Source of the DNA: Candidatus Electrothrix yaqonensis
GTDB lineage: Bacteria; Desulfobacterota; Desulfobulbia; Desulfobulbales; Desulfobulbaceae
Reading direction: 5' to 3'
Length of the DNA stretch: 32,000 bases
Assembly: GCA_047651235.1 (NCBI GenBank)
Contig: CP178758.1
Location: forward strand, 2,760,001 to 2,792,000
Part shown: piece after piece, positions 1-32,000 of the stretch
Position numbering within the stretch: position 1 is the first letter of the stretch
Layout of the letters: each line of letters starts with the position of its first letter
Made by a program: the position numbers and the translations under genes
Notes under the pieces: generated by a model
The model's database searches: none
What the model was told of the DNA's origin: nothing
The model's input: the letters and a program-made list of their open reading frames with translations, nothing else

Positions 1-30
1 TGTCAGCCTATACAGTGACCTGTCGCCCTG

Positions 31-1065
31 TCAAGTTTCCAGGGAATTTTTTGATTCCTTTTTCGGTTCAACAGGTTTAACGTTTTCGGACGTATCAGGC
101 AGATCAGGAAACAGCACCCGCAGGAGGTACAGTATGCCTCCCAGCAGAGAATAACAGACAGAAATACCGAGAAACAGCAGGGCCAAAGATCTGGTCTGCA
201 GATCACTCATCCCGGCCCAGCCGAAAAAAAACACATAGCCGGCATCACGCAGCCCCAGCCCGAAAATGGAGATCGGCACAGCCTCCAGCAGGGTGATCAG
301 CGGCACAAAGGCGCTGAAATAAAAAAACGGGACCGAGGCATGGAGCGACAGGGCCAGCAGCTGGACAATCACGATCACCGAGAGCTGAAAGGTGAACGAG
401 ATCAGCATGACCCGCAGCAGCAGCCTGCGGTCGGCGCCGTAGCACTGGAACGAAAGAAAAAATTTTTCCGCCAGCCCGACCAGCAGCGGGAAACGGTTCA
501 GTCGGGTGATCTGCAGAAAGATGCGTACCGGTTTTTCTCTGGCCAGCGCCACCAGCACAGTCAGCAGGGTCAGCAGAATCAGGAGTGGGGCGAAAAAAAA
601 GAACAGGTTGTCAAATGCACGGGCCACCAGAACCGAGGAAATCAGACTGAGCAGCACCAGGGCCAGAAAGCCGGAAAAGCGGTCAGCAAAAACGGACGCA
701 GCAGAACGCACCCCGTCCCGGCTCTTTTTGGCGATATCATAAATCCGGTAGGAATCCCCGCCGATGTTGGACGGCAGAAACAGGTTATAAAAGCTGCCGA
801 TCAGATAGGTCATGGTCAGGGTGGGCAAAGGGATATCCACGCTGTCCGCCAGCAGGAACAGCCGCCACTTCAGGGCACTGAGCACCGTATTCAGAAACAG
901 AAGCAGTGAGATGGGCAGAAAATACCGGAAATCAATTTCCAGCAGCAGGTCACGCAGGTCAGCAACAGGAATTTTCCGGTAGAGCAGAAAAATAAGGCTG
1001 CTGCTGAACAGCACCTTAAAGGCGACAAACAGCCTTCTTCTGCTCCTATTGGCTTTTCTGCTCAT
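31..1065 (-). CDS. Multi-pass membrane protein, lysyl-phosphatidylglycerol-synthase-TM / flippase-like (UPF0104-type) family
   Basis: 344-aa ORF with a basic N-terminus followed by about 8 hydrophobic segments. The stretch LKWRLFL...GSFYNLFLPSNIGGDSYRIYD matches this family as I remember it. Overlaps the upstream acyltransferase gene by 4 nt. Confidence 0.6.
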   Translation of the reverse strand: MSRKANRSRRRLFVAFKVLFSSSLIFLLYRKIPVADLRDLLLEIDFRYFLPISLLLFLNTVLSALKWRLFLLADSVDIPLPTLTMTYLIGSFYNLFLPSNIGGDSYRIYDIAKKSRDGVRSAASVFADRFSGFLALVLLSLISSVLVARAFDNLFFFFAPLLILLTLLTVLVALAREKPVRIFLQITRLNRFPLLVGLAEKFFLSFQCYGADRRLLLRVMLISFTFQLSVIVIVQLLALSLHASVPFFYFSAFVPLITLLEAVPISIFGLGLRDAGYVFFFGWAGMSDLQTRSLALLFLGISVCYSLLGGILYLLRVLFPDLPDTSENVKPVEPKKESKNSLET

Positions 1066-1808
1066 GCCTGCGGCTCCGGTTTCCGGCTTCTGACAACCCG
1101 GGCAGGTACGCCGAGAGAAACGGTATAGGCCTCAACCGATCTGGTCAGCACGGCCCCGGACCCGGCCACACTGCCCTTTCCCATGGTTACTCCGCCCAGT
1201 ACGGTCACGTTGCCGCCCAGCCAGATATCCGCTTCCAGCCGGACTCCGCTGTCAGGCCGGATTCCCTGCTCCCGCATGGGAATATCCAGCCGGTCAATAT
1301 GGTAACTGCCCCCGCCGATAAGAAAACAGCGCTGGCCGATGATGCAGTCCGGCCCGATCTCCACCGGACAGTTGGTGGTGGACTGGACAATGGTCTGAGC
1401 GTTCAGGCCGCAGTTGTCACCGATACTGATGCTGCCGTTTTTGCAGGAAAGCATGACGTTATTTGAGAGAATAACATTATCGCCCAAACGGATGGAGACC
1501 GGTTCGCTTGCATGCCGGCCGTCGAGAATGCAGCCCTCGCTGATGACCACAGAATTTCCAAGGTGGAGTCTGCCGGGCTGCCGCAGGACAATATTGGCAG
1601 CAAACATGCAGCCTCTGCCGCAGCTCCCGAACATCCGGGGCCAGAAAATTTTACGCAGCACCATGCCCATAGCGCCGGGAATCGGGCCCAGCAGCAGGCA
1701 CCACTCGTAATATAAAAAGGAAACCAGGGAACGGCTTCCCACCATGATGTCCTGATATTTGGACAAAGGGGAACCGTTCCCGGCAACAGCATTGCGTGTA
1801 TTTTTCAT
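1062..1808 (-). CDS. Left-handed beta-helix (hexapeptide-repeat) acyl/acetyltransferase with hydrophobic N-terminal segment
   Basis: 248-aa ORF with repeated [LIV]-G-x-x-x-x hexapeptide runs (IRLGDNVILSNNVMLS, ISIGDNCGLNAQ, VEIGPDCIIGQRCFL, IWLGGNVTVLGGVTMGKGSVAGSGAVL). Translationally coupled to the downstream membrane protein. Confidence 0.7.
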   Translation of the reverse strand: MKNTRNAVAGNGSPLSKYQDIMVGSRSLVSFLYYEWCLLLGPIPGAMGMVLRKIFWPRMFGSCGRGCMFAANIVLRQPGRLHLGNSVVISEGCILDGRHASEPVSIRLGDNVILSNNVMLSCKNGSISIGDNCGLNAQTIVQSTTNCPVEIGPDCIIGQRCFLIGGGSYHIDRLDIPMREQGIRPDSGVRLEADIWLGGNVTVLGGVTMGKGSVAGSGAVLTRSVEAYTVSLGVPARVVRSRKPEPQA

Positions 1809-1898
1809 CCGTCCGGCCCAGAATTCCGTATTTTGCTCAGCTCAGTGCATCAGCAGCAGGCAGCAACAGTAACATTTTTTCAACATGCTGGCAACCGG

Positions 1899-1927
1899 TT
1901 GACATCTTCGGCAGGACAGCATAGATT
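1899..1927 (+). promoter_or_regulatory. Sigma70-like promoter candidate for the T2SS operon (TTGACA-17 nt-TAGATT)
   Basis: TTGACA at 1899-1904, a 17-nt spacer, then TAGATT at 1922-1927. It lies in the 409-bp divergent intergenic region and would give a ~290-nt leader before gspG. Sequence match only. Confidence 0.3.
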
Positions 1928-2217
1928 GTGTAAATGGATGCAGCGGATGTGCAGCAGATATTGTCGGTCGCTGCCGCTGTTTACATGTACCGAGGAAATA
2001 AGTTGCATCTGCTGCGGCAGAATTTTTTATTGCTCCACCTGAACAGAACGGCATTATTTCATTGGCATTCTGCCGGATTTTTTTATATAGTAGGATGACC
2101 TGCGCGGAGCGCAATGCTGCCCGGCGCAACCTTATATGATAATGATGCAGAATAATAAAAATACTAATTTCAGGGGATCTGTGAGCAGCAGGTTCTGCAG
2201 GACAGAAGGATTCGGCA

Positions 2218-2682
2218 TTGAAAACGCACAACAACAAACTCAGCGGGAAGAAGATTCGAAGAACTGAGGGCTTTACCCTGATCGAGCTCATGGTGGTCAT
2301 CGTTATCCTCGGCATTTTGGCAGGAATGATTGTCCCTAAAATTATGGACCGCCCGGAAGAAGCACGGAGAACTAAAGCTGGAGTAGATATCGGTTCCATC
2401 AGTCAGGCCCTGAAGCTATATAAACTAGACACAGGCAGATATCCCACCACTGAGCAGGGCCTGCAGGCACTGGTCGAACCGCCGTCCACAGGCCAACTGG
2501 CCAAAAACTGGCGGGAAGGCGGCTATCTCGATAAAAGTAGTGTCCCCAAGGACCCGTGGGAAAATGACTATGTCTATATCAGTCCGGGTATGCACGACGA
2601 TTTCGACCTGATGTCCTACGGTGCGGATAATGAGCCCGGGGGCGAAGGAATGGATGCGGATATCAACAGCTGGGAGCAGTAA
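2218..2682 (+). CDS. gspG: Type II secretion major pseudopilin GspG
   Basis: TTG start about 8 nt after AAGGA. Prepilin signature EG|[17 protein letters not shown] with Glu at +5. The C-terminal [13 protein letters not shown]...[23 protein letters not shown] is canonical for GspG. Confidence 0.93.
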
Positions 2683-2710
2683 TTCTTCCCTGAAAGCTGA
2701 CAACCGGCAG

Positions 2711-3322
2711 ATGCGGCGGACCTTCTTCTTGTTTTCGGGAAAAACAGCAGGTGCTGCTTCCAACAGCGCTGAAACGGGCTTCACCCTTCTTGAGCTGATC
2801 GTGGTCATGGTGCTGATCTCTCTGACCGCGACCTTTACTCTTCCCAAGATTCAGTCCAGTCTGTATCCTGATGAACTGCAGGCAGCTGCCCGCCGTTTTG
2901 TCGATATGGTGACTGAAACCGGCCAAGAGGCCCGCTCCAAAAAAACAGCGCTGGAAATCCGTTTTGATACGGCGGACAATATGTTCACGGTCATGCCTGC
3001 TGCTTCTGAAGCGGCGGATGCAGCAGAACTCCGCCTGTCCTTGGCCACAGAAGAGGACAGGGAAAAATTGAACCTGAAACTGAAGATGGGGCTGGATGAA
3101 TCTGTCCAGATGACAGGGATACGTACGGTGCACGGGCAGTCTGATGCTGATGCTTCGGTCATCCGTTTCAGTTCGCGTGGGTATACAGATAAAACCGCTG
3201 TCCATTTTCGGGATGACAACGGAGATGAACTCAGTGTGATGATTTCCCCCTTTCTCGGCGCCACAAGGGTTCTTGAAGGTTATGTCTCTCTTGAGGACGA
3301 CCGTATCACGTTACCGCGTTAA
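2711..3322 (+). CDS. gspH: Type II secretion minor pseudopilin, GspH-like
   Basis: Prepilin N-terminus ETG|FTLLELIVVMVLISL; size and position immediately after gspG. The start is uncertain: ATG 2711 is chosen, and the in-frame ATGs at 2621, 2630 and 2654 would overlap gspG and give implausibly long leaders. Confidence 0.7.
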   Translation: MRRTFFLFSGKTAGAASNSAETGFTLLELIVVMVLISLTATFTLPKIQSSLYPDELQAAARRFVDMVTETGQEARSKKTALEIRFDTADNMFTVMPAASEAADAAELRLSLATEEDREKLNLKLKMGLDESVQMTGIRTVHGQSDADASVIRFSSRGYTDKTAVHFRDDNGDELSVMISPFLGATRVLEGYVSLEDDRITLPR

Positions 3323-3361
3323 ATCAAAAATACGTTAAACCGATATGCAGAGGTCGGAAAA

Positions 3362-3805
3362 ATGAACAGGGCAGGGCTGCCGCATATAGACATGCCGCAG
3401 TCTCTGCAGTCCGGCTTCACCCTGCTTGAGGTCATGATTGCGGTGGCGGTCATTGCCATGTCCCTCGTCGCTCTGCTCGGCTCGCAGTCACAGAGTATTT
3501 CCATTGCCTCGATATCCCGTTTTGAGACAACCGCTTCTATGCTGGCGCGGCAGAAACTGGCTGAACTGCAGATTGAAGATTTTGAAGAACTGAGCAACGG
3601 TTCCGGGGCATTTGAGGATGACTTTGCCGACTACTCCTGGCAGACCGAGGTGACCGAACTGACCGAGGACGACACCGGCATTGAGGGATCAGACGGTCTG
3701 CTGAAGCTGATTGAGCTGCAGGTGAGCCGGGCGGATGACGAAAATATGGTCTTTACGGTGCGCTCCCTGGTTATGGCGAATGTTGCATCGGCTGAGGAAA
3801 AATGA
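3362..3805 (+). CDS. gspI: Type II secretion minor pseudopilin, GspI-like
   Basis: SG|FTLLEVMIAVAVIAMSL prepilin motif, small mature domain, SD-like GAGG upstream of ATG 3362. Position between the H-like and J-like genes. Confidence 0.7.
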   Translation: MNRAGLPHIDMPQSLQSGFTLLEVMIAVAVIAMSLVALLGSQSQSISIASISRFETTASMLARQKLAELQIEDFEELSNGSGAFEDDFADYSWQTEVTELTEDDTGIEGSDGLLKLIELQVSRADDENMVFTVRSLVMANVASAEEK

Positions 3806-4518
3806 TATTCCGGCACCAGCATACTTCCGGTTTCTCCGGTTTCACCCTGCTTGAAATCATGCTGGCCATGCTGGTCCTTGGCATGGTGGTCGCCATGATC
3901 TCGGCTTCCCTGTCAGGGAGCATCAACGTGATGGACGCCACCATGAAGCAGGGAGACGTCTATTATCAGGCGCAGGTGGCCATGGAACGGCTCAGTGCGG
4001 ACCTGGCTTCAGCGCTGCTCACAGAAAATACAGAGTTTATCGGCGGAAGCAGTGATGAGAGCGGCAGTCAGTCCATAGTGCTTTCTTTTGCCTCGCTGGG
4101 ACATCTTGTTTTTGATCCGGAAAACGATCAGCCCGGTATGGGCGTCATCAGCTATGCGGTGCAGCCGGACAGGGAACATGACGGACATTTTCTGCTCCTG
4201 CGCAGTGATGTTCTGTACCGGCCTCAGGAGGAAAACAGGGAACCTCAGGAAACAGAGGCATTCATTCTTTGCGACCGCCTGCGTTCAGTAACTTTTTCTT
4301 TTTTGGATTCACAAGGCGAGGAACAGGAAACCTGGGATACCACCGTCAAAGAAGAGGAAACGAAGGAAGAAGGGGAAACCGAGCGCCGACTGCCTGCTGC
4401 TGTTGTATGCCGTCTGGAATTCTGGGTCGATGAGGAACATTCTGTTCCCTTTCAGACAACTGTGCTTCTGCCTGCAGGCGTTATTCAGCCGGAGCCGGAG
4501 GAGGAGGATGCGGGCTGA
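3802..4518 (+). CDS. gspJ: Type II secretion minor pseudopilin, GspJ-like
   Basis: ATGA overlap with gspI. SG|FTLLEIMLAMLVLGMVV prepilin motif. 238 aa, a size typical of GspJ. Confidence 0.65.
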   Translation: MIFRHQHTSGFSGFTLLEIMLAMLVLGMVVAMISASLSGSINVMDATMKQGDVYYQAQVAMERLSADLASALLTENTEFIGGSSDESGSQSIVLSFASLGHLVFDPENDQPGMGVISYAVQPDREHDGHFLLLRSDVLYRPQEENREPQETEAFILCDRLRSVTFSFLDSQGEEQETWDTTVKEEETKEEGETERRLPAAVVCRLEFWVDEEHSVPFQTTVLLPAGVIQPEPEEEDAG

Positions 4519-5627
4519 TGCCGCGTAACCTATGTAACTTGTCTGACCTGCATGACCGTTCCGGCATGGCTCTGCTCCTGACCCTGCTGGCGGTCAGTTT
4601 TCTTGTTGCCCTGACAGTCCGGCTCGGCACTTCCGTCAATCGGCAGATGCAGGCTGCTGCTGACCAGGGAGCAGCTGTTCAGCTTGACGCCATGCTGCTC
4701 TCCGGACTCAATCTGGCACGGGCATCTCTGCTGGCTGATCAGAAAGAAAATGACTATGATGCGGCATTTGACAGTTGGGGAACTTTCGATACTGAAATGA
4801 TCGGGAGGCTTTTTCCCGACGGTAAGATGAGCATCACGGTGACCGATCTGTCCGGTCTTCTGCAGGCCAATGCACTGGTCTGGACAAAAAAAGAAAAGGA
4901 CCAATGGAAGAAAACGCAAAAAAAGAAAAAGAAAAAAAACAAAGGGAAGAAGACAAAAGACCCGGAAAAAATCCAGCAGGCCCTGTGGAAACGCTTTCTG
5001 CTTCTTGAAAATAATGGTATTGAAGAGACCGGTGAGGATAAGGTGGCCATCATGCTGGACAGCCTTGCCGACTGGCTGGACGAGAATGACGAGGAACGGG
5101 AGAACGGTGCGGAAAAAGGTTATTACAGCAGTCTGGAGCGGCCCTACATCCCGACTGACGGCCCTCTGACCCTGATTGAAGAACTGCAGCTTGTCAAAGG
5201 CTGGGGAAAAAAAAATCTCTACGGCTCAGAGGATGAAACAGGATTTATCGACGATCAGAGTACACCGCGCGGAATCATAAGCTACCTGACTGTCGGCAGG
5301 CAACCGGGCAAAATCAACATTAACACGGCCCCGGCACTGGTTCTCCAGGCCCTGCATGAAGAGATGACCCCGGAACTTGCTGCTGAGCTGGTGAATTTCA
5401 GAAAACAAGAAGAAAATAAAGAGCTGCTTGCTGAAACAGATTGGTATTGGCAGGTTTCCGGTTTTCCAGGTGATATTTCTTTTGATCAGGAGCTGGTCAC
5501 CACGGAGAGCAGCTGTTTCAGAATAACCGTGACTGCCGAGGTCAAAGGATTCCGGCGTACCGGTACGGGTATTATCCGACGCGAGGAAACTCAGGAGCAG
5601 GTGCTGCTCAACTGGAAAGTGGAATGA
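4518..5627 (+). CDS. gspK: Type II secretion minor pseudopilin GspK-like, with a poly-lysine insertion
   Basis: TGATG junction with gspJ. N-terminus SG|MALLLTLLAVSFLVAL lacks Phe+1 and Glu+5, as is usual for GspK. GKININTAPALVLQAL motif. 369 aa. Confidence 0.75.
   Translation: MPRNLCNLSDLHDRSGMALLLTLLAVSFLVALTVRLGTSVNRQMQAAADQGAAVQLDAMLLSGLNLARASLLADQKENDYDAAFDSWGTFDTEMIGRLFPDGKMSITVTDLSGLLQANALVWTKKEKDQWKKTQKKKKKKNKGKKTKDPEKIQQALWKRFLLLENNGIEETGEDKVAIMLDSLADWLDENDEERENGAEKGYYSSLERPYIPTDGPLTLIEELQLVKGWGKKNLYGSEDETGFIDDQSTPRGIISYLTVGRQPGKININTAPALVLQALHEEMTPELAAELVNFRKQEENKELLAETDWYWQVSGFPGDISFDQELVTTESSCFRITVTAEVKGFRRTGTGIIRREETQEQVLLNWKVE
4885..4971 (+). repeat. A-rich low-complexity tract inside gspK (encodes KKEKDQWKKTQKKKKKKNKGKKTKDPEK)
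   Basis: Direct reading shows A7 at 4918-4924 and A8 at 4932-4939, plus several A4-A6 runs. Confidence 0.9.
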
Positions 5628-5769
5628 AATCGTATTTACTCTTCTGTATATCCTGTACGCCCTGCCTGCTCTGTTCACAACGCTGTTTACAACGTGCGGC
5701 CAGTTTTTCAGAGCAACTCCGGGCGTACAGGCTCTGCTGTGAATCGTATGGAGATACCGGCAGGGGATA

Positions 5770-7299
5770 ATGGCACAGCTCTCTTTCGGTATCGATATAA
5801 GCGACAGCCTGTTGAGCGGTGTCGGCGTTGTCCGGGACGGTAAGGATGCCCGAATTACCGCCTGTGCCTTCCGCCGACTCCGGGACGACAGTGAGCTTGA
5901 TGAGGCACTGCCGCTGCTGCTCAAGGAACTGGAGTGGAAGGATGGAAGTGCTTGTGATGTCGGTATATCTCTGTCCTGCCTGAGCCTACGCAATCTTTCC
6001 CTGCCGTTTACCGATAAAAAGAAAATCGATCAGATCCTTCCCTTTGAGCTGGAAGAACAGCTTCTGACGTCTGTTGATCAGCAGATTATTGCTACAGCTC
6101 CTGTTGCCGGGCAGGACAGGCAGGCGAACCGGACGAAGCTGCTGGCTGCTGCAGTTGAAAAGAGTACAGTAGCCCGCTATGTTGCGCTGTTCAACAGTCG
6201 GAATGCAGAACCGGACAGAATCTGCCCGGCCGGTTTTGTCCTGACAGACAGATTCTGCCGGACCGATCGGAAAACAGAGGATTTTCTTGTCCTGTCCTGC
6301 GATCTCTGCTCCATCACAATGATTGCCGTGCATCAGGGAACCGTGGTCTTTATGCGGCGTCTCGCCTATCCCACTGAGGTGTTCACGCATGCATTATTCT
6401 CTTTTGACGGCAGCCGGGTCCGCACGGATGATCCGGACGCGGCGGAGCAGGCGGTCACCGAGGTCTGCAGAGCAGTGGAACACAGCATGGATATTTTCTC
6501 CCTTCATTCTGCACTTACCCTGCAGCCTGACTGTGCCGTACTGTCCGGCCCGATGCAGCTCGGAGAGGGCTTTCAGGAAAAGATTGAAGCGGAACTCGGT
6601 CTGGTCTGCAGAGCATGTGATCTGGTCCGGGACGGAGCAGCAGCCCTTTCTCCGGCCATGACGAAGCAATGGCTGCCTGCCGTCTTTGACCGCCCCCTTG
6701 CCCTTGCCCTGCAGGCCGGGGACAGAAAAAAGACAGTCCCCCTTAATTTCCGCAAAGGCGAGTTTGCTCCGCCGCACCATCTGCTCCGCTCCAAAAAACA
6801 GATTGTACGGGCTGCTCTGGCGGCAGGATGCCTGTTTATCGCGATAACCGGTTACCTGTTTTTTGACTACAGACAGCTGCAGAAAAAATACGACACCCTG
6901 GCCGCTGACCAGGAACAGGTCTTCCGGAAAACCTTTTCCGGCATTGAACCGGGCAGAGATCCGCTGATGCACATGCGGTCCAAACTGAAAGAAATGGATA
7001 CCGGCTCTGTTTCCATGCCTGTCTTCAGTCAGGAAAAGCGTATCCTGGTCGTGCTTGCTGATATTTCCTCCCGAATTCCTTCTTCTCTTGATCTGCATGT
7101 GATACGCCTGATTATTGATCAGGAATCCGTCAAACTCAACGGGACCACAGATGCTTTCAATAATGTCAATACGATCAAAAGCCTGCTGACGGAATCCGAC
7201 CGATATTCGGAGGTCAATATCGTTTCTGCCACCAAGGGAAAAGAGAAAGAAGGCATCCGTTTTGAGATCAGATTGCAGCTTGCAGGAGGAACCTCCTGA
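5770..7299 (+). CDS. gspL: Type II secretion inner-membrane protein GspL-like (PilM-like cytoplasmic domain + TM + periplasmic domain)
   Basis: N-terminal FGIDISDS and ILPFELEEQLL motifs typical of GspL/PilM. Single TM AALAAGCLFIAITGYLFF around residue 350, then a C-terminal periplasmic domain. SD GGGGA before the ATG. Confidence 0.65.
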   Translation: MAQLSFGIDISDSLLSGVGVVRDGKDARITACAFRRLRDDSELDEALPLLLKELEWKDGSACDVGISLSCLSLRNLSLPFTDKKKIDQILPFELEEQLLTSVDQQIIATAPVAGQDRQANRTKLLAAAVEKSTVARYVALFNSRNAEPDRICPAGFVLTDRFCRTDRKTEDFLVLSCDLCSITMIAVHQGTVVFMRRLAYPTEVFTHALFSFDGSRVRTDDPDAAEQAVTEVCRAVEHSMDIFSLHSALTLQPDCAVLSGPMQLGEGFQEKIEAELGLVCRACDLVRDGAAALSPAMTKQWLPAVFDRPLALALQAGDRKKTVPLNFRKGEFAPPHHLLRSKKQIVRAALAAGCLFIAITGYLFFDYRQLQKKYDTLAADQEQVFRKTFSGIEPGRDPLMHMRSKLKEMDTGSVSMPVFSQEKRILVVLADISSRIPSSLDLHVIRLIIDQESVKLNGTTDAFNNVNTIKSLLTESDRYSEVNIVSATKGKEKEGIRFEIRLQLAGGTS

Positions 7300-7841
7300 T
7301 GGCCTCACTGAGCCGGAAAGACCGCAGAGCCCTGTTTATCCTCGGCATTGCTGTGATCGTTTTTGCTGCTGTCCGGTTTATACTCTTCCCGCTCCTGGAT
7401 GAGCGCAAACGGCTGGAACGGGGAATCAGCAGCAAAGAAAACGGACTGACGGAAATGCAGGCAATGCAGAAAAATATCAGCCGACTCAGCCGAAGAAACA
7501 ACACGTTGGGACAGCGTGTCGCCGAACGGCCGGAGAATTTCAGTCTTTTTGCCTTTCTGGAGCAGCAGAGCGCCCGGACCGGGGTAAAGGAAAATATCGC
7601 CTATATGAAGCCCTCTGATCCGACCGGCGAAGGCAGCCTGCAGCAGATCATGGTGGAAATGAAATTCAAAGCCATTCCGCTCAACCGACTGGTGGATTTT
7701 CTGAAGCGGGTTGAATCACCGGAGCATATTGTCGAGCTGCAGCGTATTTCCGTGCAGACCAACAAAAAAGAACGGGGCACCCTTGACGTGATTATGCAGG
7801 TAATCAGCCTGATACAGCAGACTGAAGAGGGCGGCAACTGA
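7299..7841 (+). CDS. gspM: Type II secretion protein GspM-like
   Basis: TGATG junction with gspL. 180 aa with a basic N-terminus, one TM (ALFILGIAVIVFAAVRFILF) and a periplasmic domain. The call rests on topology, size and synteny. Confidence 0.55.
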   Translation: MASLSRKDRRALFILGIAVIVFAAVRFILFPLLDERKRLERGISSKENGLTEMQAMQKNISRLSRRNNTLGQRVAERPENFSLFAFLEQQSARTGVKENIAYMKPSDPTGEGSLQQIMVEMKFKAIPLNRLVDFLKRVESPEHIVELQRISVQTNKKERGTLDVIMQVISLIQQTEEGGN

Positions 7842-7844
7842 ACC

Positions 7845-8807
7845 ATGCTTATGCGGCTGATCAGATTTTCAGGATACCTGCTTTATACCCTGGCGGTTCT
7901 GTGTTTTCTGCTCTGGTATAAATTCCCGTCCGACGCTGTTCTGACCAGAGCGGAAAAGGATCTGAACCGGATGACGCCTTCCCTGCAGTGGGATATAGGG
8001 CGAATCTCCCTGTTGCCTCCCCAGGATATCCTTCTTCGCAATATCAGGATCAGCAGCAAAAGCAGCAAAGAAAAAAACGAACTGCTGTTCACCATACCGT
8101 GGGCCACCCTGCGGCCGAACCTGCTGCACCGGCAGAAAACCGGAGAACTTGCAGCGACATATCGTGTTCGGGCTGCAGGGGGGAAAATCAGCGGTCGCCT
8201 TGCTCTGAACAAAGAACGCTCTGTTCTCAGTTACAGCGGCAATGTTGAACAAATCAGGCTGGATGACAAGAACATCCAGAAGCTGCTTGCAGAATATGAC
8301 CGCACGGTTTCCGGCAGTCTGTCCGGCAGCTTTACCGGGAAAGAACAGCTGGCGGACAGAACCCATACTGTCCGGGCCCGGCTCAGCCTGGATCAGGGCA
8401 GCATCAGCATGCAGGAGCCGGTTCTGGGGTTGGAACAGCTTGACTTTGACCAGCTGACCGGTGATCTGCAGTATGCAGGAGGTACCCTTGCTGTTGAACA
8501 GGGAGAAATGAAGTCCCGCTCTCTTGCGGCAGAGTTTACTCTGGAGATCCGGACCGCTCCTTCTCTTTCTCCTTTTTCCCGCATCAGTCTGAAAGGAACC
8601 CTGATGCCCGAACCCGGATTTATTGCTTCTTTCGGCGGTACCGGGATTGTCGGCATGTTGAGGAAATATCTGCAGCAGAACAAACTGCCCTTTACCATCA
8701 GCGGTCCCCTGAAACATCCGGGCATTGTCTTTACCAAGCTGCCTCCCGGATTAAATCAGCAGCTTCAAGAACTGCAGCAGGTTCAGCAGGGGGGAGAGCA
8801 GCCATGA
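7845..8807 (+). CDS. gspN: Type II secretion protein GspN-like
   Basis: 320 aa with an N-terminal TM (YLLYTLAVLCFLLW) and GxxSGxL-type stretches (GGKISGRLAL, VSGSLSGSFTG). Sits after gspM. The family call is from memory and synteny, so it is weaker. Confidence 0.5.
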   Translation: MLMRLIRFSGYLLYTLAVLCFLLWYKFPSDAVLTRAEKDLNRMTPSLQWDIGRISLLPPQDILLRNIRISSKSSKEKNELLFTIPWATLRPNLLHRQKTGELAATYRVRAAGGKISGRLALNKERSVLSYSGNVEQIRLDDKNIQKLLAEYDRTVSGSLSGSFTGKEQLADRTHTVRARLSLDQGSISMQEPVLGLEQLDFDQLTGDLQYAGGTLAVEQGEMKSRSLAAEFTLEIRTAPSLSPFSRISLKGTLMPEPGFIASFGGTGIVGMLRKYLQQNKLPFTISGPLKHPGIVFTKLPPGLNQQLQELQQVQQGGEQP

Positions 8808-9733
8808 TCCGGGTTGCGGCAAAACTGATTATTCTGTTTGCTCTGCTCTACGCAGGAGTACACTTGGGCTATGCCAGGTTGGAAAAGGAGCTACTGCAGG
8901 GGAGCTGCTGTCCGCCCAGTCCACCCAATACTTCATCCCCGCAAAAACAGGGGCAGACCGCAGAGGCTCAGGGTAAAACAGGAAGATCAGTCCGCCAGCA
9001 GACCGGCAACAGACCGGCCAGTACTGCCCCTTCTGCAACAGCCGATAATAAAGGAGAAAAAAAGGAAGGTCAGCCGGATTTTCAGAGCATTATCCGCCGC
9101 AATATCTTTCAGCTTGTCCAGGAAGCAGCCGTACAGCCAGCAGCTCCGCCGGTCAGGGAAGAAAAAAGAGAAGAAGTTGTTCCGACACGCCTGAACCTGA
9201 CCTTGGTAGGAACTGTTACCGGGACCGAACAGACAGCCAGGGCGATTATTCTGGAGAGCGGCATGCAGCAGCAAAAACTCTTTCAGGTAGGGGATTCTGT
9301 GCAGCGCGCCATTATTGAGTCCATCGAGCGGGGCAAAGTTACCCTTGATGTAAACGGCACACTGGAAGTGCTACAGATGAAAAAACGGGAAGGCGGCGGC
9401 CCCAGGTCACCCTTTTCACCCGGAAGCATCTCCCGTCCATCCCGGATACCCCGGCGTACCCTAACACCTCCTCCAGACGATGAAATCGATGCTGATATAG
9501 ATGCTGATATAGATGACGATTTCGATGATATTGATGATGTCGAGATGGAGGATGAAAAGGAAGGCCCGGCGGCACAGAGACAGAGAAGCCCCGCTCCCCG
9601 TCGTTTCCGAAGGCCGAATTTCCGACGTAATCCGGCCCGGCAATCTGCTGCGGATCAGGACAGCGGCATTGAAGATGAGGATGCGGCAATTCCTCCTGAC
9701 GATATTGTAGAAGAGCTGCCGCCTGATGATTAA
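8804..9733 (+). CDS. gspC: Type II secretion protein GspC-like (TM + HR/PilP-like domain, no PDZ, acidic/proline tail)
   Basis: ATGA junction with gspN. N-terminal TM AAKLIILFALLYAGV. HR-like core LNLTLVGTVTGTEQTARAIILESG..KLFQVGDSVQRAIIESIERGKVTLDVNG. Immediately upstream of the secretin gene. Confidence 0.55.
   Translation: MIRVAAKLIILFALLYAGVHLGYARLEKELLQGSCCPPSPPNTSSPQKQGQTAEAQGKTGRSVRQQTGNRPASTAPSATADNKGEKKEGQPDFQSIIRRNIFQLVQEAAVQPAAPPVREEKREEVVPTRLNLTLVGTVTGTEQTARAIILESGMQQQKLFQVGDSVQRAIIESIERGKVTLDVNGTLEVLQMKKREGGGPRSPFSPGSISRPSRIPRRTLTPPPDDEIDADIDADIDDDFDDIDDVEMEDEKEGPAAQRQRSPAPRRFRRPNFRRNPARQSAADQDSGIEDEDAAIPPDDIVEELPPDD
9488..9511 (+). repeat. Tandem 12-bp repeat GATGCTGATATA x2 inside gspC (encodes DADIDADI)
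   Basis: Exact copies at 9488-9499 and 9500-9511, followed by degenerate GAT-rich codons (DDDFDDIDDVEMEDE). Confidence 0.9.
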
Positions 9734-9809
9734 CAGCCCCAGAGAAATACTGCTCTATCAATTCGCTGTGTTTGCCAGAAAACTCACTGTGATTTTGCAT
9801 CAGTTGATT

Positions 9810-12767
9810 ATGAAACATACATCCTGTTTGTACCATACGTTTGTTTACCATGCGTTTCGGCTTGTTCTCCTGTTCAGCCTGACAGTGGCTCTGCTGCCGC
9901 CTGCGGCTTCTGCTGCCGATCAGCCGGACAAAGATACGCAGCAGTCGCAGGCACCTGCTGCTGTTTCCCCTGACCAGCCGAAAAAAAAGGGGCAGCAATA
10001 TGTTACGATTGATTTTAATGATGTTGATATCAATATGTTCATTAAATATATCAGCGAGCTGACCGGAAAAAATTTTATCGTTGACCGTTCGGTCAAAGGC
10101 AAGATCACGGTTATCTCGCCGACTAAAATGTCCGAACAGGACGCCTACCGGGTCTTTGAATCAGTCCTGGAGGTCCACGGCTATACCACAGTGCCCAGCG
10201 GACCGATCATCAAGATCGTCCCTGCGGTACAGGCCAGGTCCAAAAATATTCCCATGGTCAGGGCAGGGGAGCACGTCGATTCTTCTGACAAGGTGGTCAC
10301 CCGGATTGTTCCGCTACAATATTCCGACCCGGATGAGCTGAAAAAACTCCTGACCCCTCTGCTCTCCAAAACCAGTGTCATGATTGCCCACCCACAGTCC
10401 GGTGTCCTGATCATGACCGATGTCCTGTCCAACATCAACCGGCTCATGGATATCATCGAAGTTGTTGATGTTCCGTCCACAGGAGAGGAAATGGAAATCA
10501 TCCCGCTGAGATATGCCTCTGCAGCCGATGTCGGGAAATCCATCAGCCAGCTCTTTGCCCGCTCTGCGAGACGACGGACCCGCACCAGGCGGGCAGCAAC
10601 CGAGATTCAGGTGATTCCCTATGAACGCACTAACTCCCTGATCGTTTTTGCCCCGAAAACCCAGATTGACAGCATTCGTGAGCTGGTACAGAAGCTGGAT
10701 ACTGAGGCGCCCAGAGGCGGCGGGAAAATACATGTATATTATCTCCAGCATGCCGATGCAGAAGAACTGGTCAAAGTGCTGACCAATCTGCCGACACAGC
10801 AGTCCGGAACCGGAGCCAAAAAGGGAGCAAAGGCGGCCGAAGTCCCGGTCCTGTCCACGGATTTGAAAATCACAGCTGATCCGGAAACCAACTCCCTGAT
10901 TATTACCGCTCCCAAAGAAGAGTATCTGGTCCTGGAAGATATTATCAGAAAACTTGATATTCCCCGCCGCATGGTTTACCTCGAAGCTCTGATCATGGAG
11001 GTTTCTATTGATAAAATCTTTCAGCTGGGTGTTGAATGGGGCGGTCTGGGTAGCTTCCATGATGAAACCGGTACCTTGGGAGCTGGTTTTACAGACAATA
11101 ACTTCGGTATGGTCAACGGTCTTACCCTAGGAACAGCAGGTATGCCCGACGGGACGACCCTCGGCATTCTGAAAAAAGGTGTCGAGATCAGCGGTATTTA
11201 TTTTCCGGATCTCGGATCGGTAGTCAATGCCTTTAAGACAGATTCAGATATCAATATCATTGCCACACCCCAAATTTTGACTACAGATAATAAGGAAGCA
11301 TCTATTGCGATCGTTCAGAATGTTCCTTATATCACCAGTAAGAATACCTCCGAGACCGGTAGCGGTCAGGATTATACTAATTATGAATATAAAGATGTAG
11401 GCACTACGCTAAAAATCACTCCGCAAATCAACCAAGACAATTTATTGCGGCTTGATATAGAAGTTGCGGTAGACAGGCTGAAAAGTGAGGCCAGCACTAC
11501 AACTCCGTCAACATTTAAACGAACTGCTAGCACAACTGTAGTTCTCCATAATGAAGAGATCGTTGTTATCGGAGGAATGGTGGGGAATGATACCACTTCC
11601 GGTGAGTACAAGGTTCCCCTGCTCGGTGATATTCCGTTGCTGGGCTGGCTGTTTAAAACCCATGAAGACAGTGACCGGAAAACCAACATGTTTATCTTCA
11701 TCATGCCCCGCATTGTTGAAAGTTCACCGGAGCTGGCTGGAATCTATGAACAGAAACGTAATGTTATGGATGAGGCCAGTGAAGGGGCAGGTGATGTACC
11801 GGAGCAGACCTTTCAGATCTCTGCGGGCCATGAAGACGCTTTTGTCCTCATTGACATGGGGTATGCCCGACTGCAGAAGAAAAAGTATGCTGAGGCAAAG
11901 GCATATTTTGAACAGGCCCTGGAGCTTGATCCGGACAACCAGCATGCCCTGCTCAACATGGGCACCATCTATGAACATGAAGGGGAAAAAGGCAAGGCGA
12001 TTCAGGTTTATGAACAGATACTCAACCGTGCTGAGCAGCAGCAGTATGGTGACGGTCCGGAACAGAAGAAGAGCGAGGATAAAGCACTGGTCAATATCGC
12101 GCGTGAAAAGCTGAACAAACTCCGCAATCCCAAGCAGATTGAACCGAAAGAACCGACCGGTTCCCCTCCCGGATCTCCAGAACCTTCGGGATCTCCCCGG
12201 ACAACGCTCCATCCTGCGGAAGTGAAGCATTCCTCTAAGGAACCGTCGCCTTCCGGACAGACCGGTGCAAAACCTCCGGGCAATACTCAGGCTGAGGAGC
12301 GGACCATTCCGGCAACTGAAGAGTCATGCGGCAACCCTTGGAAAACACCCCTTATGGAGATCAGAGGGAAAGTAAAAAAGGTGGAATACAGAAAGCCGCC
12401 GTGGAGTTCTCAAAAAGGACTGCATCTTGACGTGGAGATTGCTGGCAAGCAGAATATTGTTGTCCATGTCTTTCCGGAGCAGCCGAAACAGCTGACAAAG
12501 CAGTGTCAGGACCTGTTCACCTTTAAACAGGGAGAGATTGTCACTGTTTCCGGCTCTGCATTTTTCACCAAGGCAGGAAGTCAACCGAATATTTGTGCCG
12601 CTGCAGTTACCCGGAATGCAGGTGTACTGAACCTCAGAACTCCGACAACGGGCCGCCTTGAAAAAGGGACATGCTGTCAGGAAATCTGCAGGAAAAGATG
12701 TACCGGCAGGGGAGCGGTCTGCAGAAGGCGATGTATGGATCGCTGCAGCACAGAAGGCCGTTTTTAG
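9810..12767 (+). CDS. gspD: Type II secretion outer-membrane secretin GspD with ~340-aa C-terminal extension
   Basis: ATG 9810 is preferred because a signal-like LLFSLTVALLPPAASAA follows it. N0 domain YVTIDFNDVDINMFIKYISELTGKNFIVD. Secretin core IATPQILTTDNKEASI...VVIGGM...KVPLLGDIPLLGWLFK...TNMFIFIMPRIV ends near 11730, and the ORF continues to 12767. Confidence 0.9.
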   Translation: MKHTSCLYHTFVYHAFRLVLLFSLTVALLPPAASAADQPDKDTQQSQAPAAVSPDQPKKKGQQYVTIDFNDVDINMFIKYISELTGKNFIVDRSVKGKITVISPTKMSEQDAYRVFESVLEVHGYTTVPSGPIIKIVPAVQARSKNIPMVRAGEHVDSSDKVVTRIVPLQYSDPDELKKLLTPLLSKTSVMIAHPQSGVLIMTDVLSNINRLMDIIEVVDVPSTGEEMEIIPLRYASAADVGKSISQLFARSARRRTRTRRAATEIQVIPYERTNSLIVFAPKTQIDSIRELVQKLDTEAPRGGGKIHVYYLQHADAEELVKVLTNLPTQQSGTGAKKGAKAAEVPVLSTDLKITADPETNSLIITAPKEEYLVLEDIIRKLDIPRRMVYLEALIMEVSIDKIFQLGVEWGGLGSFHDETGTLGAGFTDNNFGMVNGLTLGTAGMPDGTTLGILKKGVEISGIYFPDLGSVVNAFKTDSDINIIATPQILTTDNKEASIAIVQNVPYITSKNTSETGSGQDYTNYEYKDVGTTLKITPQINQDNLLRLDIEVAVDRLKSEASTTTPSTFKRTASTTVVLHNEEIVVIGGMVGNDTTSGEYKVPLLGDIPLLGWLFKTHEDSDRKTNMFIFIMPRIVESSPELAGIYEQKRNVMDEASEGAGDVPEQTFQISAGHEDAFVLIDMGYARLQKKKYAEAKAYFEQALELDPDNQHALLNMGTIYEHEGEKGKAIQVYEQILNRAEQQQYGDGPEQKKSEDKALVNIAREKLNKLRNPKQIEPKEPTGSPPGSPEPSGSPRTTLHPAEVKHSSKEPSPSGQTGAKPPGNTQAEERTIPATEESCGNPWKTPLMEIRGKVKKVEYRKPPWSSQKGLHLDVEIAGKQNIVVHVFPEQPKQLTKQCQDLFTFKQGEIVTVSGSAFFTKAGSQPNICAAAVTRNAGVLNLRTPTTGRLEKGTCCQEICRKRCTGRGAVCRRRCMDRCSTEGRF

Positions 12768-12864
12768 GTTGCAGGCAGGCGCAGGCAGCAAAAAAATATT
12801 GTATTTATCCGGTCATAAGGTCATAACAACAGATGAGCAAAAGGCGGTTCCGGGGAGCAGCTGC

Positions 12865-14556
12865 ATGAAACATCTTGGAGAAATACTGATTGAATCCTTT
12901 GACCTGGAGGAAGAGGCAGTCAATGACGCGCTGAAAATACAGGACGAAAAAGGCGGTCGGCTGGGCAGAATTCTTATTCAGAGGAAAAAAATATCTGAAG
13001 ATGATCTGCTGCAGGCATTAAGTCAGCAATCCGGCCTGGAATTGCGGCATTCGCTCCCACCGGCCTTGGATCCTTTTTTTACAGAGCGGATTTCCATCGG
13101 TTTTTTAAAAAAATTTAAAATGATACCGGTGGCAACGCCGCAGGAGTCTTTTATTGCCCTGTCCGACCCGTTTTATTTTCAGCAGCTGGACGATCTTTGT
13201 CGTACCCTGCATTGGGAGGGGATCAGAATATATCTGGTTCCCAGCGATACGATTTTCATTGCCATCAACACGGCGTATGATCGATCCAGCCAAGGAGCAG
13301 CGGATCAGGTTCTGCAGGATATCGATGAAGACGATCCTGAGGCCATTCTTTCCGAAATTGAGGAAACTGCTGACCTGCTGGATGATACCAGCGATGCCCC
13401 GGTCATCAAACTGGTCAACCTGATCCTGTCCCAGGCTGTCCGGGACAATGCCAGTGATATTCATATTGAACCCTACAAGAATCAGGTGAAAATCCGGCAG
13501 CGGGTTGACGGGATACTCTATGATATGCTCACCCCGCCCAAGCATGTGCAGGCCAAACTGATTTCCAGGGTCAAAATTATGGCCAAGATGGATATCGCGG
13601 AGAAGCGTTTACCCCAGGACGGCCGTATTGAAATCCGCATTGCGGATAAAAACATTGACCTGCGTGTCTCCACCCTGCCCACATCGTTCGGCGAACGGGT
13701 GGTTATGCGGCTCCTGGATAAGTCCAATGTCCTGCTTTCCCTGGAACAGCTCGGCATGTCCCCGCGTGACCTGCAGCTTCTCCTTGAACTGATCAAGGCG
13801 CCTCACGGCATCATTCTGGTCACCGGCCCCACAGGCAGCGGCAAGACCACCAGTCTGTATTCCGTCCTGACCGTACTCAATAAACCTGATGTCAATATTA
13901 TCACTGTAGAGGATCCCATTGAGTACCAGATCAACGGGATCAGTCAGGTGCAGGTGAACGCAAAAATCGATCTCACCTTTGCCAAAGGTCTGCGTACCAT
14001 TGTCCGGCAGGATCCGGATATTATTCTGGTCGGCGAAATCAGGGATATGGAAACCGCTGAAATGGCGATTCAGGCTGCCCTGACCGGACATCTTGTTTTC
14101 TCCACCCTGCATACCAACGATGCTGCCAGCGCTGTTACCCGCCTGATTGATATGGGGGTGGAACCGTTCCTGGTTTCCTCATCAGTGAACGCCATTATGG
14201 GTCAGCGTCTGGTGCGGAAAATCTGCCCCCATTGCCGGGAAGCATACAGACCGTCTGAAGAATATCTGGAAAAACTCGATCTGCCAGCAGCATTTCAGGA
14301 TGCTGTGCTCTATCACGGCAAAGGCTGTGAAGAATGCCTGCATACCGGGTACCAGGGGAGGCTGGGTATTTATGAACTCATGGTGCTCTCGGAACATATC
14401 AAGAGCATGATCCTCACCACGTCGGATTCCGGGCGGATCAAGCGGGAGGCTCTGGCCGATCCTGATTATCCCATGACGACCCTGCGCATGGACGGGCTGC
14501 AGAAGGTGCTGGACGGCCTGACAACCCTTGAAGAGGTCTTCCGGGTCGCCGCCTGA
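12865..14556 (+). CDS. gspE: Type II secretion ATPase GspE
   Basis: ATG 12865. N-terminal T2SSE_N/MshEN-like helices. Walker A GPTGSGKTTS, ILVGEIRD (Walker B region) and tetracysteine CPHC...CEEC. 563 aa. Confidence 0.93.
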   Translation: MKHLGEILIESFDLEEEAVNDALKIQDEKGGRLGRILIQRKKISEDDLLQALSQQSGLELRHSLPPALDPFFTERISIGFLKKFKMIPVATPQESFIALSDPFYFQQLDDLCRTLHWEGIRIYLVPSDTIFIAINTAYDRSSQGAADQVLQDIDEDDPEAILSEIEETADLLDDTSDAPVIKLVNLILSQAVRDNASDIHIEPYKNQVKIRQRVDGILYDMLTPPKHVQAKLISRVKIMAKMDIAEKRLPQDGRIEIRIADKNIDLRVSTLPTSFGERVVMRLLDKSNVLLSLEQLGMSPRDLQLLLELIKAPHGIILVTGPTGSGKTTSLYSVLTVLNKPDVNIITVEDPIEYQINGISQVQVNAKIDLTFAKGLRTIVRQDPDIILVGEIRDMETAEMAIQAALTGHLVFSTLHTNDAASAVTRLIDMGVEPFLVSSSVNAIMGQRLVRKICPHCREAYRPSEEYLEKLDLPAAFQDAVLYHGKGCEECLHTGYQGRLGIYELMVLSEHIKSMILTTSDSGRIKREALADPDYPMTTLRMDGLQKVLDGLTTLEEVFRVAA

Positions 14557-14743
14557 TGGTGCCGGACCGACCGGTTCTGATTTTGTTTCATTGCCTGCAG
14601 TATCGCAATTTCATTCAGTTATGATCGTCCTGTCGGAGCTTGCGCAGTCGGTTCTGATCCCGCCGTTATGCGTATCCCTGTATACCGGAACAATCCTGAA
14701 CAATTTGGATAGCCATAGCTAAGCAGCAGTGAAGAACGGACGG

Positions 14744-15790
14744 ATGAAAAGAAGCTCGAATCCCAGCGCAGTCGGCGTTGCCATGAGCGGCGGAGTCGAT
14801 TCTACAGCAGCAGCGGCTCTGCTGCTTGAACAGGGATTTTCCGTGCATGGCTTTTTTATGGTGCTGCCTCTTCCGGGAGTTGAGGAGCAGATCCGCAGAG
14901 TGCAGCATATTGCAGACCGTCTGCACATCCCGCTTCACCTGGTGGAGCTGGAAAAGGAGTTCAGGCAGAGAGTGATTGCGTATTTTATTGCCGCATATCA
15001 GCAGGGACTGACCCCCAATCCCTGTGTGGTGTGCAACCGGCAGATCAAATTCGGCCTGCTGCTGAAAAACATGACGGCTGCCGGAATGGACAGAATCTCC
15101 ACCGGACATTATGCTGCTGTCTGCAGAGAACAGGGGCAGCCGGTTCTCCGTCGGGGAGCTGATCCGACAAAAGACCAGTCGTATTTTCTCTGCCGCCTCT
15201 CAGGTGAACAACTTGAACGGATTTTTTTTCCGTTAGGCGACCGGCATAAACAGGATGTTTTTGCTCAGATGCAGTCGATGGGGTTTACCCATTTTCAGGG
15301 CGGAGAAAGCCAGGATGTCTGTTTTTTGGCAGAATCTGATCTGGCCTCCTTTCTTGCGGAACAGGGGCTGGAGAACAGCATGGGCGAGATTGCAGCAGAG
15401 GAGGGCAGGGTGCTCGGCCGTCATCAGGGAATCTGGAAGTATACTGTGGGGCAGCGCCGGGGTCTGGGCATTCCTGATGCAACCCCTTGGTATGTGCTCA
15501 GGCTGGATGCGGCAAAGAACCGGGTGATTGTCGGCAAAAATGAGGAGCTGTTCCGTCAGGAGGTAGTACTGACCGATGTGCAATGGCAGATTGCCCCGTT
15601 CTCACTGCCCTGGCAGGGCCGGGTGCAGCTCCGTTCACGCCATAAGGCTGCCGAAGCCGAGGTGTCGTCTGCGGAAAACAATCAGTGGAAAGTACGGTTC
15701 AGCGAACCGCAGCGGGCTGTAACACCGGGACAATTCGCTGTCTTCTACCTGGATGATCTGGTGGTTGGTTCGGGGGTAATACAGGCATGA
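14744..15790 (+). CDS. mnmA: tRNA 2-thiouridine(34) synthase MnmA
   Basis: PP-loop AMSGGVDSTAAA, NPCVVCNRQIKF catalytic-Cys motif, DQSYFL. The ORF opens at GTG 14729; ATG 14744 is preferred. Confidence 0.9.
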   Translation: MKRSSNPSAVGVAMSGGVDSTAAAALLLEQGFSVHGFFMVLPLPGVEEQIRRVQHIADRLHIPLHLVELEKEFRQRVIAYFIAAYQQGLTPNPCVVCNRQIKFGLLLKNMTAAGMDRISTGHYAAVCREQGQPVLRRGADPTKDQSYFLCRLSGEQLERIFFPLGDRHKQDVFAQMQSMGFTHFQGGESQDVCFLAESDLASFLAEQGLENSMGEIAAEEGRVLGRHQGIWKYTVGQRRGLGIPDATPWYVLRLDAAKNRVIVGKNEELFRQEVVLTDVQWQIAPFSLPWQGRVQLRSRHKAAEAEVSSAENNQWKVRFSEPQRAVTPGQFAVFYLDDLVVGSGVIQA

Positions 15791-15942
15791 CGAGACAGTT
15801 GTTGCTCACCCTTTTTAAAGGATAACGGTTCGTTTTCTCCGTATAACCTGCAAGCCGTCCGCTGAGCCCCGTCGCTGCGCGGTTTGAAAACGGGGTGTGA
15901 TACGAGTATGTATACTTTTCGTCTTTTCTGGGTGGATTTCTG

Positions 15943-15973
15943 TTTACTTCTTTTATTCAGCGTGCTTATAAAT
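15943..15973 (+). promoter_or_regulatory. Weak sigma70-like promoter candidate for the AT-rich islet (TTTACT-18 nt-TATAAA)
   Basis: TTTACT at 15943-15948 and TATAAAT at 15967-15973, about 50 nt upstream of ORF 16023. Sequence match only, in AT-rich DNA where such matches are common. Confidence 0.25.
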
Positions 15974-16022
15974 AATTCCTTCAGGAGAAGGGGGATTTTC
16001 CATACTTTTACAGCACAGTAAC

Positions 16023-16856
16023 ATGTATTTTGATTTCAACGAGTTGACAAAATTTACTTTAGGGAGTGATGGGAGAACAGTTCAATGTGTTGCGCAGTTC
16101 CTGAAACCTGTTCATATTGTTATGATGTCGATTCTTCATCATTATACTGATTGTTCTGCAACTTTTCTGTATCATGCTGATTATGCAAAGGTTATGAGGT
16201 TTGATGACCCTTTGGAGATCGATACTGTCGATGGCAGCAATCATTCGAAGGCTATAAAATTAAAAAATAAATTCGATAATGATAAGCAAGTCAAAAAAAT
16301 AATGACCATCCTTGAGGGGAATAATTATCTTGATAATGAAACAAATAGCATTTTAGAGCTTGTAATATCTGAAGTATTTCAAAATTTTTATGCGCATGCT
16401 GATACCGATAAACCTCCGATATGTTGTGTTCAGGACTGGTCTACATCGGATTTTATGGAAATTTCAATTGCTGATAACGGGATAGGAATTGGTAATGCGC
16501 TGGGAGCTGCTTTAAAAAATTATTCCGACAACAGTAATCCATGCAGGATAGCTTGTGACCTTGGTGTGAGTTCGTGCTTATATGGAAAGGGTAAGCTGGG
16601 AACCTCACATAGTGGTTATGGTTTGTATTACACGAAAAGATTTATTGAAGAAAACAAAGGGATTTTATTCTTGTTCTCCGGCAACACTTGCTATATAAAT
16701 AAAGATGGGGTAGAGAATGATAGGACTCTTCCATATTCTTGGAAAGGAACCGTTATTAGATTGATAATCAACAAGAAATACACTCTCCCCTCAAAATATT
16801 TCTTCGAGAAAATCGGTAAAGAAATAGATGGAGATGATTATGAAGAATTCTTTTAA
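16023..16856 (+). CDS. GHKL (Bergerat-fold) ATPase / putative Ser-kinase-like protein with an unrecognised ~105-aa N-terminal region
   Basis: 277-aa ORF in AT-rich DNA. N-box-like ELVISEVFQNFYAHA, G1 box ISIADNGIGIGNALG, G2 box SHSGYGLYYTKRFIEE. No TM, no DHp/His-box helix, no transducer domain. No clear SD before ATG 16023. Confidence 0.6.
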   Translation: MYFDFNELTKFTLGSDGRTVQCVAQFLKPVHIVMMSILHHYTDCSATFLYHADYAKVMRFDDPLEIDTVDGSNHSKAIKLKNKFDNDKQVKKIMTILEGNNYLDNETNSILELVISEVFQNFYAHADTDKPPICCVQDWSTSDFMEISIADNGIGIGNALGAALKNYSDNSNPCRIACDLGVSSCLYGKGKLGTSHSGYGLYYTKRFIEENKGILFLFSGNTCYINKDGVENDRTLPYSWKGTVIRLIINKKYTLPSKYFFEKIGKEIDGDDYEEFF

Positions 16857-17139
16857 GCTAAGCGAGTTGTCCGAGAATACATTGGTTGGGCGTGATATCG
16901 GCATGAAAACACGGCATAAGATAAAAGATTTGCTGAAAGATTACTCAAATCTCACCATAGATATGGAAGATAAGAGTGATATTTCATTGTCTTTTTTGGA
17001 CGAGGCTATAGTTTCGCTTGTACTTGAGTATGGCAAGGCGCGTTTTTCCAACCAGATAAAGCTGAAAAATGTACACTGTAATATTAGGCATATGATGAAT
17101 TTTATTTTGAACGATAAGCAAAAGAGGCTTGCTGTGTGA
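16840..17139 (+). CDS. STAS-like small protein (DUF4325-type)
   Basis: About 99 aa from ATG 16840, with GGAG 8-11 nt upstream inside the preceding gene; the ORF opens at 16828. Overlaps the GHKL gene by 17 nt. The core VGRDIGMKTRHKIKDLL...LTIDMEDKSDISLSFLDEAIVSLVLEYG fits my memory of the DUF4325 pattern (regulated segment, then DF-x-gV-x-isSSFlDE). Confidence 0.55.
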   Translation: MKNSFKLSELSENTLVGRDIGMKTRHKIKDLLKDYSNLTIDMEDKSDISLSFLDEAIVSLVLEYGKARFSNQIKLKNVHCNIRHMMNFILNDKQKRLAV

Positions 17140-17185
17140 CGATTGAATTTGAATGCCCCAATTTTTTTGAGGCACTATTTTTCTC

Positions 17186-17219
17186 ACCGGGTACGTGCTT
17201 GGCGCGTTACCCGGTTTTT
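17186..17219 (+). terminator. Rho-independent terminator closing the AT-rich islet
   Basis: ACCGGGTA (17186-17193) pairs with TACCCGGT (17208-17215). With one bulge the stem extends by 5 more pairs around a TTG loop, and is followed by TTTT(A). Confidence 0.6.
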
Positions 17220-17251
17220 AATACAGAAATAAGAGCGATACCGCTCCTGCA

Positions 17252-18412
17252 CTACTTTCCCTTCCTCTTCATCTGGGCCTGCAGAAGATCGCCAAAAGTT
17301 CCCATGGACTGCGGCCTGCTGTCTTTTTTCGGAGGAGCAGCGTTTTTCTTTTCCTCCGCCTCAGAGGTGTAATCCTCAGGGACCAGAGAAATACGCTGTT
17401 TTTCCTGATCAATACTGTCGATTTTGACCGTGATCTCCTGCCCGGCCTCCAGCACCTCGCGCGGATGATTGAGGCGGCGGCCCGCCCCGAGTTTGGAGAT
17501 ATGCAGCAGCCCGTCAATGCCGGGTTCCAGAGTGACAAAGGCACCGAACTGGGCGAGTCGGGAAACCACGCCTGCATGAATGCTGGCAGGAGGATAGTTT
17601 TCCTCCACCCGGTCCCAGGGATTTTCCAGGGTATCTTTCAGGCTCAGGGAAATGCGGTCTTTGTCCCAGTCCAGCTTTTTGATAACCACTTCCACCTTTT
17701 GCCCGATGCTGAGCACATCCTCTACCCGGTCGGTCTGCCCCCAGGCCAGTTCAGAGATGGGAATCAGGCCGTCCGCACCGCCCAAGTCGATAAACGCCCC
17801 GAATTTCCGGATGGACGTGACCGTGCCTTCCGCCTTGTCCCCTTCATGCAGGTTTTCTTTGAGCTGTTCCCTGAGCTGCGCCCGTTCCTCCTCAAGGACT
17901 GCGCGGGCGGACAGGATAATATTCCGGCCTTTTTTACCGAATTCAATAATCTTGAAGGTCATATCCTGTTCAAGGTACTGATCCGGATTATCCACCCGAT
18001 GCAGTCCCATCTGCGAATAGGGACAGAAGCCGCGCTGCCCGGCAACAGTGACCTGAAAACCGCCTTTAATCTCAGCGGCAATTTTGCCCTGTACCGGAAT
18101 ATTATTCTGAAAGGCCTGTTCCAGCTCCTCCAGTCCGACCTGCCCGGAGCCTATCCTAGTCGTGAAGATCTGCTCGCCGCCCCGATTGCTCAGGAAAAAA
18201 ACGGAAACCGTATCGCCGACGCTCACTGTGAGTCCGGCGTTGTCATCATGAAATTCCGACGCTCCGATGATGCCCTCACTTTTTCCACCCAGATCGAGAA
18301 AGATATTCTCCCCGCTGATGTCGGCAATCACGGCATCAATTTTGTCACCGGGCTGAATTTTTCCGTCGCCGGTTTTCCCCTGAAACAGTTCTGCAAATCG
18401 CTCTTCACTCAT
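17252..18412 (-). CDS. S1 RNA-binding domain protein (four S1 repeats, ribosomal protein S1-like)
   Basis: ATG 18412 (MSEERFAELF) is preferred over the ORF start at 18535. Repeated S1 signatures, e.g. GTVTSIRKFGAFIDLGGADGLIPISEL and GVVSRLAQFGAFVTLEPGIDGLLHISKL. Lys-rich C-terminal tail. Confidence 0.85.
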   Translation of the reverse strand: MSEERFAELFQGKTGDGKIQPGDKIDAVIADISGENIFLDLGGKSEGIIGASEFHDDNAGLTVSVGDTVSVFFLSNRGGEQIFTTRIGSGQVGLEELEQAFQNNIPVQGKIAAEIKGGFQVTVAGQRGFCPYSQMGLHRVDNPDQYLEQDMTFKIIEFGKKGRNIILSARAVLEEERAQLREQLKENLHEGDKAEGTVTSIRKFGAFIDLGGADGLIPISELAWGQTDRVEDVLSIGQKVEVVIKKLDWDKDRISLSLKDTLENPWDRVEENYPPASIHAGVVSRLAQFGAFVTLEPGIDGLLHISKLGAGRRLNHPREVLEAGQEITVKIDSIDQEKQRISLVPEDYTSEAEEKKNAAPPKKDSRPQSMGTFGDLLQAQMKRKGK

Positions 18413-18449
18413 GTTGTCGTGATGGGTTTTGTTTGAAGGATACTGATGG

Positions 18450-19196
18450 TTACTGCCTGATGATTTCCGTATCAGAAGGCAGATTGAGCTGCACGAGCTT
18501 TGCCATGGTCTGCGGGGAGTTTTTCGGCAGCGCATTAAACCTGATATTACTGAATGTCAGTTCGGTAATTGTTTCAAAATGATCTTCCAGAATGAGTTTT
18601 CTGATCAGAAACTGTTGATCAAACCAGAGATGAATGGCTTTGGTCTGCCCGTCAGGCTTCTTCGGCACCAGCTTTACTGCCAGCAGATTCCGGTCTGTGG
18701 GGCTGCCCATGAAACGGCTGTCCGGGGAAAGCGGGGTAAAATCGTCCAGCAGGTTCCGCTTTCCGGAAAAAAAGGCATAGGTCAGATCGGACTGCAGCTT
18801 TCGGGCCGACATGATGATCAGCTGCTTGTCCTTTTTTGTATAAATGGACAGTTCGTTGCCGTCATTCAGGATGATCTGGGTATCCGGTTTGCTGTAGTCC
18901 CAGCGCATGATGCCGGGAAGACCGGAACTTGCCCGATAAAAGACGCTGTTGCCCGCTCCTGTCCGCTGCCGGCCGTTGCTGCGGGTCAGCTGCCGGAAGT
19001 CAAAACTGAGACTGCTCAGATCATTATAAAATTTTTGGATTTTTTTCAGCTCCTGCAGCGGAACCCCCGGAACATTTGCTGCCCGGACACTGCGCTGCGG
19101 AGTGATGATGAGCAGAAAAAAGCTAACGCTGAGAAGAAACGAAAAAAAAGAAAGAGGCCGGAAAAGAGTACGGTTATACATTTGATTTTTACACAT
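18450..19196 (-). CDS. lolA: Outer-membrane lipoprotein carrier LolA-like protein
   Basis: Signal peptide (FFSFLLSVSFFLLIITP...VRA). LSFDFRQL...GIMRWDYSKPDTQIILNDGNELSIY is typical of the LolA family. ATG 19196 lies inside the last murI codons; an alternative start is ATG 19181. Confidence 0.7.
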   Translation of the reverse strand: MCKNQMYNRTLFRPLSFFSFLLSVSFFLLIITPQRSVRAANVPGVPLQELKKIQKFYNDLSSLSFDFRQLTRSNGRQRTGAGNSVFYRASSGLPGIMRWDYSKPDTQIILNDGNELSIYTKKDKQLIIMSARKLQSDLTYAFFSGKRNLLDDFTPLSPDSRFMGSPTDRNLLAVKLVPKKPDGQTKAIHLWFDQQFLIRKLILEDHFETITELTFSNIRFNALPKNSPQTMAKLVQLNLPSDTEIIRQ

Positions 19197-20001
19197 TTAC
19201 TTTTATCAGATTGATCTTGCGTCCGAAGATATCATCGGCCAGCTGCTGCAGAGGCGGGGTGGAATCGGAAACAAAAAAACGGTTCAGTTCAGGATGATGC
19301 GGCGGAGCAGATCCTGCTGTCCGCCTGATATTGGAAGGTATTTCAGAAGAATTGTCAAGGAATGTTTTCAGATACCGGGCTGTTTCAACAGAGGAGTCGA
19401 TCAGCCGGACTCGCCTGCCGATTCTTCGGCGGATCAGCTCGGCAAGAAGCGGATAATGGGTGCAGCCCAGAATCAGGGTGTCAACCTGCCGTTGCCGCAG
19501 AGGATGGAGATACCGCCGCAGGATCATTTTTGTCTCCCGTTGTTTCAGCCATCCCTCCTCGATAAGCGGGACAAGCAGCGGGCAGGCTCTGCTGAAGATC
19601 CGGCATTCGGGATCGAGTTCCCGAATCTGTTTTTCGTACATACCGGAGCGGACAGTTGCTCTGGTCCCTATGATGCCGATTTTCCTGTTTCTGGTTCGTT
19701 CAACCGCCTTGCCGGTTGTTGCGGTGATAACATCAATGATCGGTACTGAATATTGCGCCCGCAGATGTTCGGCAGCCGTGGCGGCTGCCGTGTTGCAGGC
19801 AACAATAATGACGGTCGCGCCCCGGCTGAGGAGGAAATCGGTGTTGCGGCGGGAGCAGGCAATAACGGCTTCCGGACTTTTGGAACCATAGGGGCTGCGG
19901 GCGATGTCGCCGAAGTAGAGCAGCGGATACTGCGGACAGAACTGCTCCACTGTTCTGGCAACGGTCATCCCGCCGACACCGGAGTCGAAAATACCGATCA
20001 T
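19189..20001 (-). CDS. murI: Glutamate racemase MurI
   Basis: IGIFDSGVGGMTV, the catalytic Cys motifs VIIVACNTAAA and LILGCTHYPLL. 270 aa. Confidence 0.92.
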   Translation of the reverse strand: MIGIFDSGVGGMTVARTVEQFCPQYPLLYFGDIARSPYGSKSPEAVIACSRRNTDFLLSRGATVIIVACNTAAATAAEHLRAQYSVPIIDVITATTGKAVERTRNRKIGIIGTRATVRSGMYEKQIRELDPECRIFSRACPLLVPLIEEGWLKQRETKMILRRYLHPLRQRQVDTLILGCTHYPLLAELIRRRIGRRVRLIDSSVETARYLKTFLDNSSEIPSNIRRTAGSAPPHHPELNRFFVSDSTPPLQQLADDIFGRKINLIKVNV

Positions 20002-20052
20002 AAAGAAACGAAAAAACGATCAAGGAAAAATAGAGAAAGAAAAGAACCTGCC

Positions 20053-20487
20053 TTATTTCTTTCTTTTCCCCCTGTTGCCGAATGATTTCCGCAGATTCGG
20101 ATGAATACCGCGTTCTTTGCTGGCCTTTGACCGCTCTTCGGAAAGAGCTTTTGCACAAAGGGACTGAGTACTGCTGAATCCGTATTTTTTCCGGTACTCT
20201 TTTGAGGTCATGCTGTGAGCTTTGACCAGATGTTTGGTGAGCATTTTAAATGACTGACCGCATTCCAGGCAGACGATTCTGTTTTTCTGGATGGATCTTT
20301 TCGGATCCATTGCCGGTTTTTCCTCTTTTTCCTCGATATTAATGCCTGCCAGCTCGGCCTCCTGCAAATCCTTCAGCGCCTGATAGGTATCATTAAGCGC
20401 ACCTTTAATTTCATCGGTTGTCATATTGGAACCGCTGATTTGCGACTGAATAATTTCAGCGGTCATCTCAACTAATGTTTTGCTCAT
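20053..20487 (-). CDS. MucR/Ros family zinc-finger transcriptional regulator
   Basis: 144 aa. CLECGQSFKMLTKHLVKAH (C-x2-C...H-x4-H) followed by SKEYRKKYGF is characteristic of Ros/MucR. Confidence 0.85.
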   Translation of the reverse strand: MSKTLVEMTAEIIQSQISGSNMTTDEIKGALNDTYQALKDLQEAELAGINIEEKEEKPAMDPKRSIQKNRIVCLECGQSFKMLTKHLVKAHSMTSKEYRKKYGFSSTQSLCAKALSEERSKASKERGIHPNLRKSFGNRGKRKK

Positions 20488-20664
20488 GTTATACTCCTTA
20501 AAAGCAGTAAAGATTTTTATCAGAAAAATTCTTATGTATATATCAAAACTGTTAGACTATATAATACAGCATATCATTATGCAAGATAATATTGAACCAT
20601 ATCGCACCGGATATTTTCTGCCTCTCGTTTTCATATCCCGCCTACCTGTTTCATTTTTCCACAG

Positions 20665-20693
20665 TTGACAGGCAGCCGGAGGAGGATTATTTT
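20665..20693 (+). promoter_or_regulatory. Sigma70-like promoter candidate upstream of the FmdB-family gene (TTGACA-17 nt-TATTTT)
   Basis: TTGACA at 20665-20670, a 17-nt spacer, then TATTTT at 20688-20693, in the AT-rich divergent region shared with the MucR-family gene. Sequence match only. Confidence 0.35.
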
Positions 20694-20796
20694 ATGTATC
20701 TTGGAAGGACAGTACAGTGTCCATACGGCGTTCCGCCGTTCTCTTTATTCCAATATTCAATATTTCAATGTGATATTTATATGTTGAGGTGAAAAA

Positions 20797-21144
20797 ATGC
20801 CTGTTTATGAGTACGAATGTCCGACATGCGAAAAAGTGTTTGAAGTGCAGCAGAAAATCAGTGACCAGCCGTTGACGGCATGTTCCCTGTGCGGCGGAGA
20901 GGTCAGAAAACTGGTCTCAAGAAGTGCTTTTCATCTGAAAGGCGGAGGATGGTATGCGGACGGATATGCTTCCGGTGCGCAGGAAGAAAGTAACGAAAAA
21001 AATAACGGAGAAAACAGCGGGACCACTCCGACGGGTAAAAAGGATACGACAAATGACACTGCAAAAGATACCGCAAAAACAGCGTCTTCTTCATGCGGAG
21101 GCGGCAACGGAAAAGCATGTGCAGGATGTCCGGCATCTGCCTGA
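20797..21144 (+). CDS. FmdB-family (CxxC_CxxC_SSSS) zinc-ribbon protein
   Basis: MPVYEYECPTCEKVFEV...CSLCGGEVRKLVS is the canonical N-terminal zinc ribbon. Low-complexity Thr/Lys/Asp tail. SD GAGGTG before the ATG. Confidence 0.8.
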   Translation: MPVYEYECPTCEKVFEVQQKISDQPLTACSLCGGEVRKLVSRSAFHLKGGGWYADGYASGAQEESNEKNNGENSGTTPTGKKDTTNDTAKDTAKTASSSCGGGNGKACAGCPASA

Positions 21145-21423
21145 CTGTCTTTCCGGCGGCTGTTCAGGCAGCCAAGCGGCGGACCGTTCAGTCTGAAACC
21201 TGAACCGTGCTGTGGAAACGGAAAACCGCCGGGAATCCGGCCCTGACAGCTGCCTGCCCCGGCAGCCATATCAGCCGAGCCAGCAGCCGATATCTGCGAT
21301 ATGAAAAGATGTAGGAGAGTACGCTGTTTTTCAATTGACAGCGTTTTGTTTTCGCTGGTACTCTGAATAAGGAACAATAAGATTAAACGTGTTTAAAATC
21401 ATAACTTCAACAGGAGCGGTGTG

Positions 21424-21789
21424 ATGGCGGGTGCAGAAGCAGTTGCGGAGAGTTCTTCCGGTGTCGGCTTTTTTGCAAAATTAGGCGCATGGATACAGAG
21501 TACCAATATCCCCGTGCAGGTAAAGGAAGTTGACTTTTCTGGCCTTTTCACTAATCCGTGGTTTATCGTTCCGTTTATTGCTCTAATTGCCTATCTTGTC
21601 TGGAAACAGTCGTTCAGCGAGCTGATTATTATAGGTATCTTCGTCGCTCTCTGGTGGGTAAGCGGCACGGAATATATGCAGACGCTTATTGTTGACGGAG
21701 AACTGCAGATAAAAAAGATACTGCCTGTTCTTGCCGGGGCTTCGGCAATTCTCGGATTCATTATTTATCTTTTTTTCGGTCGCTCCTGA
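21424..21789 (+). CDS. Small hypothetical membrane protein (about 3 TM)
   Basis: AGGAG lies 7 nt upstream of ATG 21424. Hydrophobic segments WFIVPFIALIAYLVW, LIIIGIFVALWWV and ILPVLAGASAILGFIIYLFF. I recognise no family. Confidence 0.45.
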   Translation: MAGAEAVAESSSGVGFFAKLGAWIQSTNIPVQVKEVDFSGLFTNPWFIVPFIALIAYLVWKQSFSELIIIGIFVALWWVSGTEYMQTLIVDGELQIKKILPVLAGASAILGFIIYLFFGRS

Positions 21790-21925
21790 TGTATTGCCTG
21801 CTGTGCACAGCCGCTTGTACGCCGCCTGTACAATGCATGCAATGTATACAGCCTCAGATCCGGAAATCGGAAATCAGAAGTTATAAAAAAATATACGCAA
21901 AAGCCCATACGTCAGGTTGCTCAGC

Positions 21926-23014
21926 ATGGAATATCGTAACGCTGTTTTTGTTGTTACTTCAGAAGATTCCTGTCCTATCTATAATGCAGGCGAGGAAATC
22001 CAGATTCAGGATGCGGCAGTCAGTGTCGATTACGAAAAACCGGTCTGCCTGATCCTGACACGTGAACTGCACAAGGCGCTTTCCAAGAAGCCTGGTGAAC
22101 AGCGGTTTACCCAGATGTCCATGCAGCGGGCTTCGTTCCGGTGTCCGGGCTGTACCGGCTCCATGCGGTTCGAGTATAAAAAGGAACGGGGTTTTTCCAC
22201 TCTGCAGATGAATCTGCTGCGGATTGCCGACAAGAAGGCGAGGAAACGGCATGTGGAGGCACTGTTCAAGCATCTGCGGACAATGCAGGTCTTTGAGTTG
22301 CTTGAAGATCACGATCTGCTTGACCTGATCTCCATGCTGAAACTGAAGCAGTTTGATCCGAACAAGGTGATTATCTCAGAAGGGGCCAGAGGAACCCACC
22401 TGTATATCATCTTGTCCGGCAAGGTTGCAATTGTTAAAGGAGAAGAAGTCATTGCCGAAATAGGACGCGGCGAGATCTTCGGGGAAATGAGTCTTCTCTC
22501 CGGTGAGCCGGCCAGCAGTTCGGTACACTCACGTACAGTTGTCAAATTCGGCACCATCAACGGCAAGGATCTCAAGTTTATCCTCAACAGGTATCCTGTG
22601 CTGCAGATTTTTTTCTATCGGCTGCTGGTTAACCGGGCGCAGATGAATATGGCCAGAACCGGAAAAATCAGTTCAGGAATGAGCGGGGAACTGATTTATA
22701 TCAATCCGGTGGAGCTGTTTCAGCTGATCAACAGCGGCGGCAAGTCGGGCAAGGTTGACCTGATTTTTTCTGACGGCCATGCGACAATTCTGTTCAAGGA
22801 AGGAGAGATTATTGATGCCGCCTACGGCGATCTCAAGGGCAAGGAGGCGTTGTTTGCCCTGCTTACCAAAAGGAAGGGATCATTTACCTACAACACTGAA
22901 CTGTCAAGGAAATATGAAGATCTTCCCGTGCTTGGCGGGTTTATGGGGCTGCTGATGGAGGGGCTGCAGCGTATTGATGAGGAGGGACTGGAACAGAAAG
23001 AACAGGCGTCCTGA
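21926..23014 (+). CDS. Three-module sensor protein: 4-Cys N-terminal module + cNMP-binding-like domain + DUF4388-like domain (paralogue A)
   Basis: 362 aa from ATG 21926. Cys16/41/73/76 (CPIYNAGEE...VCL...RCPGCTG). CNB-fold signature ISEGARGTHLYIILSGKV...GEIFGEMSLLSG. DUF4388-like SGELIYINPVELFQLINSGGKSGKVDLIFSDGHATILFKEGEIIDAAYGDLKGKEALFALLTKRKGSFTY. Confidence 0.75.
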   Translation: MEYRNAVFVVTSEDSCPIYNAGEEIQIQDAAVSVDYEKPVCLILTRELHKALSKKPGEQRFTQMSMQRASFRCPGCTGSMRFEYKKERGFSTLQMNLLRIADKKARKRHVEALFKHLRTMQVFELLEDHDLLDLISMLKLKQFDPNKVIISEGARGTHLYIILSGKVAIVKGEEVIAEIGRGEIFGEMSLLSGEPASSSVHSRTVVKFGTINGKDLKFILNRYPVLQIFFYRLLVNRAQMNMARTGKISSGMSGELIYINPVELFQLINSGGKSGKVDLIFSDGHATILFKEGEIIDAAYGDLKGKEALFALLTKRKGSFTYNTELSRKYEDLPVLGGFMGLLMEGLQRIDEEGLEQKEQAS

Positions 23015-23046
23015 CTCTGACAACGTTTGAAAAAACGAGACGGTCA

Positions 23047-24129
23047 ATGGAATACCGTAATGCTGTATTTGTTGTGACTGAGGAGCATGCCTGTCCGATA
23101 TATAATGTAGGGGAAGAATTTGTTATTCATGATTCGACTCTTTCCATAGAGCGGAACAAAGAGGTCTGTCTGATCATGGTACGGGATCTGCTGGCAGCGC
23201 TTGCCAGTAAAAAACCTTTGGCACCACGCTTTACCCAGACGGGAATGCGGCGGACCAAATTTGAATGCGGCGGATGTACCGGACTTATTCGGTTCGAATA
23301 TAAAAAGGAAAACGCCTACTCCACCCTGCAGATGAATCTCCTGGAGGTGGCAAAAAGGCGGGCAAAAAAACAACTCCTCGAAGAGTTCTTTAATCTTCTC
23401 AGAGATATGGAGCTTTTTGAACCCCTTGACGATTTTGATCTGCAGGATCTCGCTCTGTTGATGAAACTGCAGAAGTATCCCTCCAATAAAGTCATTATTG
23501 AGTCCGGTGCGGTAGGAACCCACTTTTATGTTGTCTTGTCCGGTAAAGTAGCTGTTGTCCGGGATGACAACGAAACTGTCGCTGAACTCGGTCCGGGAGA
23601 AATTTTCGGAGAAATGAGCCTGCTCTCCGGTGCACTGACTTATCCCTCAGTCTATTCGAAAACGCCGGTTCAGCTGGCATCTCTGAAGGCGAAAGACTTC
23701 AAACATGTTCTTTCCAGGTACCCGATCCTGCAGATTTTTTTCTACCGTGTTCTAGTGAGCCGTGCGCAGAAAAATACCATGCAGTCCGGGAATATCAGTT
23801 CCGGTATGACCGGAGAACTTTCCGACATCAACTCTGTGGAGCTGTTTCAGCTGATTAATGCTGGCGGCAAGAGCGGAAAAGTCTGTTTTGTCTTTGACGA
23901 ATGCCAAGCTGTTACCCTGTTCAACGAAGGCGAGATTGTTTTCTGCAGATATGGTGAACAGAAAGGCAAAGGTGCATTTTTTTCCCTGCTGACCAAACAG
24001 AAAGGGCAGTTCACGTATACCACGGGGCTGTCGCATGAGGAAAAAGAACTGCCCGTGCTCGGCGGATTTATGGGGCTGGTTATGGAAGGACTGCGCCGTC
24101 TGGACGAAGAGCAGGAAGCCGAAGATTAA
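23047..24129 (+). CDS. Three-module sensor protein, paralogue B of 21926-23014
   Basis: 360 aa, starting 32 nt after paralogue A. Colinear with A, identical at roughly half or more of positions by eye, including MEYRNAVFVVT, the four Cys, GEIFGEMSLLSG, VELFQLIN.GGKSGKV and LPVLGGFMGL.MEGL.R.DEE. Confidence 0.75.
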   Translation: MEYRNAVFVVTEEHACPIYNVGEEFVIHDSTLSIERNKEVCLIMVRDLLAALASKKPLAPRFTQTGMRRTKFECGGCTGLIRFEYKKENAYSTLQMNLLEVAKRRAKKQLLEEFFNLLRDMELFEPLDDFDLQDLALLMKLQKYPSNKVIIESGAVGTHFYVVLSGKVAVVRDDNETVAELGPGEIFGEMSLLSGALTYPSVYSKTPVQLASLKAKDFKHVLSRYPILQIFFYRVLVSRAQKNTMQSGNISSGMTGELSDINSVELFQLINAGGKSGKVCFVFDECQAVTLFNEGEIVFCRYGEQKGKGAFFSLLTKQKGQFTYTTGLSHEEKELPVLGGFMGLVMEGLRRLDEEQEAED

Positions 24130-24179
24130 ACATCCGTTATCCTGTAATATCATTCCCGGCAGCGGTTATTCCTCTGTAT

Positions 24180-24321
24180 ATTTAATGCGAATTAGGAGTT
24201 GGATTATCCGGTCTCAGTAAAAACAGGTAGTTACAGAAAATCCGTTCCGATTCTGCAGAATCTGGCAGCTTTATCCTCTTGATTTTGCGTCATAGATTTT
24301 AACTCCTAATTCGCATATTTA
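24180..24321. mobile_element. MITE-like element: 16-bp perfect terminal inverted repeats flanked by 5-bp direct repeat ATTTA
   Basis: ATGCGAATTAGGAGTT at 24185-24200 is the exact reverse complement of AACTCCTAATTCGCAT at 24301-24316. ATTTA sits at 24180-24184 and at 24317-24321. An internal perfect 14-bp palindrome GATTCTGCAGAATC lies at 24249-24262. The right arm covers the fabB stop and its last codons. A structured RNA or terminator is the alternative. Confidence 0.45.
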
Positions 24322-25529
24322 CGGAAGATCAGGCAGGCATTGGTGCCGCCGAATCCGTAGCTGTTCGACATGACGCAGTTCAGCTCTTTTCGCTGTATTT
24401 CCTGGACAATATGCATCTCCTCGGCTTCCGGTTCCAACGTATGGATATTGGCGGTTGCGGCAATAAAATTATGCCTGAGCATGAGCAGGCTGTAGATGGC
24501 CTCATGCACCCCGGCAGCTCCCAAAGCATGGCCGGAAAGCGATTTAGTGGAGCTGATCAGGGGGATGCTGCTGCCGAAGACATAGCGGATCGCCTGCAGT
24601 TCAACCAGATCACCGACAGGCGTGGACGTTCCGTGGGCATTGATATACTCAACAGCTTCGGCGGGGCAGCCTGCGGATTCCAAAGCAAGAGCAATACAGC
24701 GGGCTGCGCCTTCGCCTGACGGAGTCACCATTTCATATCCGTCTGCTGTAGCGCCATACCCGATAAGCTCGCCATAAATTTCCGCACCCCGCTGACGGGC
24801 GTGGTCCAGTTCCTCCAATACCACCATTCCTGCGCCGTTGGCAACCACAAAGCCGTCCCGGTCCACATCATAGGGTCGGGATGCCTGTTCCGGGCAGTCA
24901 TTGAATTTTGTGGATAGTGCTCCCATTGCGTCAAACATGGAGGTCTGGGTCCAGTGTTCCTCATCACTGCCGCCTGCAAAAACAATATCCTGCTTCCCCA
25001 GCTGAATCTGCTCCATTGCCGCACCTATACAATGGGAGCCGGTGGCACAGGCCGAGGAGATGGAATAGCAGGTTCCTTTGATTTGAAAAGGCGCGGTCAG
25101 TCCTGCTGAGACAGTGCTGGACATGGTGCGCGGTACCATAAATGGACTCAGACGGCGCAGACCTCTGCTGCGCATAATATCTGCCGTATCGACCACATTT
25201 TCAGCAGATGTGCCGCCTGAACCGATAATCAGGCCGGTACGCGGCGAGGAAACCTGATCAGGCTGCAGCCCGCTGTCCTGCACAGCCTGCCGCATGGCTA
25301 TATAGGCATAAGCGGCTGCTTTTCCCATGAAACGGAGCACTTTCTTATCAATATGTTCTTTACAGTTGAGCCGGGTGAACGCTCCGATCTGGGAACGGAG
25401 TCCGAGTTCTTTGTACGGTTCCCAATACTGGACTCCTGACCGTCCTTCCTGCAGGGAGACAAGAACATCCTCCACTGTATCGCCGAGGGAGGACACGATG
25501 CCCATCCCTGTGATGACCACTCTGCGCAT
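24306..25529 (-). CDS. fabB: 3-oxoacyl-ACP synthase I (KAS I, FabB-type)
   Basis: 407 aa, colinear with E. coli FabB as I remember it ([40 protein letters not shown] identical block, [33 protein letters not shown]). Confidence 0.9.
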
Positions 25530-25786
25530 TATTTTTTCTGCAATAAAATTATTCTGTTCAGCAGAAACAGATTATATGATTAAAACTAAAACAATAGGCA
25601 AAGGCAATGCCTGCGGAGACATTGCCGGACATCTGTAATTGTATCTCTCCTGCCGGTTCAGCAACCAGCAGGAGTATACAAGACAGATTCGTTCGGAACA
25701 AACAATATTTAACAATGCATCTGCTGATCCAGCTCTCCTGTCAGCGCAGAAACTGAAGAAAGCGGTTCAGAACAGCTTCCGATCGC

Positions 25787-25984
25787 TCATTCAGCACGCT
25801 CTTTTTTTACCTCAGATGAGTCTGTCCCGTTGATGCAGGACAGAGTACCGAGAGTACTGCCGAACAGCTGTTCCGTTTTATGGGCAAAACTTCTCGGCAG
25901 ATGCATAGCTTTAAAATCTTGTCGTTTTTCCATCTTCCGGCGGAATTGCTCAATGTTGATCGAGGAGCTGTCTGAGTCGGGCAT
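25787..25984 (-). CDS. Possible small hypothetical protein (65 aa)
   Basis: ATG 25984 is preceded by AAGGAAG with 5-nt spacing and overlaps the 3' end of the upstream membrane/GAF-like gene by 35 nt. No recognisable motif, so it could be spurious. Confidence 0.25.
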   Translation of the reverse strand: MPDSDSSSINIEQFRRKMEKRQDFKAMHLPRSFAHKTEQLFGSTLGTLSCINGTDSSEVKKERAE

Positions 25985-27095
25985 GTTTGCTTCCTTGTAC
26001 AAGCATATGATTGACGGTTATTGAGAACGATACCGTTTCACTCAGCATATCAGCGAGAAACCGCATACAGTCGATATGTTCTTCACGGAATGCCTTTTTC
26101 TTCCCTGAAGTAAGATACAGGATGCCGATCATGCTTTTCTTTTTGCCGTCCCAGCCTGTGAGCGGCGCAACCATCATCGAGGCAACCTGGCGAAAAAACT
26201 GTCTGTCATCTTCTGCCTCCTGAAACACCTTTTCCCGTATAGCCCGGCCCATATCCCTGTACAGGAGCACGTCGTATTTATTCCGGTCTTCAATCAGACA
26301 GCGGGGAATCCCCTGGTTGGCAGGAATCGCTTCGCCCGGCCAATTGCTCTGTTCCAATCCTTTTGTCCGGGCCGCTGTCCCGTAGACAACATTCCCCTGT
26401 TCCTGGGGATGGGGAAATGCTATGCGGACAGCAAGCTCAATCGTTCTGTCTCCAGTGACAGCAGTAATGTACTCTTTGCAGAGTTCAAGGGTATCAGTAA
26501 AATGAGTCAGACATTCATCGGGGGCCGCCTTTTCATTGCTGGAGAGCTTTCTGAATAATTTTGTCTGGCTGTCCCGTATATGCCGGGAAAGCTGCTGCAG
26601 ACTGTTCTGCATATCCAACGTCCGCAGCGTTCTCCGGTGCAGGCTGAAAAAATTCGCACCGACAAATGAAAGCGTTATTGCCGCAATGATGCTGCTTTGC
26701 AGCACCGGCGAAAAATCAGGCAGAAAAAAAGCATGTAAGGCAAGAAAGAGAGCTGCCGAATAGATGCCAAGATAGAGCGTCCATCTTCTGCGGAAAAAAA
26801 AGGCAAACTGGTTATACTGCCATGCAGACCGGCCATCAGAATATGCAGCAAGGCAATACCGTTCCGTCCACCCGAAAACAGCAGACAACGGAGCTTCCTG
26901 CACCTCTTTAAAGATAAAACAGGTTGTTAGTATGGGAAAGGCATAAAAAAAAGGCCAGTAGTCCTGCAACAGCGCCTTAAGTGCATTTCCTTGAAAATAG
27001 GTCGATATTTCCAGTCCTGCCTGCAGACAGGCAAGCTGCAGCAAGTAGAGAATAATGAATTTACCGCTTTTTGCAGTCAACGACTGTTGTTTCAT
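25950..27095 (-). CDS. Membrane protein (about 4 TM) with C-terminal GAF-like domain
   Basis: 381 aa. N-terminal hydrophobic helices (FIILYLLQLACLQAGL, WPFFYAFPILTTCFIF, LYLGIYSAALFLALHAFFL, IIAAITLSFVGANFF). The C-terminal ~170 aa end in a GAF-like pattern ...ASMMVAPLTGWDGKKKSMIGILYLTSGKKKAFREEHIDCMRFLADMLSETVS. The domain call is from pattern memory only. Confidence 0.45.
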   Translation of the reverse strand: MKQQSLTAKSGKFIILYLLQLACLQAGLEISTYFQGNALKALLQDYWPFFYAFPILTTCFIFKEVQEAPLSAVFGWTERYCLAAYSDGRSAWQYNQFAFFFRRRWTLYLGIYSAALFLALHAFFLPDFSPVLQSSIIAAITLSFVGANFFSLHRRTLRTLDMQNSLQQLSRHIRDSQTKLFRKLSSNEKAAPDECLTHFTDTLELCKEYITAVTGDRTIELAVRIAFPHPQEQGNVVYGTAARTKGLEQSNWPGEAIPANQGIPRCLIEDRNKYDVLLYRDMGRAIREKVFQEAEDDRQFFRQVASMMVAPLTGWDGKKKSMIGILYLTSGKKKAFREEHIDCMRFLADMLSETVSFSITVNHMLVQGSKHARLRQLLDQH

Positions 27096-27190
27096 GATGC
27101 AGCAGGGTGAAAAGGTTATCGGGCAAAACAGGAATCAGGTGGAACAGAGGAATACTGCGGAAACTGGACAGCAGATCTTGTTGCGTCCTG

Positions 27191-27793
27191 TTACGCTTTC
27201 ACTCTGTTCACTTCATTTTGGGAAAAACGCTTGAGCAGCAGCTGAATAAGATAAAAACCGAATTTCGGATTCTGGTAATAAAGCTGTTTTATCCGGGTGT
27301 CCGTCATGGAGAGTAGCTCAACCTCGGTTGCGCAGCGCAGGGTGGCCAGCCGCACCGGATTACTGGCAAAGACCCCCATCTCGCCGAAAATCTCTCCCGC
27401 TTTGATGACGACATCCAGTTCGTCCACCGTAATACTGCCGGATTTGAGGAGATAGATTTTGCCTGCTTTATCTCCGCGGCGAAAGACGATATCATCTTTT
27501 TTTAATTGCTCTTTATGCATGTGAGGAATCATAAAGTCAAAAGACATGTCGCCCTCGGATGCTGCCTGAACTTGCTCAATCAGTTTGAGCATCTGAATCA
27601 GCCGGAAAAAATTCATGGGCAGCAGGACAGTATGCAGCACAAGCAGCGGCCATACCTCAGCATTGACCGCGTAGACAATAAAGGTCGCATTACTGGCCAT
27701 CCCGACGATCCTGAGGGGAATCATATTTTTCATGTAAAATGTTGAAAACATTAAACATGCCGCAGTAAACCCCAGTACTTCAACACAATCCAT
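27191..27793 (-). CDS. Small membrane-anchored cyclic-nucleotide-binding domain protein
   Basis: 200 aa. Three N-terminal hydrophobic segments, then a CNB fold: IVFRRGDKAGKIYLLKSGSITV...GEIFGEMGVFASNPVRLATLRCAT, with the phosphate-binding-cassette Arg present. Confidence 0.7.
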   Translation of the reverse strand: MDCVEVLGFTAACLMFSTFYMKNMIPLRIVGMASNATFIVYAVNAEVWPLLVLHTVLLPMNFFRLIQMLKLIEQVQAASEGDMSFDFMIPHMHKEQLKKDDIVFRRGDKAGKIYLLKSGSITVDELDVVIKAGEIFGEMGVFASNPVRLATLRCATEVELLSMTDTRIKQLYYQNPKFGFYLIQLLLKRFSQNEVNRVKA

Positions 27794-28133
27794 AGCAGCA
27801 GAAGCGGGTTCCTGAGCAAAACCGGACCGGGTTCTATACGAATGGCAGCCGGTGAACCCTCCTTCGGGTTCCGCTCATTTTTTAGTAGTTAGTTGAGGAC
27901 GATGATGAAGCAATGGTTCCGAATGAGCCGGTTCGGATATGGAGTCTAAAATAACTGCCTATAATACAGGAAAGAGAAGATTGTTTTCTACTTTAACTAT
28001 AGAAAAGCTGCCATTATTTTTCAACTACTTTAAACGGACAGTGATCGAACCTCCAAAAAAGTCCGCTCGCAGCAGGCAGATGAGGAAAGCTGCAGGAGGG
28101 TGAAGTGAACTAAGGAGAGGAGGGAGCTGTGAG

Positions 28134-28167
28134 GGATAAAAACAAAGGGCGAATATGCAATTCGCCC
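28134..28167 (-). terminator. Rho-independent terminator downstream of sat
   Basis: On the minus strand: GGGCGAAT-TGCAT-ATTCGCCC hairpin (28147-28167) followed by TTTGTTTTTA, about 65 nt after the sat stop. Confidence 0.6.
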
Positions 28168-28230
28168 CTGTGCTCTGTACAATGCGTACAGCTTCAGTGA
28201 CAGCGTGAAATTCCGCTGTCTTACATGGCG

Positions 28231-29508
28231 TTACATGGAGGCACCGGAAGCAGCACCCTGCATTTTGACCTCAACCTTTTCGGTCAGGCTGCCATAGTAC
28301 TTCTTGAGGTGATCGAGTACTTCATCGCGACCGAAATGATCGACGATGTCAGCACCCTCAGACAGGGCCTTGCGCAGTTTGGTTCCGGACAGGATAACAC
28401 GGTCGTCTTTGGTGTGGTTGCAGGTCCGCAGAGAAGCCATACCGTCACATTTATGGCAGTAGAAGGTCCAGTCGATTTTCATGGGCTGGCAGAGCAGATC
28501 TTTGCCCGGCTCACCGGTTTTCGGGATCCGATCAAAAATCTCCTGAGCCTCGAACAAGCCGTAGAAATCACCCACACCGGCATGGTCACGACCGATCAGC
28601 ATATCGCTGATTCCGTAGTTCTGGCGGAAGGTGGCATGGAGCAGACCTTCGCGGGGACCGGCATAGCGCATATCCAGCGGATAACCGCCATTGATGACGT
28701 TATCTTTGACAAAGTAGTTGTCGATCAGAATCTCGATAGCCTTAACGCGGGTATCCGCCGGGATATCACCGGGCTTCAGGTTGCCGATCAGAGAGTGAAT
28801 CAGAACGCCGTCACAAACCTCAATGGCAATCTTGGCCAGATACTCATGGGAGCGGTGCATGGGGTTACGCAGCTGCAGGGCAGCAACCTTGGACCAGCCG
28901 CGCTCCTCAAACATGGCGCGGGTCTCTGCCGGGGTCAGGTACACGCCCGGATACTCGTCCGGATAGCTGCCCTGAGAAAGAACTTTAACCGATCCGGCAA
29001 TGTTGACCTCTTTCTGGTTCATCACCATAATAACGCCGGGATGATCTTCCGGGGCGATCTCCCAGAACTTTCCGTCCACAGACTCCTCACCTTCGCCCAT
29101 GAAGACCTTCTCGCACTCCCACTTCTTGTCAGCCTCGGTCATTTCGTACTTTTCACTGACCTTCATGGTAGCCATAATCTCGCCGTCGGCTTCAAGGGCT
29201 ATCTCGTCACCCAGCTCAATGGCATCCGCATCTGCCTTGGAGATGTCCAAGGTGATGGGCACCGGCCAGAATGTTCCGTCTGCCAGCTGAAAATTTTCGC
29301 ATACGTTTTTCCAGTCCGCCTTGGTCATAAACCCGTCCAGCGGAGAGAACCCGCCGATTCCCAGCATGATCAGGTCGCCTTTTGCGCGGGCACTGACCTG
29401 CACTTTTTTCAGACCTGCTGCTTTTTCTTTTTCAGCTGCCAGTTCACTGCCGTGCAGCAGCGCGCAGACCAGACCTTTTCCGCCGTGAGGGGCTACCAGT
29501 TTAGACAT
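28231..29508 (-). CDS. sat: Sulfate adenylyltransferase (ATP sulfurylase), sulfate-reducer type
   Basis: 425 aa. [10 protein letters not shown]..., [13 protein letters not shown] and IGRDHAGVG motifs, Cys/His cluster [27 protein letters not shown] before the ATG. Confidence 0.93.
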
Positions 29509-29630
29509 GATTCTTTCCTCTTCTGTTGAATGGTGGTTATGTAACTTGCTTTGATATCATATTTAAGTTGCCTGAAAACCGAAATTCAGAGGTACTCAGG
29601 TCGTCGAAAAATCGCTTACAAAAGAAACTA

Positions 29631-29658
29631 AATATAGGCGGGAAAACAAGGAAGTCAA
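29631..29658 (-). promoter_or_regulatory. Sigma70-like promoter candidate for sat (TTGACT-16 nt-TATATT on the minus strand)
   Basis: Reverse complement of 29653-29658 is TTGACT and of 29631-29636 is TATATT. This implies a ~115-nt 5' UTR. It lies directly after the upstream gene's terminator. Confidence 0.4.
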
Positions 29659-29660
29659 GG

Positions 29661-29689
29661 AAAAAAAGCTGTTCGGCCGGGCCGAACAG
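29661..29689 (-). terminator. Rho-independent terminator downstream of the PPC-domain protein gene
   Basis: On the minus strand: CTGTTCGGC-CCG-GCCGAACAG hairpin (29669-29689) followed by C-TTTTTTT (29661-29667). Confidence 0.6.
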
Positions 29690-29799
29690 GATGTTCAGTT
29701 TATTTGATAGAAGAGCGGGAAAACGTAAGGCGGATAACATGGAACCGAATCATGCCCCCATCTCATCCGCCTTTTCAGCAATGCTTCGCTCTTAATGGC

Positions 29800-30702
29800 C
29801 TATTTCCCGTCAAGCAGCAGCATGAGCCACGGCATGGCCTTGCCCTTTTTCGGCGCCGGGGGCTTGCTGCTTTTGTTGTTCAGCAGCAGCATGAGCCACG
29901 GCATGGCCTTGGGTTTCTCTTCTGTACCTGATACAGTAAATGAAAGAGTACCGGTGGATGGAAAGCGCGTAGTATCTGTTTCGTTGTCTGCCTCCACATA
30001 CCAGTAATTAGTTCCATTATCCAGCATATCAGCACTGTAAGGAATATTCGTCTCACAATAGTCTCCAGTTATTGTGCCAGCTATGGGATTTGAAGCATTG
30101 CTGTCTGTTCCGTAATGTATGGTGCAGCTTTCTGTATCAGCACTGACCACAACCTGTAGCAGTTGTTTCCCAGACGGATCCGGTGATACAGTTGCACCGT
30201 CTGCCGGATCAGGGTCTGAAATTTCAGGGCCGTTGTCATCGTCATTCCATATAAGATCGTATTCTGTTCCTATATCAGGTTCCCCATTTACTTTTATATA
30301 ATACGTCGCCCCGCCCTCAGCGTCTTCAGCTATAACTTCGAAACCGTCTGCTTCGCCTTCAGTATCTGCTATATAGACAGGAGGGTTCGGGGCTGAATCC
30401 TTGTAAAGGAACAAATCTATACCTTTACCCGGTTCATGAGTATATGTCAAAGCGACAGTAACCTGTGTGCTGTTCATTCCTACCGTGATTTTATACCAAT
30501 CTCCATCATTATAATACCCGGGGCCATTCAGCACGCTTAAATCTTCGCCTTCATGAGAGGTCAGATCAAAGGCTGTTGTGTAGTCATCATTCTCTTCGTA
30601 ATTATCTTCCAAGGCAATGGCGACTGACGGCATTATCAGAAAAAGGAGAACAGCTAAGACTTCATATCCGAGTCGTATAGTCTTCACATTTATCCTGTAC
30701 AT
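29800..30702 (-). CDS. Secreted protein: signal peptide + pre-peptidase C-terminal (PPC) domain + Ig-like domain + duplicated hydrophobic C-terminal tag
   Basis: 300 aa. Signal-like LAVLLFLIMPSVAIA. PPC opening motif EDNYEENDDYTTAFDL...DWYKITV. The second domain begins PDPADGATVSP. Ends ...KAMPWLMLLLNNKSSKPPAPKKGKAMPWLMLLLDGK. Confidence 0.7.
   Translation of the reverse strand: MYRINVKTIRLGYEVLAVLLFLIMPSVAIALEDNYEENDDYTTAFDLTSHEGEDLSVLNGPGYYNDGDWYKITVGMNSTQVTVALTYTHEPGKGIDLFLYKDSAPNPPVYIADTEGEADGFEVIAEDAEGGATYYIKVNGEPDIGTEYDLIWNDDDNGPEISDPDPADGATVSPDPSGKQLLQVVVSADTESCTIHYGTDSNASNPIAGTITGDYCETNIPYSADMLDNGTNYWYVEADNETDTTRFPSTGTLSFTVSGTEEKPKAMPWLMLLLNNKSSKPPAPKKGKAMPWLMLLLDGK
29813..29911. repeat. 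30-bp perfect direct repeat, 69-bp period, at the 3' end of the PPC-protein gene
   Basis: AGCAGCAGCATGAGCCACGGCATGGCCTTG occurs at 29813-29842 and again at 29882-29911. On the coding strand both copies encode KAMPWLMLLL. Confidence 0.9.
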
Positions 30703-30784
30703 TATGTTTCTCCGTCAACAAAATGATATTAAAATTTTCCTCAGAAGAAGATCCTTCTGTCCGCTAACCGCAATACCTTGGAGT

Positions 30785-30821
30785 AAAAAACAACAAAAGC
30801 ATCCTCCGAACAGAGGATGCT
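30785..30821 (-). terminator. Rho-independent terminator between the small secreted-protein gene and the PPC-protein gene
   Basis: On the minus strand: AGCATCCTC-TGTTCG-GAGGATGCT hairpin (30798-30821) followed by TTTGTTGTTTTTT (30785-30797). Confidence 0.65.
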
Positions 30822-30972
30822 GAGCTGCAGGTACTGCTGCTTTCCTTTTATCCTCCAGCCTGCAGAACACAGTACCGGCTCCGTCAGGCTTCCGATAAGA
30901 TTGGCAGCAGTCTGCTGAATTGAACAGCTGCTTCGGAAGCAGACGAAACCGGTTCAGGAATGAGCAAAAGAG

Positions 30973-31407
30973 TCAATTCTTCCAGACACCGTTTTTAAGC
31001 TTGATTTCCTGATTCGGTTTTTTTTCAGGTCTCTCAGAAGAAGGACTGTTCTGCCGGGTGTTTTTCATGAGGCTTACCGATACGATCCGCTGTTCACCGG
31101 AGACCTCATCCTCGACCGAGGTGACAAGAACTTGATCACCGGCTTCAAACGAACTCAGTTCTGTTCTTTTACCGTATTGATCATACAGAAGGACAGAGCT
31201 GTTCACCGGAACGAAAGAATCACTGATAATAACAGCATTATTCTGAACAGAATCCACCGTGCCTGTTTCTTCTGCTGTCGCAACTTCGGTCTCTGGTTCC
31301 TCAGCAGTACTTCTTCCGGGGAGCACGACCATGACAGCTCCGAAAAGCAGCAGGGGCGATATGACTGCGGCTGTCTTTTGTAAAAAAAGTATTCTCAAGT
31401 TGTTCAT
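30973..31407 (-). CDS. Small secreted hypothetical protein
   Basis: ATG 31407 is preceded by GGAGG and is preferred over the ORF start at 31500. Signal-like AAVISPLLLFGAVMVVLPGRSTA, then an acidic segment, a beta-rich core and a Lys/Pro tail. I recognise no family. Confidence 0.5.
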   Translation of the reverse strand: MNNLRILFLQKTAAVISPLLLFGAVMVVLPGRSTAEEPETEVATAEETGTVDSVQNNAVIISDSFVPVNSSVLLYDQYGKRTELSSFEAGDQVLVTSVEDEVSGEQRIVSVSLMKNTRQNSPSSERPEKKPNQEIKLKNGVWKN

Positions 31408-31566
31408 TATGTTGCCTCCGGATTTTCTGGGGCCCGGAATCAGCAGGTCGTTATACTGCCTACCGGACTGTCTTCTCCGCAAATACCTGCGCATATACAT
31501 TGAGCAGACCGGGCCGCCCTCTGTTCAGGGGCGGCTCCTGCCTGAATCTTCGGAAAAGAAACCTGT

Positions 31567-32000
31567 TCAGTACTCTTTCCAGTAGTAAAAGCCTTTCTTT
31601 TCCTCCTTCGTCCATAATCCCTCGGTAACTCCGGCAGAACTGCTGAAGATATTCAATTCCCGGTCTGTCAGTTTATCGGGGTCATCGACCACAACAGGCG
31701 CATGAAGGATACCGTCGTAGAGTATTCCGCTTGCTGGATAAGACTTGCCATCTATATCCACCATATCCTTCTCATCAATCTTGCCGTCATGATTGATATC
31801 TATAATAATTTCATCTTGGCGACCGCCACGACAGAAGTCAAGTGCATGCACAATAGATTTTCCGCCGCCGTCACAGGGAGAGTCTCCGGGGATCAGGCTG
31901 ATGACAATGGCATTGCCGGATCGGATCATAACATCCTTGACCACCCGTTCTCCTGCCAAGGTTGCATCCTCGTCATCTTCGTCAATCTCACCGTCACCGT
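31567..32000 (-). CDS. 3' fragment of a larger gene, PilY1-like / FG-GAP-like Ca-binding beta-propeller protein (truncated by the window edge)
   Basis: The frame stays open upstream of the listed TTG (…GDGEIDEDDEDATLAGERVV…) to position 32000. DINHDGKIDEKD is a DxNxDGxxD-type Ca loop. The C-terminus KKGFYYWKEY resembles the basic-x-x-W-[RK]-E ending I associate with PilY1/PilC. The family call is tentative. Confidence 0.35.
   Translation of the reverse strand, partial: GDGEIDEDDEDATLAGERVVKDVMIRSGNAIVISLIPGDSPCDGGGKSIVHALDFCRGGRQDEIIIDINHDGKIDEKDMVDIDGKSYPASGILYDGILHAPVVVDDPDKLTDRELNIFSSSAGVTEGLWTKEEKKGFYYWKEY

What the first reader, a model, noticed from the sequence alone, without database searches (positions are those of the whole stretch)
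11730..12767. Secretin GspD carries a ~340-aa C-terminal extension: TPR, Pro/Ser linker, beta-rich module and a triple-Cx3C hairpin-like tail
The secretin core ends at ...TNMFIFIMPRIVESSPE (~11730), but the ORF continues for about 345 more residues. From established knowledge, GspD is usually about 650-760 aa, with at most a short S-domain after the core. The extension has four parts. (a) TPR-like repeats YARLQKKKYAEAKAYFEQALELDPDNQHALLNMGTIYEHEGEKGKAIQVYEQIL (~11836-12030). (b) A Pro/Ser/Gly linker (PTGSPPGSPEPSGSP...). (c) A module GLHLDVEIAGKQNIVVHVFPE...FKQGEIVTVSGSAFF...ICAAAVTRNAGVLNLRTPTTGR. It resembles, from memory, the small periplasmic beta-rich VHLGP...GD.V.V.G...LRD..G domain that some databases annotate as MamS/MamX-like in Desulfobacterota. 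(d) The tail CC-x3-C-x3-C-x6-C-x3-C-x3-C (GTCCQEICRKRCTGRGAVCRRRCMDRC, 12666-12767). That i/i+4 Cys spacing on two segments is what disulfide-stapled helix-loop-helix (twin-Cx3C-like) folds or metal clusters use. All 10 Cys of the mature protein lie in the last 147 residues; I see none in the ~840 residues before them. A secretin fused to a possible redox- or metal-binding or pilotin-like module would be unusual.
Basis: partly seen in the sequence, partly recalled or inferred. Interest (0 to 1): 0.7.

Follow-up and report, generated by a model that had tools for sequence, protein, structure and literature searches.

The report
Secretin fused to a cysteine-rich periplasmic module
The outer-membrane secretion channel protein (GspD) of the cable bacterium Candidatus Electrothrix yaqonensis YB6 has acquired, by gene fusion, a small cysteine-rich periplasmic domain of unknown function; in other Electrothrix species this domain is a separate membrane-tethered protein, so the fusion is real and rare but is a lineage-specific curiosity.

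Summary
ORF 9726-12767 (probable start 9810, 985 aa) is the GspD secretin of a complete type II secretion operon in Ca. Electrothrix sp. YB6. It runs about 340 aa past the secretin core, and all 10 mature cysteines lie in the last 146 residues.

The extension is two things of different age. The two-TPR domain with its capping helix (aa 702-800) occurs in essentially all of the 120 best GspD orthologues from Desulfobulbales, so it is normal for that clade. The Pro/Ser linker, OB-fold domain and Cys-rich helix-loop-helix (aa 801-1013) are absent from every other GspD found. In close relatives gspE starts 10 nt after gspD.

One metagenomic relative carries the same linker and module in an open frame upstream of gspE. 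Elsewhere the module is a stand-alone, membrane-anchored or lipoprotein-fused "hypothetical protein", and every named carrier is Ca. Electrothrix.

The Cys pattern is conserved, and 17 of 18 modules have exactly 10 Cys, which favours five disulfides. My reading is a periplasmic binding module whose anchor was swapped to the secretin. Its ligand is unknown, and metal binding is not excluded.

The parts
9810..12767 (+). gspD coding sequence. The probable start is ATG 9810 (aa 29 of the 9726 ORF), giving 985 aa plus the stop codon.
   Evidence: ORF list. 100% identical to the NCBI protein 'type II secretion system secretin GspD [Ca. Electrothrix sp. YB6]', P0007.
9810..9914 (+). Signal peptide (MKHTS...LLPPAASA, with cleavage inferred after ASA at aa 63).
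   Evidence: The strongest hydrophobic stretch of the protein is at aa 40-60, and an AXA motif is read directly from the sequence. The cleavage site is inferred.
10008..11741 (+). Canonical GspD core: N0, three Secretin_N domains and the secretin barrel (aa 95-672).
   Evidence: TIGR02517 at 533 bits against a cut-off of 351. PF21305, PF03958 (three copies) and PF00263. Matches solved GspD structures 5wln, 5zdh and 5wq7 up to about aa 680 of the ORF.
11829..12041 (+). Two TPR motifs (four helices, aa 702-772), typical of Desulfobulbales GspD.
   Evidence: TPR_1, TPR_2 and TPR_8 above their cut-offs. AF2 pLDDT is above 90 with helices 49-64, 68-81, 86-99 and 102-119 of the model. Conserved in 15 orthologues.
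12060..12125 (+). Capping helix (aa 779-800, ...EDKALVNIAREKLNKLR). This is where orthologous GspDs end.
   Evidence: AF2 helix 126-147. In Electrothrix orthologues the same helix is followed by at most about 6-8 residues and the stop codon; Electronema adds a K/E/P-rich tail.
12126..12317 (+). Pro/Ser/Glu/Thr-rich linker (aa 801-864). This is the start of the lineage-specific addition.
   Evidence: Composition and lack of any hydrophobic segment. dN/dS against L003 is 0.71. DNA homology to other gspD genes stops here.
12327..12635 (+). MamS/MamX-type OB-fold domain (aa 868-970) with Cys868, Cys927 and Cys957.
   Evidence: AF2 beta-barrel, whole-model pLDDT 80 and pTM 0.72. Foldseek OB-fold hits to the LysRS N-terminal domain, Stn1/Ten1 and OBody. 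PF26390 precomputed on homologues. Profile search found 103 relatives.
12666..12755 (+). Cys-rich helix-loop-helix (aa 981-1010): CC-x3-C-x3-C / C-x3-C-x3-C.
   Evidence: AF2 helices 117-127 and 133-146 of the tail model. The Cys are invariant. 17 of 18 modules have exactly 10 Cys.
12865..14556 (+). gspE (ATPase), 98 nt after the gspD stop codon. Relatives have a 10-nt gap.
   Evidence: PF00437 T2SSE, E = 2e-148. L006 and L008 gene tables. DNA alignment.
3802..9733 (+). Upstream type II secretion genes: gspJ, gspK, gspL, gspM, an unknown 320-aa ORF, and gspC.
   Evidence: Pfam T2SSJ, T2SSK, T2SSL/PilN, T2SSM and T2SSC. The gene order is the same in relatives.

Best explanation
This is a genuine GspD secretin whose C-terminus carries two additions of different age.

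1. **Old, clade-wide addition.** A two-TPR domain plus capping helix is shared by Desulfobulbales GspDs. It most likely serves as a periplasmic protein-protein docking surface on the outside of the secretin ring (inferred).
2. **Recent in-frame gene fusion, seen only in the YB6 lineage.** About 640 nt were inserted between the end of gspD and gspE. They encode a flexible Pro/Ser linker and a 150-aa periplasmic module made of a MamS/MamX-type OB fold and a Cys-rich alpha-hairpin.

In other Ca. Electrothrix species the same module is the C-terminal end of separate proteins. These hang in the periplasm from an N-terminal membrane helix, a lipoprotein or signal peptide, or a META/NlpE-like lipoprotein, usually through a long low-complexity linker.

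The fusion therefore swaps the anchor. The module is now tethered to the periplasmic face of the outer-membrane secretin, one copy per subunit. That would be about 15 per channel if this secretin is a pentadecamer like the solved GspDs.

The module itself is most likely a disulfide-stapled binding unit. Three disulfides would zip the two helices, and two more would involve the extra Cys and the three OB-domain Cys. It would bind a still unknown periplasmic ligand.

**Shown:** the anatomy, the fusion, its rarity, conservation of the Cys, purifying selection, and the folds as predicted. **Inferred:** periplasmic location, disulfide state, binding role and copy number.
For: - **Operon:** GspD core, TPR and full operon.
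- **TPR is clade-wide:** essentially all of the 120 best orthologues carry TPR hits but cover only about 70-80% of the query (two truncated entries, 619 and 697 aa, show no TPR hit). Their sequences end after the capping helix or in K/E/P-rich tails.
- **Insertion site:** in the closest relatives gspE begins 10 nt after gspD.
- **Independent relative:** metagenome contig L003 has the same linker and module in a frame that is open from the contig start, followed by gspE.
- **Selection:** YB6 against L003 gives module dN/dS 0.37 at dS 0.35, and linker dN/dS 0.71.
- **No separate gene:** there is no usable start codon or export signal between the TPR and the OB domain.
- **Stand-alone and differently anchored homologues:**. 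Every named carrier is Ca. Electrothrix.
- **Folds:** the AF2 model shows an OB barrel plus helix-loop-helix with OB-fold matches.
- **Cysteines:** all 10 are invariant. The OB-domain Cys occur only where the hairpin is present. 17 of 18 modules have exactly 10 Cys although some positions shift, and extra Cys come in pairs. The free-standing extra hairpin in L003 has 3 + 3 Cys.
Against: - Continuity from the TPR into the linker is seen directly only in the YB6 assembly. L003 begins exactly at the junction.
- The YB6 authors report difficulties with polishing (PMC12093952).
- No coordinates were available, so Cys-Cys distances in the model could not be measured. Even parity is also compatible with a fixed set of metal ligands.
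- Cys-free relatives carry Met-rich tails, and one has Met at most of the hairpin Cys positions. That hints at thiophilic-metal chemistry rather than purely structural disulfides.
- No expression or protein-level data exist.
- Whether YB6 also keeps stand-alone paralogues could not be determined.
Confidence: 0.55

Rival explanations
1. The Cys-rich hairpin, together with the OB-domain Cys, is a thiolate metal site or redox centre (Cu(I), Ni, Zn or an Fe-S-type cluster), not a disulfide staple. The family would handle or sense thiophilic metals or redox state in the cable-bacterial periplasm, and in YB6 it would do so next to the secretion channel.
For: - The i/i+4 Cys spacing on two antiparallel helices puts the thiols on facing surfaces. 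From established knowledge, this arrangement is used by Cys-lined helical copper-storage proteins.
- Cys-free relatives of the same OB family carry Met/Gln/Lys-rich helical tails and Gly/Met-rich N-termini. P0223 has Met at most of the positions that hold hairpin Cys.
- From established knowledge, Met-rich motifs and the OB-fold protein CusF bind periplasmic Cu(I).
- In other Electrothrix the module is fused to NlpE_C/META lipoproteins. From established knowledge, NlpE is linked to copper and envelope redox stress.
- MamX combines the same OB type with haem-binding magnetochrome domains (PMC3905215).
- Cable-bacterial fibres contain a sulfur-ligated Ni cofactor (abstracts of PMC12093952 and PMC10959288).
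Against: - The strictly even Cys count (10, with extras in pairs) despite shifting positions is the signature expected for disulfide pairing.
- There is no similarity to any known metal-binding family in Pfam, NCBIfam or PDB sequences.
- Neighbouring genes are housekeeping genes, not metal genes.
- No link to the conduction machinery is reported in the papers searched.
Confidence: 0.25
2. The fusion reports a functional partnership (Rosetta-stone logic). The OB + Cys proteins would be accessory factors of the type II secretin in cable bacteria, for example pilotin-like targeting or assembly factors, gate regulators or substrate receptors. They might dock on the clade-specific TPR domain, and YB6 would simply have made the link covalent.
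For: - The fusion has been kept under purifying selection in two diverged lineages.
- The TPR domain of all these GspDs is a peptide-binding type of fold. The best structural matches include TPRs that clamp C-terminal peptides (STI1, CHIP) and T3SS chaperones.
- The seven closest module sequences all end in an invariant C-terminal Phe.
- No classical pilotin gene was seen in the operon.
Against: - Stand-alone copies are never next to type II secretion genes. They follow PEPCK, aconitase or unrelated genes.
- The same module is also fused to unrelated anchors (META/NlpE-like lipoproteins, tandem arrays) and is multi-copy in one genome, Electrothrix sp. AR4. This fits a promiscuous tethered module better than a dedicated secretin partner.
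- Electronema and other Desulfobulbales have the TPR-bearing GspD, but none appears among the named carriers of the module.
- The pilotin models score far below their cut-offs.
Confidence: 0.12
3. The long ORF is an artefact: an assembly or polishing error, or a very recent pseudogene-like read-through, that joins gspD to a separate downstream gene.
For: - The genome comes from ONT assembly with one round each of Racon and Pilon polishing, and the authors note polishing problems.
- L003 breaks exactly at the junction.
- A 9-nt match (CAGATTGAA) near the junction lies in a different frame in YB6 and L006.
Against: - A separate gene would have no start codon with an export signal. The only in-frame candidates are GTG 12222, followed by hydrophilic sequence, and ATG 12354, already inside the OB domain after the conserved Cys868.
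- In L003 the frame is open through the same linker, with its first Met inside a Cys hairpin.
- Relatives have no gene between gspD and gspE that could have been merged.
- All homologues need export, since each has a TM helix or signal peptide.
- The module is under purifying selection.
Confidence: 0.05

Closest known systems
Type II secretion secretin GspD (TIGR02517; solved structures such as 5wln, 5wq7 and 5zdh)
   Same: It has the N0 domain, three N domains and the secretin barrel, scores above the equivalog cut-off, and sits in a gspJ-K-L-M-C-D-E operon.
   Different: The solved GspDs are 520-660 residues as deposited, and their matches to this protein stop at about aa 680 of the ORF. This protein continues with a TPR domain, which is clade-typical. 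Uniquely, it then adds a linker, an OB fold and a Cys hairpin. No S-domain/pilotin pair was identified.
GspD orthologues of Desulfobulbales (Ca. Electrothrix aarhusensis, laxa, scaldis and gigas; Ca. Electronema; Desulfogranum)
   Same: They are 55-74% identical over the core, share the two-TPR domain and capping helix, and have the same operon order.
   Different: They end after the capping helix at 742-766 aa, or carry only low-complexity K/E/P tails (Electronema, up to 876 aa). None has the OB + Cys module, and gspE follows after 10 nt.
Stand-alone Electrothrix 'hypothetical proteins' with the same module (e.g. RWX44444.1 H206_01718 of E. aarhusensis, VU04_04625 of Desulfobulbus sp. TB, XCN72523.1 of E. 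aestuarii)
   Same: They have the same OB domain and Cys hairpin with all 10 Cys, at 46-61% identity (75% for the fused relative P0001). A low-complexity linker precedes the module.
   Different: They are anchored by an N-terminal membrane helix, a signal peptide or a META/NlpE-like lipoprotein instead of a secretin. They lie in housekeeping neighbourhoods.
MamS / MamX magnetosome proteins (Pfam PF26390 MamS_MamX)
   Same: They have a small OB-fold (YgiW-like) domain tethered to a membrane. In MamX it is combined with a redox module (PMC3905215). PF26390 hits are recorded on the homologues.
   Different: There is no magnetosome island and there are no magnetochrome CXXCH motifs. The Cys hairpin is not part of MamS or MamX. 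The similarity covers the OB part only and is weak for most homologues.
Disulfide-stapled helix-loop-helix folds (twin-Cx3C small Tim proteins, plant alpha-hairpinins)
   Same: Cx3C motifs lie on two antiparallel helices joined by a short loop.
   Different: It has three Cx3C-spaced Cys per helix rather than two, plus an extra Cys, and it is attached to an OB domain. It is bacterial and periplasmic. There is no sequence homology, and the disulfides have not been demonstrated.
TPR pilotins of secretins (PilF/PilW, Tgl, TadD)
   Same: They are TPR proteins acting at secretins. There are weak NCBIfam matches to PilW and Tgl, and PilF appears among the structural matches (rank 44).
   Different: The scores are far below the cut-offs. 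There are only two TPRs, no lipobox, and the domain is fused to the secretin itself. Generic TPRs match better.

Membership tests
GspD secretin (TIGR02517) | Whole-protein score above the equivalog cut-off | tested here: met
   533.4 bits against a cut-off of 351.35, covering aa 95-672 and model positions 1-598 of 600.
GspD secretin (TIGR02517) | Domain set: N0, repeated Secretin_N and the C-terminal secretin domain | tested here: met
   PF21305, PF03958 (three stretches) and PF00263, all above their gathering scores.
GspD secretin (TIGR02517) | Encoded together with other type II secretion genes | tested here: met
   gspJ, K, L, M and C lie upstream and gspE downstream. Relatives show the same order.
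GspD secretin (TIGR02517) | Forms an outer-membrane multimeric channel | not testable with these tools
   Inferred only from homology to solved 15-mers.
TPR repeat domain | Matches to TPR models above the gathering score | tested here: met
   TPR_8 at 41.8 bits (cut-off 25.7), TPR_2 at 41.7 (27), TPR_1 at 39.6 (27.8), over aa 705-773.
TPR repeat domain | Helix-turn-helix pairs packed as a right-handed array | tested here: met
   AF2 predicts four helices plus a capping helix with pLDDT above 90. The best fold matches are consensus TPR proteins.
MamS_MamX domain (Pfam PF26390) | Match to the family HMM | tested here: inconclusive
   The local Pfam scan of the tail and of four homologues returned no PF26390 hit, even at E = 10. 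The collection's precomputed table lists PF26390 on P0001 (unmarked) and as 'weak' on P0002-P0004 and P0129. No PF26390 hit is listed for the YB6 protein itself (P0007).
MamS_MamX domain (Pfam PF26390) | Small OB-fold beta-barrel tethered to a membrane | tested here: met
   AF2 barrel. Foldseek OB-fold matches at E of about 5e-4. MamS is modelled as a YgiW-like OB fold with an N-terminal TM helix (PMC3905215).
MamS_MamX domain (Pfam PF26390) | Magnetosome context (magnetosome island genes, magnetochrome CXXCH in MamX) | tested here: not met
   No CXXCH motif is present in the protein. The Pfam-scanned neighbours are secretion and housekeeping genes. The similarity is therefore at domain level only, and this is not a MamS or MamX orthologue.
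Disulfide-stapled alpha-hairpin (twin-Cx3C-like) | Two antiparallel helices, each carrying Cx3C-spaced Cys | tested here: met
   Predicted helices at aa 981-991 and 997-1010 carry C984, C988, C992 and C999, C1003, C1007.
Disulfide-stapled alpha-hairpin (twin-Cx3C-like) | Cys are oxidised to inter-helix disulfides | not testable with these tools
   Support is indirect only: 17 of 18 modules have exactly 10 Cys, extra Cys come in pairs, and the isolated hairpin in L003 has 6.
Secretin pilotin (PilF/PilW/Tgl type) | Score above the family cut-off; lipoprotein with a lipobox | tested here: not met
   TIGR02521 scored 30-33 bits against a cut-off of 154, and Tgl 22-24 against 225. The domain is internal to GspD, so it has no lipobox.

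The most novel reading that the evidence does not exclude
The OB + Cys-hairpin proteins are a periplasmic protein family found so far only in Electrothrix. Their thiol-rich hairpins would bind a thiophilic metal (Ni or Cu) or shuttle electrons or sulfur in the cable-bacterial periplasm, for example in building or servicing the Ni-S cofactor fibres. The YB6 fusion would then show that this chemistry is physically coupled to the type II secretin at the outer membrane.
Probability: 0.08. Interest if true: 0.8.

Novelty: new variant of a known kind. Interest (0 to 1): 0.4.

Why it matters
For secretin biology, this is a natural example of a folded cargo domain tolerated at the C-terminus of GspD, a position usually reserved for the pilotin-binding S-domain. 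It also shows that a whole bacterial order carries a TPR domain there instead.

For cable-bacteria research, it points to an uncharacterised, multi-copy, cysteine-rich periplasmic protein family whose named members are all Ca. Electrothrix. The periplasm is the compartment that holds the conductive, sulfur-ligated nickel fibres, so a small, stable, Cys-rich module there is a cheap candidate to test for metal binding.

If the module turns out to be an ordinary disulfide-stabilised binding domain, the finding is a lineage-specific domain shuffle of modest significance.

Tried and rejected
- **Local Pfam and NCBIfam scans of the tail.** They gave no meaningful hit; the 'rhodolasso' hit at 15.9 bits against a cut-off of 30 is spurious. 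The MamS_MamX link rests on the collection's precomputed table.
- **PDB sequence search with the module profile.** Only chance hits at E of about 0.4.
- **Looking for a stand-alone copy in YB6.** I tried to reach the YB6 PEPCK-YchF locus by searching with E. gigas PEPCK, but no YB6 protein was among the 120 listed hits. Duplication versus relocation therefore stays open.
- **One AF2 run for the whole extension.** MAFFT misaligned the two sets of partial homologues (A5 and A6), so the TPR part and the module were modelled separately.
- **TPR fold search as a test of 'pilotin-like'.** It was uninformative because generic TPRs dominate.
- **Separate downstream gene.** Rejected: there is no start codon or signal peptide.
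- **Secretin fusions elsewhere.** Ten of the longest proteins in the profile search were scanned. They are META/NlpE-like, PRC-barrel, HTH or OB-repeat proteins, not secretins.
- **Literature.** Searches for any description of the extension, of the family or of locus tag H206_01718 found nothing.
- **tRNA and Rfam scans of the window.** Both were empty.


Full report
**What is in the sequence**

A single ORF runs from 9726 to 12767 on the + strand. The likely start is the ATG at 9810. It is followed by a hydrophobic signal peptide ending in ASA. The resulting 985-aa protein is identical to the NCBI entry 'type II secretion system secretin GspD [Candidatus Electrothrix sp. YB6]', on a 3.74-Mb contig. 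The window therefore comes from the closed genome of the cable bacterium described as Ca. Electrothrix yaqonensis YB6 (PMC12093952).

The gene lies in a complete type II secretion operon. The order is gspJ, gspK, gspL, gspM, an unassigned 320-aa ORF, gspC, gspD and gspE.

The GspD equivalog model TIGR02517 covers aa 95-672 at 533 bits against a cut-off of 351. Solved GspD structures align only up to about aa 680 of the ORF.

The cysteines lie at 34 (in the signal peptide), 868, 927, 957, 983, 984, 988, 992, 999, 1003 and 1007.

**The extension is two additions of different age**

*The TPR part is clade-typical.* Essentially all of the 120 best GspD homologues carry TPR Pfam hits but cover only about 70-80% of the query; the two entries without a TPR hit are truncated (619 and 697 aa). 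They come from Ca. Electrothrix aarhusensis, laxa, scaldis and gigas, from Ca. Electronema, and from Desulfobulbus and Desulfogranum, and are 730-876 aa long.

Their C-termini align well with YB6 through two TPR motifs and a following helix, with 54% mean column identity (A7). Electrothrix orthologues stop a few residues after that helix. Electronema orthologues continue with low-complexity Lys/Glu/Pro tails.

AF2 on this alignment predicts four TPR helices (aa 702-772, pLDDT above 90) and a capping helix (aa 779-800). The nearest solved folds are generic TPR proteins, and the pilotin PilF appears only at rank 44. The TPR domain is thus an order-wide feature of these secretins, not a peculiarity of this gene.

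*The linker and module are lineage-specific.* In the closest relatives gspE begins 10 nt after the gspD stop codon (L006, L007 and L008). DNA alignment shows that YB6 departs from them just before their stop codon (...KLRN|PKQIEPKE...). Homology resumes at gspE about 740 nt later. The addition is about 640 nt of coding sequence plus a 98-nt spacer.

**Is the fusion real?**

The added segment has no hydrophobic stretch before the OB domain. Its only in-frame start codons are GTG 12222, followed by hydrophilic linker, and ATG 12354, already inside the OB domain and downstream of the conserved Cys868. All homologues of the module carry an export signal or membrane anchor. A separate gene here would therefore lack what the family needs.

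An independent JGI metagenome contig (L003) encodes a 75%-identical module upstream of gspE. Its reading frame is open from the first base of the contig through a homologous linker (SPEPSG..TLHPA). The first Met lies inside a Cys hairpin, so the gene caller's start is wrong.

Between YB6 and L003 the module has dN/dS 0.37 at dS 0.35, and the linker has 0.71. This is the pattern of a functional domain on a fast-evolving spacer, kept in two diverged lineages.

There is one caveat. L003 starts exactly at the junction. Direct continuity from the TPR into the linker therefore rests on the YB6 assembly alone. That assembly was made from ONT R10.4.1 reads with Racon and Pilon polishing, and the authors mention polishing difficulties. 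I rate an artefact at about 5%.

**What the added module is**

A search with the last 149 residues found six clusters. A profile search of 1.84 billion representatives found 103 proteins at E of 1e-3 or better, 19 of them at 1e-30 or better. None of the 10 long hits that I scanned with Pfam is a secretin.

The close relatives fall into these groups:
- proteins of 150-300 aa with an N-terminal membrane helix or signal peptide, a low-complexity linker and the module, for example E. gigas L009, where the gene sits between PEPCK and YchF, and E. aestuarii L012, where it follows aconitase;
- tandem-duplicated forms, such as E. marina L010 and P0127;
- fusions to META/NlpE_C lipoproteins, P0133 and P0134.

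Every member that carries an organism name is Ca. Electrothrix, or an early-named 'Desulfobulbus sp. TB' that has the same PEPCK-gene-YchF locus as E. gigas. Electrothrix sp. AR4 has at least three paralogues. All are annotated 'hypothetical protein' or only 'META domain-containing protein'.

The collection's precomputed Pfam table puts PF26390 (MamS_MamX) on several of them. My local Pfam copy gave no such hit.

AF2 on seven sequences gives a model with pLDDT 80 and pTM 0.72. It has a five- to six-stranded barrel with a short helix between strands 3 and 4, followed by a helix-loop-helix. Foldseek against the PDB returns OB folds: the LysRS N-terminal domain, Stn1/Ten1 and OBody, at E of about 5e-4. 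This agrees with published predictions that MamS, and part of MamX, are YgiW-like OB folds tethered by an N-terminal membrane helix (PMC3905215).

**The cysteines**

All ten are invariant in the seven closest sequences, as is the C-terminal Phe.

Across the wider family, Cys at the positions of C868 and C957 occurs only in proteins that also have the Cys hairpin or belong to the tandem forms. Generic members have Tyr, Ile or Val at the C957 position and no N-terminal Cys.

In 17 of 18 complete modules, drawn from clusters no more than 50% identical to each other, the count is exactly 10. This holds even though the first hairpin Cys shifts (CC, C-x2-C, C-x5-C) and the helix Cys of the OB domain moves. 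Extra Cys after the hairpin come in pairs. The extra hairpin that L003 carries in its linker has 3 + 3 Cys.

Conserved even parity under positional drift is what disulfide pairing predicts. My reading is therefore three inter-helix disulfides plus two that involve the extra Cys and the three OB-domain Cys.

I could not measure distances in the model, and a fixed metal-ligand set is not excluded. The Cys-free relatives carry Met/Gln/Lys-rich helical tails, and one (P0223) has Met at most of the hairpin Cys positions. That keeps a thiophilic-metal or redox role alive as the main rival.

**How it most likely works**

From established knowledge of solved GspD channels, the C-terminus of a secretin subunit lies on the periplasmic side, at the outer surface of the barrel. 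The extension is therefore periplasmic, which matches the export signals of all stand-alone homologues.

The common theme across the family is 'anchor, floppy linker, then OB + hairpin'. In YB6 the anchor is the secretin itself, giving one module per subunit.

The simplest explanation is an anchor swap. A tethered periplasmic binding module has been moved from the inner-membrane side to the outer-membrane side. This need not imply a dedicated role in secretion. The stand-alone genes are never near type II secretion genes, and the module is fused promiscuously to other anchors. A Rosetta-stone reading, in which the module is a secretin accessory docking on the TPR, remains possible but less likely.

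**Comparison with what is known, and novelty**

The protein is a bona fide GspD. Its TPR extension is shared by its order but, as far as my literature searches reach, has not been discussed. The OB part belongs at domain level to Pfam MamS_MamX, without being a MamS or MamX orthologue: it has no magnetochrome and no magnetosome context. The Cys hairpin resembles twin-Cx3C and alpha-hairpinin folds in geometry only.

No paper searched mentions the fusion, the family or its locus tags. I class it as a new variant of a known kind, with moderate interest. It is a real, rare domain fusion on a well-known machine. It also flags an uncharacterised Cys-rich periplasmic family known so far only from Electrothrix, which is worth a metal-binding and disulfide test.

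Noticed in passing
window 16023-17139: A low-GC island: the 16-17 kb bin has 35.5% G+C, against roughly 46-56% in most other bins. It holds two ORFs, a 277-aa protein with a weak HATPase_c_2 match and a 103-aa ORF immediately downstream. It lies between mnmA and an oppositely oriented 427-aa gene. This looks like horizontally acquired DNA.
   Followed up: no
L003 1-300 (JGI metagenome 3300036936, contig Ga0392314_0017231): The only other fused relative carries a second, free-standing Cys hairpin (SCQERCRQRCTGRGPVCRRRCMGRC, 3 + 3 Cys) inside its linker, upstream of the OB domain. The hairpin can therefore exist without the OB domain. The contig also begins exactly at the gspD/linker junction.
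   Followed up: partly
window 12762-12764 (last codon) and homologues P0001-P0006: The C-terminal residue is an invariant Phe in the seven closest module sequences (...EGRF...ENLF...TNIF...GNHF...TFDF). Several more distant members end in Trp, Phe or Leu. This may be a recognition signal for a TPR or PDZ domain or for a C-terminal protease.
   Followed up: no
proteins P0154, P0166, P0194, P0201, P0223 (profile search hits): Generic, Cys-free members of the MamS_MamX-like OB family are small secreted proteins. They have Gly/Met-rich N-termini and long Met/Gln/Lys-rich helical tails (e.g. MQKEMQQKMQQQMQQQMMQKMMQQNM). P0223 has Met at most of the positions that hold hairpin Cys in the Electrothrix subfamily.
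   Followed up: partly
window 8804-9733 (gspC): GspC matches only the T2SSC (HR) domain and has no PDZ hit. It ends in a strongly acidic, repetitive tail (DDEIDADIDADIDDDFDDIDDVEMEDE...).
   Followed up: no
window 7845-8807: A 320-aa ORF lies between gspM and gspC with no Pfam hit. An unannotated ORF of 285-326 aa occupies the same position in L006, L007 and L008. It is probably a conserved but unrecognised T2SS component, possibly GspN-like.
   Followed up: no
window 12768-12864 and L003 853-950: The 98-nt spacer between the fused gspD and gspE is well conserved at the DNA level between YB6 and L003. It has no counterpart in relatives, which have a 10-nt gap. It came in with the insertion and may carry the gspE ribosome-binding site or a regulatory element.
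   Followed up: no
L010 1713-3137 (Ca. Electrothrix marina) and P0127: Proteins of 474-475 aa have two tandem OB domains of this family followed by a longer, differently spaced Cys-rich region and a C-terminal hydrophobic segment.
   Followed up: no
L005 (GCA_024449685.1, 631-nt contig): Upstream of the P0003 module, the acidic/Pro-rich linker is in a different frame from the OB domain. This suggests a frameshift or sequencing error in that assembly.
   Followed up: no

Follow-up and report, generated by a model that had tools for sequence, protein, structure and literature searches.

An AT-rich islet in the genome of the cable bacterium Candidatus Electrothrix yaqonensis is a horizontally transferred, self-contained two-gene cassette. 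Judged by sequence comparison, its genes ORF1 (K) and ORF2 (S) encode homologues of VapK/CapK and of VapS/CapS, respectively, and belong to the same kinase–STAS family. The CapK/CapS and VapK/VapS/VapC kinase–STAS systems have been described recently, and VapK and CapK are STAS + GHKL serine kinases switched on by single-stranded DNA (Chambers et al., EMBO J 2026, PMC13373217). We consider it probable, at roughly 60%, that the cassette is a K–S phospho-switch of this type, without an effector, that is triggered by damage and delivers its output in trans. As far as the searchable literature shows, an effector-less two-gene K–S architecture is undescribed. Positions below are those of the window, the whole stretch of 32,000 nucleotides that was analysed, and the features of the cassette as a DNA element are as follows.

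15870–17225, forward strand: transferable cassette (DNA-level conservation among loci with unrelated flanks; lowest-GC stretch)
15896–15903, forward strand: upstream block TGTGATAC, the same letters in the window and in two other loci (L007 and L009)
15935–15976, forward strand: putative promoter block (−35 TTTACT at 15943–15948, 18-nt spacer, −10 TATAAA at 15967–15972)
17186–17219, forward strand: intrinsic terminator (stem ACCGGGTACGTGC / GCGCGTTACCCGGT, then TTTTT)

The abrupt change in composition described in an earlier note on this DNA was borne out. The GC content of positions 15900–17230 is 0.362, the lowest among all 1331-nt stretches of the window; against 21 non-overlapping outside stretches (mean GC 0.508, sd 0.029) this corresponds to z = −4.96. 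In 200-nt windows, GC falls from 0.55–0.58 at 15300–15900 to 0.31–0.42 at 15900–17200 and returns to 0.51–0.59 beyond. Third codon positions differ as well, with GC3 values of 0.33 for ORF1 and 0.46 for ORF2 as compared with 0.58–0.64 in mnmA and the S1 and T2SS-E genes. Cassette GC was below that of the flanks, by 1–16 points, in all 13 loci measured. Pfam assignments agree that the islet is wedged between convergent mnmA (+) and S1-domain (−) genes; only 110 nt separate ORF2 from the S1 gene, with the terminator inside. The five flanking genes of the window that were tested with Pfam are housekeeping or regulatory, and this copy has no defence genes or mobile elements beside it.

The borders of the cassette were defined by DNA homology with loci whose flanks are unrelated. 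On the left, homology begins at ∼15870 in comparison with L007 and at ∼15896, the position of the upstream block, in comparison with L009; on the right, in both, it ends immediately past the T-run of the terminator. The promoter block is near-invariant in the window and three other loci (L007, L008 and L009) and probably does act as a promoter, although a consensus promoter scanner did not report it. The terminator hairpin folds with ΔG −32.9 kcal/mol (z = −3.8, equalled by no shuffled sequence) and is kept in L007 and L009. Conservation of both signals together with the genes bears out the earlier description of an autonomous inserted cassette with a promoter-like signal and a strong hairpin and T-run terminator. 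How the cassette was acquired was also examined. No recombinase family turned up when these five flanking genes were tested with Pfam, a search of Rfam gave neither tRNA-like nor other matches, and candidate flanking repeats were no better than short chance matches, in agreement with the report that integrase, tRNA and direct repeats are missing. Acquisition through an integron attC site, a tRNA, an Rfam element or flanking repeats is unsupported by these searches. No cassette-free mnmA/S1 junction was obtained; an exact-match look-up of mnmA gave only a second assembly, with the same arrangement.

The first gene of the cassette and its parts are as follows.

16023–16856, forward strand: ORF1, VapK/CapK-like STAS + GHKL predicted serine kinase, 277 aa (homology, motifs, model)
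16023–16334, forward strand: putative trimmed STAS-like domain of ORF1, residues 1 to ∼104 (profile A4; fused relatives)
16335–16772, forward strand: GHKL domain of ORF1, residues ∼105–250 (invariant columns; Foldseek)
16824–16853, forward strand: acidic-aromatic C-terminal tail of ORF1 (...GDDYEEFF), partly encoded by the overlap with ORF2

The Pfam matches of ORF1 to HATPase_c_2 (E = 1.5e-4, 22.2 bits) and HATPase_c (18.3 bits) are below the respective gathering scores of 27.4 and 26.4. The presence of a divergent GHKL domain is nevertheless confirmed at the level of sequence and predicted structure, because its boxes are invariant and because the AlphaFold model (pLDDT 84, pTM 0.86) gives Foldseek matches to proteins with this Bergerat fold, namely TopoVI-B, Hsp90, HK853 and SpoIIAB (1l0o, TM 0.63 on target). 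The invariant residues are E117/N121/H125 of the N box, D151xGxG of G1 and H196sGyGL (G198xG200L) of G2, with the ATP lid at residues 156–200, and 103 of 124 members of the wider family match HATPase_c at E ≤ 0.001. Foldseek searches of PDB and BFVD yielded generic GHKL matches only. Thus, the earlier identification of a GHKL protein with Bergerat boxes, lacking a DHp helix or transducer domain, stands.

The ∼105-aa N-terminal region of ORF1, which had been described as matching nothing recognizable, can now be placed. The top PDB matches of a profile of this region built from the wider family (A4) are SpoIIAA (1th8_B, E 0.0017), the prestin STAS domain, TM1442 and RsfB, and fused relatives match STAS_2 in the same columns. 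P29 occupies the position of the SpoIIAA phospho-serine. By these comparisons the region is a trimmed, non-phosphorylatable STAS-like domain, with only 25 residues ahead of its F-L-K-P motif. An hhalign comparison of this domain with the ORF2 family revealed no similarity; the two STAS-like domains of the cassette are therefore not recent duplicates. The acidic-aromatic tail at the other end of ORF1 is conserved in the family alignment A1 and in the Ralstonia-phage-type subfamily A7 (...DDF..).

The second gene and its predicted acceptor site are as follows.

16840–17139, forward strand: ORF2, VapS/CapS-like bare STAS (DUF4325), 99 aa (Pfam, alignments, model)
16984–16992, forward strand: codons of S49-L50-S51, predicted phospho-acceptor site (invariance, alignments, model)

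ORF2 could also start at 16828; the 99-aa form starting at 16840 is that of the NCBI annotation and has the support of the family alignment. With this start it overlaps ORF1 by 17 nt, the overlap previously reported, and the proposal that the pair is translationally coupled also held. Its assignment to the STAS-like DUF4325 proteins was upheld by Pfam (PF14213, E = 2.3e-9, 37.2 bits, above the gathering score of 23). None of the four outcomes that the earlier note had named as refuting came about: GHKL and DUF4325 matches were obtained, the composition differs from that of the flanks and, as described below, the genes adjoin elsewhere and their homologues were not found in sigma-factor operons. 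The phospho-serines had been placed in SLSF. The candidates are S49 and S51 of ISLSF, both invariant in the family alignment and located at the N-terminus of a modelled helix (residues 50–64). S51-F52 aligns with S54-F55 of CapS, whose S54 is a proven phospho-site (PMC13373217), and VapS S48 aligns between S49 and S51. Foldseek of ORF2 against a PDB library extending to April 2026, in which no CapS or VapS entry was listed, gave no significant match. An impression that S is better conserved than K was dropped, since identities within the same loci are similar.

The earlier note could not place the pair in any named system. Comparison with the kinase–STAS proteins changes this. ORF1 matches VapK in BLASTP (E 1e-8) and in hhalign (probability 96.6%, E 5.6e-10). 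In hmmsearch (-Z set to a nominal one million for the E-values), the close-family profile of ORF1 scored 48 bits against VapK (E 5.6e-11) and 17.6 bits against CapK (E 0.11), while a wider-family profile seeded from ORF1 scored 124 bits against VapK (E 4e-34, residues 39–285) and 80 bits against CapK (E 7e-21). For the ORF2 family profile, the best PDB match was VapS (9Z7O), colinear over 74 residues at a marginal E of 0.04; VapS itself matches DUF4325 at 65 bits (6e-18). CapS and ORF2 are colinear, weakly so when taken alone (hhalign probability 3%, E 0.014), and have two motifs in common (FKLSELSEN/VKLLELTEN and VGRD/LGRE). PDB searches with the single ORF1 and ORF2 sequences gave nothing useful.

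The pair has the features of the K–S superfamily, that is, a STAS-like domain followed by a GHKL domain with a catalytic Asn, a downstream STAS with a Ser at the N-terminus of helix 2, and an aromatic residue at F26. By hmmalign, N121 of ORF1 aligns with N218 of CapK and N160 of VapK; substitution N218A strongly cut CapS phosphorylation (PMC13373217). The counterpart of VapK F54 is F26 (16098–16100), at which alignment A1 has only F or Y, and the VapK substitution F54A abolished phage protection (PMC13373217). VapK F54 and CapK W68 are the aromatic residues proposed to stack on the activating single-stranded DNA, and CapK K237 and K239 are further proposed contacts (PMC13373217). The latter two align with S140 and S142 of ORF1.

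The two genes are neighbours elsewhere as well, the question that the earlier note had raised. In every locus that reaches beyond ORF1 the S gene follows the K gene. The 17-nt overlap is identical in Desulfobulbaceae (Electrothrix-type), Sulfurimonas, Arcobacteraceae and Izemoplasmatales loci, four bacterial lineages with identities of 42–73%; two divergent loci, L037 and L039, have an overlap of 14 nt. Natural fusions were also found (GHKL–DUF4325, GHKL–GHKL–DUF4325 and STAS_2–GHKL). No third gene accompanies the pair. When flanking ORFs within 4 kb were compared all against all by BLASTP, 12 independent loci proved to share no such gene, and in none of the 12 did a PIN gene adjoin the pair or S carry a wHTH. 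The nearest approach was an unlinked PIN_3 gene ∼3 kb away on the other strand (L001). The earlier statement that sigma factor, phosphatase and effector genes are missing near the window copy stands; in the 12 loci no such gene is conserved beside the pair, and homologues of the pair were not found in sigma-factor operons.

Copies outside the window are often associated with mobile or conflict genes: a TIR–TPR neighbour in L001, a restriction-modification-like cluster directly upstream and an adjoining integrase gene in L042, a plasmid-like Rep3 contig with a neighbouring IS66 transposase gene in L040, adjoining KilA-N and Fic genes in L037, and adjoining NERD and CI-like repressor genes, with YoeB/Phd also present, in L009. 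BrnTA lies beside a distant homologue in L022. Distant K–S pairs occur after the lysin gene in Streptococcus prophages and after the integrase in a Ralstonia P2-like prophage. All four IMG/VR loci contain such a distant pair, one of which directly adjoins a CI/S24 repressor gene, and no PIN gene lies downstream of the pair in any of these four viral loci. Francisella phage KIRK encodes, beside its CI repressor, a hypothetical protein of ∼293 aa and next to it, downstream, a DUF4325 protein.

The close family is absent from IMG/VR and is rare, with three loci in GTDB species genomes and four in JGI contigs in scans that rely on short exact patterns. tblastn against plasmids gave no match for ORF1 or ORF2; against phages it gave only the distant Ralstonia prophage match for ORF1 and none for ORF2. 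A profile search returned 3592 clusters (at 50% identity) at E ≤ 0.001 and 725 at E ≤ 1e-10, although some unrelated GHKL proteins are probably present among the weaker matches; the names of clusters with distant representatives gave no useful information. A third protein search, with a wide alignment, brought back mostly members of the close family. The reported loci number 443 for capK and 289 for vapKSC (PMC13373217), and the K–S family may therefore be considerably larger than described.

We envisage the effector-less phospho-switch as follows. K, which joins a STAS-like sensor domain to a GHKL serine-kinase domain of SpoIIAB type, would be activated by a signal of damage or infection, judging by homology most likely single-stranded DNA held in the groove between the STAS and GHKL domains, with F26 stacking on the DNA. 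Active K would then phosphorylate S, a bare STAS protein, at S51 (or S49). Because S has neither a DNA-binding nor a toxin-blocking extension, and because no third gene travels along, the output would have to act in trans: unphosphorylated S, or K no longer bound to S, would retain or free a partner whose gene lies elsewhere in the host genome or in that of an invading phage. Several observations count against parts of this scheme. They include the Pfam GHKL match of ORF1 below the gathering score, the marginal match of ORF2 to VapS, the lack of a significant Foldseek match for ORF2 and, beside the window copy, the lack of defence genes and mobile elements. The single-stranded DNA trigger may not carry over, because ORF1 has serines in place of the two CapK lysines. 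Furthermore, no PP2C gene is conserved beside the pair in the 12 loci, leaving no phosphatase available for reset.

Several features would also suit a classical partner switch, in which K is an anti-X factor that sequesters, for example, a sigma factor, unphosphorylated S displaces X, and phosphorylation of S re-arms K. ORF1 has the NxxxHA N box of SpoIIAB and RsbW, its best Pfam match is HATPase_c_2, SpoIIAB is among its structural matches, and S has the geometry of a STAS phospho-site; such a switch is, moreover, compatible with the trans-acting part of the preferred scheme. Nevertheless, we regard it as unlikely. In the 12 loci no sigma factor, PP2C phosphatase or other gene is conserved beside the pair, K has an N-terminal STAS where SpoIIAB has its dimerization helix, and in the characterized relatives CapK and VapK the kinase targets S, with the output held by S rather than by K (PMC13373217).

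A small, overlapping, mobile and AT-rich gene pair, often found among toxin–antitoxin or defence genes (YoeB/Phd, PIN_3 and, for a distant homologue, BrnTA), also recalls type II-like toxin–antitoxin systems. K would then be the toxin, as a kinase of essential host or phage proteins or as an ATP burner, and S its pseudosubstrate antitoxin. DUF4325 proteins do serve as VapC antitoxins (PMC13373217), and PIN.4 VapC genes have been reported as ‘transcriptionally coupled to DUF4325’ (PMC5499597). In VapKSC, however, toxicity is attributed to VapC and not to VapK (PMC13373217), and ORF2 lacks the C-terminal helix with which VapS neutralizes VapC. A degenerate deletion-fusion variant (P0002, in L009/L010) lacks the N-terminal part of S, keeps the catalytic boxes of K and is maintained in two samples; a toxin left without its inhibitor would not be expected to do so. 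We therefore think a toxin–antitoxin function improbable.

That same variant could be taken as a sign of decay, the cassette being a vapKSC or capKS remnant that has lost its effector and is now inert. The characterized relatives always carry an effector or output domain, and the window copy stands alone amid housekeeping genes. Decay is a poor explanation, however, for invariant catalytic boxes and acceptor serines, for an overlap, promoter block and terminator kept across copies from four lineages, for the lack, in all 12 loci examined, of an adjoining PIN gene and of a wHTH in S, and for distant K–S-only pairs that recur in prophages; we consider it very improbable. A CapKS-type regulator of a neighbouring operon, suggested by membership of the same protein family and by the position of L042, which has been reported for capKS too, is already contradicted by anatomy, since ORF2 ends with its STAS and carries no wHTH, ORF1 starts without an HTH, a conserved terminator closes the pair, the next window gene is convergent and no downstream operon is conserved.

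The K–S pair has only just been recognized as a modular DNA-damage sensor in bacterial immunity, and both described forms have an obvious output, a wHTH repressor or a PIN toxin. The cassette indicates that the same sensor also passes from lineage to lineage as just two genes, equipped with a promoter and a terminator of their own, and comparable bare pairs are carried by streptococcal, Ralstonia and uncultured prophages. If the effector-less phospho-switch reading is correct, finding its target would show whether STAS phospho-switches plug into core host machinery, and what the prophage copies do for lysogens. More tentatively, K–S-only cassettes could be widespread, autonomous mobile sensors of damage or infection, the bare STAS addressing, in trans, a conserved factor of host or phage, an extension that we think possible but less likely than not. 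Were it true, a pair beside a prophage CI repressor gene could provide a RecA-independent route from single-stranded DNA sensing to immunity or induction, and the K–S-only unit would be the minimal ancestral module behind CapKS, VapKSC and the N-terminal fusions of DrmA.

The cassette can be compared with four known systems. With SpoIIAB–SpoIIAA and RsbW–RsbV, to which the earlier note had drawn a formal parallel, it shares a GHKL protein of SpoIIAB type, with an NxxxHA N box, G1 and G2, and a single-domain STAS partner with a serine at the N-terminus of helix 2, and the parallel holds to that extent. It differs in lacking a sigma factor and a PP2C phosphatase, in a kinase with its own STAS-like domain, in an S protein of DUF4325 rather than canonical STAS (PF01740/PF13466) type, and in being a mobile cassette instead of part of a developmental or stress operon. 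Some DISARM DrmA proteins (PADLOC PDLC02567) have an N-terminal module that is comparable: ORF1 matches positions 138–255 and ORF2 positions 321–392, consecutively, and K–S fusion proteins are colinear with positions ∼40–393. The DrmA module continues into a large helicase effector within one protein, whereas in the window it stands alone; PADLOC gave only weak DrmA matches for window proteins (E 1e-4), and NCBIfam nothing meaningful for ORF1 or ORF2.

CapKS (PDB 9Z71–9Z73) likewise combines a GHKL kinase containing an internal STAS with a STAS substrate gene immediately downstream, and ORF2 resembles CapS in its N-terminal motifs and in the S-F context of the phospho-site. The trigger is probably the same. 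capKS, however, precedes immune operons, among them CBASS, Bub and Thoeris (PMC13373217), and the cassette has no regulated downstream operon, no N-terminal HTH on ORF1 and no wHTH on ORF2; the close-family profile barely detects CapK (17.6 bits), and the CapK lysines proposed to contact single-stranded DNA are not conserved in ORF1.

From VapKSC the cassette differs in that no vapC/PIN gene adjoins the pair in 12 of 12 loci and in the length of S. ORF2 residue 92 aligns with VapS residue ∼90, and the proteins end at residues 99 and 116, respectively; ORF2 thus stops ∼7 residues past the STAS core, while VapS has ∼26 more, including the C-terminal helix (residues 94–116) that blocks the VapC active site (PMC13373217). 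Identity across the GHKL domain is only ∼24%, and compared with VapK the ORF1 STAS domain lacks ∼28 residues at the N-terminal end. Other features are shared. VapK has the same STAS + GHKL layout without an HTH and a similar size, and shares with ORF1 the F-L-[KR]-P motif and the catalytic Asn; C135, C174 and C178 of ORF1 align with C174, C217 and C222 of VapK; S belongs to DUF4325 in both systems, with the conserved Ser at the same helix N-terminus; and in both K precedes S, in loci that are mobile and often associated with defence.

The AT-rich islet in this stretch of the cable bacterium Candidatus Electrothrix sp. YB6 is real, sharply delimited and horizontally acquired. GC falls from 0.55–0.58 to 0.31–0.42 across 15900-17200 and then rises back; over 15900-17230 it is 0.362, the minimum among all 1331-nt stretches of the window (z = -4.96 against 21 non-overlapping stretches elsewhere in it), and GC3 is 0.33 in ORF1 and 0.46 in ORF2, as compared with 0.58–0.64 in neighbouring genes. 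The abrupt change in composition described in the earlier note is thereby borne out, and its anatomy of the islet proved correct. The features are as follows.

15896-15903, + strand: TGTGATAC motif, ~120 nt before ORF1 and ahead of the promoter block
15943-15972, + strand: promoter-like TTTACT-N18-TATAAA
16023-16856, + strand: ORF1 (gene calling, NCBI annotation)
16840-17139, + strand: ORF2 (gene calling, NCBI annotation, family alignment)
17186-17219, + strand: terminator hairpin, dG -32.9 kcal/mol, z = -3.8

In the NCBI annotation ORF1 (the K protein) is ACL93V_12995, a "hypothetical protein", and ORF2 (the S protein) a "STAS-like domain-containing protein"; they overlap by 17 nt. Pfam places T2SS-E and mnmA (+) on one side, and an S1-domain gene, LolA and a ROS/MucR regulator (-) on the other; a flanking glutamate racemase gene was identified via the precomputed family listing of a duplicate assembly. 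Rfam gave no matches, and the repeats in the flanks do not rise above short matches expected by chance. GC is also low (0.30–0.37) in a second AT-rich stretch, a shorter one, at 20300-20800. This is the divergent intergenic region between the ROS/MucR-family regulator gene (20053-20487, -) and a gene (20797-21144, +) whose small product has a CxxC...CxxC motif; it resembles a promoter region rather than inserted DNA.

DNA-level homology between loci starts 125–150 nt upstream of ORF1, takes in the promoter block and TGTGATAC, and stops just past the terminator T-run. Because it spans this extent, we place the transferable unit at ~15870-17225, in agreement with the islet coordinates proposed earlier. 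The terminator hairpin read from the sequence is real, and the promoter-like signal is supported by a block almost invariant across four loci with unrelated flanks, though a consensus promoter scanner did not report it. TGTGATAC is kept in three loci with unrelated flanks; we know of no LexA-box consensus form that it fits. No Shine-Dalgarno lies at normal distance from the ORF1 ATG. Within the predicted ORF1 5' UTR there is a terminator-like hairpin, TTCCTTCAGGAGAAGGGG (15976-15993), which is not conserved in the homologous loci L007, L009 and L008.

The K-S pair is an obligate, autonomous unit. An ORF2 homologue is present in every homologous locus that reaches past ORF1, and the 17-nt overlap is identical in loci of Desulfobulbaceae (Electrothrix-type), Sulfurimonas, Arcobacteraceae and Izemoplasmatales; in two divergent loci it is 14 nt. 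Rosetta-stone fusions (GHKL-DUF4325, GHKL-GHKL-DUF4325 and STAS_2-GHKL) also occur. All-against-all BLASTP of ORFs ≤4 kb from the pair in 12 independent loci revealed no third gene common to them, and cassette GC lies below flank GC in 13/13 loci measured, by 1–16 points. Constant pairing, lower GC and the co-conserved promoter and terminator support the earlier view of an autonomous inserted cassette.

One homologous protein, P0002 (326 aa), is an in-frame deletion-fusion in which ORF1-like residues ~1-250 are joined to ORF2-like residues ~24-99, without the C-terminal tail of K and the N-terminal part of S; it occurs in two separate metagenome samples (L009 8001-8981 and L010 52-1032).

ORF1 falls under the Pfam GHKL thresholds (22 bits). 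Its N, G1 and G2 boxes are nevertheless invariant, including a SpoIIAB-like NxxxHA, and its AlphaFold model (pLDDT 84, pTM 0.86) structurally matches TopoVI-B, Hsp90, HK853 and SpoIIAB. A profile search run exhaustively from ORF1-family sequences recovered 725 clusters at E ≤ 1e-10 and 3,592 at E ≤ 0.001, most of the proteins being 280–315 aa long. A profile of the N-terminal region of this wider family had SpoIIAA (1th8_B, E 0.0017) as its best PDB match, followed by prestin STAS, TM1442 and RsfB, and in relatives with a longer N-terminus Pfam STAS_2 covers the columns aligned to ORF1 residues 7-60. The first ~105 residues, which had seemed unplaceable, are therefore recognisable as a STAS domain in trimmed form. 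P29, which is nearly invariant, occupies the position of SpoIIAA Ser58, so that phosphorylation of the domain at this site is impossible.

ORF2 is a genuine DUF4325 protein (37 bits against a Pfam cut-off of 23), modelled by AlphaFold (pLDDT 89) as a small alternating beta/alpha domain with a C-terminus ~7 residues beyond the STAS core. Family alignment and model place S49 and S51, both invariant, at the start of helix 50-64, with F52, D54 and E55 after them; the SpoIIAA phospho-serine has the same geometry.

The earlier note could place the pair in no named system, a statement superseded by the 2026 description of the kinase-STAS family (Chambers et al., EMBO J, PMC13373217). There, ssDNA activates CapK (HTH-STAS-GHKL), which phosphorylates CapS (STAS-wHTH) at S54; the CapS dimer falls apart as a result, and the neighbouring immune operon is de-repressed. 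A second set of proteins, VapK (STAS-GHKL), VapS (a STAS domain with a C-terminal helix) and the PIN toxin VapC, makes up a defence system that resembles a toxin-antitoxin; S48E loses VapC neutralisation, and F54A, S48A and D28A abolish protection against phage Bas42 (PMC13373217). The sequences of VapK, CapK and CapS came from its supplementary files and that of VapS from the PDB alignment; for hmmsearch E-values the database size was set at a nominal one million (-Z). ORF1 matches VapK by BLASTP (E 1e-8, 24% identity over 140 aa), and the ORF1 family matches VapK by hhalign (probability 96.6%, E 5.6e-10). The close-family profile scores 48 bits on VapK (E 5.6e-11) and 17.6 on CapK (E 0.11); the wider-family profile scores 124 on VapK (E 4e-34, residues 39-285) and 80 on CapK (E 7e-21). 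In hmmalign, ORF1 F26 falls on VapK F54 and N121 on CapK N218. The sole near-significant PDB match of the ORF2 family profile is VapS (9Z7O, E 0.04, 74 colinear residues), and the VapS fragment is itself DUF4325 in Pfam (E 6e-18). These matches make ORF1 VapK-like and ORF2 VapS-like. The hhalign match of the ORF2 family to CapS is weak (probability 3%, E 0.014) but colinear, with S51-F52 on CapS S54-F55.

Four ORF1 cysteines, C134, C135, C174 and C178 (16422-16427 and 16542-16556; PPICCVQDW, NPCRIAC), are invariant in the close family. Three align with VapK C174, C217 and C222; a core strand bears one and the ATP lid two. A redox or metal role is possible. ORF1 ends in an acidic-aromatic tail, GDDYEEFF (16824-16853), which reads ..DYDEFF in the close family and ..DDDDFDF in a Ralstonia-phage-type subfamily and resembles the SSB C-terminal tip. 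We speculate that, if the kinase senses ssDNA, the tail could be an autoinhibitory DNA mimic or a docking motif.

Close-family cassettes lie amid housekeeping genes in the window, L007 and L039. Elsewhere they adjoin an IS66 transposase (L040, a plasmid-like contig with Rep3/ParA), are flanked by KilA-N and Fic genes (L037), have TIR-TPR and PIN genes nearby (L001), or belong to a prophage-like region that also contains S24/CI repressors and a NERD gene (L009). In L042 (1-9477) a restriction-modification-like cluster (N6_N4_Mtase, SMC_N, DUF2130, ResIII+RE_endonuc) directly precedes the cassette, and a phage integrase follows it; ~20% of capKS loci are similarly placed downstream of restriction-modification systems (PMC13373217). 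Distant pairs occur in Streptococcus agalactiae and S. dysgalactiae prophages (Javan39, LYGO9, phiGBSVK; also Javan132 and Javan140); there the lysin gene is followed at once by a gene for a 298-aa GHKL protein, which a gene for a 99-aa DUF4325 protein overlaps. In a P2-like prophage of Ralstonia the kinase gene comes after the integrase, and in 4/4 IMG/VR loci of that subfamily K is followed by an overlapping DUF4325 gene, with no PIN gene in any of the four and a CI/S24 repressor directly beside the pair in one. The data show the mobility of K-S, along with its homology, motifs and gene pairing.

The near-identical streptococcal pairs are hosted by group B and group C/G prophages (L023-L036; L019 3551-4740 is phiGBSVK-E1) and annotated merely 'ATPase-like' or 'hypothetical'; they would be a tractable experimental system. 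Distant ~340-aa GHKL relatives lie on plasmids of Phaeobacter (pP129_f, L021 2747-4591) and Acinetobacter baumannii (p2OC074, L022 3875-4906), and neither has a detectable DUF4325 domain; one is preceded by a gene with a weak, sub-threshold HEPN/RES N-terminal domain 1 match and the other adjoins a BrnT/BrnA toxin-antitoxin pair. Prophage pairs are repeatedly near a CI-type repressor: in L046 (3303-5162) the pair directly adjoins an HTH + Peptidase_S24 gene and in L009 (5923-8981) it is ~1.4 kb from an S24 gene. This is the position of rexAB in phage lambda, and by analogy it hints at expression in the lysogen or a tie to induction. In Francisella phage KIRK (Fhv_0045 to Fhv_0047) the genes of a candidate pair, for a hypothetical protein of 293 aa and a DUF4325 protein of 112 aa, lie between the CI repressor and the integrase and adjoin the former (PMC7924643).

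We favour, with a probability of about 0.6, a phospho-switch that damage or infection triggers and that acts through a partner encoded elsewhere. The kinase activity, trigger and output that we infer would run as follows: with ssDNA, or a signal related to it, bound between the STAS domain and the GHKL domain, K would phosphorylate S at S51 (or S49), and the changed S, or the released K, would be read by that partner. The ssDNA-contact lysines of CapK are not conserved in ORF1, a difference that is a caveat on the ssDNA trigger. Two rivals to the phospho-switch are an anti-X partner switch and a kinase toxin whose antitoxin is a pseudosubstrate. The conservation and anatomy of the cassette contradict two further rivals, a decayed remnant and a CapKS-like regulator.

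ORF1 and ORF2 also match consecutive N-terminal parts of the PADLOC DrmA model PDLC02567 (positions 138-255 and 321-392), and the K-S fusion proteins P0203, P0145, P0090 and P0171 are colinear with its positions ~40-393 (E 1e-6 to 1e-12). It thus seems that an N-terminal STAS-GHKL-DUF4325 module is present in some DISARM DrmA helicases, a link with no mention in PMC13373217.

PIN.4 VapC genes have been described as "transcriptionally coupled to DUF4325" (PMC5499597). Unlike VapKSC, the K-S pair has no adjacent PIN gene in any locus, and ORF2 lacks the C-terminal extension with which VapS blocks VapC. In contrast to CapK and CapS, ORF1 has no HTH and ORF2 no wHTH; a conserved terminator after ORF2 sets the cassette apart from both systems. 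K-S-only is thus a third architecture beside CapKS and VapKSC, not described in PMC13373217 or in any later work that we found in the literature. This effector-less, stand-alone pair is a new variant of the 2026 kinase-STAS family.

Follow-up and report, generated by a model that had tools for sequence, protein, structure and literature searches.

Tandem cable-bacterial proteins with a four-cysteine module, a CNB-fold domain and a PATAN domain: candidate one-component signal transducers of an uncharacterised family

Two adjoining genes in a 32,000-nucleotide stretch of the genome of Candidatus Electrothrix yaqonensis (hereafter, the window) encode paralogues, A and B, in which a four-cysteine N-terminal domain (the N-module) precedes a CNB-fold domain and a C-terminal PATAN (DUF4388) domain. 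In the explanation that we favour, and to which we give an even chance as a whole, A and B are paralogues in an uncharacterised family whose members are soluble one-component signal transducers that do not bind DNA. It is a family of real, unstudied sensors, yet mostly assembled from known parts. Literature searches, among them ones on TIGR04076, on PATAN and cyclic nucleotides, and on cable bacteria and cyclic nucleotide-binding, yielded no characterised family and no paper describing this architecture, in agreement with the first-pass annotation of this DNA, which had not recognised the combination as a characterised family. The source annotations of family members (JGI, NCBI) read "CRP-like cAMP-binding protein" or "Crp/Fnr family transcriptional regulator."

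Results

Gene pair and domain architecture

The coordinates of the genes and of the domains that they encode are collected in Table 1. The two + strand ORFs are colinear, separated by a spacer of 32 nt (23015-23046), and their translations share the N-terminus MEYRNAVFVVT, all as the first-pass annotation had described them. An in-frame TTG at 21917 is a possible alternative start for A; the ATG at 21926 was adopted because homologues begin MEYRN. A and B are 59% identical over 355 aa (BLASTP, E 6e-155), which is far beyond chance. Both proteins pass the gathering thresholds of PF00027 (cNMP_binding, 27.5 bits) and PF14332 (DUF4388, 25 bits), so that the CNB-like and DUF4388-like domains proposed from inspection of the translations are upheld by HMM scans. 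Neither protein was found to contain an HTH, an enzymatic domain or a TM segment, again as the first-pass annotation had stated.

Table 1. Positions in the window of the paralogous genes, their encoded domains and two upstream genes
Feature	Position	Strand	Description
FmdB-family zinc-ribbon protein	20797-21144	+	115 aa; TIGR02605 67.4 bits, PF09723 55.1 bits
Small membrane protein	21421-21789	+	122 aa, 3 hydrophobic segments; no Pfam/NCBIfam family
Paralogue A	21926-23014	+	362 aa; N-module, linker helix, CNB, PATAN
A N-module	21926-22195	+	aa 1-90; C16, Y19, C41, C73-x2-C76
A CNB	22346-22594	+	PF00027 match aa 141-223, 67.8 bits; whole domain with helices ~aa 119-245
A PATAN	22682-22984	+	PF14332 aa 253-353, 58 bits, profile 1-121 of 122; C-terminal helix to ~aa 361
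Paralogue B	23047-24129	+	360 aa; architecture as in A
B N-module	23047-23319	+	aa 1-91
B CNB	23470-23721	+	PF00027 match aa 142-225, 66.2 bits
B PATAN	23809-24111	+	PF14332 aa 255-355, 51.9 bits

The structure of A was modelled with AF2 from an alignment of 69 sequences, giving a confident model in which separate modules are connected by long helices, namely a linker at aa 93-118 and the C-helix of the CNB domain at aa 224-244. When both AF2 models were compared with the PDB using Foldseek, only CNB domains were matched, the TM scores for individual domains reaching 0.8.

CNB-fold domain

In PDB searches, the CNB domain of A matched the CNBDs of PKG, PKA-R, MloK1 and HCN, with E values from 1e-31 to 1e-8. 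The ligand cassette (PBC) is FGEMSLLSGEPASSSV in A, with an Ala aligned to the Arg of PKG, and FGEMSLLSGALTYPSV in B; it is highly conserved (FGEMSLLSG) across the family, with G in 69/69 sequences, E in 68/69, M in 63/69 and S in 65/69. Canonical cNMP receptors are recognised by the Gly-Glu pair of the PBC together with the phosphate-clamping Arg (F-G-E-[LM]-A-L-x3-P-R-[ST]-A). Compared with functional cAMP/cGMP receptors of the PKA-R, PKG, CRP and MloK1 type, the family keeps the Gly and Glu but lacks the Arg, which was found in 0/69 sequences, the position being occupied by V, A, T, I, C, H, Y or L. Canonical cAMP/cGMP binding is therefore unlikely, and "cNMP-binding" names the fold but probably not the ligand; the fold predicted by the first-pass annotation stands. 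Loss of the Arg does not strictly preclude cyclic-nucleotide binding by another mode. The trypanosome cAMP-independent PKA-R (PDB 6flo, 6h4g, 6hyi), whose ligands are nucleosides instead of cAMP and whose PBC is likewise without the canonical Arg, are among the Foldseek structural neighbours of the family CNB, although at just 16-19% identity and, unlike A and B, as eukaryotic kinase regulators with tandem CNBs.

The CNB beta-roll with its C-helix is shared with the CRP/FNR superfamily, but A and B differ from the transcription factors of that superfamily in that no HTH family was found and the family HMMs remain below their cut-offs: the CRP model, with its cut-off of 266 bits, reaches 31.7-37.5 bits on A and B, and FtrB, NtcA and FNR are likewise far under their cut-offs (NCBIfam). 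The order of the parts resembles the logic of FNR, in which a Cys-rich N-terminal element comes ahead of a CNB fold that is no cNMP receptor. In FNR, an N-terminal Cx2Cx5C and one beta-roll Cys ligate [4Fe-4S], and the Cys extension is short, whereas the Cys of A and B sit in a separate domain of ~90 aa. The FNR-type [4Fe-4S] pattern is absent: all the Cys of the A pattern lie in this N-terminal domain, and the 69-sequence alignment contains no conserved Cys in the CNB domain.

Four-cysteine N-terminal module

The four cysteines occupy matching positions in the two paralogues (C16/C41/C73/C76 in A, C16/C41/C74/C77 in B) and lie in the motifs that had been quoted for them, with the spacing C-x24-C-x31-C-x2-C in A. 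They are invariant in 41 close homologues, and Cys are kept in 68/68 distant cluster representatives (C73/C76 in 67/68), which bears out the conservation on which their proposed role as a metal or redox site depended; apart from Gly, the sole residues invariant in 69 sequences with identities as low as 26% are C16, Y19, C41, C73 and C76. The spacing C-x5-C occurs in a few N-modules. From this conservation, we infer that a metal is bound by the four Cys; structural Zn and a centre of Fe or Fe-S that is redox- or O2-labile appear about equally probable.

Sequence and profile searches with the N-module (the first ~90 aa) matched no Pfam or PDB entry, apart from weak zinc-ribbon and zinc-finger Pfam matches at the CxxC. 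In the AF2 model from 69 sequences, pLDDT of the A N-module is 82-93 except in the loop 51-70, superseding a model from 41 close sequences in which it was only 43-68. The predicted topology comprises strand 6-14, C16, strands 24-28 and 31-34, and C41, which sits at the N-terminal end of helix 42-53; next come strand 70-73, whose last residue is C73, a turn that holds C76, and strand 79-85.

An exhaustive profile search of 1.84 billion (1.84e9) cluster representatives identified the N-module in 162 clusters, indicating that it is rare. In full-length proteins it always occurs together with PATAN, either as N-module-CNB-PATAN (56) or in a shorter form, N-module-PATAN (about nine full-length proteins). 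None of the 162 clusters contained a convincing standalone N-module; matches of 86-120 aa were rejected as such, given that they look like gene calls of one or other full architecture that have been cut short or frameshifted.

The N-module is not a member of TIGR04076, a family of uncharacterised Cys-rich proteins of ~100 aa from anaerobic bacteria and methanogens: A and B show no match to the TIGR04076 HMM at E values up to 10, 12 of 41 relatives match it weakly (best E 2.6e-4), and one relative (P0263) scores 16.8 bits against a cut-off of 33 (profile positions 4-65 of 91), compared with 82-93 bits for true members. Nevertheless, an alignment of the two profiles suggests that the N-module is a remote relative, in keeping with the resemblance to TIGR04076 raised by the first-pass annotation. 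The hhalign probability is 43-50% (E 1.6-2.5e-4; 67 columns, in which each family's four conserved Cys align with those of the other), whereas shuffled-column controls (n=30) gave probabilities of at most 1.4% and scores of at most 15.3, against a real score of 26. The two share a colinear C-P-x-[FY]-x2-G-[QDE]-E-F, followed by P-x-x-C and then by a Cys pair and G-x-[IV]-x-F. They differ in that TIGR04076 has an adjacent CC in place of CxxC and consists of standalone proteins, whereas the N-module is fused to PATAN. TIGR04076 itself is without known function, Pfam family or structure, and a PDB sequence/profile search with it returned no significant match. Both families are apparently concentrated in anaerobes.

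PATAN domain

PF14332 is carried by all listed homologues. In A, the domain is modelled with pLDDT of 83-98, and no solved structure matched it in a PDB sequence/profile search. It spans ~101 residues in A and B, with no inserted helical hairpins apparent in the AF2 secondary structure. The first-pass annotation had concluded that the proteins lack an enzymatic or DNA-binding output, and neither type of domain is present; however, DUF4388 is PATAN, published as a protein-docking output. The PATAN of Synechocystis PixE by itself binds the N-terminal domains of PilB1 and PilC, is found at the membrane and reverses phototaxis, and PATAN is argued not to bind DNA (bioRxiv 10.1101/2021.06.11.447907). 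By analogy, PATAN is likely to be the protein-docking output of A and B. Upstream of the cassette, relatives carry REC, zinc-ribbon or TIR fusions, and such acceptance of extra N-terminal inputs is as expected if PATAN is the output.

Like the PatA-type regulators (Synechocystis PixE, PixG and LsiR; Anabaena PatA), A and B possess a bona fide PATAN and no DNA-binding or enzymatic domain. Unlike them, A and B have no REC (no Response_reg match) and thus are not response regulators, an N-terminal REC being added only in the rare relative P0288. The PATAN of A and B is C-terminal and minimal, apparently without the alpha-helical insertion of PatA-type PATAN; the inputs are the four-Cys module and the CNB fold; and the hosts are Desulfobulbales and not cyanobacteria.

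Distribution and genomic context

Desulfobulbales are the centre of the family's distribution, and a genome normally has one copy. Only cable bacteria and one sister MAG have the A/B duplication, which, judging from the sequences, arose in their common ancestor; the tandem arrangement reported earlier is present here but is not a general trait of the family, nearly all Desulfobulbales being single-copy. All single-copy loci of Desulfobulbaceae were assigned to B by tblastn, with which an NJ tree agrees, and A is the diverged, cable-bacteria-specific copy, its clade having a long stem in the tree. Among Electrothrix and Electronema, A is 87-95% conserved; within Electrothrix, identity is 92-95% for A and 79-84% for B. 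Both copies are kept in all the cable-bacterial loci examined, and Electrothrix has a third, unlinked copy (loci L055 and L062).

Promoter and terminator counts in 20400-24400 were no higher than in shuffles, and the operon inference is therefore based on synteny. The gene of the small membrane protein is a conserved upstream partner: it lies upstream of the sensor gene on the same strand in 48 loci (median gap ~73 nt), and unnamed genes of 112-123 aa occupy the equivalent position in Desulfolithobacter, Desulfobulbus elongatus and Electronema. The hydrophobic segments of this 3-TM protein are located at ~42-60, 64-83 and 100-119 (Kyte-Doolittle), and its motifs are VD..gLFtNPWF, sGT.YMQtLVV and KvLPv..G...lG..iYl.fgRS. 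Of the two upstream genes that had been proposed to belong to the same unit, this one is accordingly retained but FmdB is not. FmdB is upstream in loci L001-L007, L009, L088 and L089 and missing there in other Desulfobulbaceae; it was rejected as a family-wide member because the linkage is confined to cable-bacterial loci, and its place in the functional unit is doubtful.

A T2SS/T4P-like cluster 7 kb upstream was also rejected as a syntenic partner, being missing upstream in Electronema and with unrelated contexts in other Desulfobulbales. A PilB/GspE ATPase, of the group with MshEN/GspE_N N-terminal domains, is encoded at 12658-14556 of the window. Across the family loci examined, no pilus, chemotaxis or MglA/B gene consistently adjoins the sensor genes. 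Two other cable bacteria have, 3-5 kb downstream, a CheB-MCP-CheW cluster that the window lacks, and a class III cyclase gene is located ~3.5 kb from one distant member.

Discussion

In the favoured explanation, the Cys4 metal centre and the atypical CNB pocket would be the inputs and protein docking by PATAN the output. The state of the Cys centre would be relayed via the linker helix and the CNB C-helix, with a ligand other than cAMP or cGMP (e.g., a nucleoside-like or other small molecule) in the CNB pocket adding to the signal, and this relay would control exposure of PATAN. On the model of cyanobacterial regulators of the PixE and PatA type, PATAN would then dock on a membrane-associated machine, the most likely target being a PilB/GspE-type assembly ATPase and platform protein, and would tune pilus-dependent motility or polarity; in Desulfobulbaceae, the co-encoded 3-TM protein would be the likeliest membrane tether or partner. 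Duplication would have yielded two sensors, and a third in Electrothrix, presumably tuned differently. This chain of steps seems to us evenly poised between right and wrong. The link between PATAN and pili derives from distant cyanobacterial PATANs with an alpha-helical insertion, and the minimal PATAN may bind something else.

A first alternative concerns the role of the Cys centre. The N-module might be a structural Zn domain only, of Cys4 zinc-ribbon or treble-clef-like type and serving dimerisation or partner binding, leaving all sensing to the CNB pocket with no redox or metal signal. The AF2 topology is that of a typical structural Zn site, with a CxxC knuckle in a beta-hairpin, a Cys at a helix N-terminus and a loop Cys; the weak Pfam matches at the CxxC are to zinc domains; and ligands of structural Zn are likewise invariant. 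We nevertheless consider a solely structural role somewhat unlikely: the N-module-PATAN proteins without CNB would then have no sensor, the adjacent Cys of TIGR04076 and the C-x5-C of a few N-modules are unusual for a classical zinc knuckle, and the apparent concentration of both families in anaerobes fits Fe or Fe-S at least equally. The sensory reading of the Cys centre is slightly favoured because the minimal N-module-PATAN proteins have no other input domain.

The CNB domain raises the alternative that A and B are ordinary cAMP/cGMP receptors in which cNMP binding controls the output, possibly transcription, as their JGI and NCBI annotations say; the strong CNB-fold matches, the retained Gly-Glu pair and the cyclase gene near one distant member are compatible with it. 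Such a role is highly improbable in light of the universal lack of the clamping Arg, of PATAN, argued not to bind DNA (bioRxiv 10.1101/2021.06.11.447907), in the stead of an HTH_Crp or other DNA-binding domain, and of the NCBIfam scores for CRP, FNR and NtcA far under the cut-offs (e.g., 31.7 vs 266 bits). The first-pass annotation had further suggested that A and B form a heteromeric pair. An obligate heterodimer would suit their adjoining, co-oriented genes with the short gap and their joint retention in cable bacteria, and CRP-type CNB proteins commonly dimerise through the C-helix. However, nearly all other Desulfobulbales have a single copy, and therefore homomeric or monomeric function is ancestral and a heteromeric pair is not; moreover, Electrothrix has the third, unlinked copy, and the unequal identities of A and B among Electrothrix are unlike the rates usual for tightly co-evolving subunits, making an obligate pair unlikely.

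Within the favoured explanation of Cys4 and CNB inputs with PATAN docking, a narrower proposal is that the Cys4 site is a redox- or O2-responsive Fe or Fe-S centre gating a PilB/GspE-type motor via PATAN, that is, a sensor resembling FNR whose target is motility or secretion machinery instead of DNA, with cable-bacterial A, B and the third copy as differently tuned sensors that help filaments to position themselves across the oxic-sulfidic gradient. As a complete proposal, we regard this as very unlikely.

PATAN occurs widely, yet outside cyanobacteria very little is understood of it, and no function is known for Cys modules like TIGR04076. Here the two are combined with a CNB fold that has lost the cyclic-nucleotide clamp, which would constitute a compact one-component pathway. 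Should the proteins be merely Zn-stabilised adaptors, the misleading database names, "CRP-like cAMP-binding protein" or "Crp/Fnr transcriptional regulator," would still be corrected. The gliding and redox positioning of cable bacteria have no known sensor, and A and B are reasonable candidates because the family is conserved across Desulfobulbales and expanded in cable bacteria. If a redox sensor gating a motor is indeed what they are, the way in which cable bacteria sense their redox position would become genetically testable.

Two adjacent three-module paralogues

The first-pass annotation described two adjacent paralogous genes encoding a four-cysteine module followed by a cNMP_binding (CNB) domain and a DUF4388 domain. 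DUF4388 is the PATAN domain. Both ORFs, here A and B, were recovered 32 nt apart, and the quoted motifs and cysteine positions proved correct. The proteins are 59% identical over 355 residues (E 6e-155), and both domain assignments exceed the Pfam gathering thresholds in each: cNMP_binding (cut-off 27.5) with 67.8 bits in A and 66.2 bits in B, and DUF4388 (cut-off 25) with 58 and 51.9 bits. Helix-turn-helix (HTH), enzymatic and transmembrane (TM) regions, reported absent at first reading, were looked for and none was detected in either protein. Residues 1 to ~110 matched no Pfam or NCBIfam model, including in a scan of this segment alone at E-values up to 10.

Coordinates of the tandem, its neighbors and related features
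Feature	Position	Strand	Basis or remark
T2SS/T4P-like cluster, complete	3362-14556	+	includes the six genes below
GspK	4518-5627	+	T2SS/T4P-like cluster
GspL/PilN-like gene	5770-7299	+	T2SS/T4P-like cluster
GspM	7299-7841	+	T2SS/T4P-like cluster
GspC	8804-9733	+	T2SS/T4P-like cluster
Secretin, 1013 aa, C-terminal TPR region	9726-12767	+	T2SS/T4P-like cluster
GspE/PilB-type ATPase with MshEN/GspE_N domain	12658-14556	+	last gene of cluster
277-aa ORF	16023-16856	+	weak HATPase_c_2 match, 22 bits, below cut-off
Ros/MucR-family zinc-finger transcriptional regulator	20053-20487	-	130 bits
3-TM protein, ~120 aa	21421-21789	same as sensor gene	three hydrophobic segments, conserved motifs
Paralogue A	21926-23014	co-oriented with B	ORF, 362 aa
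Paralogue B	23047-24129	co-oriented with A	ORF, 360 aa
381-aa hydrophobic protein	25950-27095	-	no Pfam family; adjoins 200-aa CNB gene
200-aa CNB protein	27191-27793	-	cNMP_binding
434-aa ORF	28225-29529	+	fully antisense to ATP sulfurylase gene
ATP sulfurylase gene	28231-29508	-	PUA_2 + ATP-sulfurylase
Chemotaxis cluster, homologous locus L088	14371-21089
Chemotaxis cluster, homologous locus L089	7670-12282

The N-module and its relatives

C16, C41, C73 and C76 are invariant in an alignment of 41 homologues. Across 69 sequences, down to 26% identity, these four and Y19 are the only residues other than glycine that never vary anywhere in the protein, which bears out the positional conservation first noted. 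An exhaustive HMMER search of 1.84 billion cluster representatives with a profile of the N-module (the first ~90 residues) returned only 162 clusters at E-values up to 1e-3. The four cysteines are kept in 68 of 68 cluster representatives (the last two in 67 of 68, the exception being a fragment), with C-x5-C replacing C-x2-C in a few members. When the three modules were mapped with local HMMs, 56 proteins had the N-module-CNB-PATAN architecture and about nine full-length proteins of 194-295 aa had N-module-PATAN without CNB; one protein had two CNBs and one an additional N-terminal CNB, and the remaining matches were truncated pieces. Thus, in complete proteins, the N-module is always paired with PATAN (compare the FGE-sulfatase fusion below), and the CNB domain is dispensable.

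In rare fusions, found among metagenomic relatives (P0226, P0227, P0288, P0248 and P0304), the cassette is preceded by REC (REC-N-module-CNB-PATAN), a zinc ribbon (Zn_ribbon_4-N-module-CNB-PATAN) or pentapeptide repeats-TIR (746-773 aa in total), the last of which hints at a possible defense-related use in some lineages. One protein lacks PATAN and has an FGE-sulfatase domain C-terminal to the N-module.

AlphaFold2 modeling with a diverse alignment gave a mean pLDDT of 87.9, with 82-93 for the N-module outside a variable loop at 51-70. The predicted module opens with a beta strand (6-14), C16 and two short strands, has C41 where helix 42-53 begins, carries C73 and C76 on a hairpin (70-73/79-85), and is connected to the CNB domain by a long helix (93-118). 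This predicted topology is compatible with convergence of the four cysteines on one site.

The suggested resemblance to TIGR04076 held in part. A and B do not match the NCBIfam model, which gave weak matches in 12 of 41 relatives (best E 2.6e-4), and one distant family member reached 16.8 bits, below the cut-off of 33. Genuine TIGR04076 proteins, fetched with a sequence used as bait only and verified at 82-93 bits, were compared with the N-module by hhalign, yielding 50% probability and an E-value of 1.6e-4 over 67 aligned columns, with the four N-module cysteines aligned to the four best-conserved cysteines of TIGR04076 (100%, 100%, 96% and 100%). The real alignment scored 26.1-26.4, and 30 column-shuffled controls scored at most 15.3 with probabilities of at most 1.4%. 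By these profile comparisons, remote homology is probable, and the family is not a member of TIGR04076. The link suggests that the Cys4 module is old; it appears to be concentrated in anaerobes. No Pfam family, solved structure or functional literature was found for TIGR04076, so the homology assigns the N-module no function.

A conserved, non-canonical CNB pocket

The CNB fold assignment is secure. The phosphate-binding cassette (PBC) is strongly conserved (F in 60/69, G in 69/69, E in 68/69, M in 63/69 and S in 65/69 sequences), but none of the 69 has arginine at the position where PKA, PKG, CRP and MloK1 carry the phosphate-clamping arginine; the residue there is V, A, T, I, C, H, Y or L. 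HMMER pairs GEPASSSV of A with DEPRSATI of PKG. Because the pocket is conserved yet non-canonical, its sequence points to another ligand or an intramolecular role rather than to decay. Trypanosome PKA-R, among the structural neighbors, lacks this arginine and binds nucleosides, and thus provides a precedent.

A gene nearby encodes a second CNB protein of 200 aa, in which two hydrophobic helices at the N-terminus appear to be followed by cNMP_binding. In its PBC, FGEMGVFASNPVRLAT, the arginine is shifted by one position. In the loci of other cable bacteria, tblastn detected neither its gene nor that of the adjoining 381-aa protein close to the tandem.

Distribution, duplication history and genomic context

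The closest loci, from Candidatus Electrothrix laxa, marina and aarhusensis, show ~95% protein identity, identifying the source of the window as a marine cable bacterium. A protein search returned 938 relatives, the best 120 of which are all ~355-375 aa long with the same Pfam pair and come from Electrothrix, Electronema, Desulfobulbus, Desulfolithobacter and related MAGs. Their source labels are only "cyclic nucleotide-binding domain-containing," "DUF4388 domain-containing," "CRP-like cAMP-binding protein" and, occasionally, "TIGR04076 family." One ENA metagenomic protein (P0011) with both Pfam domains has 634 aa, roughly double the usual length. It could stem from read-through or fusion of an A+B tandem, or from an assembly or frameshift artefact.

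Scanning species-representative genomes identified at least 479 loci, and the best 80 all belong to Desulfobulbales (Desulfobulbaceae, Desulfocapsaceae and relatives). Among these 80, tblastn detected the tandem only in Electrothrix, Electronema and one Desulfobulbaceae MAG, and one B-like gene in each of the others. The neighbor-joining tree places a single duplication in the common ancestor of cable bacteria and this MAG and, within Electrothrix, a subsequent duplication of B that produced an unlinked third copy (loci L055 and L062), 66-69% identical to B. In E. laxa, about 246 kb separate this copy (L055, 6001-7071) from the tandem. The stem of the A clade is long, yet the clade is strongly conserved within cable bacteria.

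Association of the small membrane protein with this unit was borne out: the 3-TM gene lies upstream of the sensor gene, on the same strand, in 48 loci (median gap about 73 nt), with unnamed equivalents in Desulfolithobacter, D. elongatus and Electronema. The FmdB gene, tentatively placed in the same unit at first reading, has this upstream position in cable bacteria and the sister MAG only; more distant family members have unrelated neighbors. The divergent Ros/MucR gene keeps its position in all cable-bacterial loci and could therefore regulate the FmdB-membrane protein-A-B block. Scans for promoter and terminator consensus sequences gave no useful information.

Electronema aureum and another Electrothrix carry a chemotaxis cluster (REC-CheB, dCache-HAMP MCP, CheW and REC) that begins the comparison 3-5 kb downstream of their tandem; unrelated genes occupy this position in the window, so the region has been rearranged. 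The stretch at 16001-17000, with 35.5% GC against about 50-55% elsewhere, may be horizontally acquired. The 434-aa ORF matched no family and is probably a non-coding mirror ORF.

PATAN and the proposed mechanism

In A and B, the PATAN domain is short (~101 aa), C-terminal and confidently predicted (AlphaFold2 pLDDT 83-98), and matched no solved structure by sequence. The PATAN domain of Synechocystis PixE alone binds the N-terminal domains of the pilus ATPase PilB1 and of PilC, and PATAN proteins of many architectures occur in other bacteria, with co-occurrence of GspE_N domains (bioRxiv 10.1101/2021.06.11.447907); in some cyanobacteria, PATAN is fused to the c-di-NMP receptor ComFB (PMC12448109). 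Since published PATAN binds such ATPase N-domains, the GspE/PilB-type ATPase of the window is a candidate partner, although Electronema does not conserve the linkage of its cluster to the tandem. With the TTG start listed for this ATPase, its ORF overlaps the secretin ORF end by 110 nt (12658-12767); translation probably starts further downstream. By analogy, a PilB/GspE-type ATPase and the co-encoded 3-TM protein are the leading candidate targets of PATAN.

We propose that these proteins are one-component transducers whose output would be protein docking by PATAN rather than DNA binding, with the ever-present Cys4 module and the usually present atypical CNB pocket as inputs and two long helices joining the modules as the signal route. 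Because N-module-PATAN proteins exist, the N-module is the best candidate for the primary sensor or regulator; a redox-labile Fe or Fe-S center and a structural Zn are about equally likely as its putative metal. The database names imply a canonical cAMP receptor or transcription factor, a reading poorly supported given the missing PBC arginine, the missing HTH and CRP-family scores far below threshold. An obligate A/B heterodimer, in line with the heteromeric pair first suggested from the tandem, is possible but not favored, because ancestry is single-copy, a third copy exists and A and B evolved at unequal rates.

The literature search found no characterized protein or publication with the N-module-CNB-PATAN architecture, the parts of which are already known (CNB and PATAN) or distant kin of the named, uncharacterized TIGR04076 family. 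The family is attractive mainly for its sharply delimited Cys4 module, which lends itself to experiment, and for its expansion specific to cable bacteria.
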